A stretch of DNA of 64,000 nt from an uncultured cyanobacterium (lineage in GTDB: Bacteria; Cyanobacteriota; Cyanobacteriia; Cyanobacteriales; CAWCAG01). The notes below the pieces were generated by a model, which was not told the origin of the DNA, searched no databases, and was given only the letters and a program-made list of their open reading frames with translations. Below, piece after piece: positions 1 through 64,000 of this stretch. A program made the position numbers and the translations under genes. Location of the stretch: contig CAWCAG010000009.1 of NCBI GenBank assembly GCA_963793425.1, positions 448,001 to 512,000 on the forward strand. The letters run 5' to 3'. Position 1 is the stretch's first letter. Every line of letters begins with the position of its first letter.

Positions 1-253
1 AACCGCGACGTATAACTAAATTGCTATGATGTGATCGCCATGATTTCCTTAGATCAATTAAACTTTCTAAAAGAAATTGGGTGCGAAAAGAACCAGTTTT
101 GGAGAAGCCAAAGGAGGTTGTAGCAAATTGTCGAGGATCGAAGCAATAAAGAGGGATTAATAAAGATGTTTCTGCTTCAGCCTCAATAGTTTTGAAAGGT
201 GGATAATCCCCCATACGCAAGTCGTTACGATACCAAATTAAATGAGTTTTCAT
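1..253 (-). CDS. DASH-family cryptochrome / photolyase, N-terminal part (runs off the window start)
   Basis: Not in the ORF track. Manual translation from ATG at 253 gives MKTHLIWYRNDLRMGDYPP...LIPLYCFDPRQFATTSFGFSKTGSFRTQFLLESLIDLRKSWR. The W.RNDLR and PLYCFDPRQF...KTG.FR.QFLLES motifs are typical of Cry-DASH. Confidence 0.88.
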   Translation of the reverse strand, partial: MKTHLIWYRNDLRMGDYPPFKTIEAEAETSLLIPLYCFDPRQFATTSFGFSKTGSFRTQFLLESLIDLRKSWRSHHSNLVIRRG

Positions 254-290
254 TGATGTTGCAAAACAAGAGAGACGAGGAGATAAAATA

Positions 291-313
291 ATTAGCAATT
301 AGCAATTAGCAAC
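291..313. repeat. Heptamer short tandem repeat (TTAGCAA)n, cyanobacterial STRR-like
   Basis: attagcaattagcaattagcaa. Related heptamer runs at about 3880-3906, 5373-5437, 9384-9411, 43527-43543, 45833-45848 and 54355-54385. Confidence 0.7.
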
Positions 314-1035
314 TACCCAAGATGTTTTTCAAGAAATTCCTTAGTACGTTGATTAGCCAGGGTCGCGGCTTGTTGATCATAACTTTGTCCCCCAACCCGT
401 GCAAAACCATGATTCACATTACTGTAGGTGTAGAGGGTTACTCCGGGGTGATAATTAAAAGCATCTATAATTAAAGCACGGGCTTCTGGGGGAACAAATT
501 CATCTTCTTCTGCTAAATGGAGAATAGTCGGCGTTTTGATGCTAGCAAGTTCATCAAGGCTATTTTCAATTCCTACACCGTAATAACTAATATCACAATC
601 TGTATTTGTACGGGATGCCATCAAGTAGGCAAGCTTACCTCCTAAACAATAACCAACGCTGCCAACTTTTCCGGAACAATTGGGCATACTTCTAATGGTA
701 TTGAGAGTTACCACCAAATCATCTATACCTTTGTCTTCGCTAAAACCCTCGTACAACTCCAAAGCCTGCTGTCCTTCTGCTTCAGATTGATCGCTAAGCT
801 GAACTCCTGGTTCTTGTCGCCAGAATAAGTCTGGTACTATGACCAGATAACCTGCCTCAGTATAGGAATCTGCTAAGTCGCGCATCACTTGGTTAACACC
901 AAAAATTTCCTGGATCAAAATTAACCCTGGGGCAGCTTCAACGGCGGGTTTAGCTAAATAAGCCTTAAAACTGCCACCATCGACAGCTTTGATCATGATT
1001 TCTTCACTGTTCATATCATTGTTTCTTTGTAACAC
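313..1035 (-). CDS. Dienelactone hydrolase family protein
   Basis: IQEIFGVN, PDLFWR, GYCLGG nucleophile motif, HGF. True start probably ATG at 1014. Confidence 0.92.
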   Translation of the reverse strand: MLQRNNDMNSEEIMIKAVDGGSFKAYLAKPAVEAAPGLILIQEIFGVNQVMRDLADSYTEAGYLVIVPDLFWRQEPGVQLSDQSEAEGQQALELYEGFSEDKGIDDLVVTLNTIRSMPNCSGKVGSVGYCLGGKLAYLMASRTNTDCDISYYGVGIENSLDELASIKTPTILHLAEEDEFVPPEARALIIDAFNYHPGVTLYTYSNVNHGFARVGGQSYDQQAATLANQRTKEFLEKHLG

Positions 1036-1090
1036 TCTCCAGGGTCTAGGTTATAACATTTATCATTAAACATTTGTCATCTGTAGTTAT

Positions 1091-2605
1091 ATGCGTTATT
1101 CATCCTTAATTTTATTAAGTTCTTTATTACTCCTTTTTCCTCATCCCACAACAGCTAACCAGGAAATAGAAAGAGAAACTTGGTTGGTACAAAGCCGCAG
1201 TCAAGCTAACTTTTGGCCAACTTCTGAAAACTTAATTCAAAAACAACTATCCATCCTTGCCCATGTAGAAACTGCCTTCGGTAGTCCGGAATATAATCAA
1301 GTTAATTCTGCTAAGGCTAGTTTGCTTTTACATTTAGGTAAAGTGGAACGCTTCTTGAAAAGCCAGTATCCACAACCAGAGTTGTTATGCTTCAACCGCA
1401 GTGATGGTTTAATATCTCCTTCTAGCTTAAATTCTCAACAAACCCAGGTTTATTGTACTCTCTACAAGTCCTTAGTGCAGCTAGAACCCATTGTTAAGTT
1501 GCTTGAGAGGCGCTTACCTTCCCTCTCTGCTTTGGCAACTGCTGATCCCCTTCCTGCTACTAATGAAGAGTTACCGAGGGATTTGTTACGTAGTTTTCCC
1601 TTTGATTTTGATAGCCCTGTACCATCACGATTTTATCGGGTTGAAAATTTCCCTCAACAGGAAACTGTTGTTGTGGATGGGGAAAGGAAAAAGCCCATCG
1701 CAGACTACAATCCCCCCTTACAACCTGCTTTACCCGGCATTCCGGGACAAGCTGTATTAGCTTTGGAAACAACCCGTAAACAGTTGTTAGAGACTCAACC
1801 CCTTTTCCCCTACGAGGTGAAATTTCGGGAATTTGCTAACAATGAAGAAGTAATTAATGATCTTCGTTACGGACTTTTACCCCCAGAACCCAACCTTTAT
1901 GCGGAGTTTCTCCAGCAACCCAATACAGGAATTATCCACATTCTCTCAGCAGAGGCCCATAATCCTAATCGCTTAAGGAATCGTTTAAAAGACCCTGTGG
2001 TTAATCGTTTTCCCTTAGCTGCTTTAGTACCGCCTAAAAAGAAAGATTTTGTACCCCGCTTAAATCTCCAAATTCAGGGAGACAATTTTGAGGTGATGAT
2101 GCCGGGATTAAATTATGGTTTCATGGTGGATCTCGGAGATGTAGCCATGGAAAATTTAGTTCCAGAAAAGGAAGAGAATCTCTTACGCAATTTTTCTTTT
2201 CTAACTCAACCGCAAAAAGAACTGTTCTTTAACTATCGTCCCCCAGAACAAATCAAAACCATCAATGAACATAAACAACGCTTTATTTTAGGGCAGAGGG
2301 CCGCAAATTTAGGAATTTTGCCCATACCAGCAGTAACTCAATTACCAATTCAACGCAACCATACTTATTTGCTACGTTTAGTACAATACGAACTCCCGGA
2401 AGCTTTAGTTACAGGAGAAGCAATAAGAAGAAGCGATCGCCGCTATCTTTCTGAAACTTTTGATGTTCCTAGCAGTGATTTATTATTAGCATTTCGTCCT
2501 GTACATCGGCGTATTGACGGAACCTATACGGTTCTTTGGCAAGTGATTAAAGAGTTTGATGATCCGCAGATTGTGGACTTGGAAGATTATGTAGAATTGG
2601 AGTAA
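1091..2605 (+). CDS. Hypothetical exported protein
   Basis: 504-aa ORF with an N-terminal signal-peptide-like segment; no recognised catalytic motif. Confidence 0.7.
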   Translation: MRYSSLILLSSLLLLFPHPTTANQEIERETWLVQSRSQANFWPTSENLIQKQLSILAHVETAFGSPEYNQVNSAKASLLLHLGKVERFLKSQYPQPELLCFNRSDGLISPSSLNSQQTQVYCTLYKSLVQLEPIVKLLERRLPSLSALATADPLPATNEELPRDLLRSFPFDFDSPVPSRFYRVENFPQQETVVVDGERKKPIADYNPPLQPALPGIPGQAVLALETTRKQLLETQPLFPYEVKFREFANNEEVINDLRYGLLPPEPNLYAEFLQQPNTGIIHILSAEAHNPNRLRNRLKDPVVNRFPLAALVPPKKKDFVPRLNLQIQGDNFEVMMPGLNYGFMVDLGDVAMENLVPEKEENLLRNFSFLTQPQKELFFNYRPPEQIKTINEHKQRFILGQRAANLGILPIPAVTQLPIQRNHTYLLRLVQYELPEALVTGEAIRRSDRRYLSETFDVPSSDLLLAFRPVHRRIDGTYTVLWQVIKEFDDPQIVDLEDYVELE

Positions 2606-2642
2606 TTCTTTTGAGTAGTCGAAAAACTTTTCAATCTGTTAT

Positions 2643-3338
2643 TCAATTACTATCAAAAAGCAACGACATCAATACTCTTCTCCATTTCTTGACTACACGA
2701 ACGTAAATTATTAAATCCCCCAAACCATCAGCAACAGCGCCAGAACAGCGAATTAATTTATTTTGCATCCTTGGGTGGAGAGAAATTGAAAGTTGTGAAT
2801 CTTTTTCAGGATGTTGTATTTTGATTGTTTCTTGATTTTGTAATTGACTCTCAATAACAACGATTTCGGTATGAAGATTTAAGGAGTCGTCATATTTATG
2901 ATAGTGATTATTTCTTATTTGAGGAGGTTGATAAACTTTGAGCAACCAAGCGATCGCGATACCCAAAAGAATCAAAATACCGAGAAATAACCACGCCAGA
3001 AAATCAGTACTTAATGCAGGAAATATCACAGATGTTAAGACTGTTAAGATTGCTGTTACTAATGGTACTGCTACGATTGCTAGTAAAGAGAGAATGCCTA
3101 CAATATAGGTATTCTTAACTTGCTTCCAAGAAATTGGAACTTTAAGAACTCTATATTTATCTACAGGAAAAAACAAAAACTTCTCAGTTATTCTCCTAGG
3201 AAATACTCGGAAAGAACGTAGAGGTACAATAGGGAAGAAAATGAAGATGATCCATTCCGTAGTAACATAGGAACCATCCTGATTAAATTCTCTTTTACCG
3301 TAGAAATTTGTTCCGATGCCATTAATGGAGAAGGGCAA
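2643..3338 (-). CDS. Hypothetical membrane protein
   Basis: 231-aa ORF. N-terminal GIGT.FYG...TTEW..F.FFPIVPL segment, two further hydrophobic helices, and a soluble C-terminal tail. Confidence 0.65.
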   Translation of the reverse strand: MPFSINGIGTNFYGKREFNQDGSYVTTEWIIFIFFPIVPLRSFRVFPRRITEKFLFFPVDKYRVLKVPISWKQVKNTYIVGILSLLAIVAVPLVTAILTVLTSVIFPALSTDFLAWLFLGILILLGIAIAWLLKVYQPPQIRNNHYHKYDDSLNLHTEIVVIESQLQNQETIKIQHPEKDSQLSISLHPRMQNKLIRCSGAVADGLGDLIIYVRVVKKWRRVLMSLLFDSN

Positions 3339-3390
3339 AGTTTTGACCTCTACTTCTTCAATATTAAAAGTTAGTATAACCCCAATAAAA

Positions 3391-3503
3391 GAATTGCTAA
3401 GTAATCTTTATAAAAATTTGATAGGTAGAATGTTTGTCTCCCTTGTTTATCTTAAATAAAGCTCCCAGCCCCACTCCAACAGAATATTATTTTTGAGATT
3501 GAG
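3391..3503 (-). repeat. Dispersed non-coding repeat, copy C (partial)
   Basis: gaattgctaagt..ctttat.aaaa.tt...gtttg.ctccc.tgt...ccccactccaacagaatatt..ttt...agattga aligns by eye with 50421-50540 and with the reverse complement of 21225-21335. Confidence 0.75.
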
Positions 3504-3910
3504 ATAGTTCTGGACTTGCCACCAAGATAACCGAAAGGGATTTTAATTGACATTAATTGTTATCTTAACTATTTCAAATTTAGTCGAAGGAGATTGACCA
3601 TCTGAACCTGTACTAAGTTTAAGTTCCACATAATCTGTATTAAACTGTTCTTAAGATAACTTTATAAAAAAGCCAACAAATTGCTAATGTTTAAATAATT
3701 AAAAGCTTAACGAGAAGAAAGAGAAGTTTTACTTATTGGTTTTAATTTAAACAAAAGTATTGCTTCTGCTTGGTACGCTTTCCTTCTTGACATGATATTC
3801 TGTATATGGTGAAAAAGGTGCGTTCTTAAAAAGCAGTTTTCAAAACTATTTTTGCCTCAAGAAGCGATTGCGCTTAGGTTCAATGTTTAATGCTTAATGC
3901 TTAATGAAAA

Positions 3911-3970
3911 GGGCGGGTTATAGGTCAAGTTTTGGTAGGGAATGGACATTAATTCAAAACAAACCCGCCC
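3911..3970. repeat. REP-like palindrome GGGCGGGTT...AACCCGCCC just downstream of pdhC
   Basis: Perfect 9-bp inverted arms at 3911-3919 and 3962-3970. The same arms occur at 33261-33314. Confidence 0.7.
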
Positions 3971-3976
3971 AATCTA

Positions 3977-5257
3977 CTACAAAGTTAAAGATTGAGGATT
4001 GGTTTCAATTAAAATGGCTAAATCCTTCAAGAAAGCTGCCGCATCAGCGCCATAAATAATACGATGATCGCTAGTCATATTAACCTGCATTTGATTCTTC
4101 ACTCCCATCATGCCATCAGAAGTTGCCACAACCGTAGGACGAGATGCACCAATAGCAAGAATCGAACCCTGTCCAGGAGGGAGGATGGCATCAAAGCGAT
4201 CTACACCAAACATACCTAAATTAGAAAGGGTGAAAGTACCACTGTTATACTCTTCCGGTTGCAGTTGTTTGGAACGAGAACGGTTAACTAAATCCTTCCA
4301 AGTACGGGAAAGAGAATAAATATCCATTTCATCTGCACCTTGTAAAACGGGGGTAATCAACCCTCCATCAGGCATCGCTACTGCTACAGCAACGTTAATT
4401 CCTGAACTATATTGAATCGCTTGTTCCCCATAACTGGCATTAACCACAGGATGATTTTTTAAGGTAACAGCTACGGCTTTGGCTAACAAGGCAGTCATAG
4501 TAACTCCCTTGGGTTTAATTTGTTTATAAAGCTTATCTAACTCGTTGGTGGTGATGGTATAACCAACTCGGAATACAGGAGTTTGCAAACTCGCCAACAT
4601 ATTATTAACCACAGCCTTTTGCATGGTATTCATCGCTACCTGTTCCCCCGCAACAACGGCAGGATTAGGGGTTTGAGGGGCTACTGTAGTTACGGTTGGG
4701 GTAGGAGGTGTAGCAACGGGAGTAGGAGAGGCTGAAGGTGCAGCAGCAGGTTTGCCAACAGCAGATTCCACATCAGTAGCCACAATTCTTCCATAAGGAC
4801 CGCTACCTTGCAAGCCCTTGAGTTCAACTCCTAATTGTTTAGCCAATTTACGGGCGCGAGGAGAGGCAACAGTACGGCCATTCTGATTAGCGGTCGAGGT
4901 TGTAGCCGGGGCAGCCGAAACTTCTATTGGGGCAGGCTTAGAGGCTTCTGGAGTGGCAGTCTTAGTTGCAGTGGGGGCAGAAGCACTAGCCTGTTGTTTT
5001 GCTGCCTCAATCTCTTCTTGAGTTTCTGCTAATAAGGCGATCGCATTTCCTACGGGGGCATCATCTCCTGCGGCGACGATAATAGTTGCCAAATAACCTT
5101 CATAGAAAGATTCAACGTCCATATCGGCTTTATCCGATTCAACAACCACCACGGTTTCACCTTTCTCCACTTTATCTCCTGGGGATTTTTCCCAAGAAAC
5201 AATTTTACCTTCGGTCATGGTGGAACTCAGGGCGGGCATGAAAATTTCGTGGATCAT
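3977..5257 (-). CDS. pdhC: Pyruvate dehydrogenase E2, dihydrolipoamide acetyltransferase
   Basis: Lipoyl domain MPALSSTMTEG...ESDKADMDVE, E3-binding ASPRARKLA, catalytic DHRIIYG. Start placed at MIHEIF (5257). Confidence 0.96.
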   Translation of the reverse strand: MIHEIFMPALSSTMTEGKIVSWEKSPGDKVEKGETVVVVESDKADMDVESFYEGYLATIIVAAGDDAPVGNAIALLAETQEEIEAAKQQASASAPTATKTATPEASKPAPIEVSAAPATTSTANQNGRTVASPRARKLAKQLGVELKGLQGSGPYGRIVATDVESAVGKPAAAPSASPTPVATPPTPTVTTVAPQTPNPAVVAGEQVAMNTMQKAVVNNMLASLQTPVFRVGYTITTNELDKLYKQIKPKGVTMTALLAKAVAVTLKNHPVVNASYGEQAIQYSSGINVAVAVAMPDGGLITPVLQGADEMDIYSLSRTWKDLVNRSRSKQLQPEEYNSGTFTLSNLGMFGVDRFDAILPPGQGSILAIGASRPTVVATSDGMMGVKNQMQVNMTSDHRIIYGADAAAFLKDLAILIETNPQSLTL

Positions 5258-5452
5258 GGGGCGGTTTTCCGAGTTGAGGTAAGTAAGGTTAAACAATTAA
5301 AACCAGATCGTATTTTATCTCGATCTGGCTTTAATTGGTGAAGACGGGAGCAGTTGTCAAACTTAATCCCTATTAGCAATTAGCCGTTAGCCGTTAGCCA
5401 TTAAACATAATCAATGTTCAATGTTTAATGTTTAATGAGCAATAATCAATGT

Positions 5453-5902
5453 TCAAATGTCCCCACGAATTTCTTCTACAACTCCGTCACGAACCAATAT
5501 TTCGACGTTTAACTTAGAAACGAGGTTATCTCCTACTTCAAGGCGAAAAAAGCTTTCCATTTGTCCTTGGGCGACTTCTTGGTCTAATTCTAAAACCTGT
5601 ATTTGTTGCAGTTGCTGAAGAAACTGATTTTTTTGTTCAAGTATTTCACTCTTTTTTTGATTAACCTGGTTTTGAATACTATCAATTTGCTGATTAACTT
5701 GGGGACCGGGGGGTTGGATGCTTTGTTTTTTGATTTCGGCGATCGCCTTTTGCCCTTGCATATCCAACTGTTGGAGTTGATTATCAATTTTATTGATTTG
5801 GTCTTGCAGTTGTCGCTGCACTTCTTCTTTCCACCGGGGTGTAACAATTACTTTAAGGTTAATTGGGCGCTTTAATAGTAAATTTGATTTAGTTTCATCC
5901 AT
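5453..5902 (-). CDS. YlqD family protein
   Basis: LLLKRPINLKVIVTPRWKEE, a coiled coil, then GDNL...VEILVRDGVVEEIR; lies between aas and pdhC. Confidence 0.85.
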   Translation of the reverse strand: MDETKSNLLLKRPINLKVIVTPRWKEEVQRQLQDQINKIDNQLQQLDMQGQKAIAEIKKQSIQPPGPQVNQQIDSIQNQVNQKKSEILEQKNQFLQQLQQIQVLELDQEVAQGQMESFFRLEVGDNLVSKLNVEILVRDGVVEEIRGDI

Positions 5903-5979
5903 TAGTTTGTATCCTTTGTAATCATTTTCGAGGTGGTGATTGGCAACTGGTCTAAATCAACCAGTAACCAAACAATTGC

Positions 5980-7929
5980 TCAATTAAACATTCCGTCAAT
6001 CATATCGCGATAGCGTTCCCTGGCAACGGGACGGCGAATTTTTAGGGTTTGGGTCATCAGACCGTTTTCCTGGGAAAATGGTTCTAGAATAAGCTTGAAA
6101 GGGCCGATGCGGTCATCGGAGCGATAGCCTGGACGATCTTTGACCTCTCGGTTTAACTCTTGCCTGATCAACTTACCTACTTCTTCAACTTCATTCAGGT
6201 CAATTTTCGCTTCCTGATGAGATTCGGGTATTTCTAGAGAAAGGTTTTCTCGCACCGCCCATTGTTGTAGTGCTTCTAGGTTAGGAACAATTAAAGCCCC
6301 CAGGGAACGTTGATCTTGCCCTAATAACATAATTTGGTCTATATAAGCACTTCTGGCACAAGCATCTTCGATAGGTTGGGGTTCGATGTTTTCTCCGTTG
6401 GTAAGTACTATCGTATCTTTAGACCTTCCCGTGAGGACAATGTTATTGTTGGGGGTCAAAAAACCTAAGTCTCCGGTATCAAACCAACCTTCAGCATCAA
6501 TAGCTTTGGTGGTAGCTTCAGGTTTTTTGTAGTAGCCCTGCATAATCTGAGGTCCCCTGACTAAAACTAAGCCTTGTTGCCCTGTAGGTAATTCCTGACG
6601 GGTGGTGAGATCAACAATGCGAGTTTCTGTACCTGGTATGGGTAACCCCGAAGAGTAACGTAGATTTCCCCATAAGCGACGGGCATGGGTAACAGGAGAA
6701 GTTTCTGTCAAACCGTAACCAACGAGAATAGGGACTTCAACGATTTCAAAAAAGTCTTCTAAATGTCTGGGTAAAGAGCCGCCACCGCTAATAATTGCTT
6801 TGAATTCTCCTCCTGTAGCTTGGCGAACTTTTTCATAAACAATTTTTTTACCTAAACTATGAACAGGAAGTAGTAATAAAGATTTAATTTTGGCGCTGAA
6901 ACGTTCCCAACCAGAATATTGAGATTTTTTTATACATAGTCCTGCTGCCACCCTTTTAGCAAGGATATATTCTTGGGAAACTTTAAAAAAGAAGTTAATT
7001 AATTTTTGCTTGCTTTCTGGTTGTTGTCGAAACTGTTTTTGTACCCCTTCATAAATAGATTCCCATAACCGAGGTACAGCCACCATATAATTAGGTTTAA
7101 TTTTTTGTAGGTCTGTTTTAATGGAGCGTTTATTCGTATAAAATTGTGTACAACCTTGAGAAAGGAAAAAGTATTCAGCGCTGCGTTCGTAGGTATGCCA
7201 AGTGGGAAGAATGCTTAAAACCCTGTCACCGGCTTGGGGTTGGATCACTGTCCCCAAAGTAGTAACTTGGTGGAGGAGGTTATTATGGGAAAGCATTACC
7301 CCTTTTGGTTTGCCTGTTGTTCCGGAGGTATAAAGTAAGGTAGCTAAGTCGCTTCTTTTTTTGGGAATAAGTTCAAAATCATAACTTTCTCCGGCAGCCA
7401 TTACTTGAGAGAAATTAAGAATTTTATCAGGGGTTTCTTCAGTAATAGTTTCATCGGAGAGTAAGACAATAAAATCCAAATTAAAATTAGCAATTTCTGG
7501 TTGTAATTGAGCCAAAGCCTTTTTGTTTTCAATAATTAAACTCTGGCTATCACTATCTTCAAGAATATAAAGTAATTCTTGGGAATCTGCCTGGGAAGAA
7601 CGAGCAACATTAGAAGCCCCAGCCATCATACTACCTTGGTCAGCAATAAACCACCGAGGACTATTATCAGCAAATAGAGCTAGCCGAGAATTACCATTAA
7701 TGCCTAAACTCTGTAAACCGGCGGCAAATTGTTTTAATTGCTGGTATAACTCCCTATAGGTTAAAACAACCTCTGGTTTGCTATGGAGGTCATGAAGAGC
7801 TACAGTATCAGCAAACTTTTGGGCTGCTAAGAGCCAAACTTCTGGGAGATATTCTACAGAAAAGTAATCTGCCATACCTCGAAGCAAGTTTTGTTCGTGG
7901 GGGGTAAGTTTAATCCTGTCGGGTAACAT
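5980..7929 (-). CDS. aas: Long-chain acyl-ACP/acyl-CoA synthetase (AMP-binding)
   Basis: YTSGTTGKPKG, GYGLTETSP, GWFDTGDLG, GENIEPQPIE. Confidence 0.9.
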   Translation of the reverse strand: MLPDRIKLTPHEQNLLRGMADYFSVEYLPEVWLLAAQKFADTVALHDLHSKPEVVLTYRELYQQLKQFAAGLQSLGINGNSRLALFADNSPRWFIADQGSMMAGASNVARSSQADSQELLYILEDSDSQSLIIENKKALAQLQPEIANFNLDFIVLLSDETITEETPDKILNFSQVMAAGESYDFELIPKKRSDLATLLYTSGTTGKPKGVMLSHNNLLHQVTTLGTVIQPQAGDRVLSILPTWHTYERSAEYFFLSQGCTQFYTNKRSIKTDLQKIKPNYMVAVPRLWESIYEGVQKQFRQQPESKQKLINFFFKVSQEYILAKRVAAGLCIKKSQYSGWERFSAKIKSLLLLPVHSLGKKIVYEKVRQATGGEFKAIISGGGSLPRHLEDFFEIVEVPILVGYGLTETSPVTHARRLWGNLRYSSGLPIPGTETRIVDLTTRQELPTGQQGLVLVRGPQIMQGYYKKPEATTKAIDAEGWFDTGDLGFLTPNNNIVLTGRSKDTIVLTNGENIEPQPIEDACARSAYIDQIMLLGQDQRSLGALIVPNLEALQQWAVRENLSLEIPESHQEAKIDLNEVEEVGKLIRQELNREVKDRPGYRSDDRIGPFKLILEPFSQENGLMTQTLKIRRPVARERYRDMIDGMFN

Positions 7930-8104
7930 AATTAATTTGAACTTATGGTTATTTAGTTCCTACCATATCTTCCCAGCAGTCAAAAAGGGAGCATGGGACA
8001 GACACCTTTACTTTTGTCTTTATGCCAGTGTACGACAGTAAGATTGGCATAATCTTGAATTATGTTGAAGAATTAAATTTCTGTAACGAAAAGGAGCAAC
8101 TACC

Positions 8105-8521
8105 ATGAATTCATTACCCCCTTATGTTTCCTATCTTGGTATTGGCGTTGCAGCAATCCTGGGTCTAATTGTGATTATTTGGGCTATTCTTGCTGCAAGG
8201 GTTTTTATGCTTACAAAAGGGCTTCCCAAGGTAATTACCGCTTTTTTTGCTTTGATAGTGGAAGGTGAAATCGACGAAGCATACCAGTCTACTACCAATG
8301 ATTTTAGAGCCAAAATACCGAAAAAGAAGTTTATTAAATTGATTAAAAATAACAAATTTAAACAATTTAAACGCACAACTATGGCTATGCCCAAGGTAGA
8401 AGGGGAGCGGGAAATTATTGATGTTACCTTAATCCTTAATTCTGGTCGAGAAATCCTTCTAGAAATGGCTTTTGCTAAAAAAGGTAAAGTTTGGAGAATT
8501 GATGATTTAAAGAAGAAGTGA
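8105..8521 (+). CDS. Membrane-anchored hypothetical protein (DUF4864/NTF2-like)
   Basis: N-terminal TM helix, then AYQSTT..FR...WRID. Confidence 0.6.
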   Translation: MNSLPPYVSYLGIGVAAILGLIVIIWAILAARVFMLTKGLPKVITAFFALIVEGEIDEAYQSTTNDFRAKIPKKKFIKLIKNNKFKQFKRTTMAMPKVEGEREIIDVTLILNSGREILLEMAFAKKGKVWRIDDLKKK

Positions 8522-8543
8522 TTCAACTTCAAACTTCAACCAA

Positions 8544-9374
8544 CTAAACCACTGTTCCTGTTAAAGGAGAACTAGCAGTAGCATAAGCTTTAATGGGAAT
8601 GCGTCCAGATAAATAAGCTAACCTCCCCGCTTCTGTTGCCAAACCCATCGCTTTAGCCATCGCTACCGGATTCTTAGCTAAGGCGATCCCGCTATTAATT
8701 AGTAAAGCATCTGCCCCCAATTCCATAGCATAGGCAGCCTCACTAGGACTACCAATTCCTGCATCTACTACCACCGGAATTTTGGCTTCTTCAATAATAA
8801 TTTCAATATTGGCAGCGTTTTTAATGCCCTGTCCCGAACCAATAGGAGAACCCAAAGGCATAACTGTTACACATCCCGCTTCCTCTAAACGCTTGGCTAA
8901 AAGAGGGTCTGCGTTAATATAGGGTAGCACAGCAAAGTCTTCTTTAACTAACTGTTCTGCTGCTTCTAAAGTACCAATAGGATCAGGAAGTAGATATTTA
9001 GGATCGGGAATTACTTCTAATTTGACAAAATTATTATCTTCTTGACCTAATAATTTAGCCATTTCTCGTCCCAAACGAGCCACCCTTACGGCTTCTTCAG
9101 GGGTTTGACAGCCCGCTGTATTCGGTAACATCCACACTTTTTGCCAATCTAAGGCTTCTGCTAACCCTTCATGTCCTGGTGCTTTGGTTTGAACTCGTCG
9201 CACCGCAACAGTAACTATTTCGCAGGCACTAGCAGTAATACTTTGTTGCATATATTCTAGGTTGGCATACTTACCCGTACCCGTCATCAAACGAGAGGAA
9301 AAGCTACGGCCAGCAATGGTTAGTACATCATCATTGCCTATGGTTGCGGTAGGAAAAATCGTCAGGGAAGGCAT
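8544..9374 (-). CDS. thiG: Thiazole synthase (stand-alone, not fused to ThiO)
   Basis: [41 protein letters not shown]. Confidence 0.96.
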
Positions 9375-9517
9375 AATTAAAATTGCTAATAGCTAATAGC
9401 TAATTGCTAATTGGAGAAATGTTAGTAAAGTCGATTAATAAAAATTAGAAAGTATGAATTCAAGACTAATTTAAGATGCTCAATTCATACTTTCTCTAGT
9501 TAGATATTTTAAGAAAA

Positions 9518-9886
9518 TTACCACAAAGCTCTTACTGGTTGTTGCTCTACTACCACTGGTGAGGGTGCAACGGCGGGAGAAGGAGTGACTACAGGGGCAG
9601 GAGTAGCTACAGGTTCAGGATTAATTACAGGTTCAGGATTAACCACTGGATCTGTGGTGTTGGGTTGTTGGGCAACGGCTGCTGGATCTTCTGTGGTGTT
9701 AGGTTGTTGCTCTGTTGCTTCCGGAGACTGGTTGGCTTGCTCTGTAGATTCAACATTTTCATCAGGGGCAACTTGATTAGCGCTTCTATTAAAGCGATTG
9801 TTAGGGCGCAAAAATCCTAAAGCGGAGCCTACAACTATAGCCAAGGCTGACGCAATTAAGATAGCGCCAATTACTGTTTTGTTCAC
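9518..9886 (-). CDS. Small Pro-rich membrane-anchored or secreted protein ending PVRALW
   Basis: N-terminal hydrophobic helix, QQPNTT and NPEPV repeats, GTG start with upstream GAGG. Confidence 0.7.
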   Translation of the reverse strand: MNKTVIGAILIASALAIVVGSALGFLRPNNRFNRSANQVAPDENVESTEQANQSPEATEQQPNTTEDPAAVAQQPNTTDPVVNPEPVINPEPVATPAPVVTPSPAVAPSPVVVEQQPVRALW

Positions 9887-10017
9887 TGCTTGTTTCCTCT
9901 ATCCCTCTTTGATTTCTTTTTTCTTTCTTATTTTAACAATAACTCTTTTTTTCTTACTTATAGATTAACAAGCAGATAACTCTAAGCCAAGGAGAAACTT
10001 TTCTTGTTCTACTCCCT

Positions 10018-10467
10018 TTAGTGAGACAAATTCTGAGGTAAATATTTTTGTACAACACTCCATCCTGTCCAACTTACCCATAAAAAAGCCCAGAAGAGGG
10101 TAATGTTAGTGCTAATGTGGAGTGATCGCCCCCAAGATTTGCGGTTGATTTGAGTTGCGCTGCCTGCGGAGAGCAAAACTAAAGAAACTACTATCAGTCC
10201 CGCTACTAAATGCCAAGAATGCCCTAAGCTTCCATAGTGACCTATTGTTCCCACTAAACCGATCGCTAGTAGCAGTAGCACTAAAACGACCAGGATTGTC
10301 CCGGCAATGTAGTGAAAAGGGCGTAACCAAGAAGGACGAAGGCTTTTAGCTTTCCTACCATTAAAGAGCCAAAAGCCACTTATACCTAGTACTAAATAAG
10401 CTAAGACAGATAAACTCATTGACCAAGCTGCAATTTTCCAAAGCCAGAGAAAAGAAGGTAAATTCAA
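10018..10467 (-). CDS. DUF4079-like membrane protein
   Basis: Four TM helices with spaced His residues (RPFH, GHSWH, RSLH); N-terminus LPSFLWLWKIAAWSM. Confidence 0.75.
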   Translation of the reverse strand: MNLPSFLWLWKIAAWSMSLSVLAYLVLGISGFWLFNGRKAKSLRPSWLRPFHYIAGTILVVLVLLLLAIGLVGTIGHYGSLGHSWHLVAGLIVVSLVLLSAGSATQINRKSWGRSLHISTNITLFWAFLWVSWTGWSVVQKYLPQNLSH

Positions 10468-10598
10468 TTTGTATCCCCCAATAATCTTGAAACTTCATTT
10501 TTACCTAGTTTATCCTTGCTTGTTATTAAAAAGGGTTGCCTCAAAAGACAACCCCTAACTATTAACTATTTTTGTTATTTATGTTGTTATCTAAAATA

Positions 10599-10982
10599 CT
10601 AAGCCTTAGCTGTAACTAAAGTTTCTGTGAATTGGTTTTGTTGCTTAAGATTGTTGGCTACAGGAGTTTTTTCCTCACTTTTTTCCTCGTTTAATTGAGA
10701 AGAATTGTCTTCATTATCCAATTCACCTTCATCTATACGCAAACGTTCACAAGGAATAGTATCAGAAAGAATAGCACTGGCCATCTTTCCGGAATGAATT
10801 TCCAATAAAGCTTGTGGCAAAGCTTCAAATACTAACCGTTGTCCAGGAAAAACCACTCGTTCAAAATACCAATTAGTAACGTTAGTAATCCTAGCTATTT
10901 GAATTTGACTAGTAGCATTGACATAGCAGCAAAGTACGCTGCTTGTCTCACTCTGAGGGAGGGAATCAAGAATCTGAGCCAT
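10599..10982 (-). CDS. pirC: DUF1830 protein, probable PirC/CfrA (PII-interacting carbon-flow regulator)
   Basis: CCYVNATSQIQIARI..WYFERVVFPGQRLVFEA...SAILSDTIPC, plus an upstream NtcA-type promoter. Confidence 0.78.
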   Translation of the reverse strand: MAQILDSLPQSETSSVLCCYVNATSQIQIARITNVTNWYFERVVFPGQRLVFEALPQALLEIHSGKMASAILSDTIPCERLRIDEGELDNEDNSSQLNEEKSEEKTPVANNLKQQNQFTETLVTAKA

Positions 10983-11024
10983 AGCAATTGTTAAATTTTG
11001 TTTTTTATAAAGACTACACTTCCT

Positions 11025-11067
11025 AAGCTAACACTCACTGATCCCGACTGGCTGTAAATCCTAATAC
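11025..11067 (-). promoter_or_regulatory. NtcA-activated promoter: GTA-N8-TAC box, 23-nt spacer, TAGCTT -10
   Basis: GTAaatcctaaTAC at 11054-11067. On the minus strand TAGCTT (TAN3T) at 11030-11025 points to the DUF1830 ATG at 10982. Confidence 0.72.
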
Positions 11068-11483
11068 CAATCAGAATTTACCTACTATAACAAAAGTAGG
11101 TTGATCTGGTCTTATGTTTCGTTTTTGACTTCCCTTAAAGAAATTCCTACGGAAATAGGCTTCCTACATCCACAGGCTAACTTCAACTCAGCTTAGGGGC
11201 TTACTAGTAAAGCTTACTTGCTCTAAGAACAATTATTTTTGTTTTACTAAAATAATTAATTAGTTGATAGCCAGGGTTGATGGCGCTAAAGTTAAGTTAT
11301 GTGAAAAAGGCTCTCATATTTTTGCCTTTCTCTCAGGTAAGTTTCTACATACTCAGTTGCTATTAGCTTTGACAACATCCCTTCATAGCAATCCAAATCA
11401 AACTATATCATCCTTGAGAAAGATGTCATCTTAAGTTCTCTTAAAACTTCTTGATTTTAACCAACAAAACACTTTAAAAAATA

Positions 11484-13049
11484 ATGGAAAAAGGTATTTT
11501 GTATGTTCGCCTACCCTGTAACCCGATTTTCCCCATCGGAGTAGTGTATTTAGCTGACCATATACACAAACTCTTTCCAGGAGTAGAGCAGCGTATTTTC
11601 GACATGGGTACTGTGCCACCTTTGGATTTTGCGACATCCTTAGATCAATATATAGATGAGTTTCAACCGACTCTATTAGTTTTTTCTTGGCGCGATATCC
11701 AAATTTATGCACCTGTGGGGGGTAGGGGAGGAAACCCTTTACAAAATGCTTTCGAGTTTTACTACGCTAAAAACCCTTTCATTAAGCTGCGGGGGGCTTT
11801 AGGAGGGTTTAAGGTTGCTAGCGCCTATTACGGTGAATTGTGGCGTAACGAGGGCTTAATTAAGCGAGGTTTAAAAAGAGCAAGGAAACACAACCCCGCA
11901 GCCAAAGCGGTGGTTGGTGGCGGTGCGATTAGTGTTTTTTATGAACAAATGAAAAACCAACTACCGAAAGGAACTATTGTTTCTGTAGGAGAAGGGGAAA
12001 CTTTATTAGAAAAATTGCTGAGAGGGCAAGATATTCAGGGGGAAAGATGCTATGTTGTGGGGGAAACTCAACCCCGCGATCGCCTGATTCACGAATGGCC
12101 TGAACCCATTGAAAAATCTGCTTGCAACTACGACTACATAGCTAAGATTTGGCCAGAGTTTAGCTATTATCTCCAGGAAAATGACTTTTACATTGGGGTA
12201 CAAACCAAGCGCGGTTGTCCCCACAATTGCTGCTATTGTATTTATACAGTAGTGGAAGGGAAGCAGGTACGCATAAATCCTGCCGATGAAGTTGTCAAAG
12301 AAATGCGCCAACTTTACGACCGAGGCATTCGTAACTTCTGGTTCACTGATGCACAATTTATTCCGGCCCGCAAGTTTATTCCTGATGCTATTGAATTGTT
12401 AGAAAAAATTCTGGCTTCTGGGATGAATGATATTCATTGGGCTGCTTATATTCGCGCTGATAATCTTACCCCTGAGTTGTGCAAGTTAATGGTACAAACG
12501 GGGATGAATTATTTTGAAATTGGCATCACTAGTGGTTCCCAGGAATTGGTGAGAAAGATGCGAATGGGTTATAACCTACGTACTGTCCTGGAAAATTGCC
12601 GGGACTTGAAAGCAGCAGGTTTTAATGATCTAGTTTCTGTCAACTATTCTTTCAACGTTATTGATGAACGTCCTGAAACCATTCGCCAAACTATTGCCTA
12701 TCACCGAGAATTAGAAAATATCTTTGGGGTAGATAAAGTTGAACCAGCTATCTTCTTTATCGGGTTACAACCCCATACTCACCTAGAAGAATATGCCTTC
12801 AAAAATGACATCATCAAACCAGGCTATAATCCTATGAGTTTAATGCCCTGGACTGCCAAAAAATTGCTTTGGAACCCTGAACCTTTAGGCTCATTTTTTG
12901 GTGAAGTATGCCTCCAAGCTTGGCAACAAAAACCTGATGATTTTGGTCGGGAGGTGATGCAAATTCTTGAAGATAAGCTAGGTAAATCTGAGTTAGAAAC
13001 AGCTTTAAGTGCCCCGGTGAAAGTAGAAAAACAACTAGCAGGTGTTTGA
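11484..13049 (+). CDS. B12-binding radical SAM protein (photosystem II high-light acclimation type, Slr0320-like)
   Basis: CPHNCCYC CxxxCxxC motif; N-terminus ILYVRLPCNPIFPIGVVYLADH. Confidence 0.88.
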   Translation: MEKGILYVRLPCNPIFPIGVVYLADHIHKLFPGVEQRIFDMGTVPPLDFATSLDQYIDEFQPTLLVFSWRDIQIYAPVGGRGGNPLQNAFEFYYAKNPFIKLRGALGGFKVASAYYGELWRNEGLIKRGLKRARKHNPAAKAVVGGGAISVFYEQMKNQLPKGTIVSVGEGETLLEKLLRGQDIQGERCYVVGETQPRDRLIHEWPEPIEKSACNYDYIAKIWPEFSYYLQENDFYIGVQTKRGCPHNCCYCIYTVVEGKQVRINPADEVVKEMRQLYDRGIRNFWFTDAQFIPARKFIPDAIELLEKILASGMNDIHWAAYIRADNLTPELCKLMVQTGMNYFEIGITSGSQELVRKMRMGYNLRTVLENCRDLKAAGFNDLVSVNYSFNVIDERPETIRQTIAYHRELENIFGVDKVEPAIFFIGLQPHTHLEEYAFKNDIIKPGYNPMSLMPWTAKKLLWNPEPLGSFFGEVCLQAWQQKPDDFGREVMQILEDKLGKSELETALSAPVKVEKQLAGV

Positions 13050-13133
13050 GCTGTGTCCTTTCTCCCTTAACCCTTCTTCGTCAATCAAAAATTGACACTA
13101 AGATATCAATCAACTAAATAAACATCAACCGAT

Positions 13134-14480
13134 ATGTTGCAAGGCTCAATATTAGAAAAATTAAAAACCGCCCATCACGGTGGTGAGAGACCCCTCAATC
13201 TAGGAGTTTATTACAAAAACACTCTAGTCGCTCTTTGTCACGCCTTAGAAGACTTTATTTTAGAGTCTGACAGTTCCCCGATTATGATTACTGCTTTCCA
13301 GCAGGGTAAATGGTATTTACAAGAGGCAGAACGTTACAGGGAGTTAGCGGATCAATCTTCTCAAGTTGTGATTATGGCAGCCCCTAATGCTGGTTTTGCC
13401 GACCATCCTACCAGTAAAAAAGATAATGTTAATTTAGTCAACCTGAACACTGATGATCCGGTGGCCCAAGAATGGCATTTAATGATTATGTCGCCCCAGT
13501 ATACAGCCATGGTTCTCTGTCAGGAACTATCGGAGGAAGACTATGGTGCTTCTAGACAGCCCAAGGAAGATTTGGAGCGCAAATTCTATGGTTTTTGGAC
13601 TTTTGAACCGGAATTAGTTAAGGAAACCATAGATATTTCCCTTGCTCATATTGACAAATATGACCACAAATTAGCAACTCAATTAACCGCAAAAGCAGAA
13701 GGGATCGCTGCGAAATTTGGTGAGGAACCCCATGATGATTTAGGAAAGGTGGTTTCTCGCGTAGTAACATATCTCCAAACTAGCCAAGAACAGCTTGAAG
13801 AACCCCTTTCACAAGCTGTTTCTGCGGATTTGGATACTAATCTCCTCTCCAACGAAATGCAAGCCTTCCTGCGTATGGCGCAATTAATTAATCCCTCTAA
13901 TCAACCCATAGCCGCAGCAGAAGTTTCAGCTTTAGCAGAAAATATGGGTCAAATGCTGGATTTACCTGCTTGGCAAATTAAACGTTTACGTTTAGCGGGT
14001 TTACTTCACGGTATTGTACCTGGTTTGATGACCAAAGTTGCTTCAGAAGATGAAGCTCCTAGCTGCCCTCTAGTGCCAGAAGTAGAGGCCTTACGGATTA
14101 TGCCCCAACTCCAAGCCGTAGCCCAAATTATCACCCATCAACACGAACGTTGGGATGGTGAAGGCGCTCCTGCGGGTTTGGCTTATGATAATATCCCCTT
14201 AGAATCAAGAATTTTGGCTTTAGTTAGGGAATTTCGTGACCAAATTGCTCAACTATCTCAACAAAAAGATAACCTTAGCCAAGAAGAAGCCTTATCCCAA
14301 GCTTTAGCCAATTGCCAAAGCAAGGCAGGAGAAGTTTTTGACCCTAAGCTAGTTGAAGGACTCTCTTTGTTAGTGATGGGAATGCAGCAAGGGATGAGTA
14401 TTCAAGCTAGTCAGCCCAAAATAGCTGCGGGTATGTGGTTATTAGATGCTGATGCAGCAGAGAAAATTCAATATGTTTAA
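13134..14480 (+). CDS. DICT sensory domain plus HD-GYP-like phosphohydrolase
   Basis: YYKNTLVALCHALED and EWHL (DICT); HQHERWDGEGAP.GL...IPLESRI (HD-GYP-like, degenerate). Confidence 0.85.
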   Translation: MLQGSILEKLKTAHHGGERPLNLGVYYKNTLVALCHALEDFILESDSSPIMITAFQQGKWYLQEAERYRELADQSSQVVIMAAPNAGFADHPTSKKDNVNLVNLNTDDPVAQEWHLMIMSPQYTAMVLCQELSEEDYGASRQPKEDLERKFYGFWTFEPELVKETIDISLAHIDKYDHKLATQLTAKAEGIAAKFGEEPHDDLGKVVSRVVTYLQTSQEQLEEPLSQAVSADLDTNLLSNEMQAFLRMAQLINPSNQPIAAAEVSALAENMGQMLDLPAWQIKRLRLAGLLHGIVPGLMTKVASEDEAPSCPLVPEVEALRIMPQLQAVAQIITHQHERWDGEGAPAGLAYDNIPLESRILALVREFRDQIAQLSQQKDNLSQEEALSQALANCQSKAGEVFDPKLVEGLSLLVMGMQQGMSIQASQPKIAAGMWLLDADAAEKIQYV

Positions 14481-14504
14481 ATGGGGAGCAGGGCTTAGGT
14501 AACA

Positions 14505-15146
14505 ATGGGTATGACCAATATAGAAACAATTAAAGCTGGCAAAGAAAAACAGTTTCCGGGAATAGATTTAGAAGATGAGGATCTTTGCCAACATCATTTA
14601 GAAAAGGTTAACCTATCCGGAGCAAATTTAGTCGGTACAGATTTTTCTGGCTCCAACCTTAAAGGCGCTCGTTTTGATGGGGCGAATTTACTCGGTGCTA
14701 GATTAGTTGGAGCTGACTTACGAGCCAATTTACTTGGTAGTAATTTGATGCAAGCAGATTTGACTAGTGCTGATTTGCGGGGTAGCAATTTGCGAGGTGC
14801 TAACCTGATGGGAGCTAAATTAGTTAAAGCTTCCTTAGCTGGAGCCTTTTTGAGTGGAGCAAATTTAACTAGGGTTAATCTGCAAGGAGTTGATTTACGA
14901 GGAGCCGATTTAAGGGGTGCTAACCTTAACAGCGCTAACCTCAAAGGGGTTGACCTTAATCAAGCAGACTTACAAGGTGCTAGTTTAAGCGAAGCAAATT
15001 TAGAAGAAGCGGATTTGCGCGGAGCTAACCTTTCTGGGGCTAACCTTTCTGGGGCTAATTTGCTCTGTGCTGAATTAGAAGGGGCTGAATTGGCAGGGGC
15101 TAGTTTCGACCGTACTTGTTTGTTAGGAACAGCAATTAAGCATTGA
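14505..15146 (+). CDS. Pentapeptide repeat protein
   Basis: Continuous A(D/N)Lxx repeats. Confidence 0.95.
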   Translation: MGMTNIETIKAGKEKQFPGIDLEDEDLCQHHLEKVNLSGANLVGTDFSGSNLKGARFDGANLLGARLVGADLRANLLGSNLMQADLTSADLRGSNLRGANLMGAKLVKASLAGAFLSGANLTRVNLQGVDLRGADLRGANLNSANLKGVDLNQADLQGASLSEANLEEADLRGANLSGANLSGANLLCAELEGAELAGASFDRTCLLGTAIKH

Positions 15147-15477
15147 CATCCCCCCATCACCTCGTCTCGACGGGAAGAGGAATAGTTTTAGAACTATTCC
15201 TGAGTAAATTATCCAAATATATCCCCGATTAAGATCATGGTGCGATCGCTCAAAACAACAACTCAACTAAACGGTAATGCCTAGCTCCCCACCCTCGACA
15301 TTTAACCTCATCTAAGTTAAAGTTGTAATGAGTCTGAGTTACCTTTACACAAAGAAAATCGCCTCAATCTTTGGGAAGGTGAGTTTTTCGTATTCAGGCT
15401 AAAATGGAAGGTGTCAAGGTGCTTAAAATAATTACTACATCTGTAAACATAAAAAAATTAAGGCGGGAGCCTGGCCA

Positions 15478-15933
15478 ATGAATGCTGAAGGCGCACAACT
15501 AAAACCAATCAAATCCCTAGAAGATGCTTTTGAAAGGTGTCAGGATCTGGGTATGCGTCTGAGCCGCCAGCGTCGCTACATTCTAGAGCTGCTTTGGCAA
15601 GAACAAGAACACCTTTCTGCTAGGGCAATATATGATCGCTTAAATCAGCAAGGGAAAGATGTTGGTCATACTTCGGTATATCAAAATTTGGAAGCTTTAT
15701 CAAGCCAAGGAATTATTGAGTGTTTAGAGCGGTGTGATGGCCGGCTTTATGGTAACATCAGCGATGCCCACAGTCACGTTAACTGCTTGGATACCCAGCA
15801 AATTATTGATGTTTATGTAGAATTACCCCCAGATTTGTTGGCACAGATTGAGAAACAAACTGGAGTGAGTATATCTGAATATCGCATTGATTTTTATGGC
15901 TACCGCCGTTCCCAAGACAACACCTCTCAATAG
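15478..15933 (+). CDS. furC: Fur-family regulator, FurC/PerR type
   Basis: KPIKSLEDAFERCQ.LGMRLSRQRR...GHTSVYQNLEALS...HSHVNCLDT closely matches recalled Anabaena FurC. Confidence 0.85.
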   Translation: MNAEGAQLKPIKSLEDAFERCQDLGMRLSRQRRYILELLWQEQEHLSARAIYDRLNQQGKDVGHTSVYQNLEALSSQGIIECLERCDGRLYGNISDAHSHVNCLDTQQIIDVYVELPPDLLAQIEKQTGVSISEYRIDFYGYRRSQDNTSQ

Positions 15934-15975
15934 GAAAGGCTAAACTGTCCAGTTATGGCACAATTAACTGGGTAG

Positions 15976-17703
<1,728 letters not shown>

Positions 17704-17823
17704 GTGCAGAAAATCTACTTTCCCCGTCTGATGATTCTGAAACTATCCGATTAAGAGTTCCCTTGATTTGCTCCGCCCTCTCCTTCCTCACCAACAACCT
17801 CTGCAACTAAACACCAATTTTGT

Positions 17824-18243
17824 ATGACATACTGGGTCAAAGTTGATTACGAGCGCAAAAAATTTGTTGTCGATCTAGAGCGTATCAGTTCTTTTATCTG
17901 CGCTCCTAACGGCAGAATAACTTTTTGGCTACCTGATAGTTCTATACCTGTAATTATTAATAAGAATACTCACGCAGATGATTATAATCAAGTAATTGAG
18001 TATATAAATCAGCTTTTTGGTTCTCCTTTTGGTGGGGCTTGGTTAAGGCTCTTTTATGAACGTAATGAATATGTAATTGATTTGAGTAAGATTAGCAGTT
18101 TTTGTTACTCGGAGCGGGGTAAAATCACTTTTTGGCTGCCGGATAGCGCCACGCCTATTGTGATTAGCAAGCAAAATGATCCTAGTGATTATCAAAAGTT
18201 GCTTGATTTTGTGAGTACGAAAACAGGTTATTCTTTACCTTAA
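17824..18243 (+). CDS. Hypothetical protein built from two tandem copies of a ~65-aa domain
   Basis: Both halves read W....YER..(F/Y)V.DL..ISSF....G.ITFWLPDS..P..I.K....DY. Confidence 0.8.
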   Translation: MTYWVKVDYERKKFVVDLERISSFICAPNGRITFWLPDSSIPVIINKNTHADDYNQVIEYINQLFGSPFGGAWLRLFYERNEYVIDLSKISSFCYSERGKITFWLPDSATPIVISKQNDPSDYQKLLDFVSTKTGYSLP

Positions 18244-18280
18244 AGTTGCTAATTGCTAATAGTTTTATCCCTGTTATCTT

Positions 18281-18503
18281 ATGATGACTATATTAGATTT
18301 AAAACCATTAATTAGCTTAACTAAAGAAGATTTTTATCAACTTTGTCGAGCTAATCCAGAAGTACCATTAGAATTAAGTCGCAACGGAGAATTAATTATT
18401 ACGTCTCCAGTGGGAGGAGAAGTTGGTAACAAAGAAGCTGATTTAATTTTTCGTGTTGGTTTTTGGAATCGCCAGAGTAAGCTAGGGTTAGTGTTTAGTT
18501 CCT
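18281..18503 (+). pseudogene. Uma2-family (DUF820) endonuclease, N-terminal fragment
   Basis: LTKEDFYQLCRANPEVPLELSRNGELII.SPVGG...GLVFSSS, after which homology stops before the catalytic PD-(D/E)xK part. Confidence 0.82.
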
Positions 18504-18504
18504 C

Positions 18505-18947
18505 AGAGGTTCGCTATTACAATACTAACCTTACTGAAATGGTTAAAATATTAGGCAGAGACCTATTAATGTAGAGGCTAAAGCTATGTCAGGGGATAAT
18601 ATCAGGCAAAAGGCAATTTCGGTATTGGTAACATGAGTGGTGGTGAAATTAAGGATTCTAAAGTTGCTGGAGTTATTAATGAAGCTGAACAACAAAACCT
18701 AGCCCAAGCTGCGGCGGAAATACAGCGATTATTAGAGCAATTGGAAAACTCCTACTCCACAGAAACCACAGCAGGTAAAATGCAACTCGCGACTGAAGCG
18801 ATTACACAGATTGAAAATAATTCTACCCAGAAAGCTAAAGTTATCAGGAGTTTAAAAGCTGGGAGTGTTTCATCGTTTGAGCAGTTTCTTAATCATCCTG
18901 CTGCTAGTTTTGTTATCGCGACGTTAGAGGAATTTCCGAAGAAATGA
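18505..18947 (+). pseudogene. Frameshifted C-terminal fragment of a cyanobacterial pentapeptide/LRR-type protein
   Basis: Three frames give NTNLTEMVKIL / INVEAKAMSGDNIRQ / KGNFGIGNMSGGEIK...QQNLAQAAAEIQRLLEQL...FLNHPAASFVIA. It is joined directly to the Uma2 fragment. Confidence 0.6.
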
Positions 18948-19225
18948 ATGCTGCCTGAATGCGACGAGGAGCAATTTTTATTGACTCCCCAGGTTCAGGC
19001 GATCGCGTCCTAATCCCTCGATAAAGTACTCTAAATTACAATAATATTTGAAATAGGAGAAGTTTTTAATATACAAGCTGTAGATAATACAATAACTCAA
19101 GTTGAATTTGCTAGTTCTCCAACAGTTTCAACTACCTTATTAGACTATGGCAAAAACTTAGAAAATGCTGAACGTCTCAAAAGTTATTTAACATCTTATC
19201 GATTAATAGACTGATTAATAATTAA

Positions 19226-19327
19226 TATAGCAGTTCTCAATCACATGAGGTACACTAGCATTTTCTAATGCTCCCTACTCCCTCAAACCAAGGTCTTTTG
19301 TACCTAACTAGTACGAGAATTGCTATA
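19226..19327. mobile_element. ~100-bp MITE/REPIN-like element with terminal inverted repeats
   Basis: TATAGCAGTTCTC (19226-19238) versus GAGAATTGCTATA (19315-19327), 12 of 13 complementary. Inner pair AGGTACA / TGTACCT. Confidence 0.7.
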
Positions 19328-19448
19328 ATTAATTTACTTTTCGTCACAATTAAAAAAATCCTTGGTGAGAGAAGCTATGTTGAAGACAACACAAATCAAG
19401 TATTTTTTCTCCCAGCAATGAGTAAAATAGTAGCTTCCCCTGAAATAT

Positions 19449-20197
19449 ACAAATACTGCTAGTGGTGTAATTCGCCTCAAACCACAGCAGTTTATTCACG
19501 TTTTAGATAACAACACTGGGGTAACTCGCTTAGAAGTTGGCCCCCAGACAATTACTCTGCAAGATGCAGAAAGATTGGTACTCAAACCAACGCCGATGGT
19601 AGTTGTACCACCCCGTCATTATTGTCTCATTGCTAATCCAGTGTTGCAAAACGTAAGGCTTTACATTTACGGGCTAAACGCACATTCACCGATATTTTCA
19701 ACCGCCAACGTCGGGCTGGGGATGAGTGGCTGGTGACAATTGAAGATGCAGAAATTCATTTACCTGATGTTTATGAGGAGGTGGTGGGGGAAGTAGAAAT
19801 CACTACCCTTAGCGATCGCCTATTGATATTCAATCCGTTGAACCAGTAGATGAAGAGACTTTGAAGAGTTTACAAAAATCTGTGCAAATCGCTATTCAAA
19901 TTACTACCGATGCCCAAGAAGCAGCGGCAAGCCAAGAAGCAGAGTTAGCCCACAAAGAGGCATTGAATGAGTTGGAAGTTGCTAAAGCAGAAAAAATGTT
20001 GGAGATTACAGCCACAGAATATCAACGCAAGGTTAGAGACAATTAAGGCGATCGCACAAGCCGGACTAGAAATGCCAGCGAGGTTGTTGCAAGGTTTAAG
20101 GATTCAAAGTGTTTTGATTACTGATGGTAAGATTCCTCTTAATCTTTTTGGGGCCGCTAATGGTATGATTGGTTTCCCTGAAAGTCAAGATGAGTGA
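19449..20197 (+). pseudogene. mvp: Major vault protein (MVP) homologue, internally deleted and frameshifted
   Basis: Four collinear blocks in changing frames: VIRLKPQQFIHVLDNNTGVTRLEVGP...MVVVPPRHYCLIANPV; KALHLRAKRTF.D...[102 protein letters not shown]. All match recalled MVP sequence. Confidence 0.92.
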
Positions 20198-20272
20198 TAC
20201 TTCTGGAAAGAGGTAAGGTAGTTTATCTAGCCTCAAATCTTCTAGCATTAAGGGTATTGCTAAAATAATAAA

Positions 20273-21157
20273 ATGAAAATTTCTGATCTTGGTGAACTTC
20301 TACTCTTAGCTTCCCTTTGGGGGGCTTCTTTCTTGTTTATGAGGATAGCATCTCCTGTATTCGGTCCGGTTTGGCTAATGGAATGCCGGGTTTTAATAGC
20401 CGGATTAGCTTTGCTACCTCTGGTAGTTAAATTGGGTTTGTTAGGAGAAGTGCGCCGTTATGCAAAGCCTCTGTTTATTATCGGTTGTTTTAATGCAGCC
20501 CTGCCATATCTACTTTTTGCCTTTGCTAGTCTCTTTTTACCTGCTGGAGTCACCTCCATTCTCAATGCCACAACGCCCTTATTTGGGAGCATTGTCGCTT
20601 TTATTTGGTTAAAAGAAAAATTTACCTTGAGTAAGATAATCGGGTTAGTATTGGGCTTAGGTGGAGTAGTTGTTTTAGTCGGGTGGCAGAGTTTTGTGGT
20701 TACGCCAAACTCTTTGTTAGCAGTAGGTGGTGTATTGATAGCAACATTAATGTATGCGATCGCTGCCCCTTATATCAAAAAGCAACTCTCCGGAGTTCCT
20801 TCTTTAGTTATTGCCACAGGCAGTTTACTTTTTGCTCCTTTGTTCCTCTTACCTGCTATTCCTTTTACCGTACCAACAACAGCACCAACTCCCATCAGCA
20901 TAATGGCTTTATTTGGACTGGCTTTGCTTTCAACTTCTTTGGCATACATCCTCTATTTTCGCTTAATCAGTAATGTTGGTTCTACCAAAGCTTTAACTGT
21001 CGCTTATTTAATTCCTATCTTCGCAATGCTTTGGGGAGCAATTTTTTTAAAGGAAGCGATTACTGTATCTATGATTTTGGGTTGTAGTTTGGTTTTATTG
21101 GGGACTGCGATCGCTAATGATTTGTTTAAGAGTATGGTTTTAAAAAAGATGTTTTGA
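20273..21157 (+). CDS. EamA/DMT family transporter
   Basis: About 10 TM helices; LWGASFLFMR, SILNATTPLF, YLIPIFAMLWG. Confidence 0.92.
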   Translation: MKISDLGELLLLASLWGASFLFMRIASPVFGPVWLMECRVLIAGLALLPLVVKLGLLGEVRRYAKPLFIIGCFNAALPYLLFAFASLFLPAGVTSILNATTPLFGSIVAFIWLKEKFTLSKIIGLVLGLGGVVVLVGWQSFVVTPNSLLAVGGVLIATLMYAIAAPYIKKQLSGVPSLVIATGSLLFAPLFLLPAIPFTVPTTAPTPISIMALFGLALLSTSLAYILYFRLISNVGSTKALTVAYLIPIFAMLWGAIFLKEAITVSMILGCSLVLLGTAIANDLFKSMVLKKMF

Positions 21158-21183
21158 AAATTCTCAAACCTTTTTGTTTGGTA

Positions 21184-21335
21184 TTGCCTAATTGTTTGTG
21201 TTATAATTATTTCATCAGATAAAATTCAATCTTAACTAAAAAAATATTTCTTCGGAGCGGGGTTGGGAGCTTTCTTAAAATGGGCATGGAAGGCAAACTT
21301 CTGACCTGACAACTTTTCACCAGAATCACTTAACA
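21184..21335 (+). repeat. Dispersed non-coding repeat, copy A, with extended -10 (TGtTATAAT, 21199-21207)
   Basis: tttgtgttataattat.tcatcagataaaattcaatctt...aaaaaatattt..ttggag..gggttgg.ag.tt.cttaaaatgg.catgg.a.gcaaac is shared with the reverse complement of 50421-50595. Confidence 0.85.
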
Positions 21336-21379
21336 GGCATCTCCAAAAATCAAAAACTTAAAAGCCTTTTGTTTTTTAA

Positions 21380-21724
21380 TTAAGGATTGCCGAGAGATTA
21401 CTGATTTCTGGCATTGGTGTAGAAGGTTTCCTGAGTGGTGTTTTTACCTCCTCTGGAGATGAGCAAAACATCAACACGGGTAAGGGAGGAAATATCACTG
21501 TTAACAACTCTGGTACAGTAACTCTCAGCATGGAATGGGCAAGTGTTGACAATGCTGTTGGTAGTAACAATGCAGCTATCACCGAAAAAACCCAAACTCT
21601 TTACCAACAAGCACAAGGTTGGGAAATAACTTCCGATGGTAAGATAATTTTAACCGCAACAGCAACAGAAGTTGCTTCTCATCAAAACCGAATGCAACAT
21701 CCCGATTGTGGTAGCGGAATGTAG
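21380..21724 (+). pseudogene. Remnant of a cyanobacterial filamentous-haemagglutinin-like exoprotein
   Basis: Open frame lacking the N-terminus: SGVFTSS...GKGGNITVN (beta-helix repeat) joined to QAQGWEITSDGKIILTA...HPDC, the typical C-terminal motif. Confidence 0.7.
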
Positions 21725-21755
21725 AAAGTTGAAAATTATCTCCTCTTTTTAATTC

Positions 21756-22727
21756 TCAAGCCTGGGGAGTACTATTATCTCCATACTTAATTAAAAGAGC
21801 GATCGCAATACTAACAGTAAAAATTAGTACCATACTCAAAGCTGAGCCAAAACCCCAATTACGGGTTGCTCCCAAGAATTGGTTATAAATTAAGCGGGAG
21901 ATAGTCATGCTAGAAAGCCCTCCCAAAATTTCTGGATCTACAAAGTCTGCTAAGGAAGAGATAAAGACTAGTAAAGAACCAGCAAAAATACCAGGAAAGG
22001 TTTGAGGGACAGTGATCCTCCAAAAAGTCTCCGCAGGTTTTGCTCCTAAATCCGCAGAGGCTTCTAATAGCTGTTTATCCAACTTTTCAAGAGAAGCATA
22101 GAGAACTAAGACCATATAGGGCAAATAACTGTAGGCCATACCAATTAAAACGGCTGTTTTGCTATACCACAGTGCCAATTCAGGGATGCCAAAAAGACCT
22201 AAAAAGCTATTTAATACTCCCGTCGGACGCAGAATGGTAATCCAAGCATAGGTACGTAACAACGAAGAAGTCCACAGAGGTAAAATAAACCCTAACAACA
22301 GGATATTACGCCAACGTTTCGGGGCCATTTGTGCCAGCCAATAAGCTACAGGAAAGCCTAGAGATAAGCAAATAATGGTGCTGCCAATGGCGAAAAAGAG
22401 CGAGCGACCCAAAACTTTGAGGTAAAGGGGGTTGAGTACTTCTAGATAATTACTAATACCATCCGGATTAACCACTTGCCCCGGTCTAATGCCAGATACT
22501 AAACTCAACTCAAAAATCACCAAAGTTGGTAATATCAGCAGTAAAAGTAACCATAACCCCGCAGGGCCAAGTAAAGTTAATATACCGAACCATTGAGACT
22601 CAGACGGACTCGTTTCTACAGCAACCGCTGATTTTTGGAGTTCGTTATTGACTTCTGGGTTAGATCGGGGAGGAGAAGTAGATTTTTTAGGCACGAGTGC
22701 AATAATATTTAAGGTTAAAGATACCAA
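21756..22727 (-). CDS. potB: Spermidine/putrescine ABC transporter permease
   Basis: LPLWTSSLLRTYAW, EAA loop LLEASADLGA, NWGFGSALS. Confidence 0.88.
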   Translation of the reverse strand: MVSLTLNIIALVPKKSTSPPRSNPEVNNELQKSAVAVETSPSESQWFGILTLLGPAGLWLLLLLILPTLVIFELSLVSGIRPGQVVNPDGISNYLEVLNPLYLKVLGRSLFFAIGSTIICLSLGFPVAYWLAQMAPKRWRNILLLGFILPLWTSSLLRTYAWITILRPTGVLNSFLGLFGIPELALWYSKTAVLIGMAYSYLPYMVLVLYASLEKLDKQLLEASADLGAKPAETFWRITVPQTFPGIFAGSLLVFISSLADFVDPEILGGLSSMTISRLIYNQFLGATRNWGFGSALSMVLIFTVSIAIALLIKYGDNSTPQA

Positions 22728-22742
22728 TAACTAATAACTAAT

Positions 22743-23945
22743 TTAACCACTAGTTAATTGAGTCCAGAAGCGGTCATAAATTTCGTTAACTTTTTCATCT
22801 AAAGGAATTAGTCCCTCACATTTTTCTAGGACAGATTCTGGGGGATAAAGGGTGTAGTCGTTTTGAATGTCTTGGGGCAGAAGATTATAAGCAGCTTCAC
22901 TAGGTACAGAAAAATGCAAGCGTTGACAAATCCGTGCAGCTATTTCCGGTTTGAGCATAAAATTAATCCAAGCATAAGCAGCATCTAGGTTAGGGGCGCT
23001 GCGAGGTATAACTAGGGTATCTACCCAAACTGAGGAACCGCTATCAGGAACTATATATTCTAAATCTTCGTTTTCATCAATAACTTCTGTCGCATCAGAG
23101 GAGTAACACATGGCCATGAATAAATCCCCAGAGAGGATTTGTGTTCGCCAAGCATCAGAATTTAATGAGGCAATGGTGGGTTTAAGTTCAACTAATTTCT
23201 CATAAGCTTGTTTAATTTCTTGGTAATCTGTGGAGTTGTAAGAATAACCTAAAGAACTTAAGGTCGCACCCATAACTTCTCGCACATCATTAGGTAAAGT
23301 GACGCGCCTAGCAATCTCTTGGCTATTTTCCCATAAGTAATCCCAATCTTCAGGTAGTTGAGAAAGTTTGTTGGGGTTATAAACTAAACCTGTGGTTCCC
23401 CAACTCAATGGCACACTGTATTGATTACCAGGATCATAAGCAGGATCTCTAAAATTGGGAAATAGTTGGTCAAGCCCTCTTATGCGAGACTGGTCTAACT
23501 TTCTCAATATCCCTAGCTCGACCATATTAATCACCATATACTCTGAAGGATAGATGATGCTATAGCCTCCGCCACCACTAGCTTGAATTTTAGCTAGCAT
23601 GACTTCATTGGAATCAAAAACATCTGCTACTACTTCGATACCTGTTTCTTGGCGAAACCGATCTAATAACTCGTCATCAGTGTAACCAGCCCAGGTGTAA
23701 ATATATAGTTTGTCTTGAGAACCTGTTTGAGGCGCGCTAGCTTCCTCTGAGGATTCTCCATCTTCCTCTTCCTCCTCTTCTTCACTAGCTGCTGGACTAA
23801 CGTTAGCAATTGTCCAACCACAACTAGATAGCAATAAGCTAGGAATTGTTACCGCCGCACCCTGTAAAAATTGACGGCGGCGAAGATGTTTTAATAACCT
23901 GTGGCGATGAGTAGAAGACACTGTATACCGTTTATCATTTATCAT
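22743..23945 (-). CDS. potD: Spermidine/putrescine ABC transporter substrate-binding protein
   Basis: Tat-like RRQFL plus lipobox; YTWAGY, FDSNE.MLAK, DPGNQYSVP..WGTTG. Confidence 0.88.
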   Translation of the reverse strand: MINDKRYTVSSTHRHRLLKHLRRRQFLQGAAVTIPSLLLSSCGWTIANVSPAASEEEEEEEDGESSEEASAPQTGSQDKLYIYTWAGYTDDELLDRFRQETGIEVVADVFDSNEVMLAKIQASGGGGYSIIYPSEYMVINMVELGILRKLDQSRIRGLDQLFPNFRDPAYDPGNQYSVPLSWGTTGLVYNPNKLSQLPEDWDYLWENSQEIARRVTLPNDVREVMGATLSSLGYSYNSTDYQEIKQAYEKLVELKPTIASLNSDAWRTQILSGDLFMAMCYSSDATEVIDENEDLEYIVPDSGSSVWVDTLVIPRSAPNLDAAYAWINFMLKPEIAARICQRLHFSVPSEAAYNLLPQDIQNDYTLYPPESVLEKCEGLIPLDEKVNEIYDRFWTQLTSG

Positions 23946-23995
23946 TTACCATTGAACATTTTAGCCTTCGGCAATGGCAAGCCGTACACCAATCA

Positions 23996-25135
23996 TTACC
24001 AATCTCCTAAAGCTAAACAATCTCTCGCAGACCAGTGGACATAAACAGGGGTATCAGCTTGTGGTAAATTAACTGACATATTGGGCTGCATAACTGTTAA
24101 AGAGTCTCCTGTAACTAATTCCACCACATAATGAACATGGGTTCCTAAATACATAATGTGTTTCAAGCGTCCCTCTAAACAATTATGCTCTCCGGTGGGA
24201 GGTTCAAGGCTCAATTTAATTTTTTCGGGACGAATACTAACCATAACTTTTTTATGCAAAGAAGAACGATCTGGTTCTTCTGTATCTGGTAATTGCACAA
24301 TAAGTTCTAAGCCGCGATTAGTGACAATTCTGCCAAAAGAAGCATCGCTAGCTTCGATAAAACCTTCAAATAAATTAGTATCCCCAATAAAATCAGCCAC
24401 AAAAGGAGTGCGGGGGCTTTCGTAAACTTCCGTAGGATGACCAATCTGTTCAATTTTACCCGCCCGCATCACAGCGATGCGATCAGACAAAGAAAGGGCT
24501 TCTTCTTGATCATGGGTAACCATCACAAAAGTAAGCCTCAACTCCTGATGTAAGCGAGAAAGTTCTACCTGCATTTCTTTACGTAACTTCAAATCTAAAG
24601 CCCCCAAAGGCTCATCCAACAGAAGTACCGCAGGACGGTTAACCAAAGCCCTAGCTAAAGCTACCCTTTGCTGTTGTCCCCCTGATAACTGATTGGGGAA
24701 ACGATTAGCATAAGACTCCATTTGTACACTAGCTAGGGCTTCTTTAACACCATTTTCCACTTCCAATTTGCCTAATCTTTTAACTTTTAGTCCAAAGGCA
24801 ACATTTTCTGCCACAGTTAAATGGTTAAATAGGGCGTAACTTTGGAACACCGTATTCACAGGGCGGCGATAGGGAGGGGCATTATTCATTAACTGATTTT
24901 GAATAAAAATCTTCCCCGCACTTAAGGTTTCAAAGCCAGCAATTAAACGCAAAACCGTGGTTTTACCGCATCCTGAAGGCCCTAAAATGCTGAAAAACTC
25001 TCCTTTACGGACGCTGAGGTTCACCCCGCCAACAGCAGTTTCGCCATCAAAAACTTTAAAGGCTTGGCGTAGTTCAACATCTATATTAGCTGAGCTATCT
25101 GTTGAGCGTTGTTCCCTAGAAGAAGTTTGCAGCAT
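23996..25135 (-). CDS. potA: Spermidine/putrescine ABC transporter ATPase
   Basis: GPSGCGKT, LSGGQQQRVALARA, LDEPLGALD, C-terminal TOBE region. Confidence 0.92.
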   Translation of the reverse strand: MLQTSSREQRSTDSSANIDVELRQAFKVFDGETAVGGVNLSVRKGEFFSILGPSGCGKTTVLRLIAGFETLSAGKIFIQNQLMNNAPPYRRPVNTVFQSYALFNHLTVAENVAFGLKVKRLGKLEVENGVKEALASVQMESYANRFPNQLSGGQQQRVALARALVNRPAVLLLDEPLGALDLKLRKEMQVELSRLHQELRLTFVMVTHDQEEALSLSDRIAVMRAGKIEQIGHPTEVYESPRTPFVADFIGDTNLFEGFIEASDASFGRIVTNRGLELIVQLPDTEEPDRSSLHKKVMVSIRPEKIKLSLEPPTGEHNCLEGRLKHIMYLGTHVHYVVELVTGDSLTVMQPNMSVNLPQADTPVYVHWSARDCLALGDW

Positions 25136-25534
25136 AGATATTAAAAATATGACGTGTCAAAATATAATAACTCTGGCAATGGGCAAATTTTAGCTCACAC
25201 ACAAGCAAAAGATCATGCCTATTTGGGTAAAGGTTTTGCTTACAATGATACTTCCTCTGTTCCTTTAAAGCTCCTTTACCGTTTTACTAAAATTATTCCT
25301 TATTACTCCTTAAACCAGAAAATCTTTACTTTTGATAGTTTTGGTGCAGAATAAACTACATAGCTAAACAAAGAAATTTTCAAGCTAAACTTAGGGTGTA
25401 TTTTAGCAATTTAGGTGGGCAGACTCGTCCTGAAGATGGCAATATCAGTAAGAAGAAGTATTAAACTTACTAATTGGGCTTCGTTCTAGTTAACTTAACT
25501 ATTTAAAACCAACTACAAAATAACCTGTTCCCCA

Positions 25535-27349
25535 ATGACTATTATTCAGCCAGGTTCTAACCTTAGACGGCGACAACTCCCTCGCACTGTTGGTCGTCGC
25601 TACCAGTCTATTTTTATTATGAGTTTAATTACCCTCTTTTTATTGGGGGGAATTGGTTCTCGTCTAGCTTACCTACAGCTAGTACAGGGGCAAGAAAATC
25701 GCGAAAAGGCAGAAAATAATCGAGTACGCCTTCTCCCGAAACCACCGGTACGGGGAACAATTTTTGATCGTCAGGGAGATGTTTTAGTAACTAGCCGTTT
25801 GTCTCATTCAGTTTTTGTCTGGCCCTTAGCTAGTCAGAAGCCTTACTGGGACACTACAGTTAAGACTTTATCAGACATTTTAGATATCCCCGAAGCAGAA
25901 ATTCGCCAAAAAGTAGAGCAAGCCGGCTATGATTCTCCTACCCTAGTTAGGATTCAACGAGGGCTTGATAAAGCTCAAATTACTGCCTTTGAAGAATTAG
26001 AACCACAGCTTAAGGGGGCTAGCCTAGATATTGATCCTGTACGCCATTATCCCCACAAAGAACTAGGTTCTCATATTTTGGGTTATACCGGGGAACTTAA
26101 TGCTGAAGAGTTAGAGGAGAGTAAGCGAGAAGGCTACATCATGGGAGATGTGGTTGGTAAAATGGGTGTAGAAGCAGGTTTAGAACCCTTACTCCGGGGT
26201 GAATGGGGTGGCAAGCAGGTGGAGGTTAACGGTGCTGGTAAAGTGATGAGAGTGTTAGGGGAAAAAGAAGCAGAAGCTGGGGGAGATATTACCTTAACCA
26301 TTGACGTTGATCTGCAAAAAACCGCTGGTGCAGCTTTGGGAAACCGTAAAGGTGCTATTGTTGCCCTTGACCCTAGAAATGGGGAGGTTTTGGCCATGGT
26401 TAGTAATCCAGGTTTTGATCCTAACATTTTCTCAACACGAGTTACTCCGGATGTTTGGGAAGAATTACAAGGAAGAGACCACCCCTTCGTTAACCGTGCT
26501 TTAAGAGGATTTCCCCCTGCTTCTACTTTTAAGATTGTCACAGCAGTGGCTGGCATGGAAACTGGTAAATTCTCTCCAGATACCGTCTTGCCAACCTATG
26601 CCTATCTCCGAGTAGGAGGAACTAGTTTTGGGGAATGGAACCGGGCTGGATTTGGTCCTATGGGCTTTGTACAGGCTTTGGCTTGGAGTAGTAATACCTT
26701 TTTTGGTCAAATTGGTAAAGGTATAGGTGGGCCGGCTTTAATTGATTGGTCAAGGCGTTTCGGTTTTGGTTCTCCCACCGGTATCGAATTACCAGGAGAA
26801 GCGGCGGGGTTAATCGCTGATAATGAGTGGAAGAAGGACAATTTCGACGGCTGGGAATGGCACGTCGGCGACACAGTAAATATGTCCATCGGTCAAGGTT
26901 TTACCCAAGCAACTCCTTTGCAAGTAGCAGTAATGTTTGCTGTACCCGCCAATGGTGGTTATAAAGTTACTCCCCACTTACTCAAAAATAATGGTAAGCC
27001 CGATGAGGAATGGCGTGAGTCAATGGATTTAAACCCAGAAACAGTAAAAACTGTTCGGGAAGGGCTACGACAGGTGGTTAGTAGTGGTACGGGTAGGGCT
27101 GCACAAAGCGAAGGAATGCCCCCAGTAGCCGGGAAAAGCGGTACAGCAGAAGCCCCTCCAGGAGAAGCCCATGCTTGGTTCGGTGCTTTTGCCCCCTATG
27201 ACAAGCCAGAGATTGTTGTAGTCGCTTTTGCTGAACATTCCGGTGGGGGCGGAGGTTCAACAGCAGCACCGATGGTTAACCAAGTTCTCAAGACTTATTT
27301 TGGGGACAAGGAGAAGCAAGAGAAAGAGAAAGCAGATAGTCAAGAGTAG
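25535..27349 (+). CDS. mrdA: Penicillin-binding protein 2 (class B)
   Basis: RGTIFDR, R.YP, STFK active site, SSN, KSGT. Confidence 0.93.
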   Translation: MTIIQPGSNLRRRQLPRTVGRRYQSIFIMSLITLFLLGGIGSRLAYLQLVQGQENREKAENNRVRLLPKPPVRGTIFDRQGDVLVTSRLSHSVFVWPLASQKPYWDTTVKTLSDILDIPEAEIRQKVEQAGYDSPTLVRIQRGLDKAQITAFEELEPQLKGASLDIDPVRHYPHKELGSHILGYTGELNAEELEESKREGYIMGDVVGKMGVEAGLEPLLRGEWGGKQVEVNGAGKVMRVLGEKEAEAGGDITLTIDVDLQKTAGAALGNRKGAIVALDPRNGEVLAMVSNPGFDPNIFSTRVTPDVWEELQGRDHPFVNRALRGFPPASTFKIVTAVAGMETGKFSPDTVLPTYAYLRVGGTSFGEWNRAGFGPMGFVQALAWSSNTFFGQIGKGIGGPALIDWSRRFGFGSPTGIELPGEAAGLIADNEWKKDNFDGWEWHVGDTVNMSIGQGFTQATPLQVAVMFAVPANGGYKVTPHLLKNNGKPDEEWRESMDLNPETVKTVREGLRQVVSSGTGRAAQSEGMPPVAGKSGTAEAPPGEAHAWFGAFAPYDKPEIVVVAFAEHSGGGGGSTAAPMVNQVLKTYFGDKEKQEKEKADSQE

Positions 27350-27391
27350 AGGATGGCGAGTGTCAAATCAAGACCAACAATTAGCAACTAG

Positions 27392-27718
27392 CATGAACCA
27401 TCCCGCACAGTAACTTGTCGAAATCTAGCAGGTGCGACAGGGGATATGATGCGAATACGATTACCTGATGGGCGAAGACGAAGACTAACTATTAAAGAAG
27501 CTGCAAGATTACAGAGTTTCCCTGATTGGTTTGAATTTGAAGGTAGTGAAACCAGCCAATTCAACCAGATTGGTAATGCTGTTCCGCCTTTGTTTGCCTA
27601 TCATCTAGCTACAAGCATTAAAGATTATCTGTTTTCAGATGCTAAGAAAATGACTTTGGAAGAAATCAAACAATACAACAGTTTAAACAAGCCTCCTAAG
27701 CAGTTGGCGTTGTTTTAG
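27392..27718 (+). pseudogene. DNA (cytosine-5) methyltransferase, C-terminal fragment only
   Basis: EPSRTVTCRNLAGATGDMMR...RRLTIKEAARLQSFPDWFEF...QIGNAVPP (motifs IX-X). An in-frame stop lies immediately upstream and motifs I-VIII are absent. Confidence 0.88.
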
Positions 27719-27726
27719 AGATTTAT

Positions 27727-28324
27727 GTGTTCAAAATGAAAAAATATCTTCTTAGTAGTACTGAAGCGCAAAATCTTGGTATTAAAGGTGCTTCTTATCA
27801 AACGTTTGATACGAAGACTCCTACGGTTCAACAGCTTGTAAATGAAGCTCTACATATTTTAGACAGTCTTGGTATTCCAATTGAAAATAAAACTGCTCGC
27901 AAGTTGGAACGGATGGCTTTAGCTTTCCTGGCAGTATGTGATGTGAAAATTAGTAATGACTGGGCTAAAGCAAAATCATTGGATGACGGACACGCTCTCA
28001 AAACTAGAGATATTATTGATTACATAAATGAACATTTTGCTGAGAATATCTCCAGAGGTTCTTATGATGATATTAGACGTATTGAAGCAGTACATTCTTC
28101 GGGGCCGATGAGTCCAGAAAGAATAACAACTTTACAGCCCTTTACTTAAAAACTGTATAGCAGATATCATTTTTATAACTGCATTTATAGACCGTGCTAC
28201 GTTTAGGAAATTTCTTGCTGATATAGCTTGGGAGACTGAAGTATGGATAGCTTCATCACCAGATCACTTAGTTCACTTTGATGGAGAGAAGTTTCTTGGT
28301 CCATATCGGCAAGGGCTTCAATAG
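27727..28324 (+). pseudogene. BsuBI/PstI-family type II restriction endonuclease, centrally deleted and frameshifted
   Basis: The N-terminal half (...ENISRGSYDDIRR) jumps to IEAVHSSGPMSPER. After a frameshift near 28140 it continues IIFITAFIDRATFRKFLADIAWETEVWIASSPDHLVHFDGEKFLGPY. Confidence 0.85.
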
Positions 28325-28342
28325 AAATAACTACTAACTGAT

Positions 28343-29320
28343 GTGAAAGCTTTTTTAACTGGAGGAACAGGATTTATTGGTTCTCATGTGGCGCGATCGC
28401 TACTAGCAGAAGGTTATGAAGTCAAGGCTTTGGTACGTTCTAGTAGCAGACTTGATAACCTCAAAGGTTTAGATGTAGAAATAGTTGCAGGAGATTTGAA
28501 TTCTCCTCACCTTGGTCAACAAATGCAAGGTTGTCAGGTACTCTTCCACGTAGCAGCACATTATTCCCTCTGGCAAGCAGATCACGATAAACTTTATCAA
28601 AATAATGTTTTAGGTACTCGCAACGTCTTTCAAGCAGCCTGTGAAGCGGGTATTGAACGTAGCGTCTATACAAGCTCTGTGGCTGCCATCGGAGTGGGGA
28701 AACCAGGAACTATTACCGATGAAACCCATCAAAGTTCTGTAGAAAAGTTGGTAGGAGATTATAAAAAGTCTAAATATTGGGGGGAACAAGAAGCGATTAA
28801 AGCAGTTCAAAAAGGGCAAGATATCGTTATTGTCAACCCCACTAGTCCTATTGGCCCTAGAGATATCAAACCCACTCCCACCGGAGAGATTATTGTACGC
28901 TTCCTAGAACGGAAAATGCCTGCTTATGTTGATACTGGCTTAAACTTCATTGATGTTAGGGATGTGGCCCAAGGACACCTCCTCGCTTTAGAAAAAGGTC
29001 AAAGGGGCGATCGCTACATCCTGGGTAACCAAAACTTAACCCTGAAAGAATTGCTAGATCAACTAGCAAAGATAACAGGTTTAAAAGCACCGGAAAAAAC
29101 CGTACCCTTGTGGCTACCTTTAACAGTAGCTTGGGTAGATGAGAAAATACTTGCTCCTTTAGGTAAAACTCCCAGCGTCCCCTTAGATGGTGTTAGGATG
29201 TCTGCCCAAACTATGTACTACAATTCATCAAAGGCAATTAAAGAATTAGGTTTACCCCAAACTCCTTTAAAAAAAGCTTTGGAAGATGCCGTTAAATGGT
29301 ACTTGGCCATGTTGCCGTAG
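28343..29320 (+). CDS. hpnA: Hopanoid-associated sugar epimerase
   Basis: TGGTGFIG, FHVAAHYSLW, YKKSK, GPRDIKPTPTG; adjacent to hpnH. Confidence 0.9.
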   Translation: MKAFLTGGTGFIGSHVARSLLAEGYEVKALVRSSSRLDNLKGLDVEIVAGDLNSPHLGQQMQGCQVLFHVAAHYSLWQADHDKLYQNNVLGTRNVFQAACEAGIERSVYTSSVAAIGVGKPGTITDETHQSSVEKLVGDYKKSKYWGEQEAIKAVQKGQDIVIVNPTSPIGPRDIKPTPTGEIIVRFLERKMPAYVDTGLNFIDVRDVAQGHLLALEKGQRGDRYILGNQNLTLKELLDQLAKITGLKAPEKTVPLWLPLTVAWVDEKILAPLGKTPSVPLDGVRMSAQTMYYNSSKAIKELGLPQTPLKKALEDAVKWYLAMLP

Positions 29321-29352
29321 TCATCAAGGATAACTGATAGAGGAGAAACACA

Positions 29353-30375
29353 ATGGCAATACATCTACAACAGGCTTTAGAAGTCGGCAAATATTTAGTA
29401 ACTCAACGTTTCAAAGGGCGCAAAAAATTCCCTTTGGTTTTGATGCTAGAACCCTTATTTAGATGCAACTTAGCTTGTCCTGGTTGTGGTAAAATTCAGC
29501 ACCCCAAAGAAGTACTCAAACAAAACTTAACCCCAGAACAATGTTTCGCTGCTGTAGAAGAATGCGGGGTCCCAGTGGTTTCTATTCCTGGGGGAGAGCC
29601 TTTACTCCATCCTCAAATTCAGGAGATAGTTGAGGGTTTGGTAGCACGGAAAAAGTTTGTTTACCTTTGTACCAACGGCATTTTATTAGAAAAAAGTTTA
29701 CCCAAGTTTACTCCTTCTCCTTACCTGACTTTAAGCATTCATTTAGACGGTTTGCAAGCACAACATGACCATTGTGTAGATCGTCAAGGGGTTTTCGATA
29801 CGGCAGTAAAAGCAATTAAAACTGCTAAGTCTCAAGGTTTCCGAGTGACAACCAATACAACGGTGTTTGAAGGTGCTAATCCCCAGCAAATGCAGGAATT
29901 TTTCGACTTCCTCACTGATTTAGATATTGACGGGATGATGATTTCCCCTGGTTATAGTTATGAAAAAGCCCCAGATCAAGATCATTTCCTACAACGGGAA
30001 CAAACGAGGGCTTTATTCCGAGAAATTTTAGCTCCTTTTAAAGCAGGGAAGAAGAAGTGGAATTTCAACCATAATCCTTTATTTCTCGACTTTCTCATCG
30101 GTAAAAAAGATTATGAATGTACGCCTTGGGGTAGTCCTAGCTATAGCGTTTTCGGGTGGCAAAAACCTTGTTATTTACTTAGCGAAGGTTACTACGACAC
30201 TTTCAGCGAGTTACTCAAGGAGACAGACTGGAGTAACTACGGCAACACCAGCGGCAATCCTAAATGTACTGACTGCATGGTACATTGTGGTTATGAACCC
30301 ACAGCAGCGATGGATGCTATGGAACTCCAGAATTTAACTCGTTCTATTGGTACTTTGTTGGGGGTTGCTAAGTAG
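29353..30375 (+). CDS. hpnH: Adenosylhopane synthase radical SAM protein
   Basis: [24 protein letters not shown]-terminal [13 protein letters not shown]. Confidence 0.95.
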
Positions 30376-30403
30376 GAAGATGGGGAGCGAGGATTTGGTG
30401 TGA

Positions 30404-30867
30404 TTACAAAAACCTACTTAAATCAAACTCCCCTTCTGGTATATTCTCTTGAAACCTTTCTTGATTCAAGATTAACAAAAGCCTTTCTGTATAATCTACC
30501 GCCCCGCGTAATTCTTCTCTTAAGATTTCTAATCCTCCGTTAGCATATTCGTCAAAAATAGCTAAACGCTTTTCTTCTGTTTGAGGATCGTATGGCGAGA
30601 GAATTTTAGTATTTTGGGTTTCACTCAAAGCTAATAACTTAATCGTTAAATCATAACCCCTAGAAATAAACACCTCTAAACTAATTGGTCCTGGCTCATT
30701 TTTAGAAACTTCTGTTATGGCAACTCGTTTTTGCCTTTTGGCCCCAAAGCTGCGGCAAAGGCGATCGCATCAGCATAGGTTTGAAAAGGCCCTGTGGTAT
30801 CGCGGGAAGTGACTAAAGATTTGACTAATTCTGCTTTGTCTCTAGCAACCCTAATTCTACTGACCAC
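30404..30867 (-). pseudogene. DNA phosphorothioation (dnd)-associated protein 4, single frameshift
   Basis: GTG at 30867 gives VSRIRVARDKAELVKSL...GPFQTYADAIAFAAALG. The frame shifts at a G4 run (30742-30745) into AKRQKRV...EPGPISLEVFISRGYD...IFDEYANGGLEIL...EFDLSRFL. Confidence 0.75.
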
Positions 30868-31031
30868 AACAATTATCTTTACTCCTATTTGGATAATTAT
30901 ATAATCTATTTTGATTGAGAAAAAACAATAACAACTGTAATTTAGCTGATGAGATTAAAGAGCAGGGATGGAGTTTGAACCACGGAAGCTAAGATTTAGA
31001 TAAATAATTAAATAGCTTAGAGGATAAAGTA

Positions 31032-31238
31032 ATGACTATTCAATTGAAACCCGAACAGGAAAAGTTTGTTAAAGCGCAAGTCACTAGCGGTAAATACAAT
31101 TCTCCAGAAGAAGTGATGGATAGAATGTTTTTGCTTTTTGAGCGATTACAGTCTGCTGGTAGAAAAAATAATTGCTTAAAATTAGCCACAACTTCATTTT
31201 CTCTAACTAGCAACGTTTCTGCCTACCCTACTGCGTAG
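31032..31238 (+). pseudogene. ParD-like (RHH/CopG) antitoxin, probably truncated; no toxin adjacent
   Basis: MTIQLKPEQEKFVKAQVTSGKYNSPEEVM; family similarity appears to stop after about residue 41. Confidence 0.6.
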
Positions 31239-31264
31239 CTCCTATAATACTATTTGGTCAGCTT

Positions 31265-32485
31265 TTGGCTAATTTATCCCAATCACCAATTATGTACAGT
31301 CGTCGTTATTTCTTATTAGGTATGGGTGCAGTTGCTCTGGGGCAAATGACTTCAGGGTGTAGCATTGGTAGCAAGCTTAAACTTAGAGTGCGATTACTGG
31401 AAAACTCGATTCCCCCTCAGTTGTTACGCAGCTTTCGGCAAGAATTAGAACAACCCATTCAATTAAAATTTAAAGCAGAAACTCAACTAGCTGGTTTGTT
31501 TAAGGGTTTAGAGGTTTGGCAGGAAGAATCTCAGCAAAAAGATACCCCAAACAAATTGATTCTGCCTTTACGTAGGTTGGTACGCTTAAGCCCTCCCGCA
31601 ACCCCAGATTTAGTTAGCTTGGGGGATTTTTGGTTAACTGGGGCAATTAAGGAAAAGTTGATTCAACCAATAGAAGTTAAACAACTTCCTTTATGGAAAA
31701 AACTGCCTCCCCGTTGGCAAGAATTAGTCAGACGCAACGAAAAAGGACAACTCAGCAAGTCTGGTAAAATTTGGGGCGCACCCTATCGTTGGGGTTGTAC
31801 AGCGATCGCCTATAACAAAGAGAAGTTTACATCAGAGGGTTGGGATTTACCAACAGATTGGCAAGACTTATGGCGACCGGAATTACGTAACCGTCTTTCT
31901 TTGTTAGATTCCCCCAGGGAAATTATTGGCTTAACTCTCAAGAAGTTGGGTTCAAGCTACAATAGCGCTAATTTAGTGGATGTAGCAGATTTAAAAAAAG
32001 AACTCATAGCCCTGAATAAACAGGTCAAATTATATAGCTCTGATTCTTACCTGCAACCCCTCGTTCTTGAAGATACAGATATTGCTGTCGGTTGGTCTAC
32101 AGATTTTCTTTCTTTAAAAGCTAGTTACCCTAACATTGAAGTGGTTATACCCAATTCAGGAACTGCTCTTTGGGCAGATGTTTGGGTAAACCCTGTTTCT
32201 TCTCAAAACAGTAATTCTGATACCACTGCTGCCCCTTCTGTTTTAGAAAAATGGCTGAATTTTTGCTGGGAATCTCAATCGGCACAGCAAATTTCTTTGT
32301 TTACTTCTGGTTCATCTCCTATGTTAAGAACTATCGATAAAGAAAAATTACCTGCTGCTTTAAGTAACAATCCTCTGGCATTACCCAAAGAAAGTATTTG
32401 GCAACAAAGTGAATTTCTCTTACCTCTTTCAACAAAAACTACACAACAGTACGAATTCCTATGGCAAGAAATAAGGGAAAATTAA
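31265..32485 (+). CDS. Extracellular solute-binding protein, polyamine (PotD-like) family
   Basis: Tat RRYFL plus Cys; WGAPYRWG.T.IAY, PTDWQDLW, SGTALWADVW. Confidence 0.85.
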   Translation: MANLSQSPIMYSRRYFLLGMGAVALGQMTSGCSIGSKLKLRVRLLENSIPPQLLRSFRQELEQPIQLKFKAETQLAGLFKGLEVWQEESQQKDTPNKLILPLRRLVRLSPPATPDLVSLGDFWLTGAIKEKLIQPIEVKQLPLWKKLPPRWQELVRRNEKGQLSKSGKIWGAPYRWGCTAIAYNKEKFTSEGWDLPTDWQDLWRPELRNRLSLLDSPREIIGLTLKKLGSSYNSANLVDVADLKKELIALNKQVKLYSSDSYLQPLVLEDTDIAVGWSTDFLSLKASYPNIEVVIPNSGTALWADVWVNPVSSQNSNSDTTAAPSVLEKWLNFCWESQSAQQISLFTSGSSPMLRTIDKEKLPAALSNNPLALPKESIWQQSEFLLPLSTKTTQQYEFLWQEIREN

Positions 32486-32499
32486 TCAATGTTCAATGA

Positions 32500-32706
32500 T
32501 TAAGCTAGCTTCAAAGAATTAACAGGAACTTCATCCCAAGATTCTACCGTTCTTAAACGAGCAATCCAACCGGCCGATTTTTGTTGTTGGGTAAGGTTTT
32601 CATCAAAAGACTGATGACAAGCTTGGGCTAATTCCTGATTGCAACTAGCAATGCAGCAATAAAGTAAACCGGAAGGATCTATTTGTTCATTTACCCAAAT
32701 GATCAT
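32500..32706 (-). CDS. Small conserved cyanobacterial hypothetical protein
   Basis: MIIWVNEQIDPSG...GWIARLRTVESWDEVPVNSLKL; sits 9 nt downstream of the GNAT gene on the same strand. Confidence 0.75.
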   Translation of the reverse strand: MIIWVNEQIDPSGLLYCCIASCNQELAQACHQSFDENLTQQQKSAGWIARLRTVESWDEVPVNSLKLA

Positions 32707-32715
32707 AAGTATTGC

Positions 32716-33216
32716 TTAATCTCCTAATTTATTAGTATTCGCCGCTAATTGAGGGAGTCCTTCCCTAGTAACCCGGCAAATTCTCCACTCTTCCATAATC
32801 GCAGCTCCTAAGCTTCTGTAAAAGGCGATCGCAGGTTGATTCCAATCTAAAACACTCCATTCTAAACGCCCTACATTCCTCTCCACTGCAAGTTTGGCGA
32901 CATAACTCAATAAGGCTTTACCAATACCTTGGCGGCGATAAGCAGGGAGAACAAAGATATCTTCTATATAAATACCTGGTTTTGTCAAAAAGGTTGAGTA
33001 GTTGGCAAAGAACAAAGCAAATCCAACCAGTTTCCCTTCCTCTTCAGCAACAATTGCTTCTGCATAAGGTTTTGCACCAAACAGATGCTCTTGGAGAGAT
33101 TCCGGAGTTCCTGTCACCAAATGGGAGAGTTTTTCGTAGGCGGCTAAAGCTTCAATTAAGCTAAAGAGAGTAGGAATATCTGCGGGAGTTGCCAGCCGAA
33201 TAAGCTTATCTGTCAT
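32716..33216 (-). CDS. GNAT acetyltransferase, diamine/spermidine acetyltransferase-like
   Basis: NYSTFL.KPGIYIEDIFV.P.YRRQGIG, RLEWSVLDWNQPAI.FY. Confidence 0.88.
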   Translation of the reverse strand: MTDKLIRLATPADIPTLFSLIEALAAYEKLSHLVTGTPESLQEHLFGAKPYAEAIVAEEEGKLVGFALFFANYSTFLTKPGIYIEDIFVLPAYRRQGIGKALLSYVAKLAVERNVGRLEWSVLDWNQPAIAFYRSLGAAIMEEWRICRVTREGLPQLAANTNKLGD

Positions 33217-33256
33217 TGAGATAGTAGTGGCGTGATACGCCTAAAATATTGCAATA

Positions 33257-33316
33257 GTAGGGGCGGGTTTGGAGTCAAATTGTGAGATCAATATTAAACT
33301 AAATAAACCCGCCCTA
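33257..33316. repeat. REP-like palindrome GTAGGGGCGGGTTT...AAACCCGCCC
   Basis: 10-bp inverted arms preceded by GTAG; second copy at 3911-3970. Confidence 0.72.
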
Positions 33317-33392
33317 ACACACAATTTTAGCTGGGTTAGGCTAATAGTTTTTAATAAAATAAAGATTGATTTTAAAATTTTAACTACAAACT

Positions 33393-34202
33393 ATGTCGGA
33401 TTACCAACAACAAGTAATCAATTTTTTTAACAGAAGAAGTGCTTACGATGCAGAAGGGGATAAACATCCCAGAGAAGCCAAACTTTTGCTAGAATCAGTT
33501 CCTATTCTATCTGGACAAAAAATCCTTGATCTTGCCACTGGAACTGGCTTAGTAGCTATATCTGCCGCGAAAAAAGTTGCTGAAAAAGGTTCAGTAATTG
33601 GTGTTGATATGTCATCGGGTATGTTGGCTCAAGCTCAAAGCAAGATCGCCGCTGAGGGATTGAATAATATCGAATTGATTGAAGCGGACGTAGAGTCAAT
33701 TAATTTTGCAACAGAACAGTTTGATATTATCTTTTGCTGTTCTGCAATCACTTACTTTAGAGATATTCCGGCAATTCTTAATCAATGTTATCGCTGGCTC
33801 AAAACAGAAGGTTATTTGGCTTTCACTTGTCCTTATAAAACCTCTTATATGGCGCAAATAAAAGTCAGAATCTGCCAGGATTTATGGGGAATTGATTTAC
33901 CGCATATCAATAAACCTCTTTGGACTCCTGAACAATGCCGTTTTCTCTTACAAAAGTCTGGTTTTAAGGATATTGTAATTGAGCTTGAGCGCTCTGGGAA
34001 ATATGTCAATAACGATTATGTCTCTGCCTGGGATGGGCAAGATTTTTATCCGAGAGGCAATCCTTTATTAAATTTATCTTCACAACAAAGAGAGCTACTA
34101 CAGGCTGAGTATAAAAGCGCGATCGCAGAGTTAGTCACTGAACAAGGTGTTTGGCAAGATTCAAGTACTTTGTATGTTAAAGCCCGCAAGGGAAGTATTT
34201 AA
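33393..34202 (+). CDS. Class I SAM-dependent methyltransferase (UbiE-like)
   Basis: ILDLATGTG, GVDMSSGML, FDIIFC. Confidence 0.88.
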   Translation: MSDYQQQVINFFNRRSAYDAEGDKHPREAKLLLESVPILSGQKILDLATGTGLVAISAAKKVAEKGSVIGVDMSSGMLAQAQSKIAAEGLNNIELIEADVESINFATEQFDIIFCCSAITYFRDIPAILNQCYRWLKTEGYLAFTCPYKTSYMAQIKVRICQDLWGIDLPHINKPLWTPEQCRFLLQKSGFKDIVIELERSGKYVNNDYVSAWDGQDFYPRGNPLLNLSSQQRELLQAEYKSAIAELVTEQGVWQDSSTLYVKARKGSI

Positions 34203-34213
34203 TTAACAAGGAT

Positions 34214-34666
34214 TTATTTTTGAGAAATAGATTTAACTTCATGGAGTAAATTCTGCAGCAAGCATTTTGGATCATAGAGAATTCGACATCCATTATTAAC
34301 AACACGAAATGTCCCTATTTCTAAAGGGTTAATAGATGCCCAGGAAAGAAAGCCAAAACTAAACTCAATTTCTGTCTGATTTGTAAAGTAAATATGGCGT
34401 GACCAAACTACACCATAATTAATATCTTCCCAAGCTTTAATAGTTAAATCAAGATATTGCCAATCAATTTCCTTAATCCAGGTTTGGCTATTTTTAAATA
34501 TTAAAGGGTCTGGGGTCAAAAACATAAGGTCAATATCTGAATCAAACCTAAAATCCCCCTTGGCATAAGAACCAACTAATGCTAAAGCAATAATATTTAC
34601 ATCCATAGAAGCCCACTGAGTTACTTGTGCTAGTATCGGCTCTATTTTTTGCTGAAGAGATTGCAT
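34214..34666 (-). CDS. Nucleotidyltransferase domain protein (aminoglycoside adenylyltransferase-like)
   Basis: GSYAKG...DSDIDL (GS...DxD) and ILYDP. Confidence 0.8.
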   Translation of the reverse strand: MQSLQQKIEPILAQVTQWASMDVNIIALALVGSYAKGDFRFDSDIDLMFLTPDPLIFKNSQTWIKEIDWQYLDLTIKAWEDINYGVVWSRHIYFTNQTEIEFSFGFLSWASINPLEIGTFRVVNNGCRILYDPKCLLQNLLHEVKSISQK

Positions 34667-34701
34667 TACTTATACCATAATTGGATGGGTAATCAGCCAT
34701 G

Positions 34702-34754
34702 AAAAAAGCCCTAGAGTTAAAAAACTCCAGAGCTTAACCAGGGTGCATCTACCA
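34702..34754 (-). ncRNA. NsiR1-like small RNA with intrinsic terminator
   Basis: Minus strand reads GGTAGATGCACCCTGGTTAA, then a hairpin GCTCTGGAGTT/AACTCTAGGGC and T6. The 5' core matches the recalled NsiR1 motif. Confidence 0.65.
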
Positions 34755-34760
34755 CTTCTT

Positions 34761-34790
34761 TATTACTTCCCTTTAAGCCTCATATCCGGA
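34761..34790 (-). promoter_or_regulatory. DIF1-type promoter TCCGGA-N18-GTAATA for the sRNA
   Basis: TCCGGA at 34785-34790, exactly 18 nt, then GTAATA (34766-34761); centred about 35 nt upstream of the sRNA core. Confidence 0.62.
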
Positions 34791-34878
34791 ACACTTTGCC
34801 TAAATTCGAGAAAATTGCCTTTTACTCTGTCTACCACTAAATGTTAAATATTAAATGTTAAACCTTAAATAATATTCC

Positions 34879-35676
34879 ATGGCCTCATCATCTTCTTTAC
34901 TCCCAGCAGTTTATATTATTGGTGCTGGTCCTGGCGATCCTGATTTATTAACTGTTAAAGCCCTAAAAATTTTGCAGCAGGCAGATATAATCTTAGTTGC
35001 GGATTCTTTGGTTCCCAAACAGATTTGGCAAGGTGTACGTCCTGATGTGGAGTTGGTACGTACTGGAAATAAAACCTTAGAAGAAATTTTACCTTTGATG
35101 ATTGAGGGAGTAAGAGCTAATCGTGTTGTGGTACGCTTGCACTCTGGGGATCTCAGTCTCTACAGTGCCATTCACGAACAAATGAATGCTTTAACAGAAG
35201 CAGGAATTCCTTTTGAATTAGTCCCAGGAATCAGCGCTTTTCAAGCCGCCGCAGCAAAACTACAAACGGAATTAACAGTACCGGACTTAGTACAGACAAT
35301 TATTTTAACCCGCATTAGTGGCCGTGCTTCTGCTGTACCAGAGTCAGAAGATTTAGCTTCTTTAGCAGCCCACAAAGGGAGTCTTTGCCTTTATCTGGCT
35401 GCCCGTCATGTCGAAGCGGCAGAAGAAAAGTTACTCCAGCATTATCCCCCAGATACCCCCGTAGCTATCTGTTTTCGTATAGGTTGGCCAGATGAAAAGA
35501 TATTTTTAGTTACTCTTGAGGAAATGGCTAAAGTTACTCAAGAAAAACAGTTAATTCGGACTACTCTTTATCTCATTAGTCCTGCTTTAAAAACAGATCA
35601 AAAAGTGCGATCCCAGCTTTATCATCCAGAACATTCTCATCTATTTCGTTCCCCTCAAGGGAGCGATATAGTATGA
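34879..35676 (+). CDS. cobM: Precorrin-4 C11-methyltransferase
   Basis: IGAGPGDPDLLTVK, RLHSGD.SLYSAIHEQ, ELTVP.LVQTIILTR. Confidence 0.94.
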   Translation: MASSSSLLPAVYIIGAGPGDPDLLTVKALKILQQADIILVADSLVPKQIWQGVRPDVELVRTGNKTLEEILPLMIEGVRANRVVVRLHSGDLSLYSAIHEQMNALTEAGIPFELVPGISAFQAAAAKLQTELTVPDLVQTIILTRISGRASAVPESEDLASLAAHKGSLCLYLAARHVEAAEEKLLQHYPPDTPVAICFRIGWPDEKIFLVTLEEMAKVTQEKQLIRTTLYLISPALKTDQKVRSQLYHPEHSHLFRSPQGSDIV

Positions 35677-36149
35677 CTAAGATTTTAAGTTTAGCTCTAA
35701 TCCTACTTTGCAGTGGATGTTCAACAACTAATGAGTCAAAAAAACCTCAACCTGTTTTAGCGAAAAACAACTCTGCCCAAGTTTTGGCAGTTGAAGCTAC
35801 AGGAGAAGCTAATAATTACACCTTTGCTGTTACAGTTAGTAGCCCCGATAGTGGATGCGATCGCTATGCTGACTGGTGGGAAGTAATTACCCCCGATGAA
35901 AAACTATTGTATCGCCGAGTTTTGTTACACTCTCATGTAGAAGAACAACCATTCACACGCACAGGAGGTACTGTAGCAATTCAACCCCAACAAGAGGTAA
36001 TTGTCCGAGTCCATATGTCCCCCGATGGTTATAGTGCAAATGCTCAAAAAGGAACAGTTAAAGATGGATTTTCTGAGGTAACTTTACCCACAGATTTTGC
36101 CAATTCTCTGGCGAATCTCGAACCATTACCAAGCAATTGTACTTTTTGA
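35673..36149 (+). CDS. Conserved hypothetical lipoprotein
   Basis: Lipobox-like CSGC; SPDSGCDRYADWWEV...YRRVLLHSHVEEQPFTR. Confidence 0.75.
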   Translation: MTKILSLALILLCSGCSTTNESKKPQPVLAKNNSAQVLAVEATGEANNYTFAVTVSSPDSGCDRYADWWEVITPDEKLLYRRVLLHSHVEEQPFTRTGGTVAIQPQQEVIVRVHMSPDGYSANAQKGTVKDGFSEVTLPTDFANSLANLEPLPSNCTF

Positions 36150-36156
36150 AATATGC

Positions 36157-37098
36157 TTAACGTTCAATGACATCTTTTGCAAAAGTACGTTCGCTTAAAA
36201 CCCCTAAACCAGCCCCTGCTAATTCTGCCAAAATACTTACCATCCGAAATATTGCTACCACAGTTAAAATTAAACCGGCGGAGACTTGATTGCTGAGCAG
36301 AGCAATAATTGTTGCTTCAAAAATCCCTAAACCCCCTGGCGCACCAGGTACAACTAGCCCCAATAGCCAAGCAAAACTAAAGGCACTCAGGAGTTGTGGT
36401 ACTTGAGAAAGGGTGATGGGAAAAAGAACTAGCAAAGTCAACAGAAAACCGCTACCACGCCAAAGCAGAAAACCTACTTCTCCTAATAAAGGCAAAAGAG
36501 GATAGCCCTCCAGTTTCACTTCACCAGTTTCTGTGACCTTTTTTGAGCGGTTCAAAAACTTAATTACTGGGTTGAGAAACCGGGGGTGAATGCCGCATAA
36601 AACCACTATTAAACCGCCAATTTGTAGGGCAAGGATGGCGGGATTTGGGGCTGTGGAAATGAAGCCCAAGCTCCCACTAAGGAGGGCAATGAGTAAGGCG
36701 GCTGCCGCCATTAAAAGGGGTTCTAAGAGGACACTAAGACTTGCTACCCCCACAGAGCCTCCTGCTTCGGTAATAGCGGAAATACGCCCTGCATAATGCC
36801 AAACGTTGCCTGGTAAATATTTAGCAATATTGGTTTTGAGGTAAACTTCCAAAGCCCAACGTTGAGACACAGGTTGCTTAAAAGCTTTGAGAATCCAAGT
36901 CCATACCCAACCTGACCAAATATGAGCCATTAAGGTAACTACTAAGGCGATTCCGAGAATAGCCCAGCCATGGCCATCAATACGGACTTTTGCTACTTCT
37001 TGCCAACGATCCTTCAAGGTTTGGAGTAAGAAAAATAATGTCCCTCCTAAAATGAACCAGCGCAAGTAGGGCTTGATAGCTGACCAAATTTGTTTCAT
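36157..37098 (-). CDS. UPF0104 / lysylphosphatidylglycerol synthase TM-domain protein
   Basis: AKYLPGNVW and VPGAPGGLGIFE; multiple TM helices. Confidence 0.85.
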   Translation of the reverse strand: MKQIWSAIKPYLRWFILGGTLFFLLQTLKDRWQEVAKVRIDGHGWAILGIALVVTLMAHIWSGWVWTWILKAFKQPVSQRWALEVYLKTNIAKYLPGNVWHYAGRISAITEAGGSVGVASLSVLLEPLLMAAAALLIALLSGSLGFISTAPNPAILALQIGGLIVVLCGIHPRFLNPVIKFLNRSKKVTETGEVKLEGYPLLPLLGEVGFLLWRGSGFLLTLLVLFPITLSQVPQLLSAFSFAWLLGLVVPGAPGGLGIFEATIIALLSNQVSAGLILTVVAIFRMVSILAELAGAGLGVLSERTFAKDVIER

Positions 37099-37307
37099 AT
37101 TTTGTAGTAAGTCTCTTAGTTGCCTTTATAGTTTTATTTGCCGAACAACAGCCATCTATCTAAGTGGAGAGGTTATGCTTTCGTTGTTCCTTTTGGGAAA
37201 CAGAGGGGTAATCTATTCACGTTAATCAAGTTGAATGATCCAATAGAATTTAGCAGACTTTGACAATCAGTCTGTAATATCTTTAGGCAGCCTTAAGCAA
37301 AAAAAAA

Positions 37308-37517
37308 TTGATGAACGAAAGCCAAGTACAAAGTGTAAGTTTAGAGTATACCTGTCCACGTTTCTCCCTTATTCTTCCTACTTATAACGAAGAGAAAGGC
37401 ATTTTACCAACCCTAGATCATCTTCAGAATAGTCTGAAAGATTCTGGCTACGAGTATGAGATTATTGCTGTTAATGATGGTTCTGTAGACGGTACAGCAG
37501 AGTTGTTCTCACCCTAG
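37308..37517 (+). pseudogene. Glycosyltransferase family 2, N-terminal fragment
   Basis: [11 protein letters not shown]...[16 protein letters not shown], then ends at the tandem repeat (ccc[t/c]agct)n at about 37512-37546. Confidence 0.8.
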
Positions 37518-37545
37518 CTCCCTAGCTCCCCAGCTCCCCAGCTCC

Positions 37546-38016
37546 CTATTTTTTATATTTATGATGGGTAGTTTCTTGGAAAATAGTAATTAAAATTAGA
37601 ATCCAGCCCAGATTAATTAAGACATCAGCTACATTAAAAACGGCAAATTGAATTAATCTAAAATCGAAAAAATCTACAACGTATCCCGCTAAAAATCTAT
37701 CTATACCGTTACCAGCGGCTCCTGCTAAAATACAACCATAACCTAATTGTTCAGTTAACCTTAACTTAGTATTTAATCCTAATAAAACTAAGCCAATACT
37801 AACCAATAAAGAAAGCCAACGTAACCAGCCTCCATCCTCACTAAATAAGCTGAAAGCAGCCCCAGTATTAGTGACATAGGTGAAATGGAATATCCCTGGT
37901 AAGAAAGGAATTGTGTCGCCAATTTCAGAGAAATTCTGTACTACTATATACTTAGTTAGTTGATCTAAAATCAAGCCAGCAATAGCAGTCATCCAGAAAT
38001 AAGGATTTTTGAGCAT
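37546..38016 (-). CDS. lspA: Signal peptidase II
   Basis: LDQLTK, NTGAAFSL, GAAGNGIDR, VVDF, VFNVAD. Confidence 0.96.
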   Translation of the reverse strand: MLKNPYFWMTAIAGLILDQLTKYIVVQNFSEIGDTIPFLPGIFHFTYVTNTGAAFSLFSEDGGWLRWLSLLVSIGLVLLGLNTKLRLTEQLGYGCILAGAAGNGIDRFLAGYVVDFFDFRLIQFAVFNVADVLINLGWILILITIFQETTHHKYKK

Positions 38017-38041
38017 TTAGTACAAAAATAATCTATATAAC

Positions 38042-38671
38042 TCAATAAAACATAATTTTGCGTAGAACAAAAGCAATGACAGTTACAGCGCAAACGACAA
38101 CTATATGTCCTGGCACAAGGTTAATTGAGTAACTCATGATAGCATCCCAAAGCATAATACTTCCGCTTTCAATAGGACGAATAAAGTAAGAAACTATCAA
38201 ATAAGTTAAGCCAGAAATATGAATAGTGAGTAAACCACACAGGCAGCTAAAAGAAAGAGATTCTAACTTTGGTTTGGCTTGGAAAGCAAAAAAACCGCAT
38301 AACCAAGCACCAGGTATAAAGCCAAGTAAGTAACCAAAACTCGGTGATTGAATATACTTTAACCCGCCCCCACCAGTAAAAACCGGTAAGCCAGCTAAAC
38401 CTAAAAATATGTAAGCAATTTGAGAAAGCGCCCCAGCATTTTTCCCTCCCAAACACCCTACTAACAATACAGCCCCCATCTGCAAACTAACATTGAGGGA
38501 ATGAACTGTGATACCTTGGTTTTGCCACTGCCAAGGCATATTAGTAAAAAAAGCTTCAACTAATGTCCCACCGATGGTTAATAATAAACCAATTAAAGCC
38601 CATAGTAATTCGTTGGTTGCAGACACAGTAGGAGTATTGTTTTCTCGGAGGTTGGAGAGACGGTGATTCAC
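38042..38671 (-). CDS. bioY: Biotin transporter BioY
   Basis: SQIAYIFLGLAGLPVF.GGGG..Y...PSFGYLLGF. Confidence 0.9.
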   Translation of the reverse strand: MNHRLSNLRENNTPTVSATNELLWALIGLLLTIGGTLVEAFFTNMPWQWQNQGITVHSLNVSLQMGAVLLVGCLGGKNAGALSQIAYIFLGLAGLPVFTGGGGLKYIQSPSFGYLLGFIPGAWLCGFFAFQAKPKLESLSFSCLCGLLTIHISGLTYLIVSYFIRPIESGSIMLWDAIMSYSINLVPGHIVVVCAVTVIAFVLRKIMFY

Positions 38672-38767
38672 TTCCGATTTTCAATTTTATCTATAGAGCA
38701 GGTAAGGCTATAAGCATAGCACTTAAGAGTCGCTATTGTTTAGGTAGGAGGTCGTTACAGTAAATTT

Positions 38768-39124
38768 CTAAGGTTTTTTGGTGACGAACTCTTGCCAACG
38801 GATAATTAAACCAGATTCAAAGTCGATTTTGATGGTGTTATGGTTGCTCTTAGGTTCGCCTGTTACTTGGCTTTCTGCCCAGAACCACTTTACTATAGCG
38901 CGATCGCCTTCTATAACAATTTCCTCCATCGTAATTTCTATACTTCCACAGCTAAGCAGATAAGTTGCTGTAATTTCCCTAACAGCAGCTTTGCCAATGA
39001 TCGGTTGTTGAGAAATGATTATTTCTCCCTCTTCAGCAAATAAAGCAGTAAAAGCTTCTGCATCCTTTTTTTGGCAAGCATCGACAGCTTTTTGAATAAC
39101 AGAATGAATTTCTTTTGGTGTCAT
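38768..39124 (-). CDS. NTF2/SnoaL-like domain protein
   Basis: DAEAFTALFAEEG...GKAAVRE...IEGDRAIVKW...II RWQEF. Confidence 0.8.
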   Translation of the reverse strand: MTPKEIHSVIQKAVDACQKKDAEAFTALFAEEGEIIISQQPIIGKAAVREITATYLLSCGSIEITMEEIVIEGDRAIVKWFWAESQVTGEPKSNHNTIKIDFESGLIIRWQEFVTKKP

Positions 39125-39166
39125 ACTTAATTAGATTTTTTATTATATGCTTGCTATTAAAAGCGA

Positions 39167-39602
39167 TTATTTAGTATTAAATAAGTTGTTGAGCCAGTTT
39201 AGAAAAATACTTGCGATCGCACTATGATCAGATAAAACTTTAGCAGTAATAGCTTGTCCCATGGGCATACCTGGCTTTTCCTGCCAAGCTAGCCAAGTAT
39301 GAATAAAAGCTTTTTGCCGATGGGTTAAAGAATAAAAATTAATCTTTTCTGTTTCTATTTCTGTTAATATCGCCTCTACTTTCTCTCTTAATTCATCTTC
39401 TGAAGGGATCAGATAAGCAACAAAAATAGTATTTCCTTTCTTTCTAATTAACTTGACCCCACCAAGATTTACCGTATACTTATCCGAAAGAGGAAGCTTT
39501 TCTATTGTTGTTATTACCAACAAAAAGATTAACTCTCTCCAACCCATCTATATGAAAATCTTCAAAGCAGCGATAGTTTTGAATTGTGAGATCGCGTAAC
39601 AT
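39167..39602 (-). pseudogene. Collapsed AAA-family ATPase plus DUF3226-like gene pair
   Basis: ATG at 39602 gives MLRDLTIQNYRCFEDFHIDGLERVNLFVGNNN (ATPase start, broken at Walker A). The 3' part reads HRQKAFIHTWLAWQEKPGMPMGQAI...FLNWLNNLF (DUF3226 C-terminus). Confidence 0.72.
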
Positions 39603-39930
39603 AATTGCCTCTACACTTAATGCGCTATATTTTGATTATTTTAAATTTCGGGTAAATTTTCTAATCACCATATTAGCTTGAAAAGAAAGCACTAGAAAGT
39701 ACAACAATAGCTCTCTATTTTAAATTAATCTAAGTTTTGCGCTCGCATCTCTTTCTACGAATATTTTGAAAGTACTGCAATATTTGTAGCTGAGAATTAC
39801 TGAAGAGCAAGAATACTTTTGAAAAACGGTTTCTAAGCGCGCACCTTTTCCACCATATACATAATATCATGGCAAGGAATAAAAATGCAAGGCTTTAGAT
39901 CATTTATTTCTAGCAATTAGCCATTAGTAA

Positions 39931-41847
39931 CTAAAAAGAATTCAACTCAACAATATCCAACATTGTAAACTGTCTTTCTTGCTCCAACTTCCTAATCTTT
40001 TGCTCTGCTAAGCGAAACTCTTGAAAATAATATTGAGAACTTTCTGGAGAAATGGCAATGTTTTTTTGCCATTGTTCTAAACAATAACGTTTATGCTTTT
40101 CATAGGTCACTTGTTCTAGGGAAGTAATCGCCACCTTAATTAATAAAGGAGCGCGAGGAATGTCCCTGTTTTGCGTTTCGCTCAAGTTAAATAAATGATT
40201 GATCTGAGCTATTTCTTCAGGATATTCAACCACCAAATCCTGTAACTTAGAAATCAACTGTTCTTGATCATAGATTTCAATAACTTTTTGCCATAGAAAA
40301 CGGTGGTGAGAAAAGCTAAATAATAGCTCTTTTTCTTCCATTATTTGCCTTATTTCTTGACGGTATTCAGGGACATGGAGATAAAGGCGTAATAACAAAG
40401 ATTCAGCTTGTTTGAGCAGTTCAGATCCAGGATTGTCCGGCAAATAAACCGGAATAGCTGTTTCGGTTTTAATTCCTACTGATGGTTGGCGAGGCTTCTT
40501 TAATTTGCCCAGGAAATTCTTAGTATAAAAAGAGCTTAGTTGAGAATCTCCGGGAGCGAGAATTTGCCCACATTTAACCACGTAATGGGTCTGCTTATTC
40601 GCATCTTGAATACGGCTTAATAATGTGAGCATTTCTTGGGCAATTTGCTCGAATTGATCTGCTTGTTTCAGGTCTTTTTCAGCAACAATTTGTTCAAGCT
40701 GCCAATCAATCCAGAGAGGGGCATTAGCTAATGCCTCTTGATAAATTTGAGTGGCTTGGGGGCCAGATTTAAGAAATTCGTCTGCATCCTTACCATCAGG
40801 AAGATTAAGAATTTTCAACTGTACTTGTCCTGAATAAATCAGGGGTTCAATTTCTTTAATTGCTCGTTGGGTTGCGGTATTGCCTGCTTCATCAGCATCA
40901 AAATTAAAAATAACTTGCTTTGATTCTGTATAACGTAAAAGACTTTTAACTTGCTCTGGCCTTAACGCTGTCCCCATAGAAGCAACAGTATTATTTATAC
41001 CAACACGATGAAGGGCGATCGCATCAAAATAACCCTCCACCACAACAGCTTTATCTTCTTTACCAATAGCTTGCCGCGCCTTATCGAGGGCAAACAAAGT
41101 CTTCCCCTTATCAAAAAGTGGCGTTTCTGGGGAATTAAGATACTTCGGTTGTTCATCGGTTAAAGTTCTACTACCAAAACCAATAATTCTGCCTTGGGAA
41201 TCATTAATAGGAATCATCAAGCGATTCCGAAAACGATCATAATAACCACTACCCTTTTGACGCTGCTGAATTAAGCCTGCTTGTTGCAACAACTCCACAG
41301 AATAGCGTTTCACCTCCACCAAATAACGATAAAGGGTTTCCCAGCCTGGTGGGGCGTAACCAAGCTGAAATTTCTGAATTGTCTCCTCATTTAACTGACG
41401 TTCCGACTTAAGATAATTAAGAGCAACCTCTCCTTGGGTTTGACGTAAAGCGTGTTGATAAAAATTCGCCGTCAAAGCCAAAATCTCATAAAGTTGTTCC
41501 CGTAAAGAAAGTTGGCGCTGTAACTCCTGTCTTTGTTCTGGTTCGAGGGTTTTCACCGCAACTTGATAGCGCCGTGCCAAATTCAGCACCACCTCAGAAA
41601 AAGACTGCTGACCAACTTCCATTAAGAAATTAACCGCAGTTCCCCCTTTACCACAACCAAAGCAATAATACAACTGCTTAGCTGGGCTAACACTAAAACT
41701 AGGGCTTTTCTCCTCATGAAAAGGGCAAAGTCCTTGAAAATCTTTACCTCGCTTCCGCAGAACAACGTGTTCTGAGACAACCTCAACAAGATCAGCCCTT
41801 TGCTTAACTTCCTCAACAGTATCTGGATGGAGGCGAGGGACTTCCAT
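39931..41847 (-). CDS. dnaG: DNA primase
   Basis: CHC2 zinc finger CPFHEEKSPSF...CFGC, KYLNSPET, VVEGYFD, FDAD.AG, KDADE. Confidence 0.97.
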   Translation of the reverse strand: MEVPRLHPDTVEEVKQRADLVEVVSEHVVLRKRGKDFQGLCPFHEEKSPSFSVSPAKQLYYCFGCGKGGTAVNFLMEVGQQSFSEVVLNLARRYQVAVKTLEPEQRQELQRQLSLREQLYEILALTANFYQHALRQTQGEVALNYLKSERQLNEETIQKFQLGYAPPGWETLYRYLVEVKRYSVELLQQAGLIQQRQKGSGYYDRFRNRLMIPINDSQGRIIGFGSRTLTDEQPKYLNSPETPLFDKGKTLFALDKARQAIGKEDKAVVVEGYFDAIALHRVGINNTVASMGTALRPEQVKSLLRYTESKQVIFNFDADEAGNTATQRAIKEIEPLIYSGQVQLKILNLPDGKDADEFLKSGPQATQIYQEALANAPLWIDWQLEQIVAEKDLKQADQFEQIAQEMLTLLSRIQDANKQTHYVVKCGQILAPGDSQLSSFYTKNFLGKLKKPRQPSVGIKTETAIPVYLPDNPGSELLKQAESLLLRLYLHVPEYRQEIRQIMEEKELLFSFSHHRFLWQKVIEIYDQEQLISKLQDLVVEYPEEIAQINHLFNLSETQNRDIPRAPLLIKVAITSLEQVTYEKHKRYCLEQWQKNIAISPESSQYYFQEFRLAEQKIRKLEQERQFTMLDIVELNSF

Positions 41848-41951
41848 AACGAAAATATACCAACCAATAACTTAACTATGTATTATGGCATTGTTGAGCT
41901 AAGTCCTCTATTTGATAATTTTAGTGAATTAAGATTGGATATTTAAAGCAT

Positions 41952-43295
41952 ATGGGTAGAATTTTCATCTCTGCTGGTCATGGTGGACAAGAAGGGGGAG
42001 TACTAGATCCAGGTTCTATTGCTGGAGGAACAACAGAAGCACAACAGATGATTTTGTTGCGAGATCAAGTGGTTAGGGAGTTGCGATCGCGGGGTTTAGA
42101 AGTACTATCTGTTCCTGATGATCTTAGCTTCCAAGGGACAATTCAATGGATTAATTCTCGCGCCCGACTAGGAGATGTAGCCCTAGAAATTCATGCCGAT
42201 GCCTATGAAAATCCTAACGTACGAGGGGCGCTCGTTTTTTATATTGCCAATAATACAGAACGAAAACAAAACGCTGAATTGATTCTCCTTTCCTTCCTCC
42301 GGCGTATTCCCCAAATGCCCAGTCTGGGGGCTAAACCAGATACAGCTACCGGAGTTGGTAAGCTAGCTTTTTGTCGGCAAATAATTGTTCCTTCTCTATT
42401 AATGGAAGTTGGTTTTATCACCAACCCAGATGATCGGGCTTTAATCCTCAACCGTCGTCAGGAAATGGCTTTAGGTTTGGCTGATGGTCTAGAAGCCTGG
42501 AGTGGTGGTTTGACTACTCCAGTTAATGAACCAACTTATCCGATTATTAACATCAAAATCAACGATAGAAACTACGAAGAAGAAGGCATTCTAGTTAATA
42601 ACAACTCCTACATACCCGTTGATTTAGCTGATCGTTTAGGAGTAGACCTTACCGAAGATCCGGCTATTCGCCTCATTCAATATCGGGGGGTTGTCTACGT
42701 TAAAGCCATTGAACTACGGGATTACAATATTTCTGTGGGTTGGGAAAACTCTACCCGCACAGTTGTTTTACGTTCTATTCTCAAGATTTGCCCTGGAGAT
42801 TTTGAGCGTATCATGAGCCATGGCAACACCTCAGAGGTGCAACTCATTATGTTCCTCAAAGCTAATAATGAAGGGGCATTGAGCCAATTCCCTGAGTTAC
42901 CAAAACTTTACCGGGAAGAAGCAGCTATTGAAGGGGTAAACTACGACATCGCTTTTTGCCAAATGTGTTTAGCCACTAACTTCCTTCGTTTTGGTGGTGA
43001 AATCAAGCCTAGTCAGAATAACTTCGCTGACTTAGGTTCTGTTAGTGGTGGACCCCAAGGAGCAACCTTCCCCAGTGCTAAAATTGGAGTTAGGGCCCAG
43101 GTTCAGCATCTCAAAGCCTATGCTAGTACAGAGCCTTTAGTACAAGAAGTTGTTGATCCCCGTTTTCGCTTTGTCAAGCGAGGTATTGCTCCTTTAGTAC
43201 AGCAACTAGGAGGGCGTTGGACAGCAGATTTAGATTACGGTGAGAAAGTTTTAGCTATTGTTAGGCGCTTGTACGAGTCAGCAGGGTTGTTTTGA
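41952..43295 (+). CDS. tftA: Amidase_3 plus glucosaminidase-like peptidoglycan hydrolase (TftA-like)
   Basis: MGRIFISAGHGG...DPGSIAGGTTEA, ALEIHAD, LMEVGFITN; C-terminal GVRAQVQHLKAYAS...VDPRF. Confidence 0.75.
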   Translation: MGRIFISAGHGGQEGGVLDPGSIAGGTTEAQQMILLRDQVVRELRSRGLEVLSVPDDLSFQGTIQWINSRARLGDVALEIHADAYENPNVRGALVFYIANNTERKQNAELILLSFLRRIPQMPSLGAKPDTATGVGKLAFCRQIIVPSLLMEVGFITNPDDRALILNRRQEMALGLADGLEAWSGGLTTPVNEPTYPIINIKINDRNYEEEGILVNNNSYIPVDLADRLGVDLTEDPAIRLIQYRGVVYVKAIELRDYNISVGWENSTRTVVLRSILKICPGDFERIMSHGNTSEVQLIMFLKANNEGALSQFPELPKLYREEAAIEGVNYDIAFCQMCLATNFLRFGGEIKPSQNNFADLGSVSGGPQGATFPSAKIGVRAQVQHLKAYASTEPLVQEVVDPRFRFVKRGIAPLVQQLGGRWTADLDYGEKVLAIVRRLYESAGLF

Positions 43296-43557
43296 GTAAG
43301 AATATAAGGGTGTAAGGGATGAGGAGAAAATTCTTCACTTTACTTGTTAAGAAACACAAGCTGAAACCCTGCTATTAATGATGTAATCAGTTTCTTGATG
43401 ACTTGCTAAAACTTGCTGTCGTAAGAACCGAACTAAATTAGTTAAATACCTTTGCTAACTTAGAAACAGAAGGCTCTAGGCCCTCAACTTCTTAACCAAA
43501 GATCCTCATCTAAAAAACTGATCAATTGATAACTGATAACTGAATTAGGAGACTTCT

Positions 43558-44571
43558 GTGGCGGCAACGGATTTTAAAGATTACTATAGCATTCTCGGAG
43601 TAAGCAAAACTGCTAGTCCTGAAGAGATTAAAAAAACTTTTCGCAAACTAGCTGTTAAATACCATCCTGATCGTAATCCTGATAATAAAGAAGCAGAAGA
43701 ACGCTTCAAAGAAATTAGTGAAGCTTACGAAGTTTTATCCGACACAGAAAAGCGTCAAAAGTACGATCAGTTTGGTCAATATTGGAAACAAGCTTCTCAA
43801 CCTAGTGGCTCTCCTTTTGGTGGAGGGGCTAGCCCTGCTGATTATAGTAATTTCGATTTTGGTCAGTATGGCAGCTTTGAAGAATTTATTAATGAATTAT
43901 TAGGTCGCTTCTCCACTGGGGCGACAGGTAGTCCGGGAGGCTATAACTATACAACCTCTACGGGTAGGCCTGGTGGCTACAACACTACTGTTAATGACTT
44001 TGGGCAAGGGTTTGCTGGTCAGCAAGCACCCACTCCCCAAGAATCTGTTGCTACCCTCCGCCTGACCTTTTCCGAAGCCTTTCGTGGGGTACAGAAGCGC
44101 CTTCAAATTGGTAGTGAAATCGTCAATGTTCGCATTCCCCCCGGTGCTAAACCTGATATGCGTATTCGTTTGCGGGGTAAAGGCAGGGTAGATCCTTATA
44201 GTAAAATTCGAGGGGACTTATTCTTGAACGTAGAACTAGAACCCCATACTTTCTTTCAATTTAAAGATGATAAATTGCTTTGTGAAGTACCTGTTGCCCC
44301 TGATGAAGCTGTGTTAGGGGCCTCCATTGAAGTACCAACCCCTGATGGCTCTGTCACCATGAAAATTCCTGCGGGTATCCGCCCTGGGCAATCCCTACGT
44401 TTGCGGGGTAAAGGTTGGCCTAATCCCAAAGGAGTTCGGGGAGATCAACTAGTAAAGATTAAAATTGCTATTCCCAAAAAAATTAGCACCACTGAACAAG
44501 AATATTACGAAAAAATTCGTGCTAGCCGTAGCTATGATCCCCGTAGCAAACTGAAAAATATCAGTCTTTAA
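43558..44571 (+). CDS. DnaJ-class (type II, CbpA-like) chaperone
   Basis: J domain with HPD, G/F region, DnaJ_C domain, no zinc finger. Confidence 0.92.
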
Positions 44572-44631
44572 TAATCAAAGCAAAACCCTAGACTCAACCA
44601 TAAACCAAGGCAAACTGATAAGATAATTTCT

Positions 44632-44841
44632 GTGTCTTGGATTACTATCAGAACAACTAACACCCGCTGGGAAGCTGAGTTAATGCAACAATTACTTACA
44701 GCTTATGATATCCCCAGTCGGGTTCTTGACATTGGCGTTGGCTCCTATTTTGGGCAAGGAAGTCCGGCGGTTTTGCAAGTACGTTCACAAGATCAATGGA
44801 CAGCTTTGCTGTTGTTGAGTCCTGTCGAAGAAGAAGAGTAA
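44632..44841 (+). CDS. DUF2007-like small protein
   Basis: WEAELMQQLL.AY.IPSR...GQGSP. Confidence 0.7.
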   Translation: MSWITIRTTNTRWEAELMQQLLTAYDIPSRVLDIGVGSYFGQGSPAVLQVRSQDQWTALLLLSPVEEEE

Positions 44842-44882
44842 TCCTTTTATTTAATAATCTTTTTTAGGAATTAACTTTACTT

Positions 44883-45830
44883 ATGTCTCTATTTGACTGG
44901 TTTGCTAACCGCAGAAAATCAGAACCCCATACTCAAACAAGACAAGAACGAGAAATAGCTGACGGGCTGTGGACAAAATGCCCTGCTTGCGGAGTCTTAG
45001 CTTATACTAAAGACTTGCGAGGCAATCAAATGGTTTGCTCAGAATGTGAACATCATTTGAGCGTTAAAAGTGACGAACGCATAGCTCAGTTAATTGATGC
45101 TGATACTTGGCAACCTTTAGGGGAAGGACTTAGACCAACAGATCCTCTTAAATTCCGCGATCGCAAGGCATATCAAGATCGTTTGCGGGATTATCAAGAA
45201 AAAACAGGTTTGTCTGATGCGGTACAAACAGGAATTGGCGAGATTGATGGTTTGCCTTTGGCCCTAGGAGTGATGGATTTCACCTTTATGGGGGGTAGCA
45301 TGGGTTCTGTAGTGGGGGAAAAACTCTGTCGCCTCATTGAACGTGCTACCAAAGAAAGGATACCCGTTATTATTCTTTGTGCTTCTGGGGGTGCAAGGAT
45401 GCAAGAAGGGGTATTAAGTTTGATGCAAATGGCGAAGATTTCCGGCGCTTTACAACACCACCGCGAAGCTAAATTACTCTATATACCAGTTCTTACCCAT
45501 CCTACCACCGGAGGCGTGACAGCTAGTTTTGCCATGCTTGGGGATTTGATTTTGGCTGAACCAAAAGCAACTATTGGATTTGCAGGCAGGCGGGTAATTG
45601 AACAAACTCTCAGGGAAAAGTTACCTGACGATTTCCAAACTTCAGAATATCTTTTACAACATGGTTTTGTTGATGCGATAGTTTCTCGCACTCAATTAAA
45701 GAAAACTTTGGCTAAGTTAATTTGCCTTCACCAACCTATAACTACCATCCCAGAAGTCAACAATTCCCATCACGTTTTGAATAACCATAGTAACAATAAG
45801 GAACTAGGTTCATCAGAAGTGATATTTTAA
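44883..45830 (+). CDS. accD: Acetyl-CoA carboxylase carboxyltransferase beta subunit
   Basis: GLWTKCPAC zinc finger, [33 protein letters not shown]. Confidence 0.97.
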
Positions 45831-45867
45831 CTATTAGCCATTAGCCATAATTCTAATCATCAAAACC

Positions 45868-46428
45868 ATGTCTAAATCTTTAAAATCCTTATTAGCCATA
45901 ATTCTAATTATCTTAAGCCTAAGTTTATCTAGTTGTAACAGCGCTGTTAGCGGTTTAAAAAGCTATGTAGATGCTACCCAAGGATATGAGTTTCTATATC
46001 CCAATGGTTGGATTTATGTTGATATTGGAGGGGTAAGAAAGGGCGTTAAAGTTGTCTTTCAAGACTTGATTGAAAAGACAGAAAATTTAAGTGTGGTAGC
46101 AAGTGAAGTTTCCCAAGATAAAACCCTTAAGGATTTGGGTACGCCCACAGAAGTTGGTTATAGTTTGCTTAAAAGTGCGATCGCTCCTGATGGTTCAAAA
46201 CGTCAGGCAGATTTGGTAGGTGCGGAGATTAAAGATGCTCCAACCCAAACCTATTACACCTTAGAATATGAGGTTAAGTTGCCTGATGGTAGAGAAAGAC
46301 ATAATCTTGCTAGCGTGGCTATTAGTCGTGGTCAATTATTTACTTTTAATGTTTCTGTTCCTGAAACACATTGGGGCAGGTTAGAAAAGCGATTAGAAGC
46401 TGTAGTTGATTCTTTTACTGTATATTAA
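45868..46428 (+). CDS. psbP: Photosystem II PsbP-like lipoprotein (CyanoP)
   Basis: Lipobox LSSC, GYEFLYPNGW, LGTPTEVG, RHNLASVAI. Confidence 0.9.
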   Translation: MSKSLKSLLAIILIILSLSLSSCNSAVSGLKSYVDATQGYEFLYPNGWIYVDIGGVRKGVKVVFQDLIEKTENLSVVASEVSQDKTLKDLGTPTEVGYSLLKSAIAPDGSKRQADLVGAEIKDAPTQTYYTLEYEVKLPDGRERHNLASVAISRGQLFTFNVSVPETHWGRLEKRLEAVVDSFTVY

Positions 46429-46524
46429 ATAGCCTTTTTCCTGTAGGGTGGGCAAAATCAATAGTAAAATTAGCATTTACAATTTATCTTCATGTTGCCC
46501 ACCATCCTTATCATATCGATTTAG

Positions 46525-46705
46525 GATTTATCGTCTTGCCTTGGAAACTGAAGACGATAATAGATTATTGTATCTGGCAGTACCGTTGGATATTTACAGG
46601 AGATTGTTCCGGCAGACATTCATTCAGACTGTGATTAGTCGCAATCAAATCCCTTTAATAGTATACGACCCAGAGAAACAGGAGATTGCCCAATGGATAA
46701 ATTGA
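46525..46705 (+). pseudogene. XisH family, C-terminal fragment
   Basis: YRLALETEDDNRLLYLAVPLDIY...LIVYDPEKQEIAQWIN overlaps the xisI start; the N-terminal part is absent. Confidence 0.8.
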
Positions 46706-47031
46706 GTTTATATCGCCAATTAATTCAAGAGTCCCTAAAACAAAGGGCAGATTTGCGATCACCAGATGATCCAGTCAGGAGTCAAACCATTTTTGATCGT
46801 GAAGATGACCACTACCAACTTATACATTTAGGTTGGAAAGATAGTAATACTCGCATCTATGGTTGTATCATACACGTTGATATTATTGATGAGAAAATTT
46901 GGATTCAACATGACGGTACTGAATATGCAATCGCAGATCAGTTAGTAGAAAAAGGTGTACCGAAGCAAGATATTGTTTTGGCTTATCGTCCAGCTTATAT
47001 AAGGCAGTATACAGATTTTGCGGTGGGATAA
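46693..47031 (+). CDS. xisI: XisI family protein
   Basis: DHYQLIHLGW...RIYGCIIHVDI...KIWIQHDGTE...GVPKQDIVLA. Confidence 0.9.
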   Translation: MDKLSLYRQLIQESLKQRADLRSPDDPVRSQTIFDREDDHYQLIHLGWKDSNTRIYGCIIHVDIIDEKIWIQHDGTEYAIADQLVEKGVPKQDIVLAYRPAYIRQYTDFAVG

Positions 47032-47106
47032 GAGAATTTTTATCGCCTTTATTTCAGACAATTTATAATCTATTGCAGAGTAGTAAATAGGGAATGAAGG
47101 AACGCA

Positions 47107-47415
47107 ATGAAATACAGAAAGTTGAAAAGATTACGGGAAAGAAAGCTTTGCTCGTTTATATCTCCAGAAGAAATTGCTAAGCGCAAGGAAAAAGCTGAAG
47201 CTACGGCTAAACTGGGGCGAGAGGTTTTCTGGCGAGTTTATCCAGATTTAGTGAATAAATATCCTGGTTGGGCAATTTTAATTGAACCAGAAAGTGGTGA
47301 TTGTTTTCTCGATCCTGATCCAGAAGTAGCTTTTCAAAAAGCCCGTAAAAATTATCCTCACACTGATATTTTAGAGAAATGTCTTAACAAAACAGGTTGT
47401 GCTGGCAGGATATGA
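47107..47415 (+). CDS. Small hypothetical protein, followed by a stub of a partner gene (MIQGYF)
   Basis: L..KYPGW.I.IEPESGD.F.D; an ATGA overlap at 47412-47415 starts MIQGYF, which stops within about 11 codons. Confidence 0.65.
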   Translation: MKYRKLKRLRERKLCSFISPEEIAKRKEKAEATAKLGREVFWRVYPDLVNKYPGWAILIEPESGDCFLDPDPEVAFQKARKNYPHTDILEKCLNKTGCAGRI

Positions 47416-47532
47416 TTCAGGGCTATTTTACATTCTCCTCTCTGAGAAGCTATTTAATATGAAATAGAAAAAATAATGCTACAGATAAATTACTTTCGTA
47501 TCGCTCATTTTTAGTCATTCCTTCTTTTAGTT

Positions 47533-47683
47533 AATCTATGGGTAGAATTAGTTTTATTGGGGGACTAGCCCCCCAAACCCCCCAGTGGGGAAACAAGTGT
47601 TTCCCCACGCCCCTTCCTAACCGCTTCGCTCTTCGTTAGTCGTATTTAACTGGCTAGTTCAGTGGTTGTTCTATCCTCATAAA
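47533..47683. repeat. GC-rich double-hairpin element with imperfect terminal inverted repeats
   Basis: TTGGGGG.ctag.CCCCCAA and GTGGGGAAAC-aagt-GTTTCCCCAC hairpins at about 47557-47608. Flanks are atctatgggtagaa and ttctatcctcataaat. Confidence 0.55.
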
Positions 47684-47882
47684 TAGACTTGGTAATAAGG
47701 CGCATTTAGAATTAGGAGCGTTGTTTAAAAAGTTGCTTGCTAGTGGCTCAGGGCAAATAGCTTAATTTGATTTATATGTAGCAAATATTTAGGTATTTCA
47801 TATAACTTAGCACTTTGATTTTTGAGTTTAGATCCCAACTTCTGTAGAACCGTTTTTTGCTACTACAGTCAAGGAAAAGACT

Positions 47883-48209
47883 TTAGCTAAGAGCATATTC
47901 AGTAAATTGCCTTTCAAAAGGAGCATGAAACCCAAGAACAATATCGGTTTTCGGTACTCCTAAATCTACTAGTCTTTGAGCAATTAAATCTTCTGTATTA
48001 TTTTGCTGAATGTAGATTTTGCCGTCGATTACATCTAAGTGTAAAAGGCAACCATAGTAACATTTATTATTCATCCAGCCTACTTGTATCAAAAGATAAT
48101 GCTGATTATCTCTATCTATAACTTTCTCTACTTGTACTTGACCAGAAGAGCTTTTCTCATAACGTCTTTGTATTATCTCTTCAATTAGCTGAGAGTAATC
48201 TAAAACCAC
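47883..48209 (-). CDS. xisI: XisI family protein
   Basis: HYLLIQVGW...YGCLLHLDVIDGKIYIQQNNTE...GVPKTDIVLGFH. Confidence 0.88.
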   Translation of the reverse strand: MVLDYSQLIEEIIQRRYEKSSSGQVQVEKVIDRDNQHYLLIQVGWMNNKCYYGCLLHLDVIDGKIYIQQNNTEDLIAQRLVDLGVPKTDIVLGFHAPFERQFTEYALS

Positions 48210-48334
48210 TGAAATACTTCCTCAAAATATTCTGTATTCTCCAACTTAATAGTTAAAGGATCGGCAGTTACTATCCAACCGTCTTTGATAAGAGCGGAAC
48301 ACACCATGTCATGAAAATAGTCTTTCTTTGGCAT
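48200..48334 (-). pseudogene. XisH with in-frame central deletion (44 aa)
   Basis: MPKKDYFHDMVCSALIKDGWIVTADPLTIKLENTEYF fused to terminal EEVFQWF*, overlapping the xisI start. Confidence 0.82.
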
Positions 48335-48354
48335 AACTTAAAGATGAAACATAA

Positions 48355-49665
48355 CTAACTATTAAAAATTGCTTTGTAAGCAAATTCAAATAATCCTCCT
48401 AAACCTAATCCTAGTAAGGAAGTAATTGCTAAGATTAGGAAAATGTGAAATCTTTTAAAATTCTTAACTAATTTTACAGTAGTCCAAGTCAAAGCAGCAG
48501 CTATGGTACTAGACCCAGCTAAAGCTATAACACCAGACCCAGCTAGAGCAACCGTTATCATTCCAAATATGGCTCCAACCACAGTTTCGTCTACCATCCT
48601 AGCTATATTAATAGACCCAACTATAGACCCAGGCCAAGTCAAAGGCATATGAAAAATAGCTAAAACAAAAAATTCATTATCATCAATATCTCTAGACCAA
48701 TTCCAAGCTATAACAATGGCTCCAAAAGTAGTTACAATCCAAACTAAATCTGAGGAAAAGGCAAACAATAAAATTGCACCTATAAAACTATAAGTAATCA
48801 ATATTAATCCTAAGTAATGCCAAGGGATAACCCTCTTCTTTCTTTGCTTTTGCAACTCCAATAACTGTAACCACTTCTCAACAGACTGAGGACGATTTTT
48901 TGCCTCTAACTCCATACCTTTAATAATCGCCTTATTCAAATTCTTACTAACTTCTAAAACTAACTTTCTTGGTGGAATTAAATTAGCATTGTCTATCTTG
49001 CGAGCGAAAGAACTAATAGGACGTTGACCCGTTACCAAATAATATAGAGTAGCAGCTAAACAATAAACATCAGCATTTTTTTCCCTACTACCCTTCATTA
49101 TTTGCTCATAAGGGGCAAAACCACGATTACCTGCGTCTCCTGTGGAACTCAAAGTAGTAGGAACAAGTTCTTTGGCAATGCCAAAATCAATTAAAATAGC
49201 ACTGTCACCCTGCAAAATAATATTACCTGGGTGAGCATCTCTATGGACTAAACCCGCTTTATGAATAACTACCAAAGCTGAAGCAATTTGCTTAATATAT
49301 TTAACTGCTTCTTTTTGCGGTAATCTTTCCCTTTCTCTAACAATCTCAAAAAAATTCTTCCCCGCCACATACTCCATAACTAAACAGTAAGTCTTTCCCT
49401 CCTGAAAAAACTCCCCAAATTTAACAATATGGGGATGGGAAAGCTTAGTTAGTTTTTGTAGTCGCTTACTTTCTTTAACAAACCTGTCTACATATTTTTG
49501 ATAATCGGGATCATGCTTCAAATACTCATTAGGAGTTTTCAACGCTACAAACTCATCATAGAAAGTATCCCAAGCTTTATAAGTGATACCAAAACCACCT
49601 TGCCCTAAGACATTCTGGATAACGTAGCGACCATTCTTTACTTCGTGTCCTTCTGCCCAAACCAT
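48355..49665 (-). CDS. Hanks-type Ser/Thr protein kinase with C-terminal TM helices
   Basis: LGQGGFGITY, VALK, HRDAHPGN, IDFG, GFAPYEQ. Confidence 0.92.
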   Translation of the reverse strand: MVWAEGHEVKNGRYVIQNVLGQGGFGITYKAWDTFYDEFVALKTPNEYLKHDPDYQKYVDRFVKESKRLQKLTKLSHPHIVKFGEFFQEGKTYCLVMEYVAGKNFFEIVRERERLPQKEAVKYIKQIASALVVIHKAGLVHRDAHPGNIILQGDSAILIDFGIAKELVPTTLSSTGDAGNRGFAPYEQIMKGSREKNADVYCLAATLYYLVTGQRPISSFARKIDNANLIPPRKLVLEVSKNLNKAIIKGMELEAKNRPQSVEKWLQLLELQKQRKKRVIPWHYLGLILITYSFIGAILLFAFSSDLVWIVTTFGAIVIAWNWSRDIDDNEFFVLAIFHMPLTWPGSIVGSINIARMVDETVVGAIFGMITVALAGSGVIALAGSSTIAAALTWTTVKLVKNFKRFHIFLILAITSLLGLGLGGLFEFAYKAIFNS

Positions 49666-49786
49666 AAATCAGTTTTTTCTAAAACCACTAGTCACTCTAT
49701 ATTATTTATCCTTAAAATTCTGCATCCTGATACTTACAATATTAAAGGACTGTTTTGCTTCATTTTTCCTATTTTGGCCCTAACTA

Positions 49787-50383
49787 TTGAAAGTTCCTAC
49801 TTTTGTCCTTGCTTCCGCTTCCCCAGCCCGACGAAAAATCCTTGCAGATGCAGGTATTGAAATTGTTGTCCGTAAAAGCGACTTTGATGAATCTCAAGTT
49901 AACCTCAGTGATCCTCAGCGATTAGTAGAAACTTTAGCTGTACGTAAAGCCGAAACTGTTGCCCGTCAATTTGAAGATGCTTTGATTTTAGGTTGTGATT
50001 CTGTCCTTGCCATAGATGGGGAAATTCACGGTAAACCAGAATCTCCTCAAATTGCGATCGCACGCTGGCAAAAGATGCGCGGTAATACAGGTTTGCTTTA
50101 TACTGGCCATGCTCTTATCGACCAAAGCAAACACCAAAAGGTTGTTAAGTGTGGTGTAACTAAAGTCTATTTTGCTAATATTAGCGATTCTCTCATTGAA
50201 GCTTATATTGCCACAGGAGAGCCTTTAAATTGTGCAGGTTGTTTTGCTATTGATGGCAAAGGAGGATTGTTGGTAGAGAAGTTAGAAGGTTGTCATAACA
50301 ATGTTATTGGCTTAAGTCTGCCTTTGTTGAGGGAGATGTTAGAAAAGTTAAGCTATAAAATTGAAGATTTTTGGTTAAACTGA
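49787..50383 (+). CDS. maf: Maf-family nucleoside triphosphate pyrophosphatase
   Basis: [27 protein letters not shown]. Confidence 0.93.
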
Positions 50384-50420
50384 TTGCCCAATAGTTTAAT
50401 AAATAAACTATCAGGGGCAA

Positions 50421-50595
50421 GAATTGCTAAGTGAGCTTTATGAAAACTTTCCAGGCTAGACGTTTGCTTCCCATGTCCATTTTAAGGAAACTACCAACCC
50501 TACTCCAACAAAATATTTTTTTTAAAATCAAGATTGAATTTTATCTGATGAGATAATTATAACACAAATTTGCCTTTCCTGCTTTAATTAGGCAA
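50421..50595 (-). repeat. Dispersed non-coding repeat, copy B
   Basis: Reverse complement aligns with 21184-21335, including the TGtTATAAT element (TATAAT at 50561-50556). Confidence 0.85.
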
Positions 50596-50676
50596 CGCCA
50601 GATTTAATATTATTGGGGCAAGGAAGCAGAAAAGAGTTACAGCTTACAAATGTTTAATGCTTAATATTTAATGAAG

Positions 50677-50865
50677 TCAGCATCCTAACTCTTCAAAACT
50701 GGGAGGAGGTATAAACTCAACTTGTTGGTTTTCCTTTAATTCATTTTCATTAGTAGTAACTTCTGCTAACTTCGCTAGCAAAGTTTCTGCTTCAAGATCA
50801 CCTTTTTCTGCTTGAAGTTGAAGATAATAGCGCAATTCATTAGTTAAGGTATCAGGAATTTCCAT
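50677..50865 (-). CDS. Small hypothetical protein
   Basis: 62-aa ATG ORF immediately downstream of the Uma2 gene. Confidence 0.5.
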   Translation of the reverse strand: MEIPDTLTNELRYYLQLQAEKGDLEAETLLAKLAEVTTNENELKENQQVEFIPPPSFEELGC

Positions 50866-50877
50866 GATTATAAATAT

Positions 50878-51651
50878 TCAATATTCTTTAACTTGAGATT
50901 CAGACAAACCCGTAAGACTAGCTACCTCTTCTACCGTCATACCTTGCTTTAATAAATTTTGTACTACCTGCTGTAACTGAGACTCTGCTTGATTAGCCCT
51001 TTGTTTTTCTTCCTCAGCCCTTTCTTGAGGAGTAGGCAATAACTCCCCATTTAAATTTGCCCAGCGTAACCAAGTTGCCTTAACACTCTTATAACTACCT
51101 TGCCAACGTACTAAACTCAAACCTAATCTTTGAGACACTAATTGATTTTGCTCATTAACTACTATGGGTTGATAGACACCATTTTGTAAACGAAATCCTG
51201 CCCAATCATTTGGCTTAAAAGGGTCAAACCAGAAATACTCTGGGACACGCATTTGATTTTGATAAATCTGTTTCTTCTCTTTTTTGTCATACTTAGCGGT
51301 GGTTGCTGACAAAAGTTCAATAACTACATCGGGGGCTTTTCCTTCTTCCCAAATTACCCAGCTTCGACGTTCACCTTTAGGTACATCTAGTGCCACAAAA
51401 ACATCTGGCCCTTTATAATCCTTATTCTTAATTTGAGCCAAGCTGTAGTAAACAAACATATTACCACCCACATAACCGTTATCCCGATTATCTAACCAAG
51501 ATGAGAGGCTATAAATGAGCAGATCCATTTGTGCCTTATGCCTTTCGCTTTCCATTGGTACACCATCATCATAAGGAAGATCAGCCTGAGTAGGTGGGGC
51601 TGTCACTGGCATTGATACTGTGGTTTCAGTGAGTATAAGCTGCTCTGACAT
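50878..51651 (-). CDS. Uma2 (DUF820) family putative endonuclease
   Basis: PMESERH, GPDVFV, RRSWVIWEEGKAPDVVIELLS, VPEYFWFDP. Confidence 0.92.
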   Translation of the reverse strand: MSEQLILTETTVSMPVTAPPTQADLPYDDGVPMESERHKAQMDLLIYSLSSWLDNRDNGYVGGNMFVYYSLAQIKNKDYKGPDVFVALDVPKGERRSWVIWEEGKAPDVVIELLSATTAKYDKKEKKQIYQNQMRVPEYFWFDPFKPNDWAGFRLQNGVYQPIVVNEQNQLVSQRLGLSLVRWQGSYKSVKATWLRWANLNGELLPTPQERAEEEKQRANQAESQLQQVVQNLLKQGMTVEEVASLTGLSESQVKEY

Positions 51652-51741
51652 GACTTTCCAAAGATGTTAGTTTACCAGATGGGCGACACTTCTATGTTAA
51701 CGGATACTGGTTTGAAGCAAATATCATTTTGTCTGAGATTA

Positions 51742-53127
51742 CTAACTTTTCTCTAGTAAAAATTTCAAGAATTTTAACTTCCCTTCATAAGGTGGATATT
51801 TTAATTTAATATCTAACCAAAAAGGCTTTTTCAAAATACTTTTTTGATGAGAAAAAGCCTCAAATCCGGCTTTACCATGATAACTTCCCATACCACTTGC
51901 CCCCACACCACCAAAGGGTAATTCACAAGAGGCAACTTGAGAGATAGTGTCGTTAATACAAACTCCCCCAGAGGAAGTTTGTTCTAATACTTGTTTTTGT
52001 ACTTGCTTATCTTCAGAAAAAATGTACAAAGCTAAAGGTTTAGGGCGAGAATTAATCGCTGTGATGGCCTCTGTTAAATTCTCATATTCTATAATGGGTA
52101 AGATCGGACCAAAAATCTCTTCAGCCATAACTTCATCGTCCCAGTTTATCTGATCAATAATAGTAGGAGCAATATAGCGTTCTGCTGAATTAGTTTCTCC
52201 TCCCACAACTATTTTTCCTTCTTTTAATAAGGCAGATAAGCGTTGAAAATGCCTGTCGCTAATAATACGGCTATAATCTGGGCTAGTAGCTGGATTTTGC
52301 CCATAAAATTCTTCCAGACATTTTTTTAGCGCAGTTAATAATGCACTTCTAATACTGCTATGAACTAAAAGATAATCTGGGGCTATACAAGTTTGTCCTG
52401 CGTTGATAAATTTTCCCCAAGCAATTCTTTTAGCACTTATTCCTATATCTATATTACTATCAACAATACAAGGGCTTTTCCCCCCCAACTCTAAAGTCAC
52501 AGTTGTCAGGTGTTTAGCAGCAGCTTCCATGACAATTTTACCTATGGCTGTACTACCTGTAAAAAAGATGTGATCAAACTTTTGTTTAAGTAATTCAGTA
52601 GAAACTTCCTTGTCTCCTTCAACCACGGTAATATATTCAGGAGGAAAGACTTTCTCTATTAGTTGGGCAATTACTTGGGAAGTATGACTAGCAATTTCTG
52701 AAGGTTTAATAATTACACAATTCCCCGCAGCGGTCGCACTAACTAAAGGTGCTATAGCTAATTGAAAAGGATAGTTCCAAGGACTAATAATTAAAACCAC
52801 TCCTAAAGGTTCAGGAATTATGTGAGAAGAACCAGGTAAAAGAGCTAGAGGAGTGGCAACTTTTTGTGGCTTTGTCCAGGTTTTAAGATGCTTAAGAGCA
52901 TGACTAATCTCTTTAAGACATAAGCTTACTTCTGCGGCTAAAGATTCTAACTTTGGTCTTTTGAGGTCATTATACAAAGCTTGAGCTATTTCTTCTTCTT
53001 GGCTTTTAATAGCTTGTTGAAGAGCTTTTAGCTGTTCAATCCTAAAAGTAAGGGAGCGAGTTTTCCCTGTCGCGAAAAAGCTCCTCTGCTGAGTGATAAT
53101 TTCACTAGTAGCAACTTGAGTAATCAT
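51742..53127 (-). CDS. Aldehyde dehydrogenase (ALDH3-like)
   Basis: [35 protein letters not shown]. Confidence 0.95.
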
Positions 53128-53229
53128 CTTATATAAAAACCCTTTGCTGAAACTTTATTTAAACTTTCTCTATTAGTGACTGTCTATTGCCTCAAGTCAA
53201 CCTGACAAATTTTTATGGCTTAATTCATT

Positions 53230-54345
53230 CTAACAAATGCTAGGTAAGCGAACAATAAACTCACTCCCTTTCCCTAGCTCTGATTCTACTTCAATAGTTC
53301 CTTTGTGGGTTTCAAGAATACGACGAGAAAGATGTAATCCTAAACCACTACCAGAAAGATTATGATTGCCTTGACGGAATCTCTGAAAAAGATTTTTCTG
53401 CTCTTCTAGGGAAATACCAGGTCCAGTATCTTGAACTTTCACAACTACCCAGTTAGTGCCATCCTCTGGCTCAGTTTGTGTTAGTAATTCAATTTTTACA
53501 GAACCGCTATCAGTAAACTTAATGCTATTACCAATTAAGTTTGTAAATACCCGACGTAACTCCAGATGATCTCCTTCTACAGGATTGTATTGTTGGTAAA
53601 TTTTATAGTCAAGTTCTAAACCTTTTTCTTCAGCTAAGGGGGCAAGTTCCGGAACAATCTCGGCAATCAACTTATCTAAATTTATCACCGAAAAATGCAA
53701 TTGCTTACGCCCAGCTTCATAGCGATAAACCTCCAGCATAGTATTAACCATTTCTAACAAATTGCGGTTACTACGGGCCATTACCGTAATTGCTTCTACC
53801 ATATTGGGGGGTAAATCCCCTAAAGCACCCTGTTGAAACAAAGACAGCATTCGATCCGCTGCTACCAAAGGAGTACGCATATCATGGGTAAGACGAGACA
53901 CAAAATCTTCTCGCTGACGAGCAATCTGATCTCTTTCATCTACACTATGCTTAAGTCGTAATAGCGATCGCACCCTAGCCAGTAATTCATCAACCTCTAC
54001 TGGTTTGCGGATAAAATCATCCGCGCCACTATCTAACCCTTTAACAGCACTAGGTTCATCATGGGCAGTAATCAGCAAAATGGGTATAAAAGGCAAGTTA
54101 CGATTTTCACGAATGCGCTTAGTAACCTCCAACCCATCCATTTCCGGCATCATCACATCTAGTAATACCAAATCTGGTGGGGATTGTTCCACTCGCACTA
54201 AACAATCTGCCCCATTAGTAGCCAAAGTTATGTCATACCCTTCTTCTTCCAAGATACTTTGCACTAAAAACAAGTTATCGGCAGAATCATCAACAACTAG
54301 AATACGGTAGGTTTTAGTAGACTGCTGAAAAAGAGAAGAGTCCAT
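53230..54345 (-). CDS. Hybrid response regulator / histidine kinase (REC-HisKA-HATPase)
   Basis: LVVDD...LLDVMMP...KP, THDMRTPL, NLIGNSIKF, DTGPG, GSGLGL. Confidence 0.94.
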   Translation of the reverse strand: MDSSLFQQSTKTYRILVVDDSADNLFLVQSILEEEGYDITLATNGADCLVRVEQSPPDLVLLDVMMPEMDGLEVTKRIRENRNLPFIPILLITAHDEPSAVKGLDSGADDFIRKPVEVDELLARVRSLLRLKHSVDERDQIARQREDFVSRLTHDMRTPLVAADRMLSLFQQGALGDLPPNMVEAITVMARSNRNLLEMVNTMLEVYRYEAGRKQLHFSVINLDKLIAEIVPELAPLAEEKGLELDYKIYQQYNPVEGDHLELRRVFTNLIGNSIKFTDSGSVKIELLTQTEPEDGTNWVVVKVQDTGPGISLEEQKNLFQRFRQGNHNLSGSGLGLHLSRRILETHKGTIEVESELGKGSEFIVRLPSIC

Positions 54346-54514
54346 ATAAACAGAAGTAATAAGTAATAAATAATAAGTAATAAGTTTTGAAGATACTATT
54401 GCTAGAATGCTTATTCCTTATCACCATTAGCCATTAGCAACTATCAAACAACAACTACCAACCTCTTTTCATCTACCTCAATTGTGAGATAATGTTTTTT
54501 GTGCAGGAAAATTT

Positions 54515-56263
54515 CTACTGCAACACTTCTTCCCATTGATGTTGCTGCCACAGAGAACGATATAAACCAGGAAGATTAAGAAGTTCTTCATGGCTGCCAG
54601 TTTGGACAATTTCCCCAGCATCCATAACTAAAATACGATTAGCGATCGCCGCCGCAGAAAGTTGATGAGAAATAAAGATAACTGTTTTATTTTCCACCCC
54701 TCCGGAAAGGTTGCGTAAAATTTGGGTAGCGGTTTGATTATCAACGCTAGAAAGAGCATCATCAAGAATCAAAACTGGTGCATCCACCAACAATGCCCTC
54801 GCCAAAGAAGTTCTTTGTCTTTGTCCCCCTGAAAGAGTAATTCCCCTTTCTCCTACCAAAGTTTCGTACTGCTTGGGAAAACTAAGAATTTCTGGGTGAA
54901 TTTGAGCTTGCTTAGCAGCGTATTCTACTTCTAACAACTCTTGGGCTGGATCACCGTAACGAATATTATTTTTAATTTTAGTACTGAATAAAAAGCTTTC
55001 TTGGGGAACATAGGCGATCGCCGCCCGCAAATCTGCTAATTGCAGATTGGCTATATCGTAACCATCAAGAAAAAGCTGTTCGTTATCAATATCCAATAAG
55101 CGAGGTAGGGCATTAGCTAAAGTGGATTTTCCTGAACCAATGGGACCAACAATTGCCACCGTTTCCCCTGGTTGGATCACAAAACTAACCTCTTTTAAAG
55201 CAGGCTGCTTTGCCCCTGGATAGGTGTAACTAAGTCCATCAGCCTTAATTTGGCCTTTGACTTCTTCTAAAGGCAGAGAAAGCGCACCAGGAGCATCTTT
55301 TACCTGGGGTTGTACCCGTAAAATTTCTTCTACCCGCTCAATACTAACTTCCCCCCGTTGGTAAGCCGTAATTGTAAAACCAAGTAAAGCTGTGGGGAAA
55401 GCAAGACGTTCCACATAAATTAGTAAAGCAATAAAATCCCCTACCGTAATATCTCCCCTAGCGATCGCCCCTGAACCCAACCAAAGAATGATTAAAAGAC
55501 TAAACAAAGCCAGCCCTTCAACCACAGGAAACAACAAATTTCTCGTCCTTGCTAACCTTAAATTTGCTGCTAGTAACCGCTGATTTTTCTCCTGAAAACC
55601 TTGACGTTCGTTTTTTTCTTGAGCATAAATCTTAATTAAAGAAATACCGCTCATATCTTCTTGAATCAGTTCACTCAAATCAGAAAGCCTTTCTTGTACC
55701 TTTCTTTGCTGCTTCCCTAAAGTTTTACTAAATATTTGCACAATAGTTAGCATTAAAGGATAAATAGCAACAGCCATAAGAGTTAACCTCACATGGATAG
55801 ATAACATCACTGGCAAGGTTAAAGTATAGGCAAAAAAAGTATTTGCCAAACTCAAAATCGCAAAACCCAACAACCGACGAACATTATCCACATCACTAGT
55901 TGCCCGGTTAATCAAATCTCCAGAAGTATTGGTAGCAAAATAAGCTGGTTCAAGTTGTAAAAGATGCTGAAAAATCTTCTGTTTGAGGTCAAATTCCACC
56001 TGTCGCCCAATACCAAATAAAGTCATGCGAGAAAACATACGCATCACCAACATAATCGAGGCTAGTAACAGAATAAGTAGAGAATAGCGCCAAAGCTGCT
56101 CCATACCAAAATCAGTTTGAAGCTTGTCAATACTATCCTTGATTAACAGAGGGATGTAAATTCCTATACCATTAACAACTAAAAGAGCGATGATACCTAA
56201 AATAACCTGTCGCCAATAGGGGCGCAGGTAATTGCCTAATTTCTGTAGCTGTGAGTTACCCAT
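54515..56263 (-). CDS. ABC exporter, fused permease/ATPase (MdlA-like)
   Basis: TM domain plus GPIGSGKS, LSGGQRQR, ILDDALSSVD. Confidence 0.93.
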   Translation of the reverse strand: MGNSQLQKLGNYLRPYWRQVILGIIALLVVNGIGIYIPLLIKDSIDKLQTDFGMEQLWRYSLLILLLASIMLVMRMFSRMTLFGIGRQVEFDLKQKIFQHLLQLEPAYFATNTSGDLINRATSDVDNVRRLLGFAILSLANTFFAYTLTLPVMLSIHVRLTLMAVAIYPLMLTIVQIFSKTLGKQQRKVQERLSDLSELIQEDMSGISLIKIYAQEKNERQGFQEKNQRLLAANLRLARTRNLLFPVVEGLALFSLLIILWLGSGAIARGDITVGDFIALLIYVERLAFPTALLGFTITAYQRGEVSIERVEEILRVQPQVKDAPGALSLPLEEVKGQIKADGLSYTYPGAKQPALKEVSFVIQPGETVAIVGPIGSGKSTLANALPRLLDIDNEQLFLDGYDIANLQLADLRAAIAYVPQESFLFSTKIKNNIRYGDPAQELLEVEYAAKQAQIHPEILSFPKQYETLVGERGITLSGGQRQRTSLARALLVDAPVLILDDALSSVDNQTATQILRNLSGGVENKTVIFISHQLSAAAIANRILVMDAGEIVQTGSHEELLNLPGLYRSLWQQHQWEEVLQ

Positions 56264-56553
56264 GCTACAAATTTAACAAGTTTTATATTCTTCGTGGGGA
56301 AAAGAGGGCTTGAGCTTATCTAAACAGCAAAACAAAAAATTTGTCAATATGCCTTAAGTCTTTTATTTTCTTTTTTAAGCTTATATTTGATAGTAATTCC
56401 TTTTGTCTTCCAGTCCATATTTTTCCTACAGACATAGTTTTCTCTCTCTAATATCCTCGGCACTTAAAGTTTAGGAAAAGCTACGGAAACAAAGCGCCTC
56501 GAACCGAAAAGAGAAACTACAATAGCAACTAAGCAAAGCTTTTAAGCGAGACT

Positions 56554-57060
56554 ATGAAAAGAAAATATTTTGGGTTCACAGTTGCAGTAAGCCTATTAGC
56601 TATAACCACGCGGAAAGAAATCTATATCGAAAGTCAGACTTGGAAATTCCCCATCTAGATATGGCGGATATACCTCCCCTTGCGCCTTTTACTAATCTAA
56701 CTTCTTTAACTTTAGCTGGGAATGGTATCACTGACCTAAGCCCTCTATCAAACTTAAAGTCTTTAACTAAACTCAATCTTAATTCTAATAGCATAAAGGA
56801 CTCAACACCCTTAGCCAATTTAACTAATCTAACTGAACTCAATCTGTCGCAGAATCATCTTCAAGACTTAACTCCTTTATCTGGCTTAACCAATTTAACC
56901 GAGCTTGATATCTTTGGAAACAAAATTAAGGATTTAACTCCGTTATCTTCTTTAACTAATTTGCTTTCTCTATTTGCAGACTCTAATCAAATCAGAGACG
57001 TTACACCTCTTGCCTCTCTCAATAAACTGGATACTCTAATGTTGAGCCACAATCAAATCA
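56554..57060 (+). pseudogene. Internalin-like leucine-rich-repeat protein remnant
   Basis: ATG 56554 gives a signal-peptide-like MKRKYFGFTVAVSLLAITT, out of frame with about six 22-aa LRRs (PL..LTNLTEL.L..N.I.DL) that stop at LSHNQI. Confidence 0.75.
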
Positions 57061-57430
57061 TAGTTACACCCTCAAGATTATTAATATGCATCACCTCTGG
57101 AAGCACAAAAGGCAAAGGAGCAAGATCGTTAAAGGTGGTTTCTCCTAAAGCCGTGCTTTCCGGCCCCTCTTCATTAAAAGGAGTTGTTTGGGTCATTGAG
57201 AAACTGGGAGATACCGAGAGGCTGAAGCGTTCAATTAAGAATTCATCCTCATTGGATAATGCTGATACAGGCATAGTTTGTAACTCTTGGTCTAGCACTA
57301 AATGGAGATGATCTCCAAGACGTTCAGCATTTGCCCGACTGATCTCCATTTCCTCTAAAGTTTGTCCAACCTTCTGGGGCTGAGGTGCAGGTGCATAACT
57401 TAGTTGCGGGAAACTTGAACCTTGAGAAAG
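57053..57430 (-). pseudogene. CHAT (caspase-like) domain protein internal fragment
   Basis: HLHLVLDQELQTMPVSAL...FLIERFSLSVSPS...ALG...F..LAPLPFV..EV; no start and no catalytic C-terminal half. Confidence 0.65.
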
Positions 57431-57770
57431 CAATCATAGGGGCAAGATGTTCTCGCCACAATACATAGGAACGTCGTATCTCACCATTCAATAAAGGAGG
57501 TACTCCCGGTACATAAAACCAATCCGGTGCTTCTGCCCCTTTCTCAGGAGGTTCTGTTTGTCGCCAATAAATGCCACAATCTTGAGCTATGGTATATTCT
57601 CCATCAGGATGAATCCTTTGTAAAACTGGCCCAACCGAATCAGTGAGAAGAATGCTTTGGGGATGCTCCTGGAAATTTTTCACAAAGTTATCATCAGAAT
57701 CTGGTAGCTGAGTATGGTCAGGGAAAGGGGGTGGCAGTATTGTTGGTTCCAAACTTTGAGTCATAACCAT
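57430..57770 (-). pseudogene. Uma2 family, N-terminal half only
   Basis: FPDHTQLPDSDDNFVKNFQEHPQS...APDWFYVP...RRSYVLWRE..APMIA, then unrelated sequence. Confidence 0.82.
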
Positions 57771-57829
57771 TGAAGAGAACGAGTTACTCTCATTTTACTC
57801 CCTTACCCCTTAACCTTTACCCATCAACC

Positions 57830-58876
57830 CTACAACTGAACAGGATTTAGCCAACCTCGTAGGAAGTAGAATAAAGAACTAAGATACTCTTCTACTACTC
57901 GCGTTGTGGTTACTAAAGCCTCCGCAGAGGGCAGAAAATCCCTTAGTCTAATTCGTCTTTGAGGAGTTTGTTCGCCGCTTTCAAAAGTGTAAAAATCTGT
58001 AGGACGAGGCAAAACATTCAAGCCTTCTCGTTCAAAGGTTAACTGGGCGCGGCGAATATTAATTCCCGATGATACTAAAATAATGGGCTGACTAACTAAT
58101 CCTCGCTTGCTGAGAATATCCTTAACTGACAAAGCGCTACTACGTAAATTTCCTCCTCCATTATCCGGCACAATTTGACTAGCCGGGACACCATATTTTT
58201 GCAGCAAAATAGAAATGTCTCTCGCTTCATCTACCGTTTGTTCGTCTCCTTTTAAATTACTCCTAGGACCAGCACTAACAATAACAATAGGAGTACTACC
58301 CAAACTACGCTGCTGCCCGTATAAGTCTGCTGTATAGAGAATGCGATCCCCACTTTCAGTAAGCTGAATTTGGGTACGATAAGGAAGATTGGCTTGAGTT
58401 GTACCTTCTCCTAAAAGGACGATAGCCTCAGCTCTCTGTTGCCCAAACGGAGTTACACTACCCCTGGGACCTAAAGCCTCCTGCGTTCTTTGCTCTACTG
58501 TTATGGCATCTCTTTCTGCTAGTTGAGCCATTTGATAGGCAAAGACAGGCAAGCTCGACAAAAGTAAGACAATGAATGCAGCCCAGATAAAATAAGGTTT
58601 AGGAGCTTTAATATCCGCTCCAAATTTAATAGGTGCTAACCCTAAAATCAGCAACAAAAGAGTTAAACCGATTGGTTTTAGAGGAATAGAAAGTATTGTC
58701 CAAGCCGTAGAAATGAAACCATCTTGAGGATTTAAAAAAGCGAGGAAAATTAGCGCAATAAAAGCCAAGCCCCCAAAAATAGTCAGAAACTTATTGGGAA
58801 TTAGCTTAATCAGTAAATAGTAGATAGCAAAGCCAACTAGCAGCCAAAGAAAAACCCGTGTTAGAAGTAGGAACAT
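57830..58876 (-). CDS. YdcF/DUF218 family membrane protein
   Basis: TM helices, then AIVLLG...GDRI...LVSS..NIRRA..TF...P.PTDF...LPS.EAL. Confidence 0.85.
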   Translation of the reverse strand: MFLLLTRVFLWLLVGFAIYYLLIKLIPNKFLTIFGGLAFIALIFLAFLNPQDGFISTAWTILSIPLKPIGLTLLLLILGLAPIKFGADIKAPKPYFIWAAFIVLLLSSLPVFAYQMAQLAERDAITVEQRTQEALGPRGSVTPFGQQRAEAIVLLGEGTTQANLPYRTQIQLTESGDRILYTADLYGQQRSLGSTPIVIVSAGPRSNLKGDEQTVDEARDISILLQKYGVPASQIVPDNGGGNLRSSALSVKDILSKRGLVSQPIILVSSGINIRRAQLTFEREGLNVLPRPTDFYTFESGEQTPQRRIRLRDFLPSAEALVTTTRVVEEYLSSLFYFLRGWLNPVQL

Positions 58877-58924
58877 AATTTATCAGTTAATCACCTGTGA
58901 TTGTGGTTAGGGGAATAACCCCAA

Positions 58925-60406
58925 TTAAAGCTTGCCCTGAATTGCCTTAATGACAGTGGAAATTGTCTCCACACGAGCATAATACTTGTCATCTGCTGGC
59001 ACAACCGTCCAAGGGGCATGGGGAGTATCTGTAGCCTCGATTGCTTGATTAATTGCTCCCTCATAAAGATGCCATTTTTCTCGATTGCGCCAATCTTCCT
59101 CAGTTAGCTTATATTGCTTGAGGGGATCTTGGCGACGTTGTTCAAATCTTTTAAGCTGTTCTTGGGAACTAAGATGTAACCAGAATTTAACTAGTACATA
59201 GCCACGACTGGTTAATTGCTGTTCAAATTGATTAATTTCTTCGTATGCCCTACTCCATTGAGCAACATTAGCTAAACCTTCTACTCTCTCCACTAAAACC
59301 CTACCGTACCAACTGCGGTCAAAAATACCAATAGTTCCCGCCGGAGGCAAGCGCCGCCAGAAACGCCAGAGGTAATGATACTGTTTTTCTTCATCGGTGG
59401 GGGCCGCAAAAGTACTAACTTGATAATTACGGGGGTCTAAAATAGCACTCAAACGCTTAATTGCCCCTCCTTTCCCTGATGCGTCCCAACCTTCAAAAAG
59501 AACTAAGACAGGAATTTTGGCTTGATGAATACTGCGTTGCAGCGATCGCAATTCAATTTGGGCTTTACGTAGCTGTTCTTGATAGCTTTCTTTAGTAAGC
59601 TTTTTGCTTAAATCGACTTGTTCGAGCCGATTATATTTAGTTTTACCTTTCAAAATTAAGGTGGGAGTAGAAGACATCCCCGGAAATAAGCTTGATTTCT
59701 CTTCTAAAGCTTTTTTGAGGATAGTTACTAATTGAGAAAGAACTTTTACCTTAGCCCAACGGTTACAATCACTAGCAATTGGGTTCCAAGGAGCAAACTT
59801 AGTGTTAGTTTTGAGAAGCATTTCCTCAGCTAAATCAAAATACTCTTGATAGCGTTTAGCTTGTTGCCAATCTTCTGGACGCACTCTCCAAGAGTTTAAT
59901 TCATTTGCCGCATATTTTTTTAATCTCTTTTTTAATTCTTTATGACTTAAGTGCAAGCAAAACTTAGCGATCGCAACACCATCAGCAGCTAAATTCTTTT
60001 CAAAAGCATTAATTTGAGCAAAAACCTCAGCTGCTCTAGCCTCCGGCAACTTCCCCAACAAGCGATCTTCCCAAACGTGGGAATACCAACTATGGTAAAA
60101 AAAGCCAATTTTTCCTTGGGGAGGAATCTTGCCCCAAAAACGCCAGAGAAAAGGATATTGTTGCTCCTGCGGAGTAGGAGGCAAAATAGGATGTACCTCG
60201 AAACCACGGGCATCCATATAGTTGACTATTTTTTTAACTAAAGACCCCTTACCTGCGGCCGTCCAACCTTCCAAAACCACAATCACAGGTAACTTTTTTT
60301 CCCAACAAGCCATTTGCAGCATTCTCAACTGGCGCATCAAGTCATTTATTTGCGACTTATAGGAGTCTTGATCAAGGCTAAGGGTCAAATCAAGGTTATC
60401 TAACAT
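58925..60406 (-). CDS. pap: Polyphosphate:AMP phosphotransferase (two-domain PPK2)
   Basis: Two PPK2 domains, EGWTAAGKG and FEGWDASGKGG...FDRSWYGRVLVERVEG. Confidence 0.9.
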   Translation of the reverse strand: MLDNLDLTLSLDQDSYKSQINDLMRQLRMLQMACWEKKLPVIVVLEGWTAAGKGSLVKKIVNYMDARGFEVHPILPPTPQEQQYPFLWRFWGKIPPQGKIGFFYHSWYSHVWEDRLLGKLPEARAAEVFAQINAFEKNLAADGVAIAKFCLHLSHKELKKRLKKYAANELNSWRVRPEDWQQAKRYQEYFDLAEEMLLKTNTKFAPWNPIASDCNRWAKVKVLSQLVTILKKALEEKSSLFPGMSSTPTLILKGKTKYNRLEQVDLSKKLTKESYQEQLRKAQIELRSLQRSIHQAKIPVLVLFEGWDASGKGGAIKRLSAILDPRNYQVSTFAAPTDEEKQYHYLWRFWRRLPPAGTIGIFDRSWYGRVLVERVEGLANVAQWSRAYEEINQFEQQLTSRGYVLVKFWLHLSSQEQLKRFEQRRQDPLKQYKLTEEDWRNREKWHLYEGAINQAIEATDTPHAPWTVVPADDKYYARVETISTVIKAIQGKL

Positions 60407-60712
60407 TCACTTAAACTAATCAACTAAATAAAAAATACCGGAGAATTAACACAAAACACTGAAGTAGCAAAATAATGAAAGGAACTCATCATCAAGGAGG
60501 AAAGGCTGAAATATCAAACTTTTTGCTTTCTAGTGAAGTATATCTCAACAGTGCGGCTTCCCTTACTCAGAGGCTGTATATACAATGTTTTCTCTAAGGT
60601 TGAGAGACATTTTGTGAGCCAAATCACCAAATATAGTAAAGCAAAAGCATACTAAGATTTACTGAGTCACTCCCCCCAATTGAAAGCGCCAAAAACTGAG
60701 AGAGGAAAGTAA

Positions 60713-61711
60713 GTGTCGCAAAGTAAACCCACCATTCTTGTAACTGGCGGTGCTGGATACATTGGTTCTCATGCCGTACTAGCATTGCTGAATAATGGCT
60801 ACAGAGTTGTTGTACTAGATAACCTATCCTATGGACATCGAGAACTAGTAGAAGAAGTTTTGCAAGTCGAATTAATAGTTGGAGATACAAGCGATCGCCT
60901 GCTTTTAGACCAGCTATTTGCTGATTATGAAATTACGGCAGTTATGCACTTTGCCGCTTATATAGCTGTAGGAGAATCTGTTCAAGATCCAGGCAAATAC
61001 TACCGTAATAATGTTAGTGGCACTTTAACTCTTCTTGAGGCAATGGTAGCAGCCCAAATAAAGAAGTTTGTTTTTTCTTCTACTTGCGCCATCTATGGAA
61101 TGCCTAAAAGCATACCCATGACAGAAGCCCATCCTCAAAATCCTCTCAGCCCCTATGCTACTAGTAAATGGATGATTGAGAGAATTTTGGCAGATTTTGC
61201 TCAAGCTTATGGCTTAAAATCTGTGGCTTTTCGCTATTTTAATGCTTCTGGCGCTCATCCTGATGGTTTGCTGGGTGAGGATCATCATCCTGAAACTCAC
61301 TTAATTCCCTTAGCCTTATTAACAGCTTTGGGTAAAAGAGAATCTCTAGCTATTTTTGGTACAGATTATGACACCAAAGATGGTACAGCCATGCGAGATT
61401 ATATCCACGTCTGTGACTTAGCTGAGGCCCATGTTTTAGGACTCAATTATCTCCTCCAAGGGGGTGAGAGTGAAGTTTTCAATCTTGGTAATGGCAATGG
61501 CTTTTCTGTTAAAGAAGTTATTGAAACCGCAAGACAAGTTACGGGAAAAGAAATTATCGCTCACCATAGCGATCGCCGCCCAGGAGATGCCCCAATTTTA
61601 ATTGGCAGCAGCGAGAAAATCCAAAAAGTCCTTGGTTGGCAGCCCCAATATCCAGATTTGCCCACCATTGTCGCCCATGCCTGGAAATGGCATCAAAAAC
61701 GTCATGGTTAG
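60713..61711 (+). CDS. galE: UDP-glucose 4-epimerase
   Basis: TGGAGYIGSH, YYRNNV, PYATSK, RYFNASGA, RDYIHV. Confidence 0.95.
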   Translation: MSQSKPTILVTGGAGYIGSHAVLALLNNGYRVVVLDNLSYGHRELVEEVLQVELIVGDTSDRLLLDQLFADYEITAVMHFAAYIAVGESVQDPGKYYRNNVSGTLTLLEAMVAAQIKKFVFSSTCAIYGMPKSIPMTEAHPQNPLSPYATSKWMIERILADFAQAYGLKSVAFRYFNASGAHPDGLLGEDHHPETHLIPLALLTALGKRESLAIFGTDYDTKDGTAMRDYIHVCDLAEAHVLGLNYLLQGGESEVFNLGNGNGFSVKEVIETARQVTGKEIIAHHSDRRPGDAPILIGSSEKIQKVLGWQPQYPDLPTIVAHAWKWHQKRHG

Positions 61712-61763
61712 GAGTTAGTCAATGCCACTTGCTCACCAAAAACTAATAACCAACATCTGAAGA

Positions 61764-62066
61764 ATGACTAGTGACCAATTTCAGCGCTTAGAGTCAGTGA
61801 TAGAACAAATAGGAGAAACGGTACTAGCAACTACCCAAACCGTGGAAAATCTGGCTAAGAGGGTAGATGCCCTAGCTGTACAGGTACAACATCAAGGACA
61901 TCAAGTTCAACAGCAAGGCTACCAAATTTTTGCTTTAAGCGATGCCGTACAAGCCCTAGCTGAAACCCACAATAAATCTGAAGTACAACTTAACCAATTA
62001 ACCGAAACCTTACAGCGCTTTACCCAGGCCATTGAAATGGCTAATGAGCAACAAAAAGTGCGATAA
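61764..62066 (+). CDS. Hypothetical coiled-coil protein
   Basis: 100-aa Gln-rich heptad pattern with QVQQQGYQIFAL. Confidence 0.7.
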   Translation: MTSDQFQRLESVIEQIGETVLATTQTVENLAKRVDALAVQVQHQGHQVQQQGYQIFALSDAVQALAETHNKSEVQLNQLTETLQRFTQAIEMANEQQKVR

Positions 62067-62085
62067 ATCTAATATATAAACATCC

Positions 62086-62541
62086 TTGAGAGAAGATTTA
62101 ATGCCTCATTTTCGCTCCTTTTCTAAGCTAGTCTTGCTTAGTACTCTCCTTGCCTTTGTTAGTGTTAGTTGTGCCAGTAACAAAGTACAACAGTGTCGGA
62201 AAATTATTGAGATTACCGTAGGGGTATCAGACCAAATTGAAGAACTTTCCGATAATGGTAAAACCCAAGACCCCCAAGAAGCCCGTGAAGCAGCTAATGC
62301 GATGGAGAAAGCGGCTCAAGAAATCGAAGGCTTAGTAATTCAAGACGAACAGCTTCAAGAATATCAAGCTGGCTTTGTCAAAACTTATCGCGGTTTTAGC
62401 CAGTCTACTTACGATTTTATTGCTGAGTTAGAAAAGAAGAATTTACAAGCAGCAAAATCAGTACAGAAAAAATTGCAAGAGGTTGGTAGCACTGAAGAGG
62501 AACTTGTCAACGGTATTAACAACTATTGCCAGTCAGAATAA
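62086..62541 (+). CDS. Hypothetical helical lipoprotein
   Basis: Lipobox-like SVSC, K..QC...INNYC. Start probably ATG 62101. Confidence 0.72.
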   Translation: MREDLMPHFRSFSKLVLLSTLLAFVSVSCASNKVQQCRKIIEITVGVSDQIEELSDNGKTQDPQEAREAANAMEKAAQEIEGLVIQDEQLQEYQAGFVKTYRGFSQSTYDFIAELEKKNLQAAKSVQKKLQEVGSTEEELVNGINNYCQSE

Positions 62542-62595
62542 GAAGCTCTCTTTTCCCTACTTCCTACTTCCTGCTCCCCGCTCCCCATATACTCT

Positions 62596-63723
62596 ATGAA
62601 ATATGCTTTAATTCACGAGTGGTTAACCCCAAAAGCAACTGGTGGTTCAGAGCTTGTGGTGCAAGAAATTCTCCAACATATTGAAGCTGACCTTTATGCC
62701 CTCATTGACTTTGAATCGGTTAATCCCCAAAGCTATTTATACAGAAGGGAAATTGGTACAACTTTCTTGCAAAACTTACCTTTGGCCCGTAACGGAATAC
62801 AAAAATACTTACCCTTACTACCTTTGGCAATTGAACAGTTAGATGTACGAAATTATGATGTCATTCTTTCCTCTTCCCATGCCGTAGCTAAAGGAGTGCT
62901 GACAACTCCTCAACAGCTACATATCTGTTATTGCCACACTCCCATGCGCTACGCCTGGGATTTGACCTTCGATTACCTAAAAAATAGCCGTTTAGGGGGA
63001 GGTTTACCAGGTATTTTTAGTCGTTATCTGCTTCATCAGATACGCCAATGGGACGTTATTTCAGCTAACAGAGTAGACTATTTTATTGCTAACTCTCAAC
63101 ATACAGCGAACCGTATTTGGCGCTGCTATCGGCGCAAAGCAGAAGTTATTTACCCACCAGTACAAACTAAGAGATTTCCTTTTCAGACTCAAAAGGAAGA
63201 TTTTTTTGTGACTGTTTCTCGCTTAGTTAGTTATAAACAAGTATCTTTAATTGTTGAAGCTTTTAATCAATTAGGATTACCCCTAGTGGTTATTGGTGAC
63301 GGACCAGAGTTAGAGAAAATTACTAAACTAGCAAAACCTAACATTAAAATTATGGGTTCTCAGCCAAATGAAGTAGTAGAGGAATACCTAGCCAAGGCAA
63401 AAGCCTTTGTTTACGCTGCTTGCGAAGACTTTGGTATCGCCTTAGTAGAAGCACAAGCTTGCGGTACACCAGTGATTGCTTATGGCGTTGGTGGCGCAGC
63501 AGAGACAGTTCGTGATATCAGGACTGATCCTCAACAAGGGACAGGTATATTATTCTCTGAACAAACCTCAGAAGCCCTCATAAAAGCTGTGGGAACTTTT
63601 CAAGAACTTCAGGGAACATTTAACCCAGAAGCCTGTAGAATTCAGGCTAACAAGTTTGAACCACAAGTTTTTGTCAAGAGCTATTTGAGCTTTATCGAAA
63701 GCTGCGTTCATAAATTAAAATAG
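62596..63723 (+). CDS. Glycosyltransferase family 4
   Basis: ALIHEWL...GGSE, YCHTPMRYAWD, EDFGIALVEAQACGTPVIA. Confidence 0.93.
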   Translation: MKYALIHEWLTPKATGGSELVVQEILQHIEADLYALIDFESVNPQSYLYRREIGTTFLQNLPLARNGIQKYLPLLPLAIEQLDVRNYDVILSSSHAVAKGVLTTPQQLHICYCHTPMRYAWDLTFDYLKNSRLGGGLPGIFSRYLLHQIRQWDVISANRVDYFIANSQHTANRIWRCYRRKAEVIYPPVQTKRFPFQTQKEDFFVTVSRLVSYKQVSLIVEAFNQLGLPLVVIGDGPELEKITKLAKPNIKIMGSQPNEVVEEYLAKAKAFVYAACEDFGIALVEAQACGTPVIAYGVGGAAETVRDIRTDPQQGTGILFSEQTSEALIKAVGTFQELQGTFNPEACRIQANKFEPQVFVKSYLSFIESCVHKLK

Positions 63724-63825
63724 GTAACTTGGTTCTAAATACTGATCTCTTGTAACTAGATTTGCCTTAATTAAGGTCTTCTGGCTTTATGATCAAGGCT
63801 GTGTGGTGTGATGTGAAGGAGTAAG

Positions 63826-64000
63826 ATGACTGCTGAAAGCCAACTTGTCTCCGTCAAGCTTATGGAAGCCCTCATTAAACGAGGCTTTCAATCCTTAAAT
63901 GCTAAAGGCAAACGAAAAAGTTTACCTTGGCTAGTGCTAGACGGAAATTTAACCAAAAGGCTGTTTGACGTTCTATTTTCTTTATCTGTTCTGGTTTTGT
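63826..64000 (+). CDS. Bacterial sugar transferase (HepC/WcaJ-like), N-terminus; runs off the window end
   Basis: AAGGAG RBS, then MTAESQLVSVK...LDGNLTKRLFDVLFSLSVLVL (KR.FD motif); follows the GT4 gene. Confidence 0.75.
   Translation, partial: MTAESQLVSVKLMEALIKRGFQSLNAKGKRKSLPWLVLDGNLTKRLFDVLFSLSVLVL

Follow-up and report, generated by a model that had tools for sequence, protein, structure and literature searches.

Did this cyanobacterial lineage once possess a gene for the major vault protein (MVP), and does anything of that gene still work? The question is raised by four short blocks of coding sequence in a 64,000-nucleotide stretch of DNA (hereafter the window) from an uncultured cyanobacterium, which a preliminary description had read from the letters alone as the remnant of an MVP gene. 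We find 248 codons (about 245 had been claimed) in three reading frames at window positions 19449–20197 (+), within open stretches that span 19434–20197 (+), and both the coordinates and the order proposed for the four blocks proved correct. Very probably these blocks are what is left, without function and in decay, of a cyanobacterial MVP gene that once had its full length of ~880 codons. The evidence that follows gives good support to a genuine pseudogene with no function left, belonging to a gene family that is known in bacteria but rare there.

Identity of the blocks

The residues kept and lost were set by alignment with five intact orthologues of the same order, and later with 63; the numbering is that of the 884-aa orthologue of locus L024. 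The relic consists of the following pieces:

19449–19652 (+): block 1, N-terminal repeat 1 and the start of repeat 2; L024 residues 15–82, 56/67 identical
19652–19819 (+): block 2, a single middle Vault repeat; L024 residues 247–302, 48/56 identical
19822–19929 (+): block 3a, last shoulder residues and start of the cap helix; L024 residues 660–695, 35/36 identical
19930–20034 (+): block 3b, end of the cap helix, in frame with 3a; L024 residues 787–821, 22/35 identical
20036–20197 (+): block 4, cap-ring C-terminus and the original stop codon; L024 residues 827–879

The blocks are collinear with the solved rat and human MVP (PDB 4V60/4HL8, 7PKZ, 11DR and 9Z4W), matching residues 3–65, 225–279, 638–696 and 806–851 with E values given overall as 1e-24 to 1e-8. 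Taken singly, block 1 matches rat MVP at residues 3–65 (E 1.1e-24), block 2 at residues 225–279 (E 2.3e-28), block 3 as a whole (3a and 3b, 19822–20034) the solved MVP at residues 638–696 (E 8e-12), and block 4 at residues 806–851/855 (E 1e-8 to 2e-9). All significant PDB matches of the four blocks are MVP chains, and not SPFH or TolA-like coiled coils. In the Pfam scan, block 1 matches Vault_2 (PF17794) with 26.3 bits against a cut-off of 23.6, and block 2 matches Vault (PF01505) with 51.1 bits against a cut-off of 27. Vault repeat domains (Pfam PF01505 and PF17794–6) are therefore present in the relic, though only about two repeats are left. The same scan gives no MVP family on blocks 3 and 4, and no match of the MVP shoulder domain (PF11978) on any block; this domain spans residues 552–669 of an intact orthologue, and the relic retains only residues from 660 on. 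The identification as MVP rather than as a generic SPFH or coiled-coil protein is thus upheld, well beyond anything that chance would give, by collinear matches to the solved protein and by Vault families above their cut-offs. The relic differs from eukaryotic MVP in that its host is bacterial and the copy is dead.

A single MVP frame of about 850–900 codons, with repeats, shoulder, cap helix and cap ring, is not found here; the order of the parts is preserved, but the relic keeps 28% of the MVP codons and has no usable start. Block 3, which had been taken as one block, is really two pieces (19822–19929 and 19930–20034) with ~91 codons deleted between them. An extension of block 2 to 19846, given by a frame-2 tblastn match, is spurious, as these bases belong to the beginning of block 3, which they match at 90–100% in frame 1.

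Lesions and the probable old start codon

Five lesions are visible in the relic, namely a one-base insertion, three large deletions and a 14-nt deletion:

between the old ATG (19418) and block 1: one-base insertion
junction near 19644–19654: ~164 codons deleted (repeats 2–4)
junction 19820–19821: ~357 codons deleted (repeats 6–9 and nearly the whole shoulder)
junction 19929/19930: in-frame deletion of ~91 codons inside the cap helix
20034–20036, between blocks 3 and 4: 14-nt frameshifting deletion, 5 codons lost

The break between blocks 3 and 4 had been taken for a large gap; it now shrinks to these 14 nucleotides. With neither the lateral repeat wall nor the shoulder left, and with its remaining pieces in three frames, the relic is unable to form a vault shell.

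Bacterial genomes have a deletional bias, and the large deletions would reflect the usual deletion-biased decay of bacterial DNA that is no longer under selection. In intact genes, A-R/S-Q-D/E-A-E is encoded at each of the two sites that the in-frame deletion has brought together, and this deletion was probably produced by slippage or recombination between short similar repeats. With a best intact orthologue of 84% identity over 187 columns, neither the breakpoints nor the microhomology can be fixed to the base.

Two features bear on the start of the gene:

19418–19420 (+): likely ancestral ATG, one frame off block 1, inside a frame-2 ORF ending at 19462
19443–19445 (+): A-run with one extra A relative to a second haplotype in metagenome contigs; the 5' frameshift

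The statement that the remnant has no ATG holds for the frame of block 1, in which there is no ATG, GTG or TTG after the stop at 19431, but an ATG does lie in the neighbouring frame at 19418–19420. The second haplotype, which lacks one A at 19443, occurs in three of the four metagenome runs described below at depths of 9.9/29.7 (X1), 3.7/10.8 (X2) and 4.5/13.6 (X3). Loss of this one A would bring the ATG at 19418 into the frame of block 1; the window copy therefore appears to carry a one-base insertion, with the old start still visible. The earlier idea that an ATG had lost its G gives way to this out-of-frame ATG.

Reality of the assembly and absence of the missing parts

Could faulty assembly or binning have produced the disrupted structure, by joining unrelated pieces, by collapsing a gene or by letting in contaminant DNA? 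The genome, 98.6% complete in 9 contigs, is metagenome-like, the runs carrying the sequence being sediment metagenomes, and its contamination is put at 2.04%, so the question is a fair one. However, every junction is crossed by Logan short-read contigs in 4/4 metagenome runs, all from a single study, and these contigs show 0 differences within the relic. Since the assembly's own source data may be among these runs, the agreement counts as the result of a second assembler and not of a fully independent sample. The contigs cover the following window positions:

19467–20800: X1 and X2
19467–20207: X3
19380–20617: X4, with nine differences, all after 20207

Furthermore, the window lies on one contig (bases 448001–512000), cyanobacterial genes stand on both sides of the relic, and the density of the octamer HIP1 is 35 per 64 kb. 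Mis-assembly or contamination, named in the preliminary description as what would overturn its reading, is extremely improbable in the light of these data.

The rest of the gene was not found elsewhere in this genome. A PF01505 profile search of the whole genome gave one match, which is the relic, and a search with the 884-aa orthologue gave five matches, all inside window 19452–20185. With its frames disrupted and its missing parts absent from the rest of the genome, the relic is what it had been taken for: a dead, internally deleted copy of a full-length MVP gene. No RNA run is among the listed runs carrying the sequence, and no Rfam family was found in window 15000–24000 at E up to 0.1.

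Intact and decayed MVP genes in bacteria

A scan of one genome per species yielded 73 MVP loci, 63 of which are intact, with a single match of more than 800 residues and ORFs of 813–926 aa. Three loci are cut by contig ends (L044, L066, L096), three have one frameshift (L085, L087, L094), and three carry large internal deletions of their own (L090, L093, L095). The remaining one, from Moorena bouillonii (L027), has an extra in-frame segment of ~70 codons (11422–11762) between reference residues 473 and 517. The locus titles name mostly filamentous cyanobacteria (Moorena, Symploca, Okeania, Laspinema, Microcoleus, Oscillatoria, Calothrix and Nostoc). The survey thereby provides a working list of 63 intact bacterial MVP genes in filamentous cyanobacteria, Thiomargarita-like sulfur bacteria and Chloroflexota. 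Rarity of the family in bacteria, as had been asserted, is borne out by the frequency of PF01505 above its cut-off: it was found in 5/60 other genomes of the same order, each time as one open frame of 878–903 aa, and in 2/400 other genomes drawn evenly from the phylum, where one further match was weak and sub-threshold.

Daly et al. 2013 (PMC3762200) described MVP homologues of cyanobacteria, which group with eukaryotic (amoebozoan) MVPs; bacterial MVPs were surveyed in a 2019 preprint by Sokolskyi (bioRxiv 10.1101/872010) and cited again in a 2023 preprint on phage MVPs. The term "pseudogene" is absent from the accessible parts of PMC3762200 and of the 2023 preprint, and our literature search found no published vault particle for any bacterial MVP. 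An intact cyanobacterial orthologue carries all Pfam MVP domains and aligns over residues 21–878 to residues 7–856 of human MVP (E 1e-299). Compared with known cyanobacterial MVPs (Lyngbya/Moorena F4Y3B4, Oscillatoria acuminata K9TKX8 and Microcoleus PCC 7113 K9WB38), the relic belongs to the same family and clade and has the same HIP1 positions; theirs are intact ORFs of 813–926 aa with all Pfam MVP domains, whereas the relic has 28% of the codons in three frames.

The three deleted copies of other genomes are as follows:

10001–11304, Dapis sp. (L090): relic without residues 226–656
10001–11400, Floridaenema evergladense (L093): relic without residues 72–370, ending near residue 762
10001–11745, Okeania hirsuta (L095): relic without residues 437–756, with a 115-nt insert after the first repeat

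Decay of MVP by large deletions is recurrent in the family. The mode is the same in these copies as in the relic of the window, large internal deletions together with frameshifts, but the breakpoints of all four differ, and the deletion events are therefore independent. This recurrence agrees with the deletional bias of bacterial genomes. Taken together, the relic and the three independently deleted copies indicate that MVP is dispensable and has been lost repeatedly.

In a tree of the relic and the 63 intact rows, the relic falls inside the cyanobacterial MVP clade, grouped loosely (SH-aLRT 92) with a Prochloron-labelled MAG, an Okeania, a Spirulina group and L077–L079. The terminal branch leading to it has a length of 0.28, where the median is 0.07; other lone rows reach 0.28–0.33. 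Seven of the 63 intact rows, 4 from Thiotrichaceae and 3 from Chloroflexota, form a separate group (SH-aLRT 96). These Thiotrichaceae (L069, L070, L072 and L091, giant or filamentous sulfur bacteria) and Chloroflexota MAGs (L073, L075 and L092) have a eukaryote-like MVP that is 67–73% identical to the cyanobacterial one; among the matches listed in our literature search, no paper paired "major vault protein" with giant sulfur bacteria taxa. Of additional note, the MVP of a MAG labelled Actinomycetota (L074) nests next to a Coleofasciculaceae gene (end branches 0.065 and 0.07) and contains HIP1; this is probably a cyanobacterial contig in the wrong bin.

Constraint and age of the relic

How long ago was the gene inactivated? 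The median identity of the relic to the 63 intact orthologues is 76.2% over 248 columns, and that of the intact genes among themselves over the same columns is 80.5% (range 68.8–86.3). Identity to the family consensus in blocks 1, 2 and 3a is 82%, 91% and 100% (36/36 residues in block 3a), against medians of 87%, 89% and 94% in the intact genes. Blocks 1–3a show no excess of change and no internal stop, so that decay by substitution has been slight there. All 63 intact genes agree at 80 columns, and the relic departs from them at 4 of these (intact median 0, maximum 4); the changes are unevenly placed, with 4/22 in block 4 and 0/58 elsewhere (Fisher p 0.005). The C-terminal part of the relic may therefore have been the first to lose constraint; if this is true, there would have been a period, before deletion of the wall, in which the cell put up with a cap-less MVP or even made use of it.

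The claim that the lineage carried a full-length gene "recently" holds in part. Blocks 1–3a are conserved like live genes, and the inactivation would be young relative to the deep splits of the MVP family. On the other side stand the 4/22 changed invariant columns of block 4 and the nearest genomes: a same-genus genome (G001) and a same-family genome (G002) have no trace of MVP, either with the PF01505 profile or with the 884-aa protein, which does find the relic in the source genome, and window 19449–20197 has no DNA match in the former. Intact copies, which had been hoped for in close relatives, are absent from these two genomes, and the best one found elsewhere is 84% identical over 187 columns. 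Because no close intact orthologue exists, a "recent" loss cannot be dated. The relic serves as a marker: this cyanobacterial lineage formerly had a vault shell gene like that of eukaryotes, which it now lacks.

The conservation of blocks 1–3a, as near the family consensus as live genes, also invites the thought that a fragment is still in use as a small protein with a new role. Open frames for this exist, in the form of a 76-codon ATG-started ORF at 19967–20197 (the cap-ring end) or of the second-haplotype ORF that runs from the ATG at 19418 through block 1. However, all the change at invariant columns (4/22) is held by the cap-ring block, these frames are frameshift products with out-of-frame leaders or tails, and neither the same-genus nor the same-family genome keeps anything of the gene. 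There is also no short MVP-derived gene family among the 73 loci. A fragment with a new role is very unlikely on these grounds, and we retain the reading of the stretch as a pseudogene.

HIP1 and residence in cyanobacteria

The relic contains two HIP1 octamers:

19812–19819 (+): in S-D-R codons, directly before the second deletion junction
20048–20055 (+): in A-I-A codons of block 4

These had been put forward as a sign of long residence in cyanobacteria, and comparison with intact genes bears the point out. Both octamers occupy positions used by intact genes of the cyanobacterial clade: HIP1 is present at the S-D-R position (TLxDR) in 24/56 of them and at the A-I-A position (AIAQA) in 36/56. 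Among the non-cyanobacterial MVP homologues, only 1/7 has any HIP1.

Since one junction (19820/19821) lies directly 3' of a HIP1 site and another 12 nt before one, deletion between HIP1 sites was considered as a mechanism and rejected. The sites are inherited coding positions of intact genes, codons compatible with HIP1 are missing from the intact genes at the opposite end of the big deletion, and none of the junctions of L090, L093 and L095 abuts HIP1. The placement at the junctions of the relic is a coincidence.

The locus and its nearest relatives

The surroundings of the relic bear on whether the gene was inherited whole or arrived already broken. DNA of the same-genus genome is ~84–87% identical to window 13425–18244; the synteny stops at 18244, and a 1114-aa helicase gene comes next in that genome. 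The counterpart of the window's EamA gene (20273–21157) is on a different contig of that genome, where its neighbours are a TPR gene and a putative mutL of 585 aa. The relic thus sits in a 2-kb debris zone at a rearrangement point, together with the following features:

18263–18574: truncated Uma2-family endonuclease gene, 103 codons; profile positions 2–63 of 172
19225–19324: MITE-like insert of 100 nt, ~94 nt upstream of the old ATG

Debris of this kind, at a place where synteny with the same-genus genome breaks off, is what one might expect if MVP had never been whole in this lineage and a broken piece had come by horizontal transfer or on mobile DNA. Several observations speak against this. 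HIP1 is found at the family's usual cyanobacterial positions, the GC content of the relic (0.433) is near that of the window (0.399) and of pyrG (0.42), no transposase or integrase adjoins the relic, and a gene pair upstream of it is common to two intact loci. This last point deserves comment. A divergent DUF1830/B12-radical-SAM gene pair lies 6.4 kb upstream of the relic, and L077 and L078 have the same pair 5–7 kb upstream of their intact MVP genes, the radical-SAM protein being 80–82% identical. The first half of pyrG in the L077/L078 genomes is 84–85% identical to that of the window, against 77–79% overall in two other MVP-bearing genomes. The gene pair hints at an ancestral locus common to the relic and L077/L078, though it could be a coincidence between moderately related genomes. 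Arrival in a broken state is, in our judgment, highly improbable, and we suggest that the MVP gene would have been inherited vertically at this locus and would have decayed in place.

A broader proposal would go further: filamentous cyanobacteria may have had MVP on their chromosomes since long ago and passed it on mainly by vertical descent, losing it repeatedly by deletion, with the relic marking an ancestral locus common with the L077/L078 lineage. We put this forward tentatively, as an account that is possible and somewhat doubtful in its entirety. If it were true, it would argue against a recent transfer from a eukaryote to a cyanobacterium and would bear on the origin of vaults.

Some minor features of the locus can be added. 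The DNA of the truncated Uma2 gene has an 84% match to another contig of the same-genus genome. The MITE-like insert is missing from the second haplotype, in which 19224 is followed by 19325, at about one third of the depth in X1–X3; it has 16 other matches in the source genome, one of them 98% identical, and matches in the same-genus genome as well. Downstream of the EamA gene, window ~21195–21320 is a dispersed repeat with a dozen or more matches of 70–89% scattered over the same-genus genome. Window 17767–18243 holds a small gene with two similar halves and no Pfam family, a 139-aa ORF that is conserved in the same-genus genome at the synteny break.

Neighbours of MVP genes

Intact copies had been expected to lead to partner genes of a bacterial vault system. 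This expectation was disappointed: in a clustering of 1089 ORFs, taken from no more than 10 kb away from MVP at the 73 loci, no neighbour family beyond two clusters was common across clades. The widest cluster after MVP itself is a mixed one of WD40, TPR and histidine-kinase proteins, found in 31 loci at varying distance and on either strand; pentapeptide-repeat proteins are near MVP in 12 loci, and all other clusters are confined to at most 7. Pfam assignments made for 40/117 immediate neighbours belong to unrelated families, with 9 of the 40 being of STAND, TIR, WD40 or TPR types, which are widespread in genomes of this sort. Among the loci examined, none had a vPARP, TEP1 or vault-RNA-like neighbour, and an Rfam search of 6 intact loci gave no family of vault-RNA or Y-RNA type, but HEARO, 5_ureB_sRNA and one CRISPR repeat. 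The lack of a conserved partner gene next to MVP narrows what a putative "bacterial vault system" could be.

Individual lineages have neighbours of their own. In three Oscillatoria genomes, a gene for an SrpI-like type 2A encapsulin shell lies downstream of MVP, so that two protein-cage genes adjoin. Its distances 3' of MVP are as follows:

L030 (region 13267–16606): 600 nt
L035 (region 8060–11411): ~730 nt
L038 (region 13921–17257): ~1250 nt

The encapsulin gene is followed by a large ORF of a cluster whose L048 member is a class-V aminotransferase (the ORF of L030 being placed by the cluster alone), and an ORF of this cluster is also found 0.2–6.8 kb downstream of MVP in four loci of the Allocoleopsis clade. 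In L078, a HEARO RNA (6597–6825, 119.9 bits) lies upstream of MVP between an NDH-2-like gene and a kinase-WD40 gene. Such a protein kinase-WD40 gene, of ~790–845 aa and on the same strand, stands directly upstream of MVP in L077–L079, L088 and L095 and two ORFs upstream in L090, and it thereby accompanies MVP in two separate lineages, the L077–79 clade and Okeania/Dapis.
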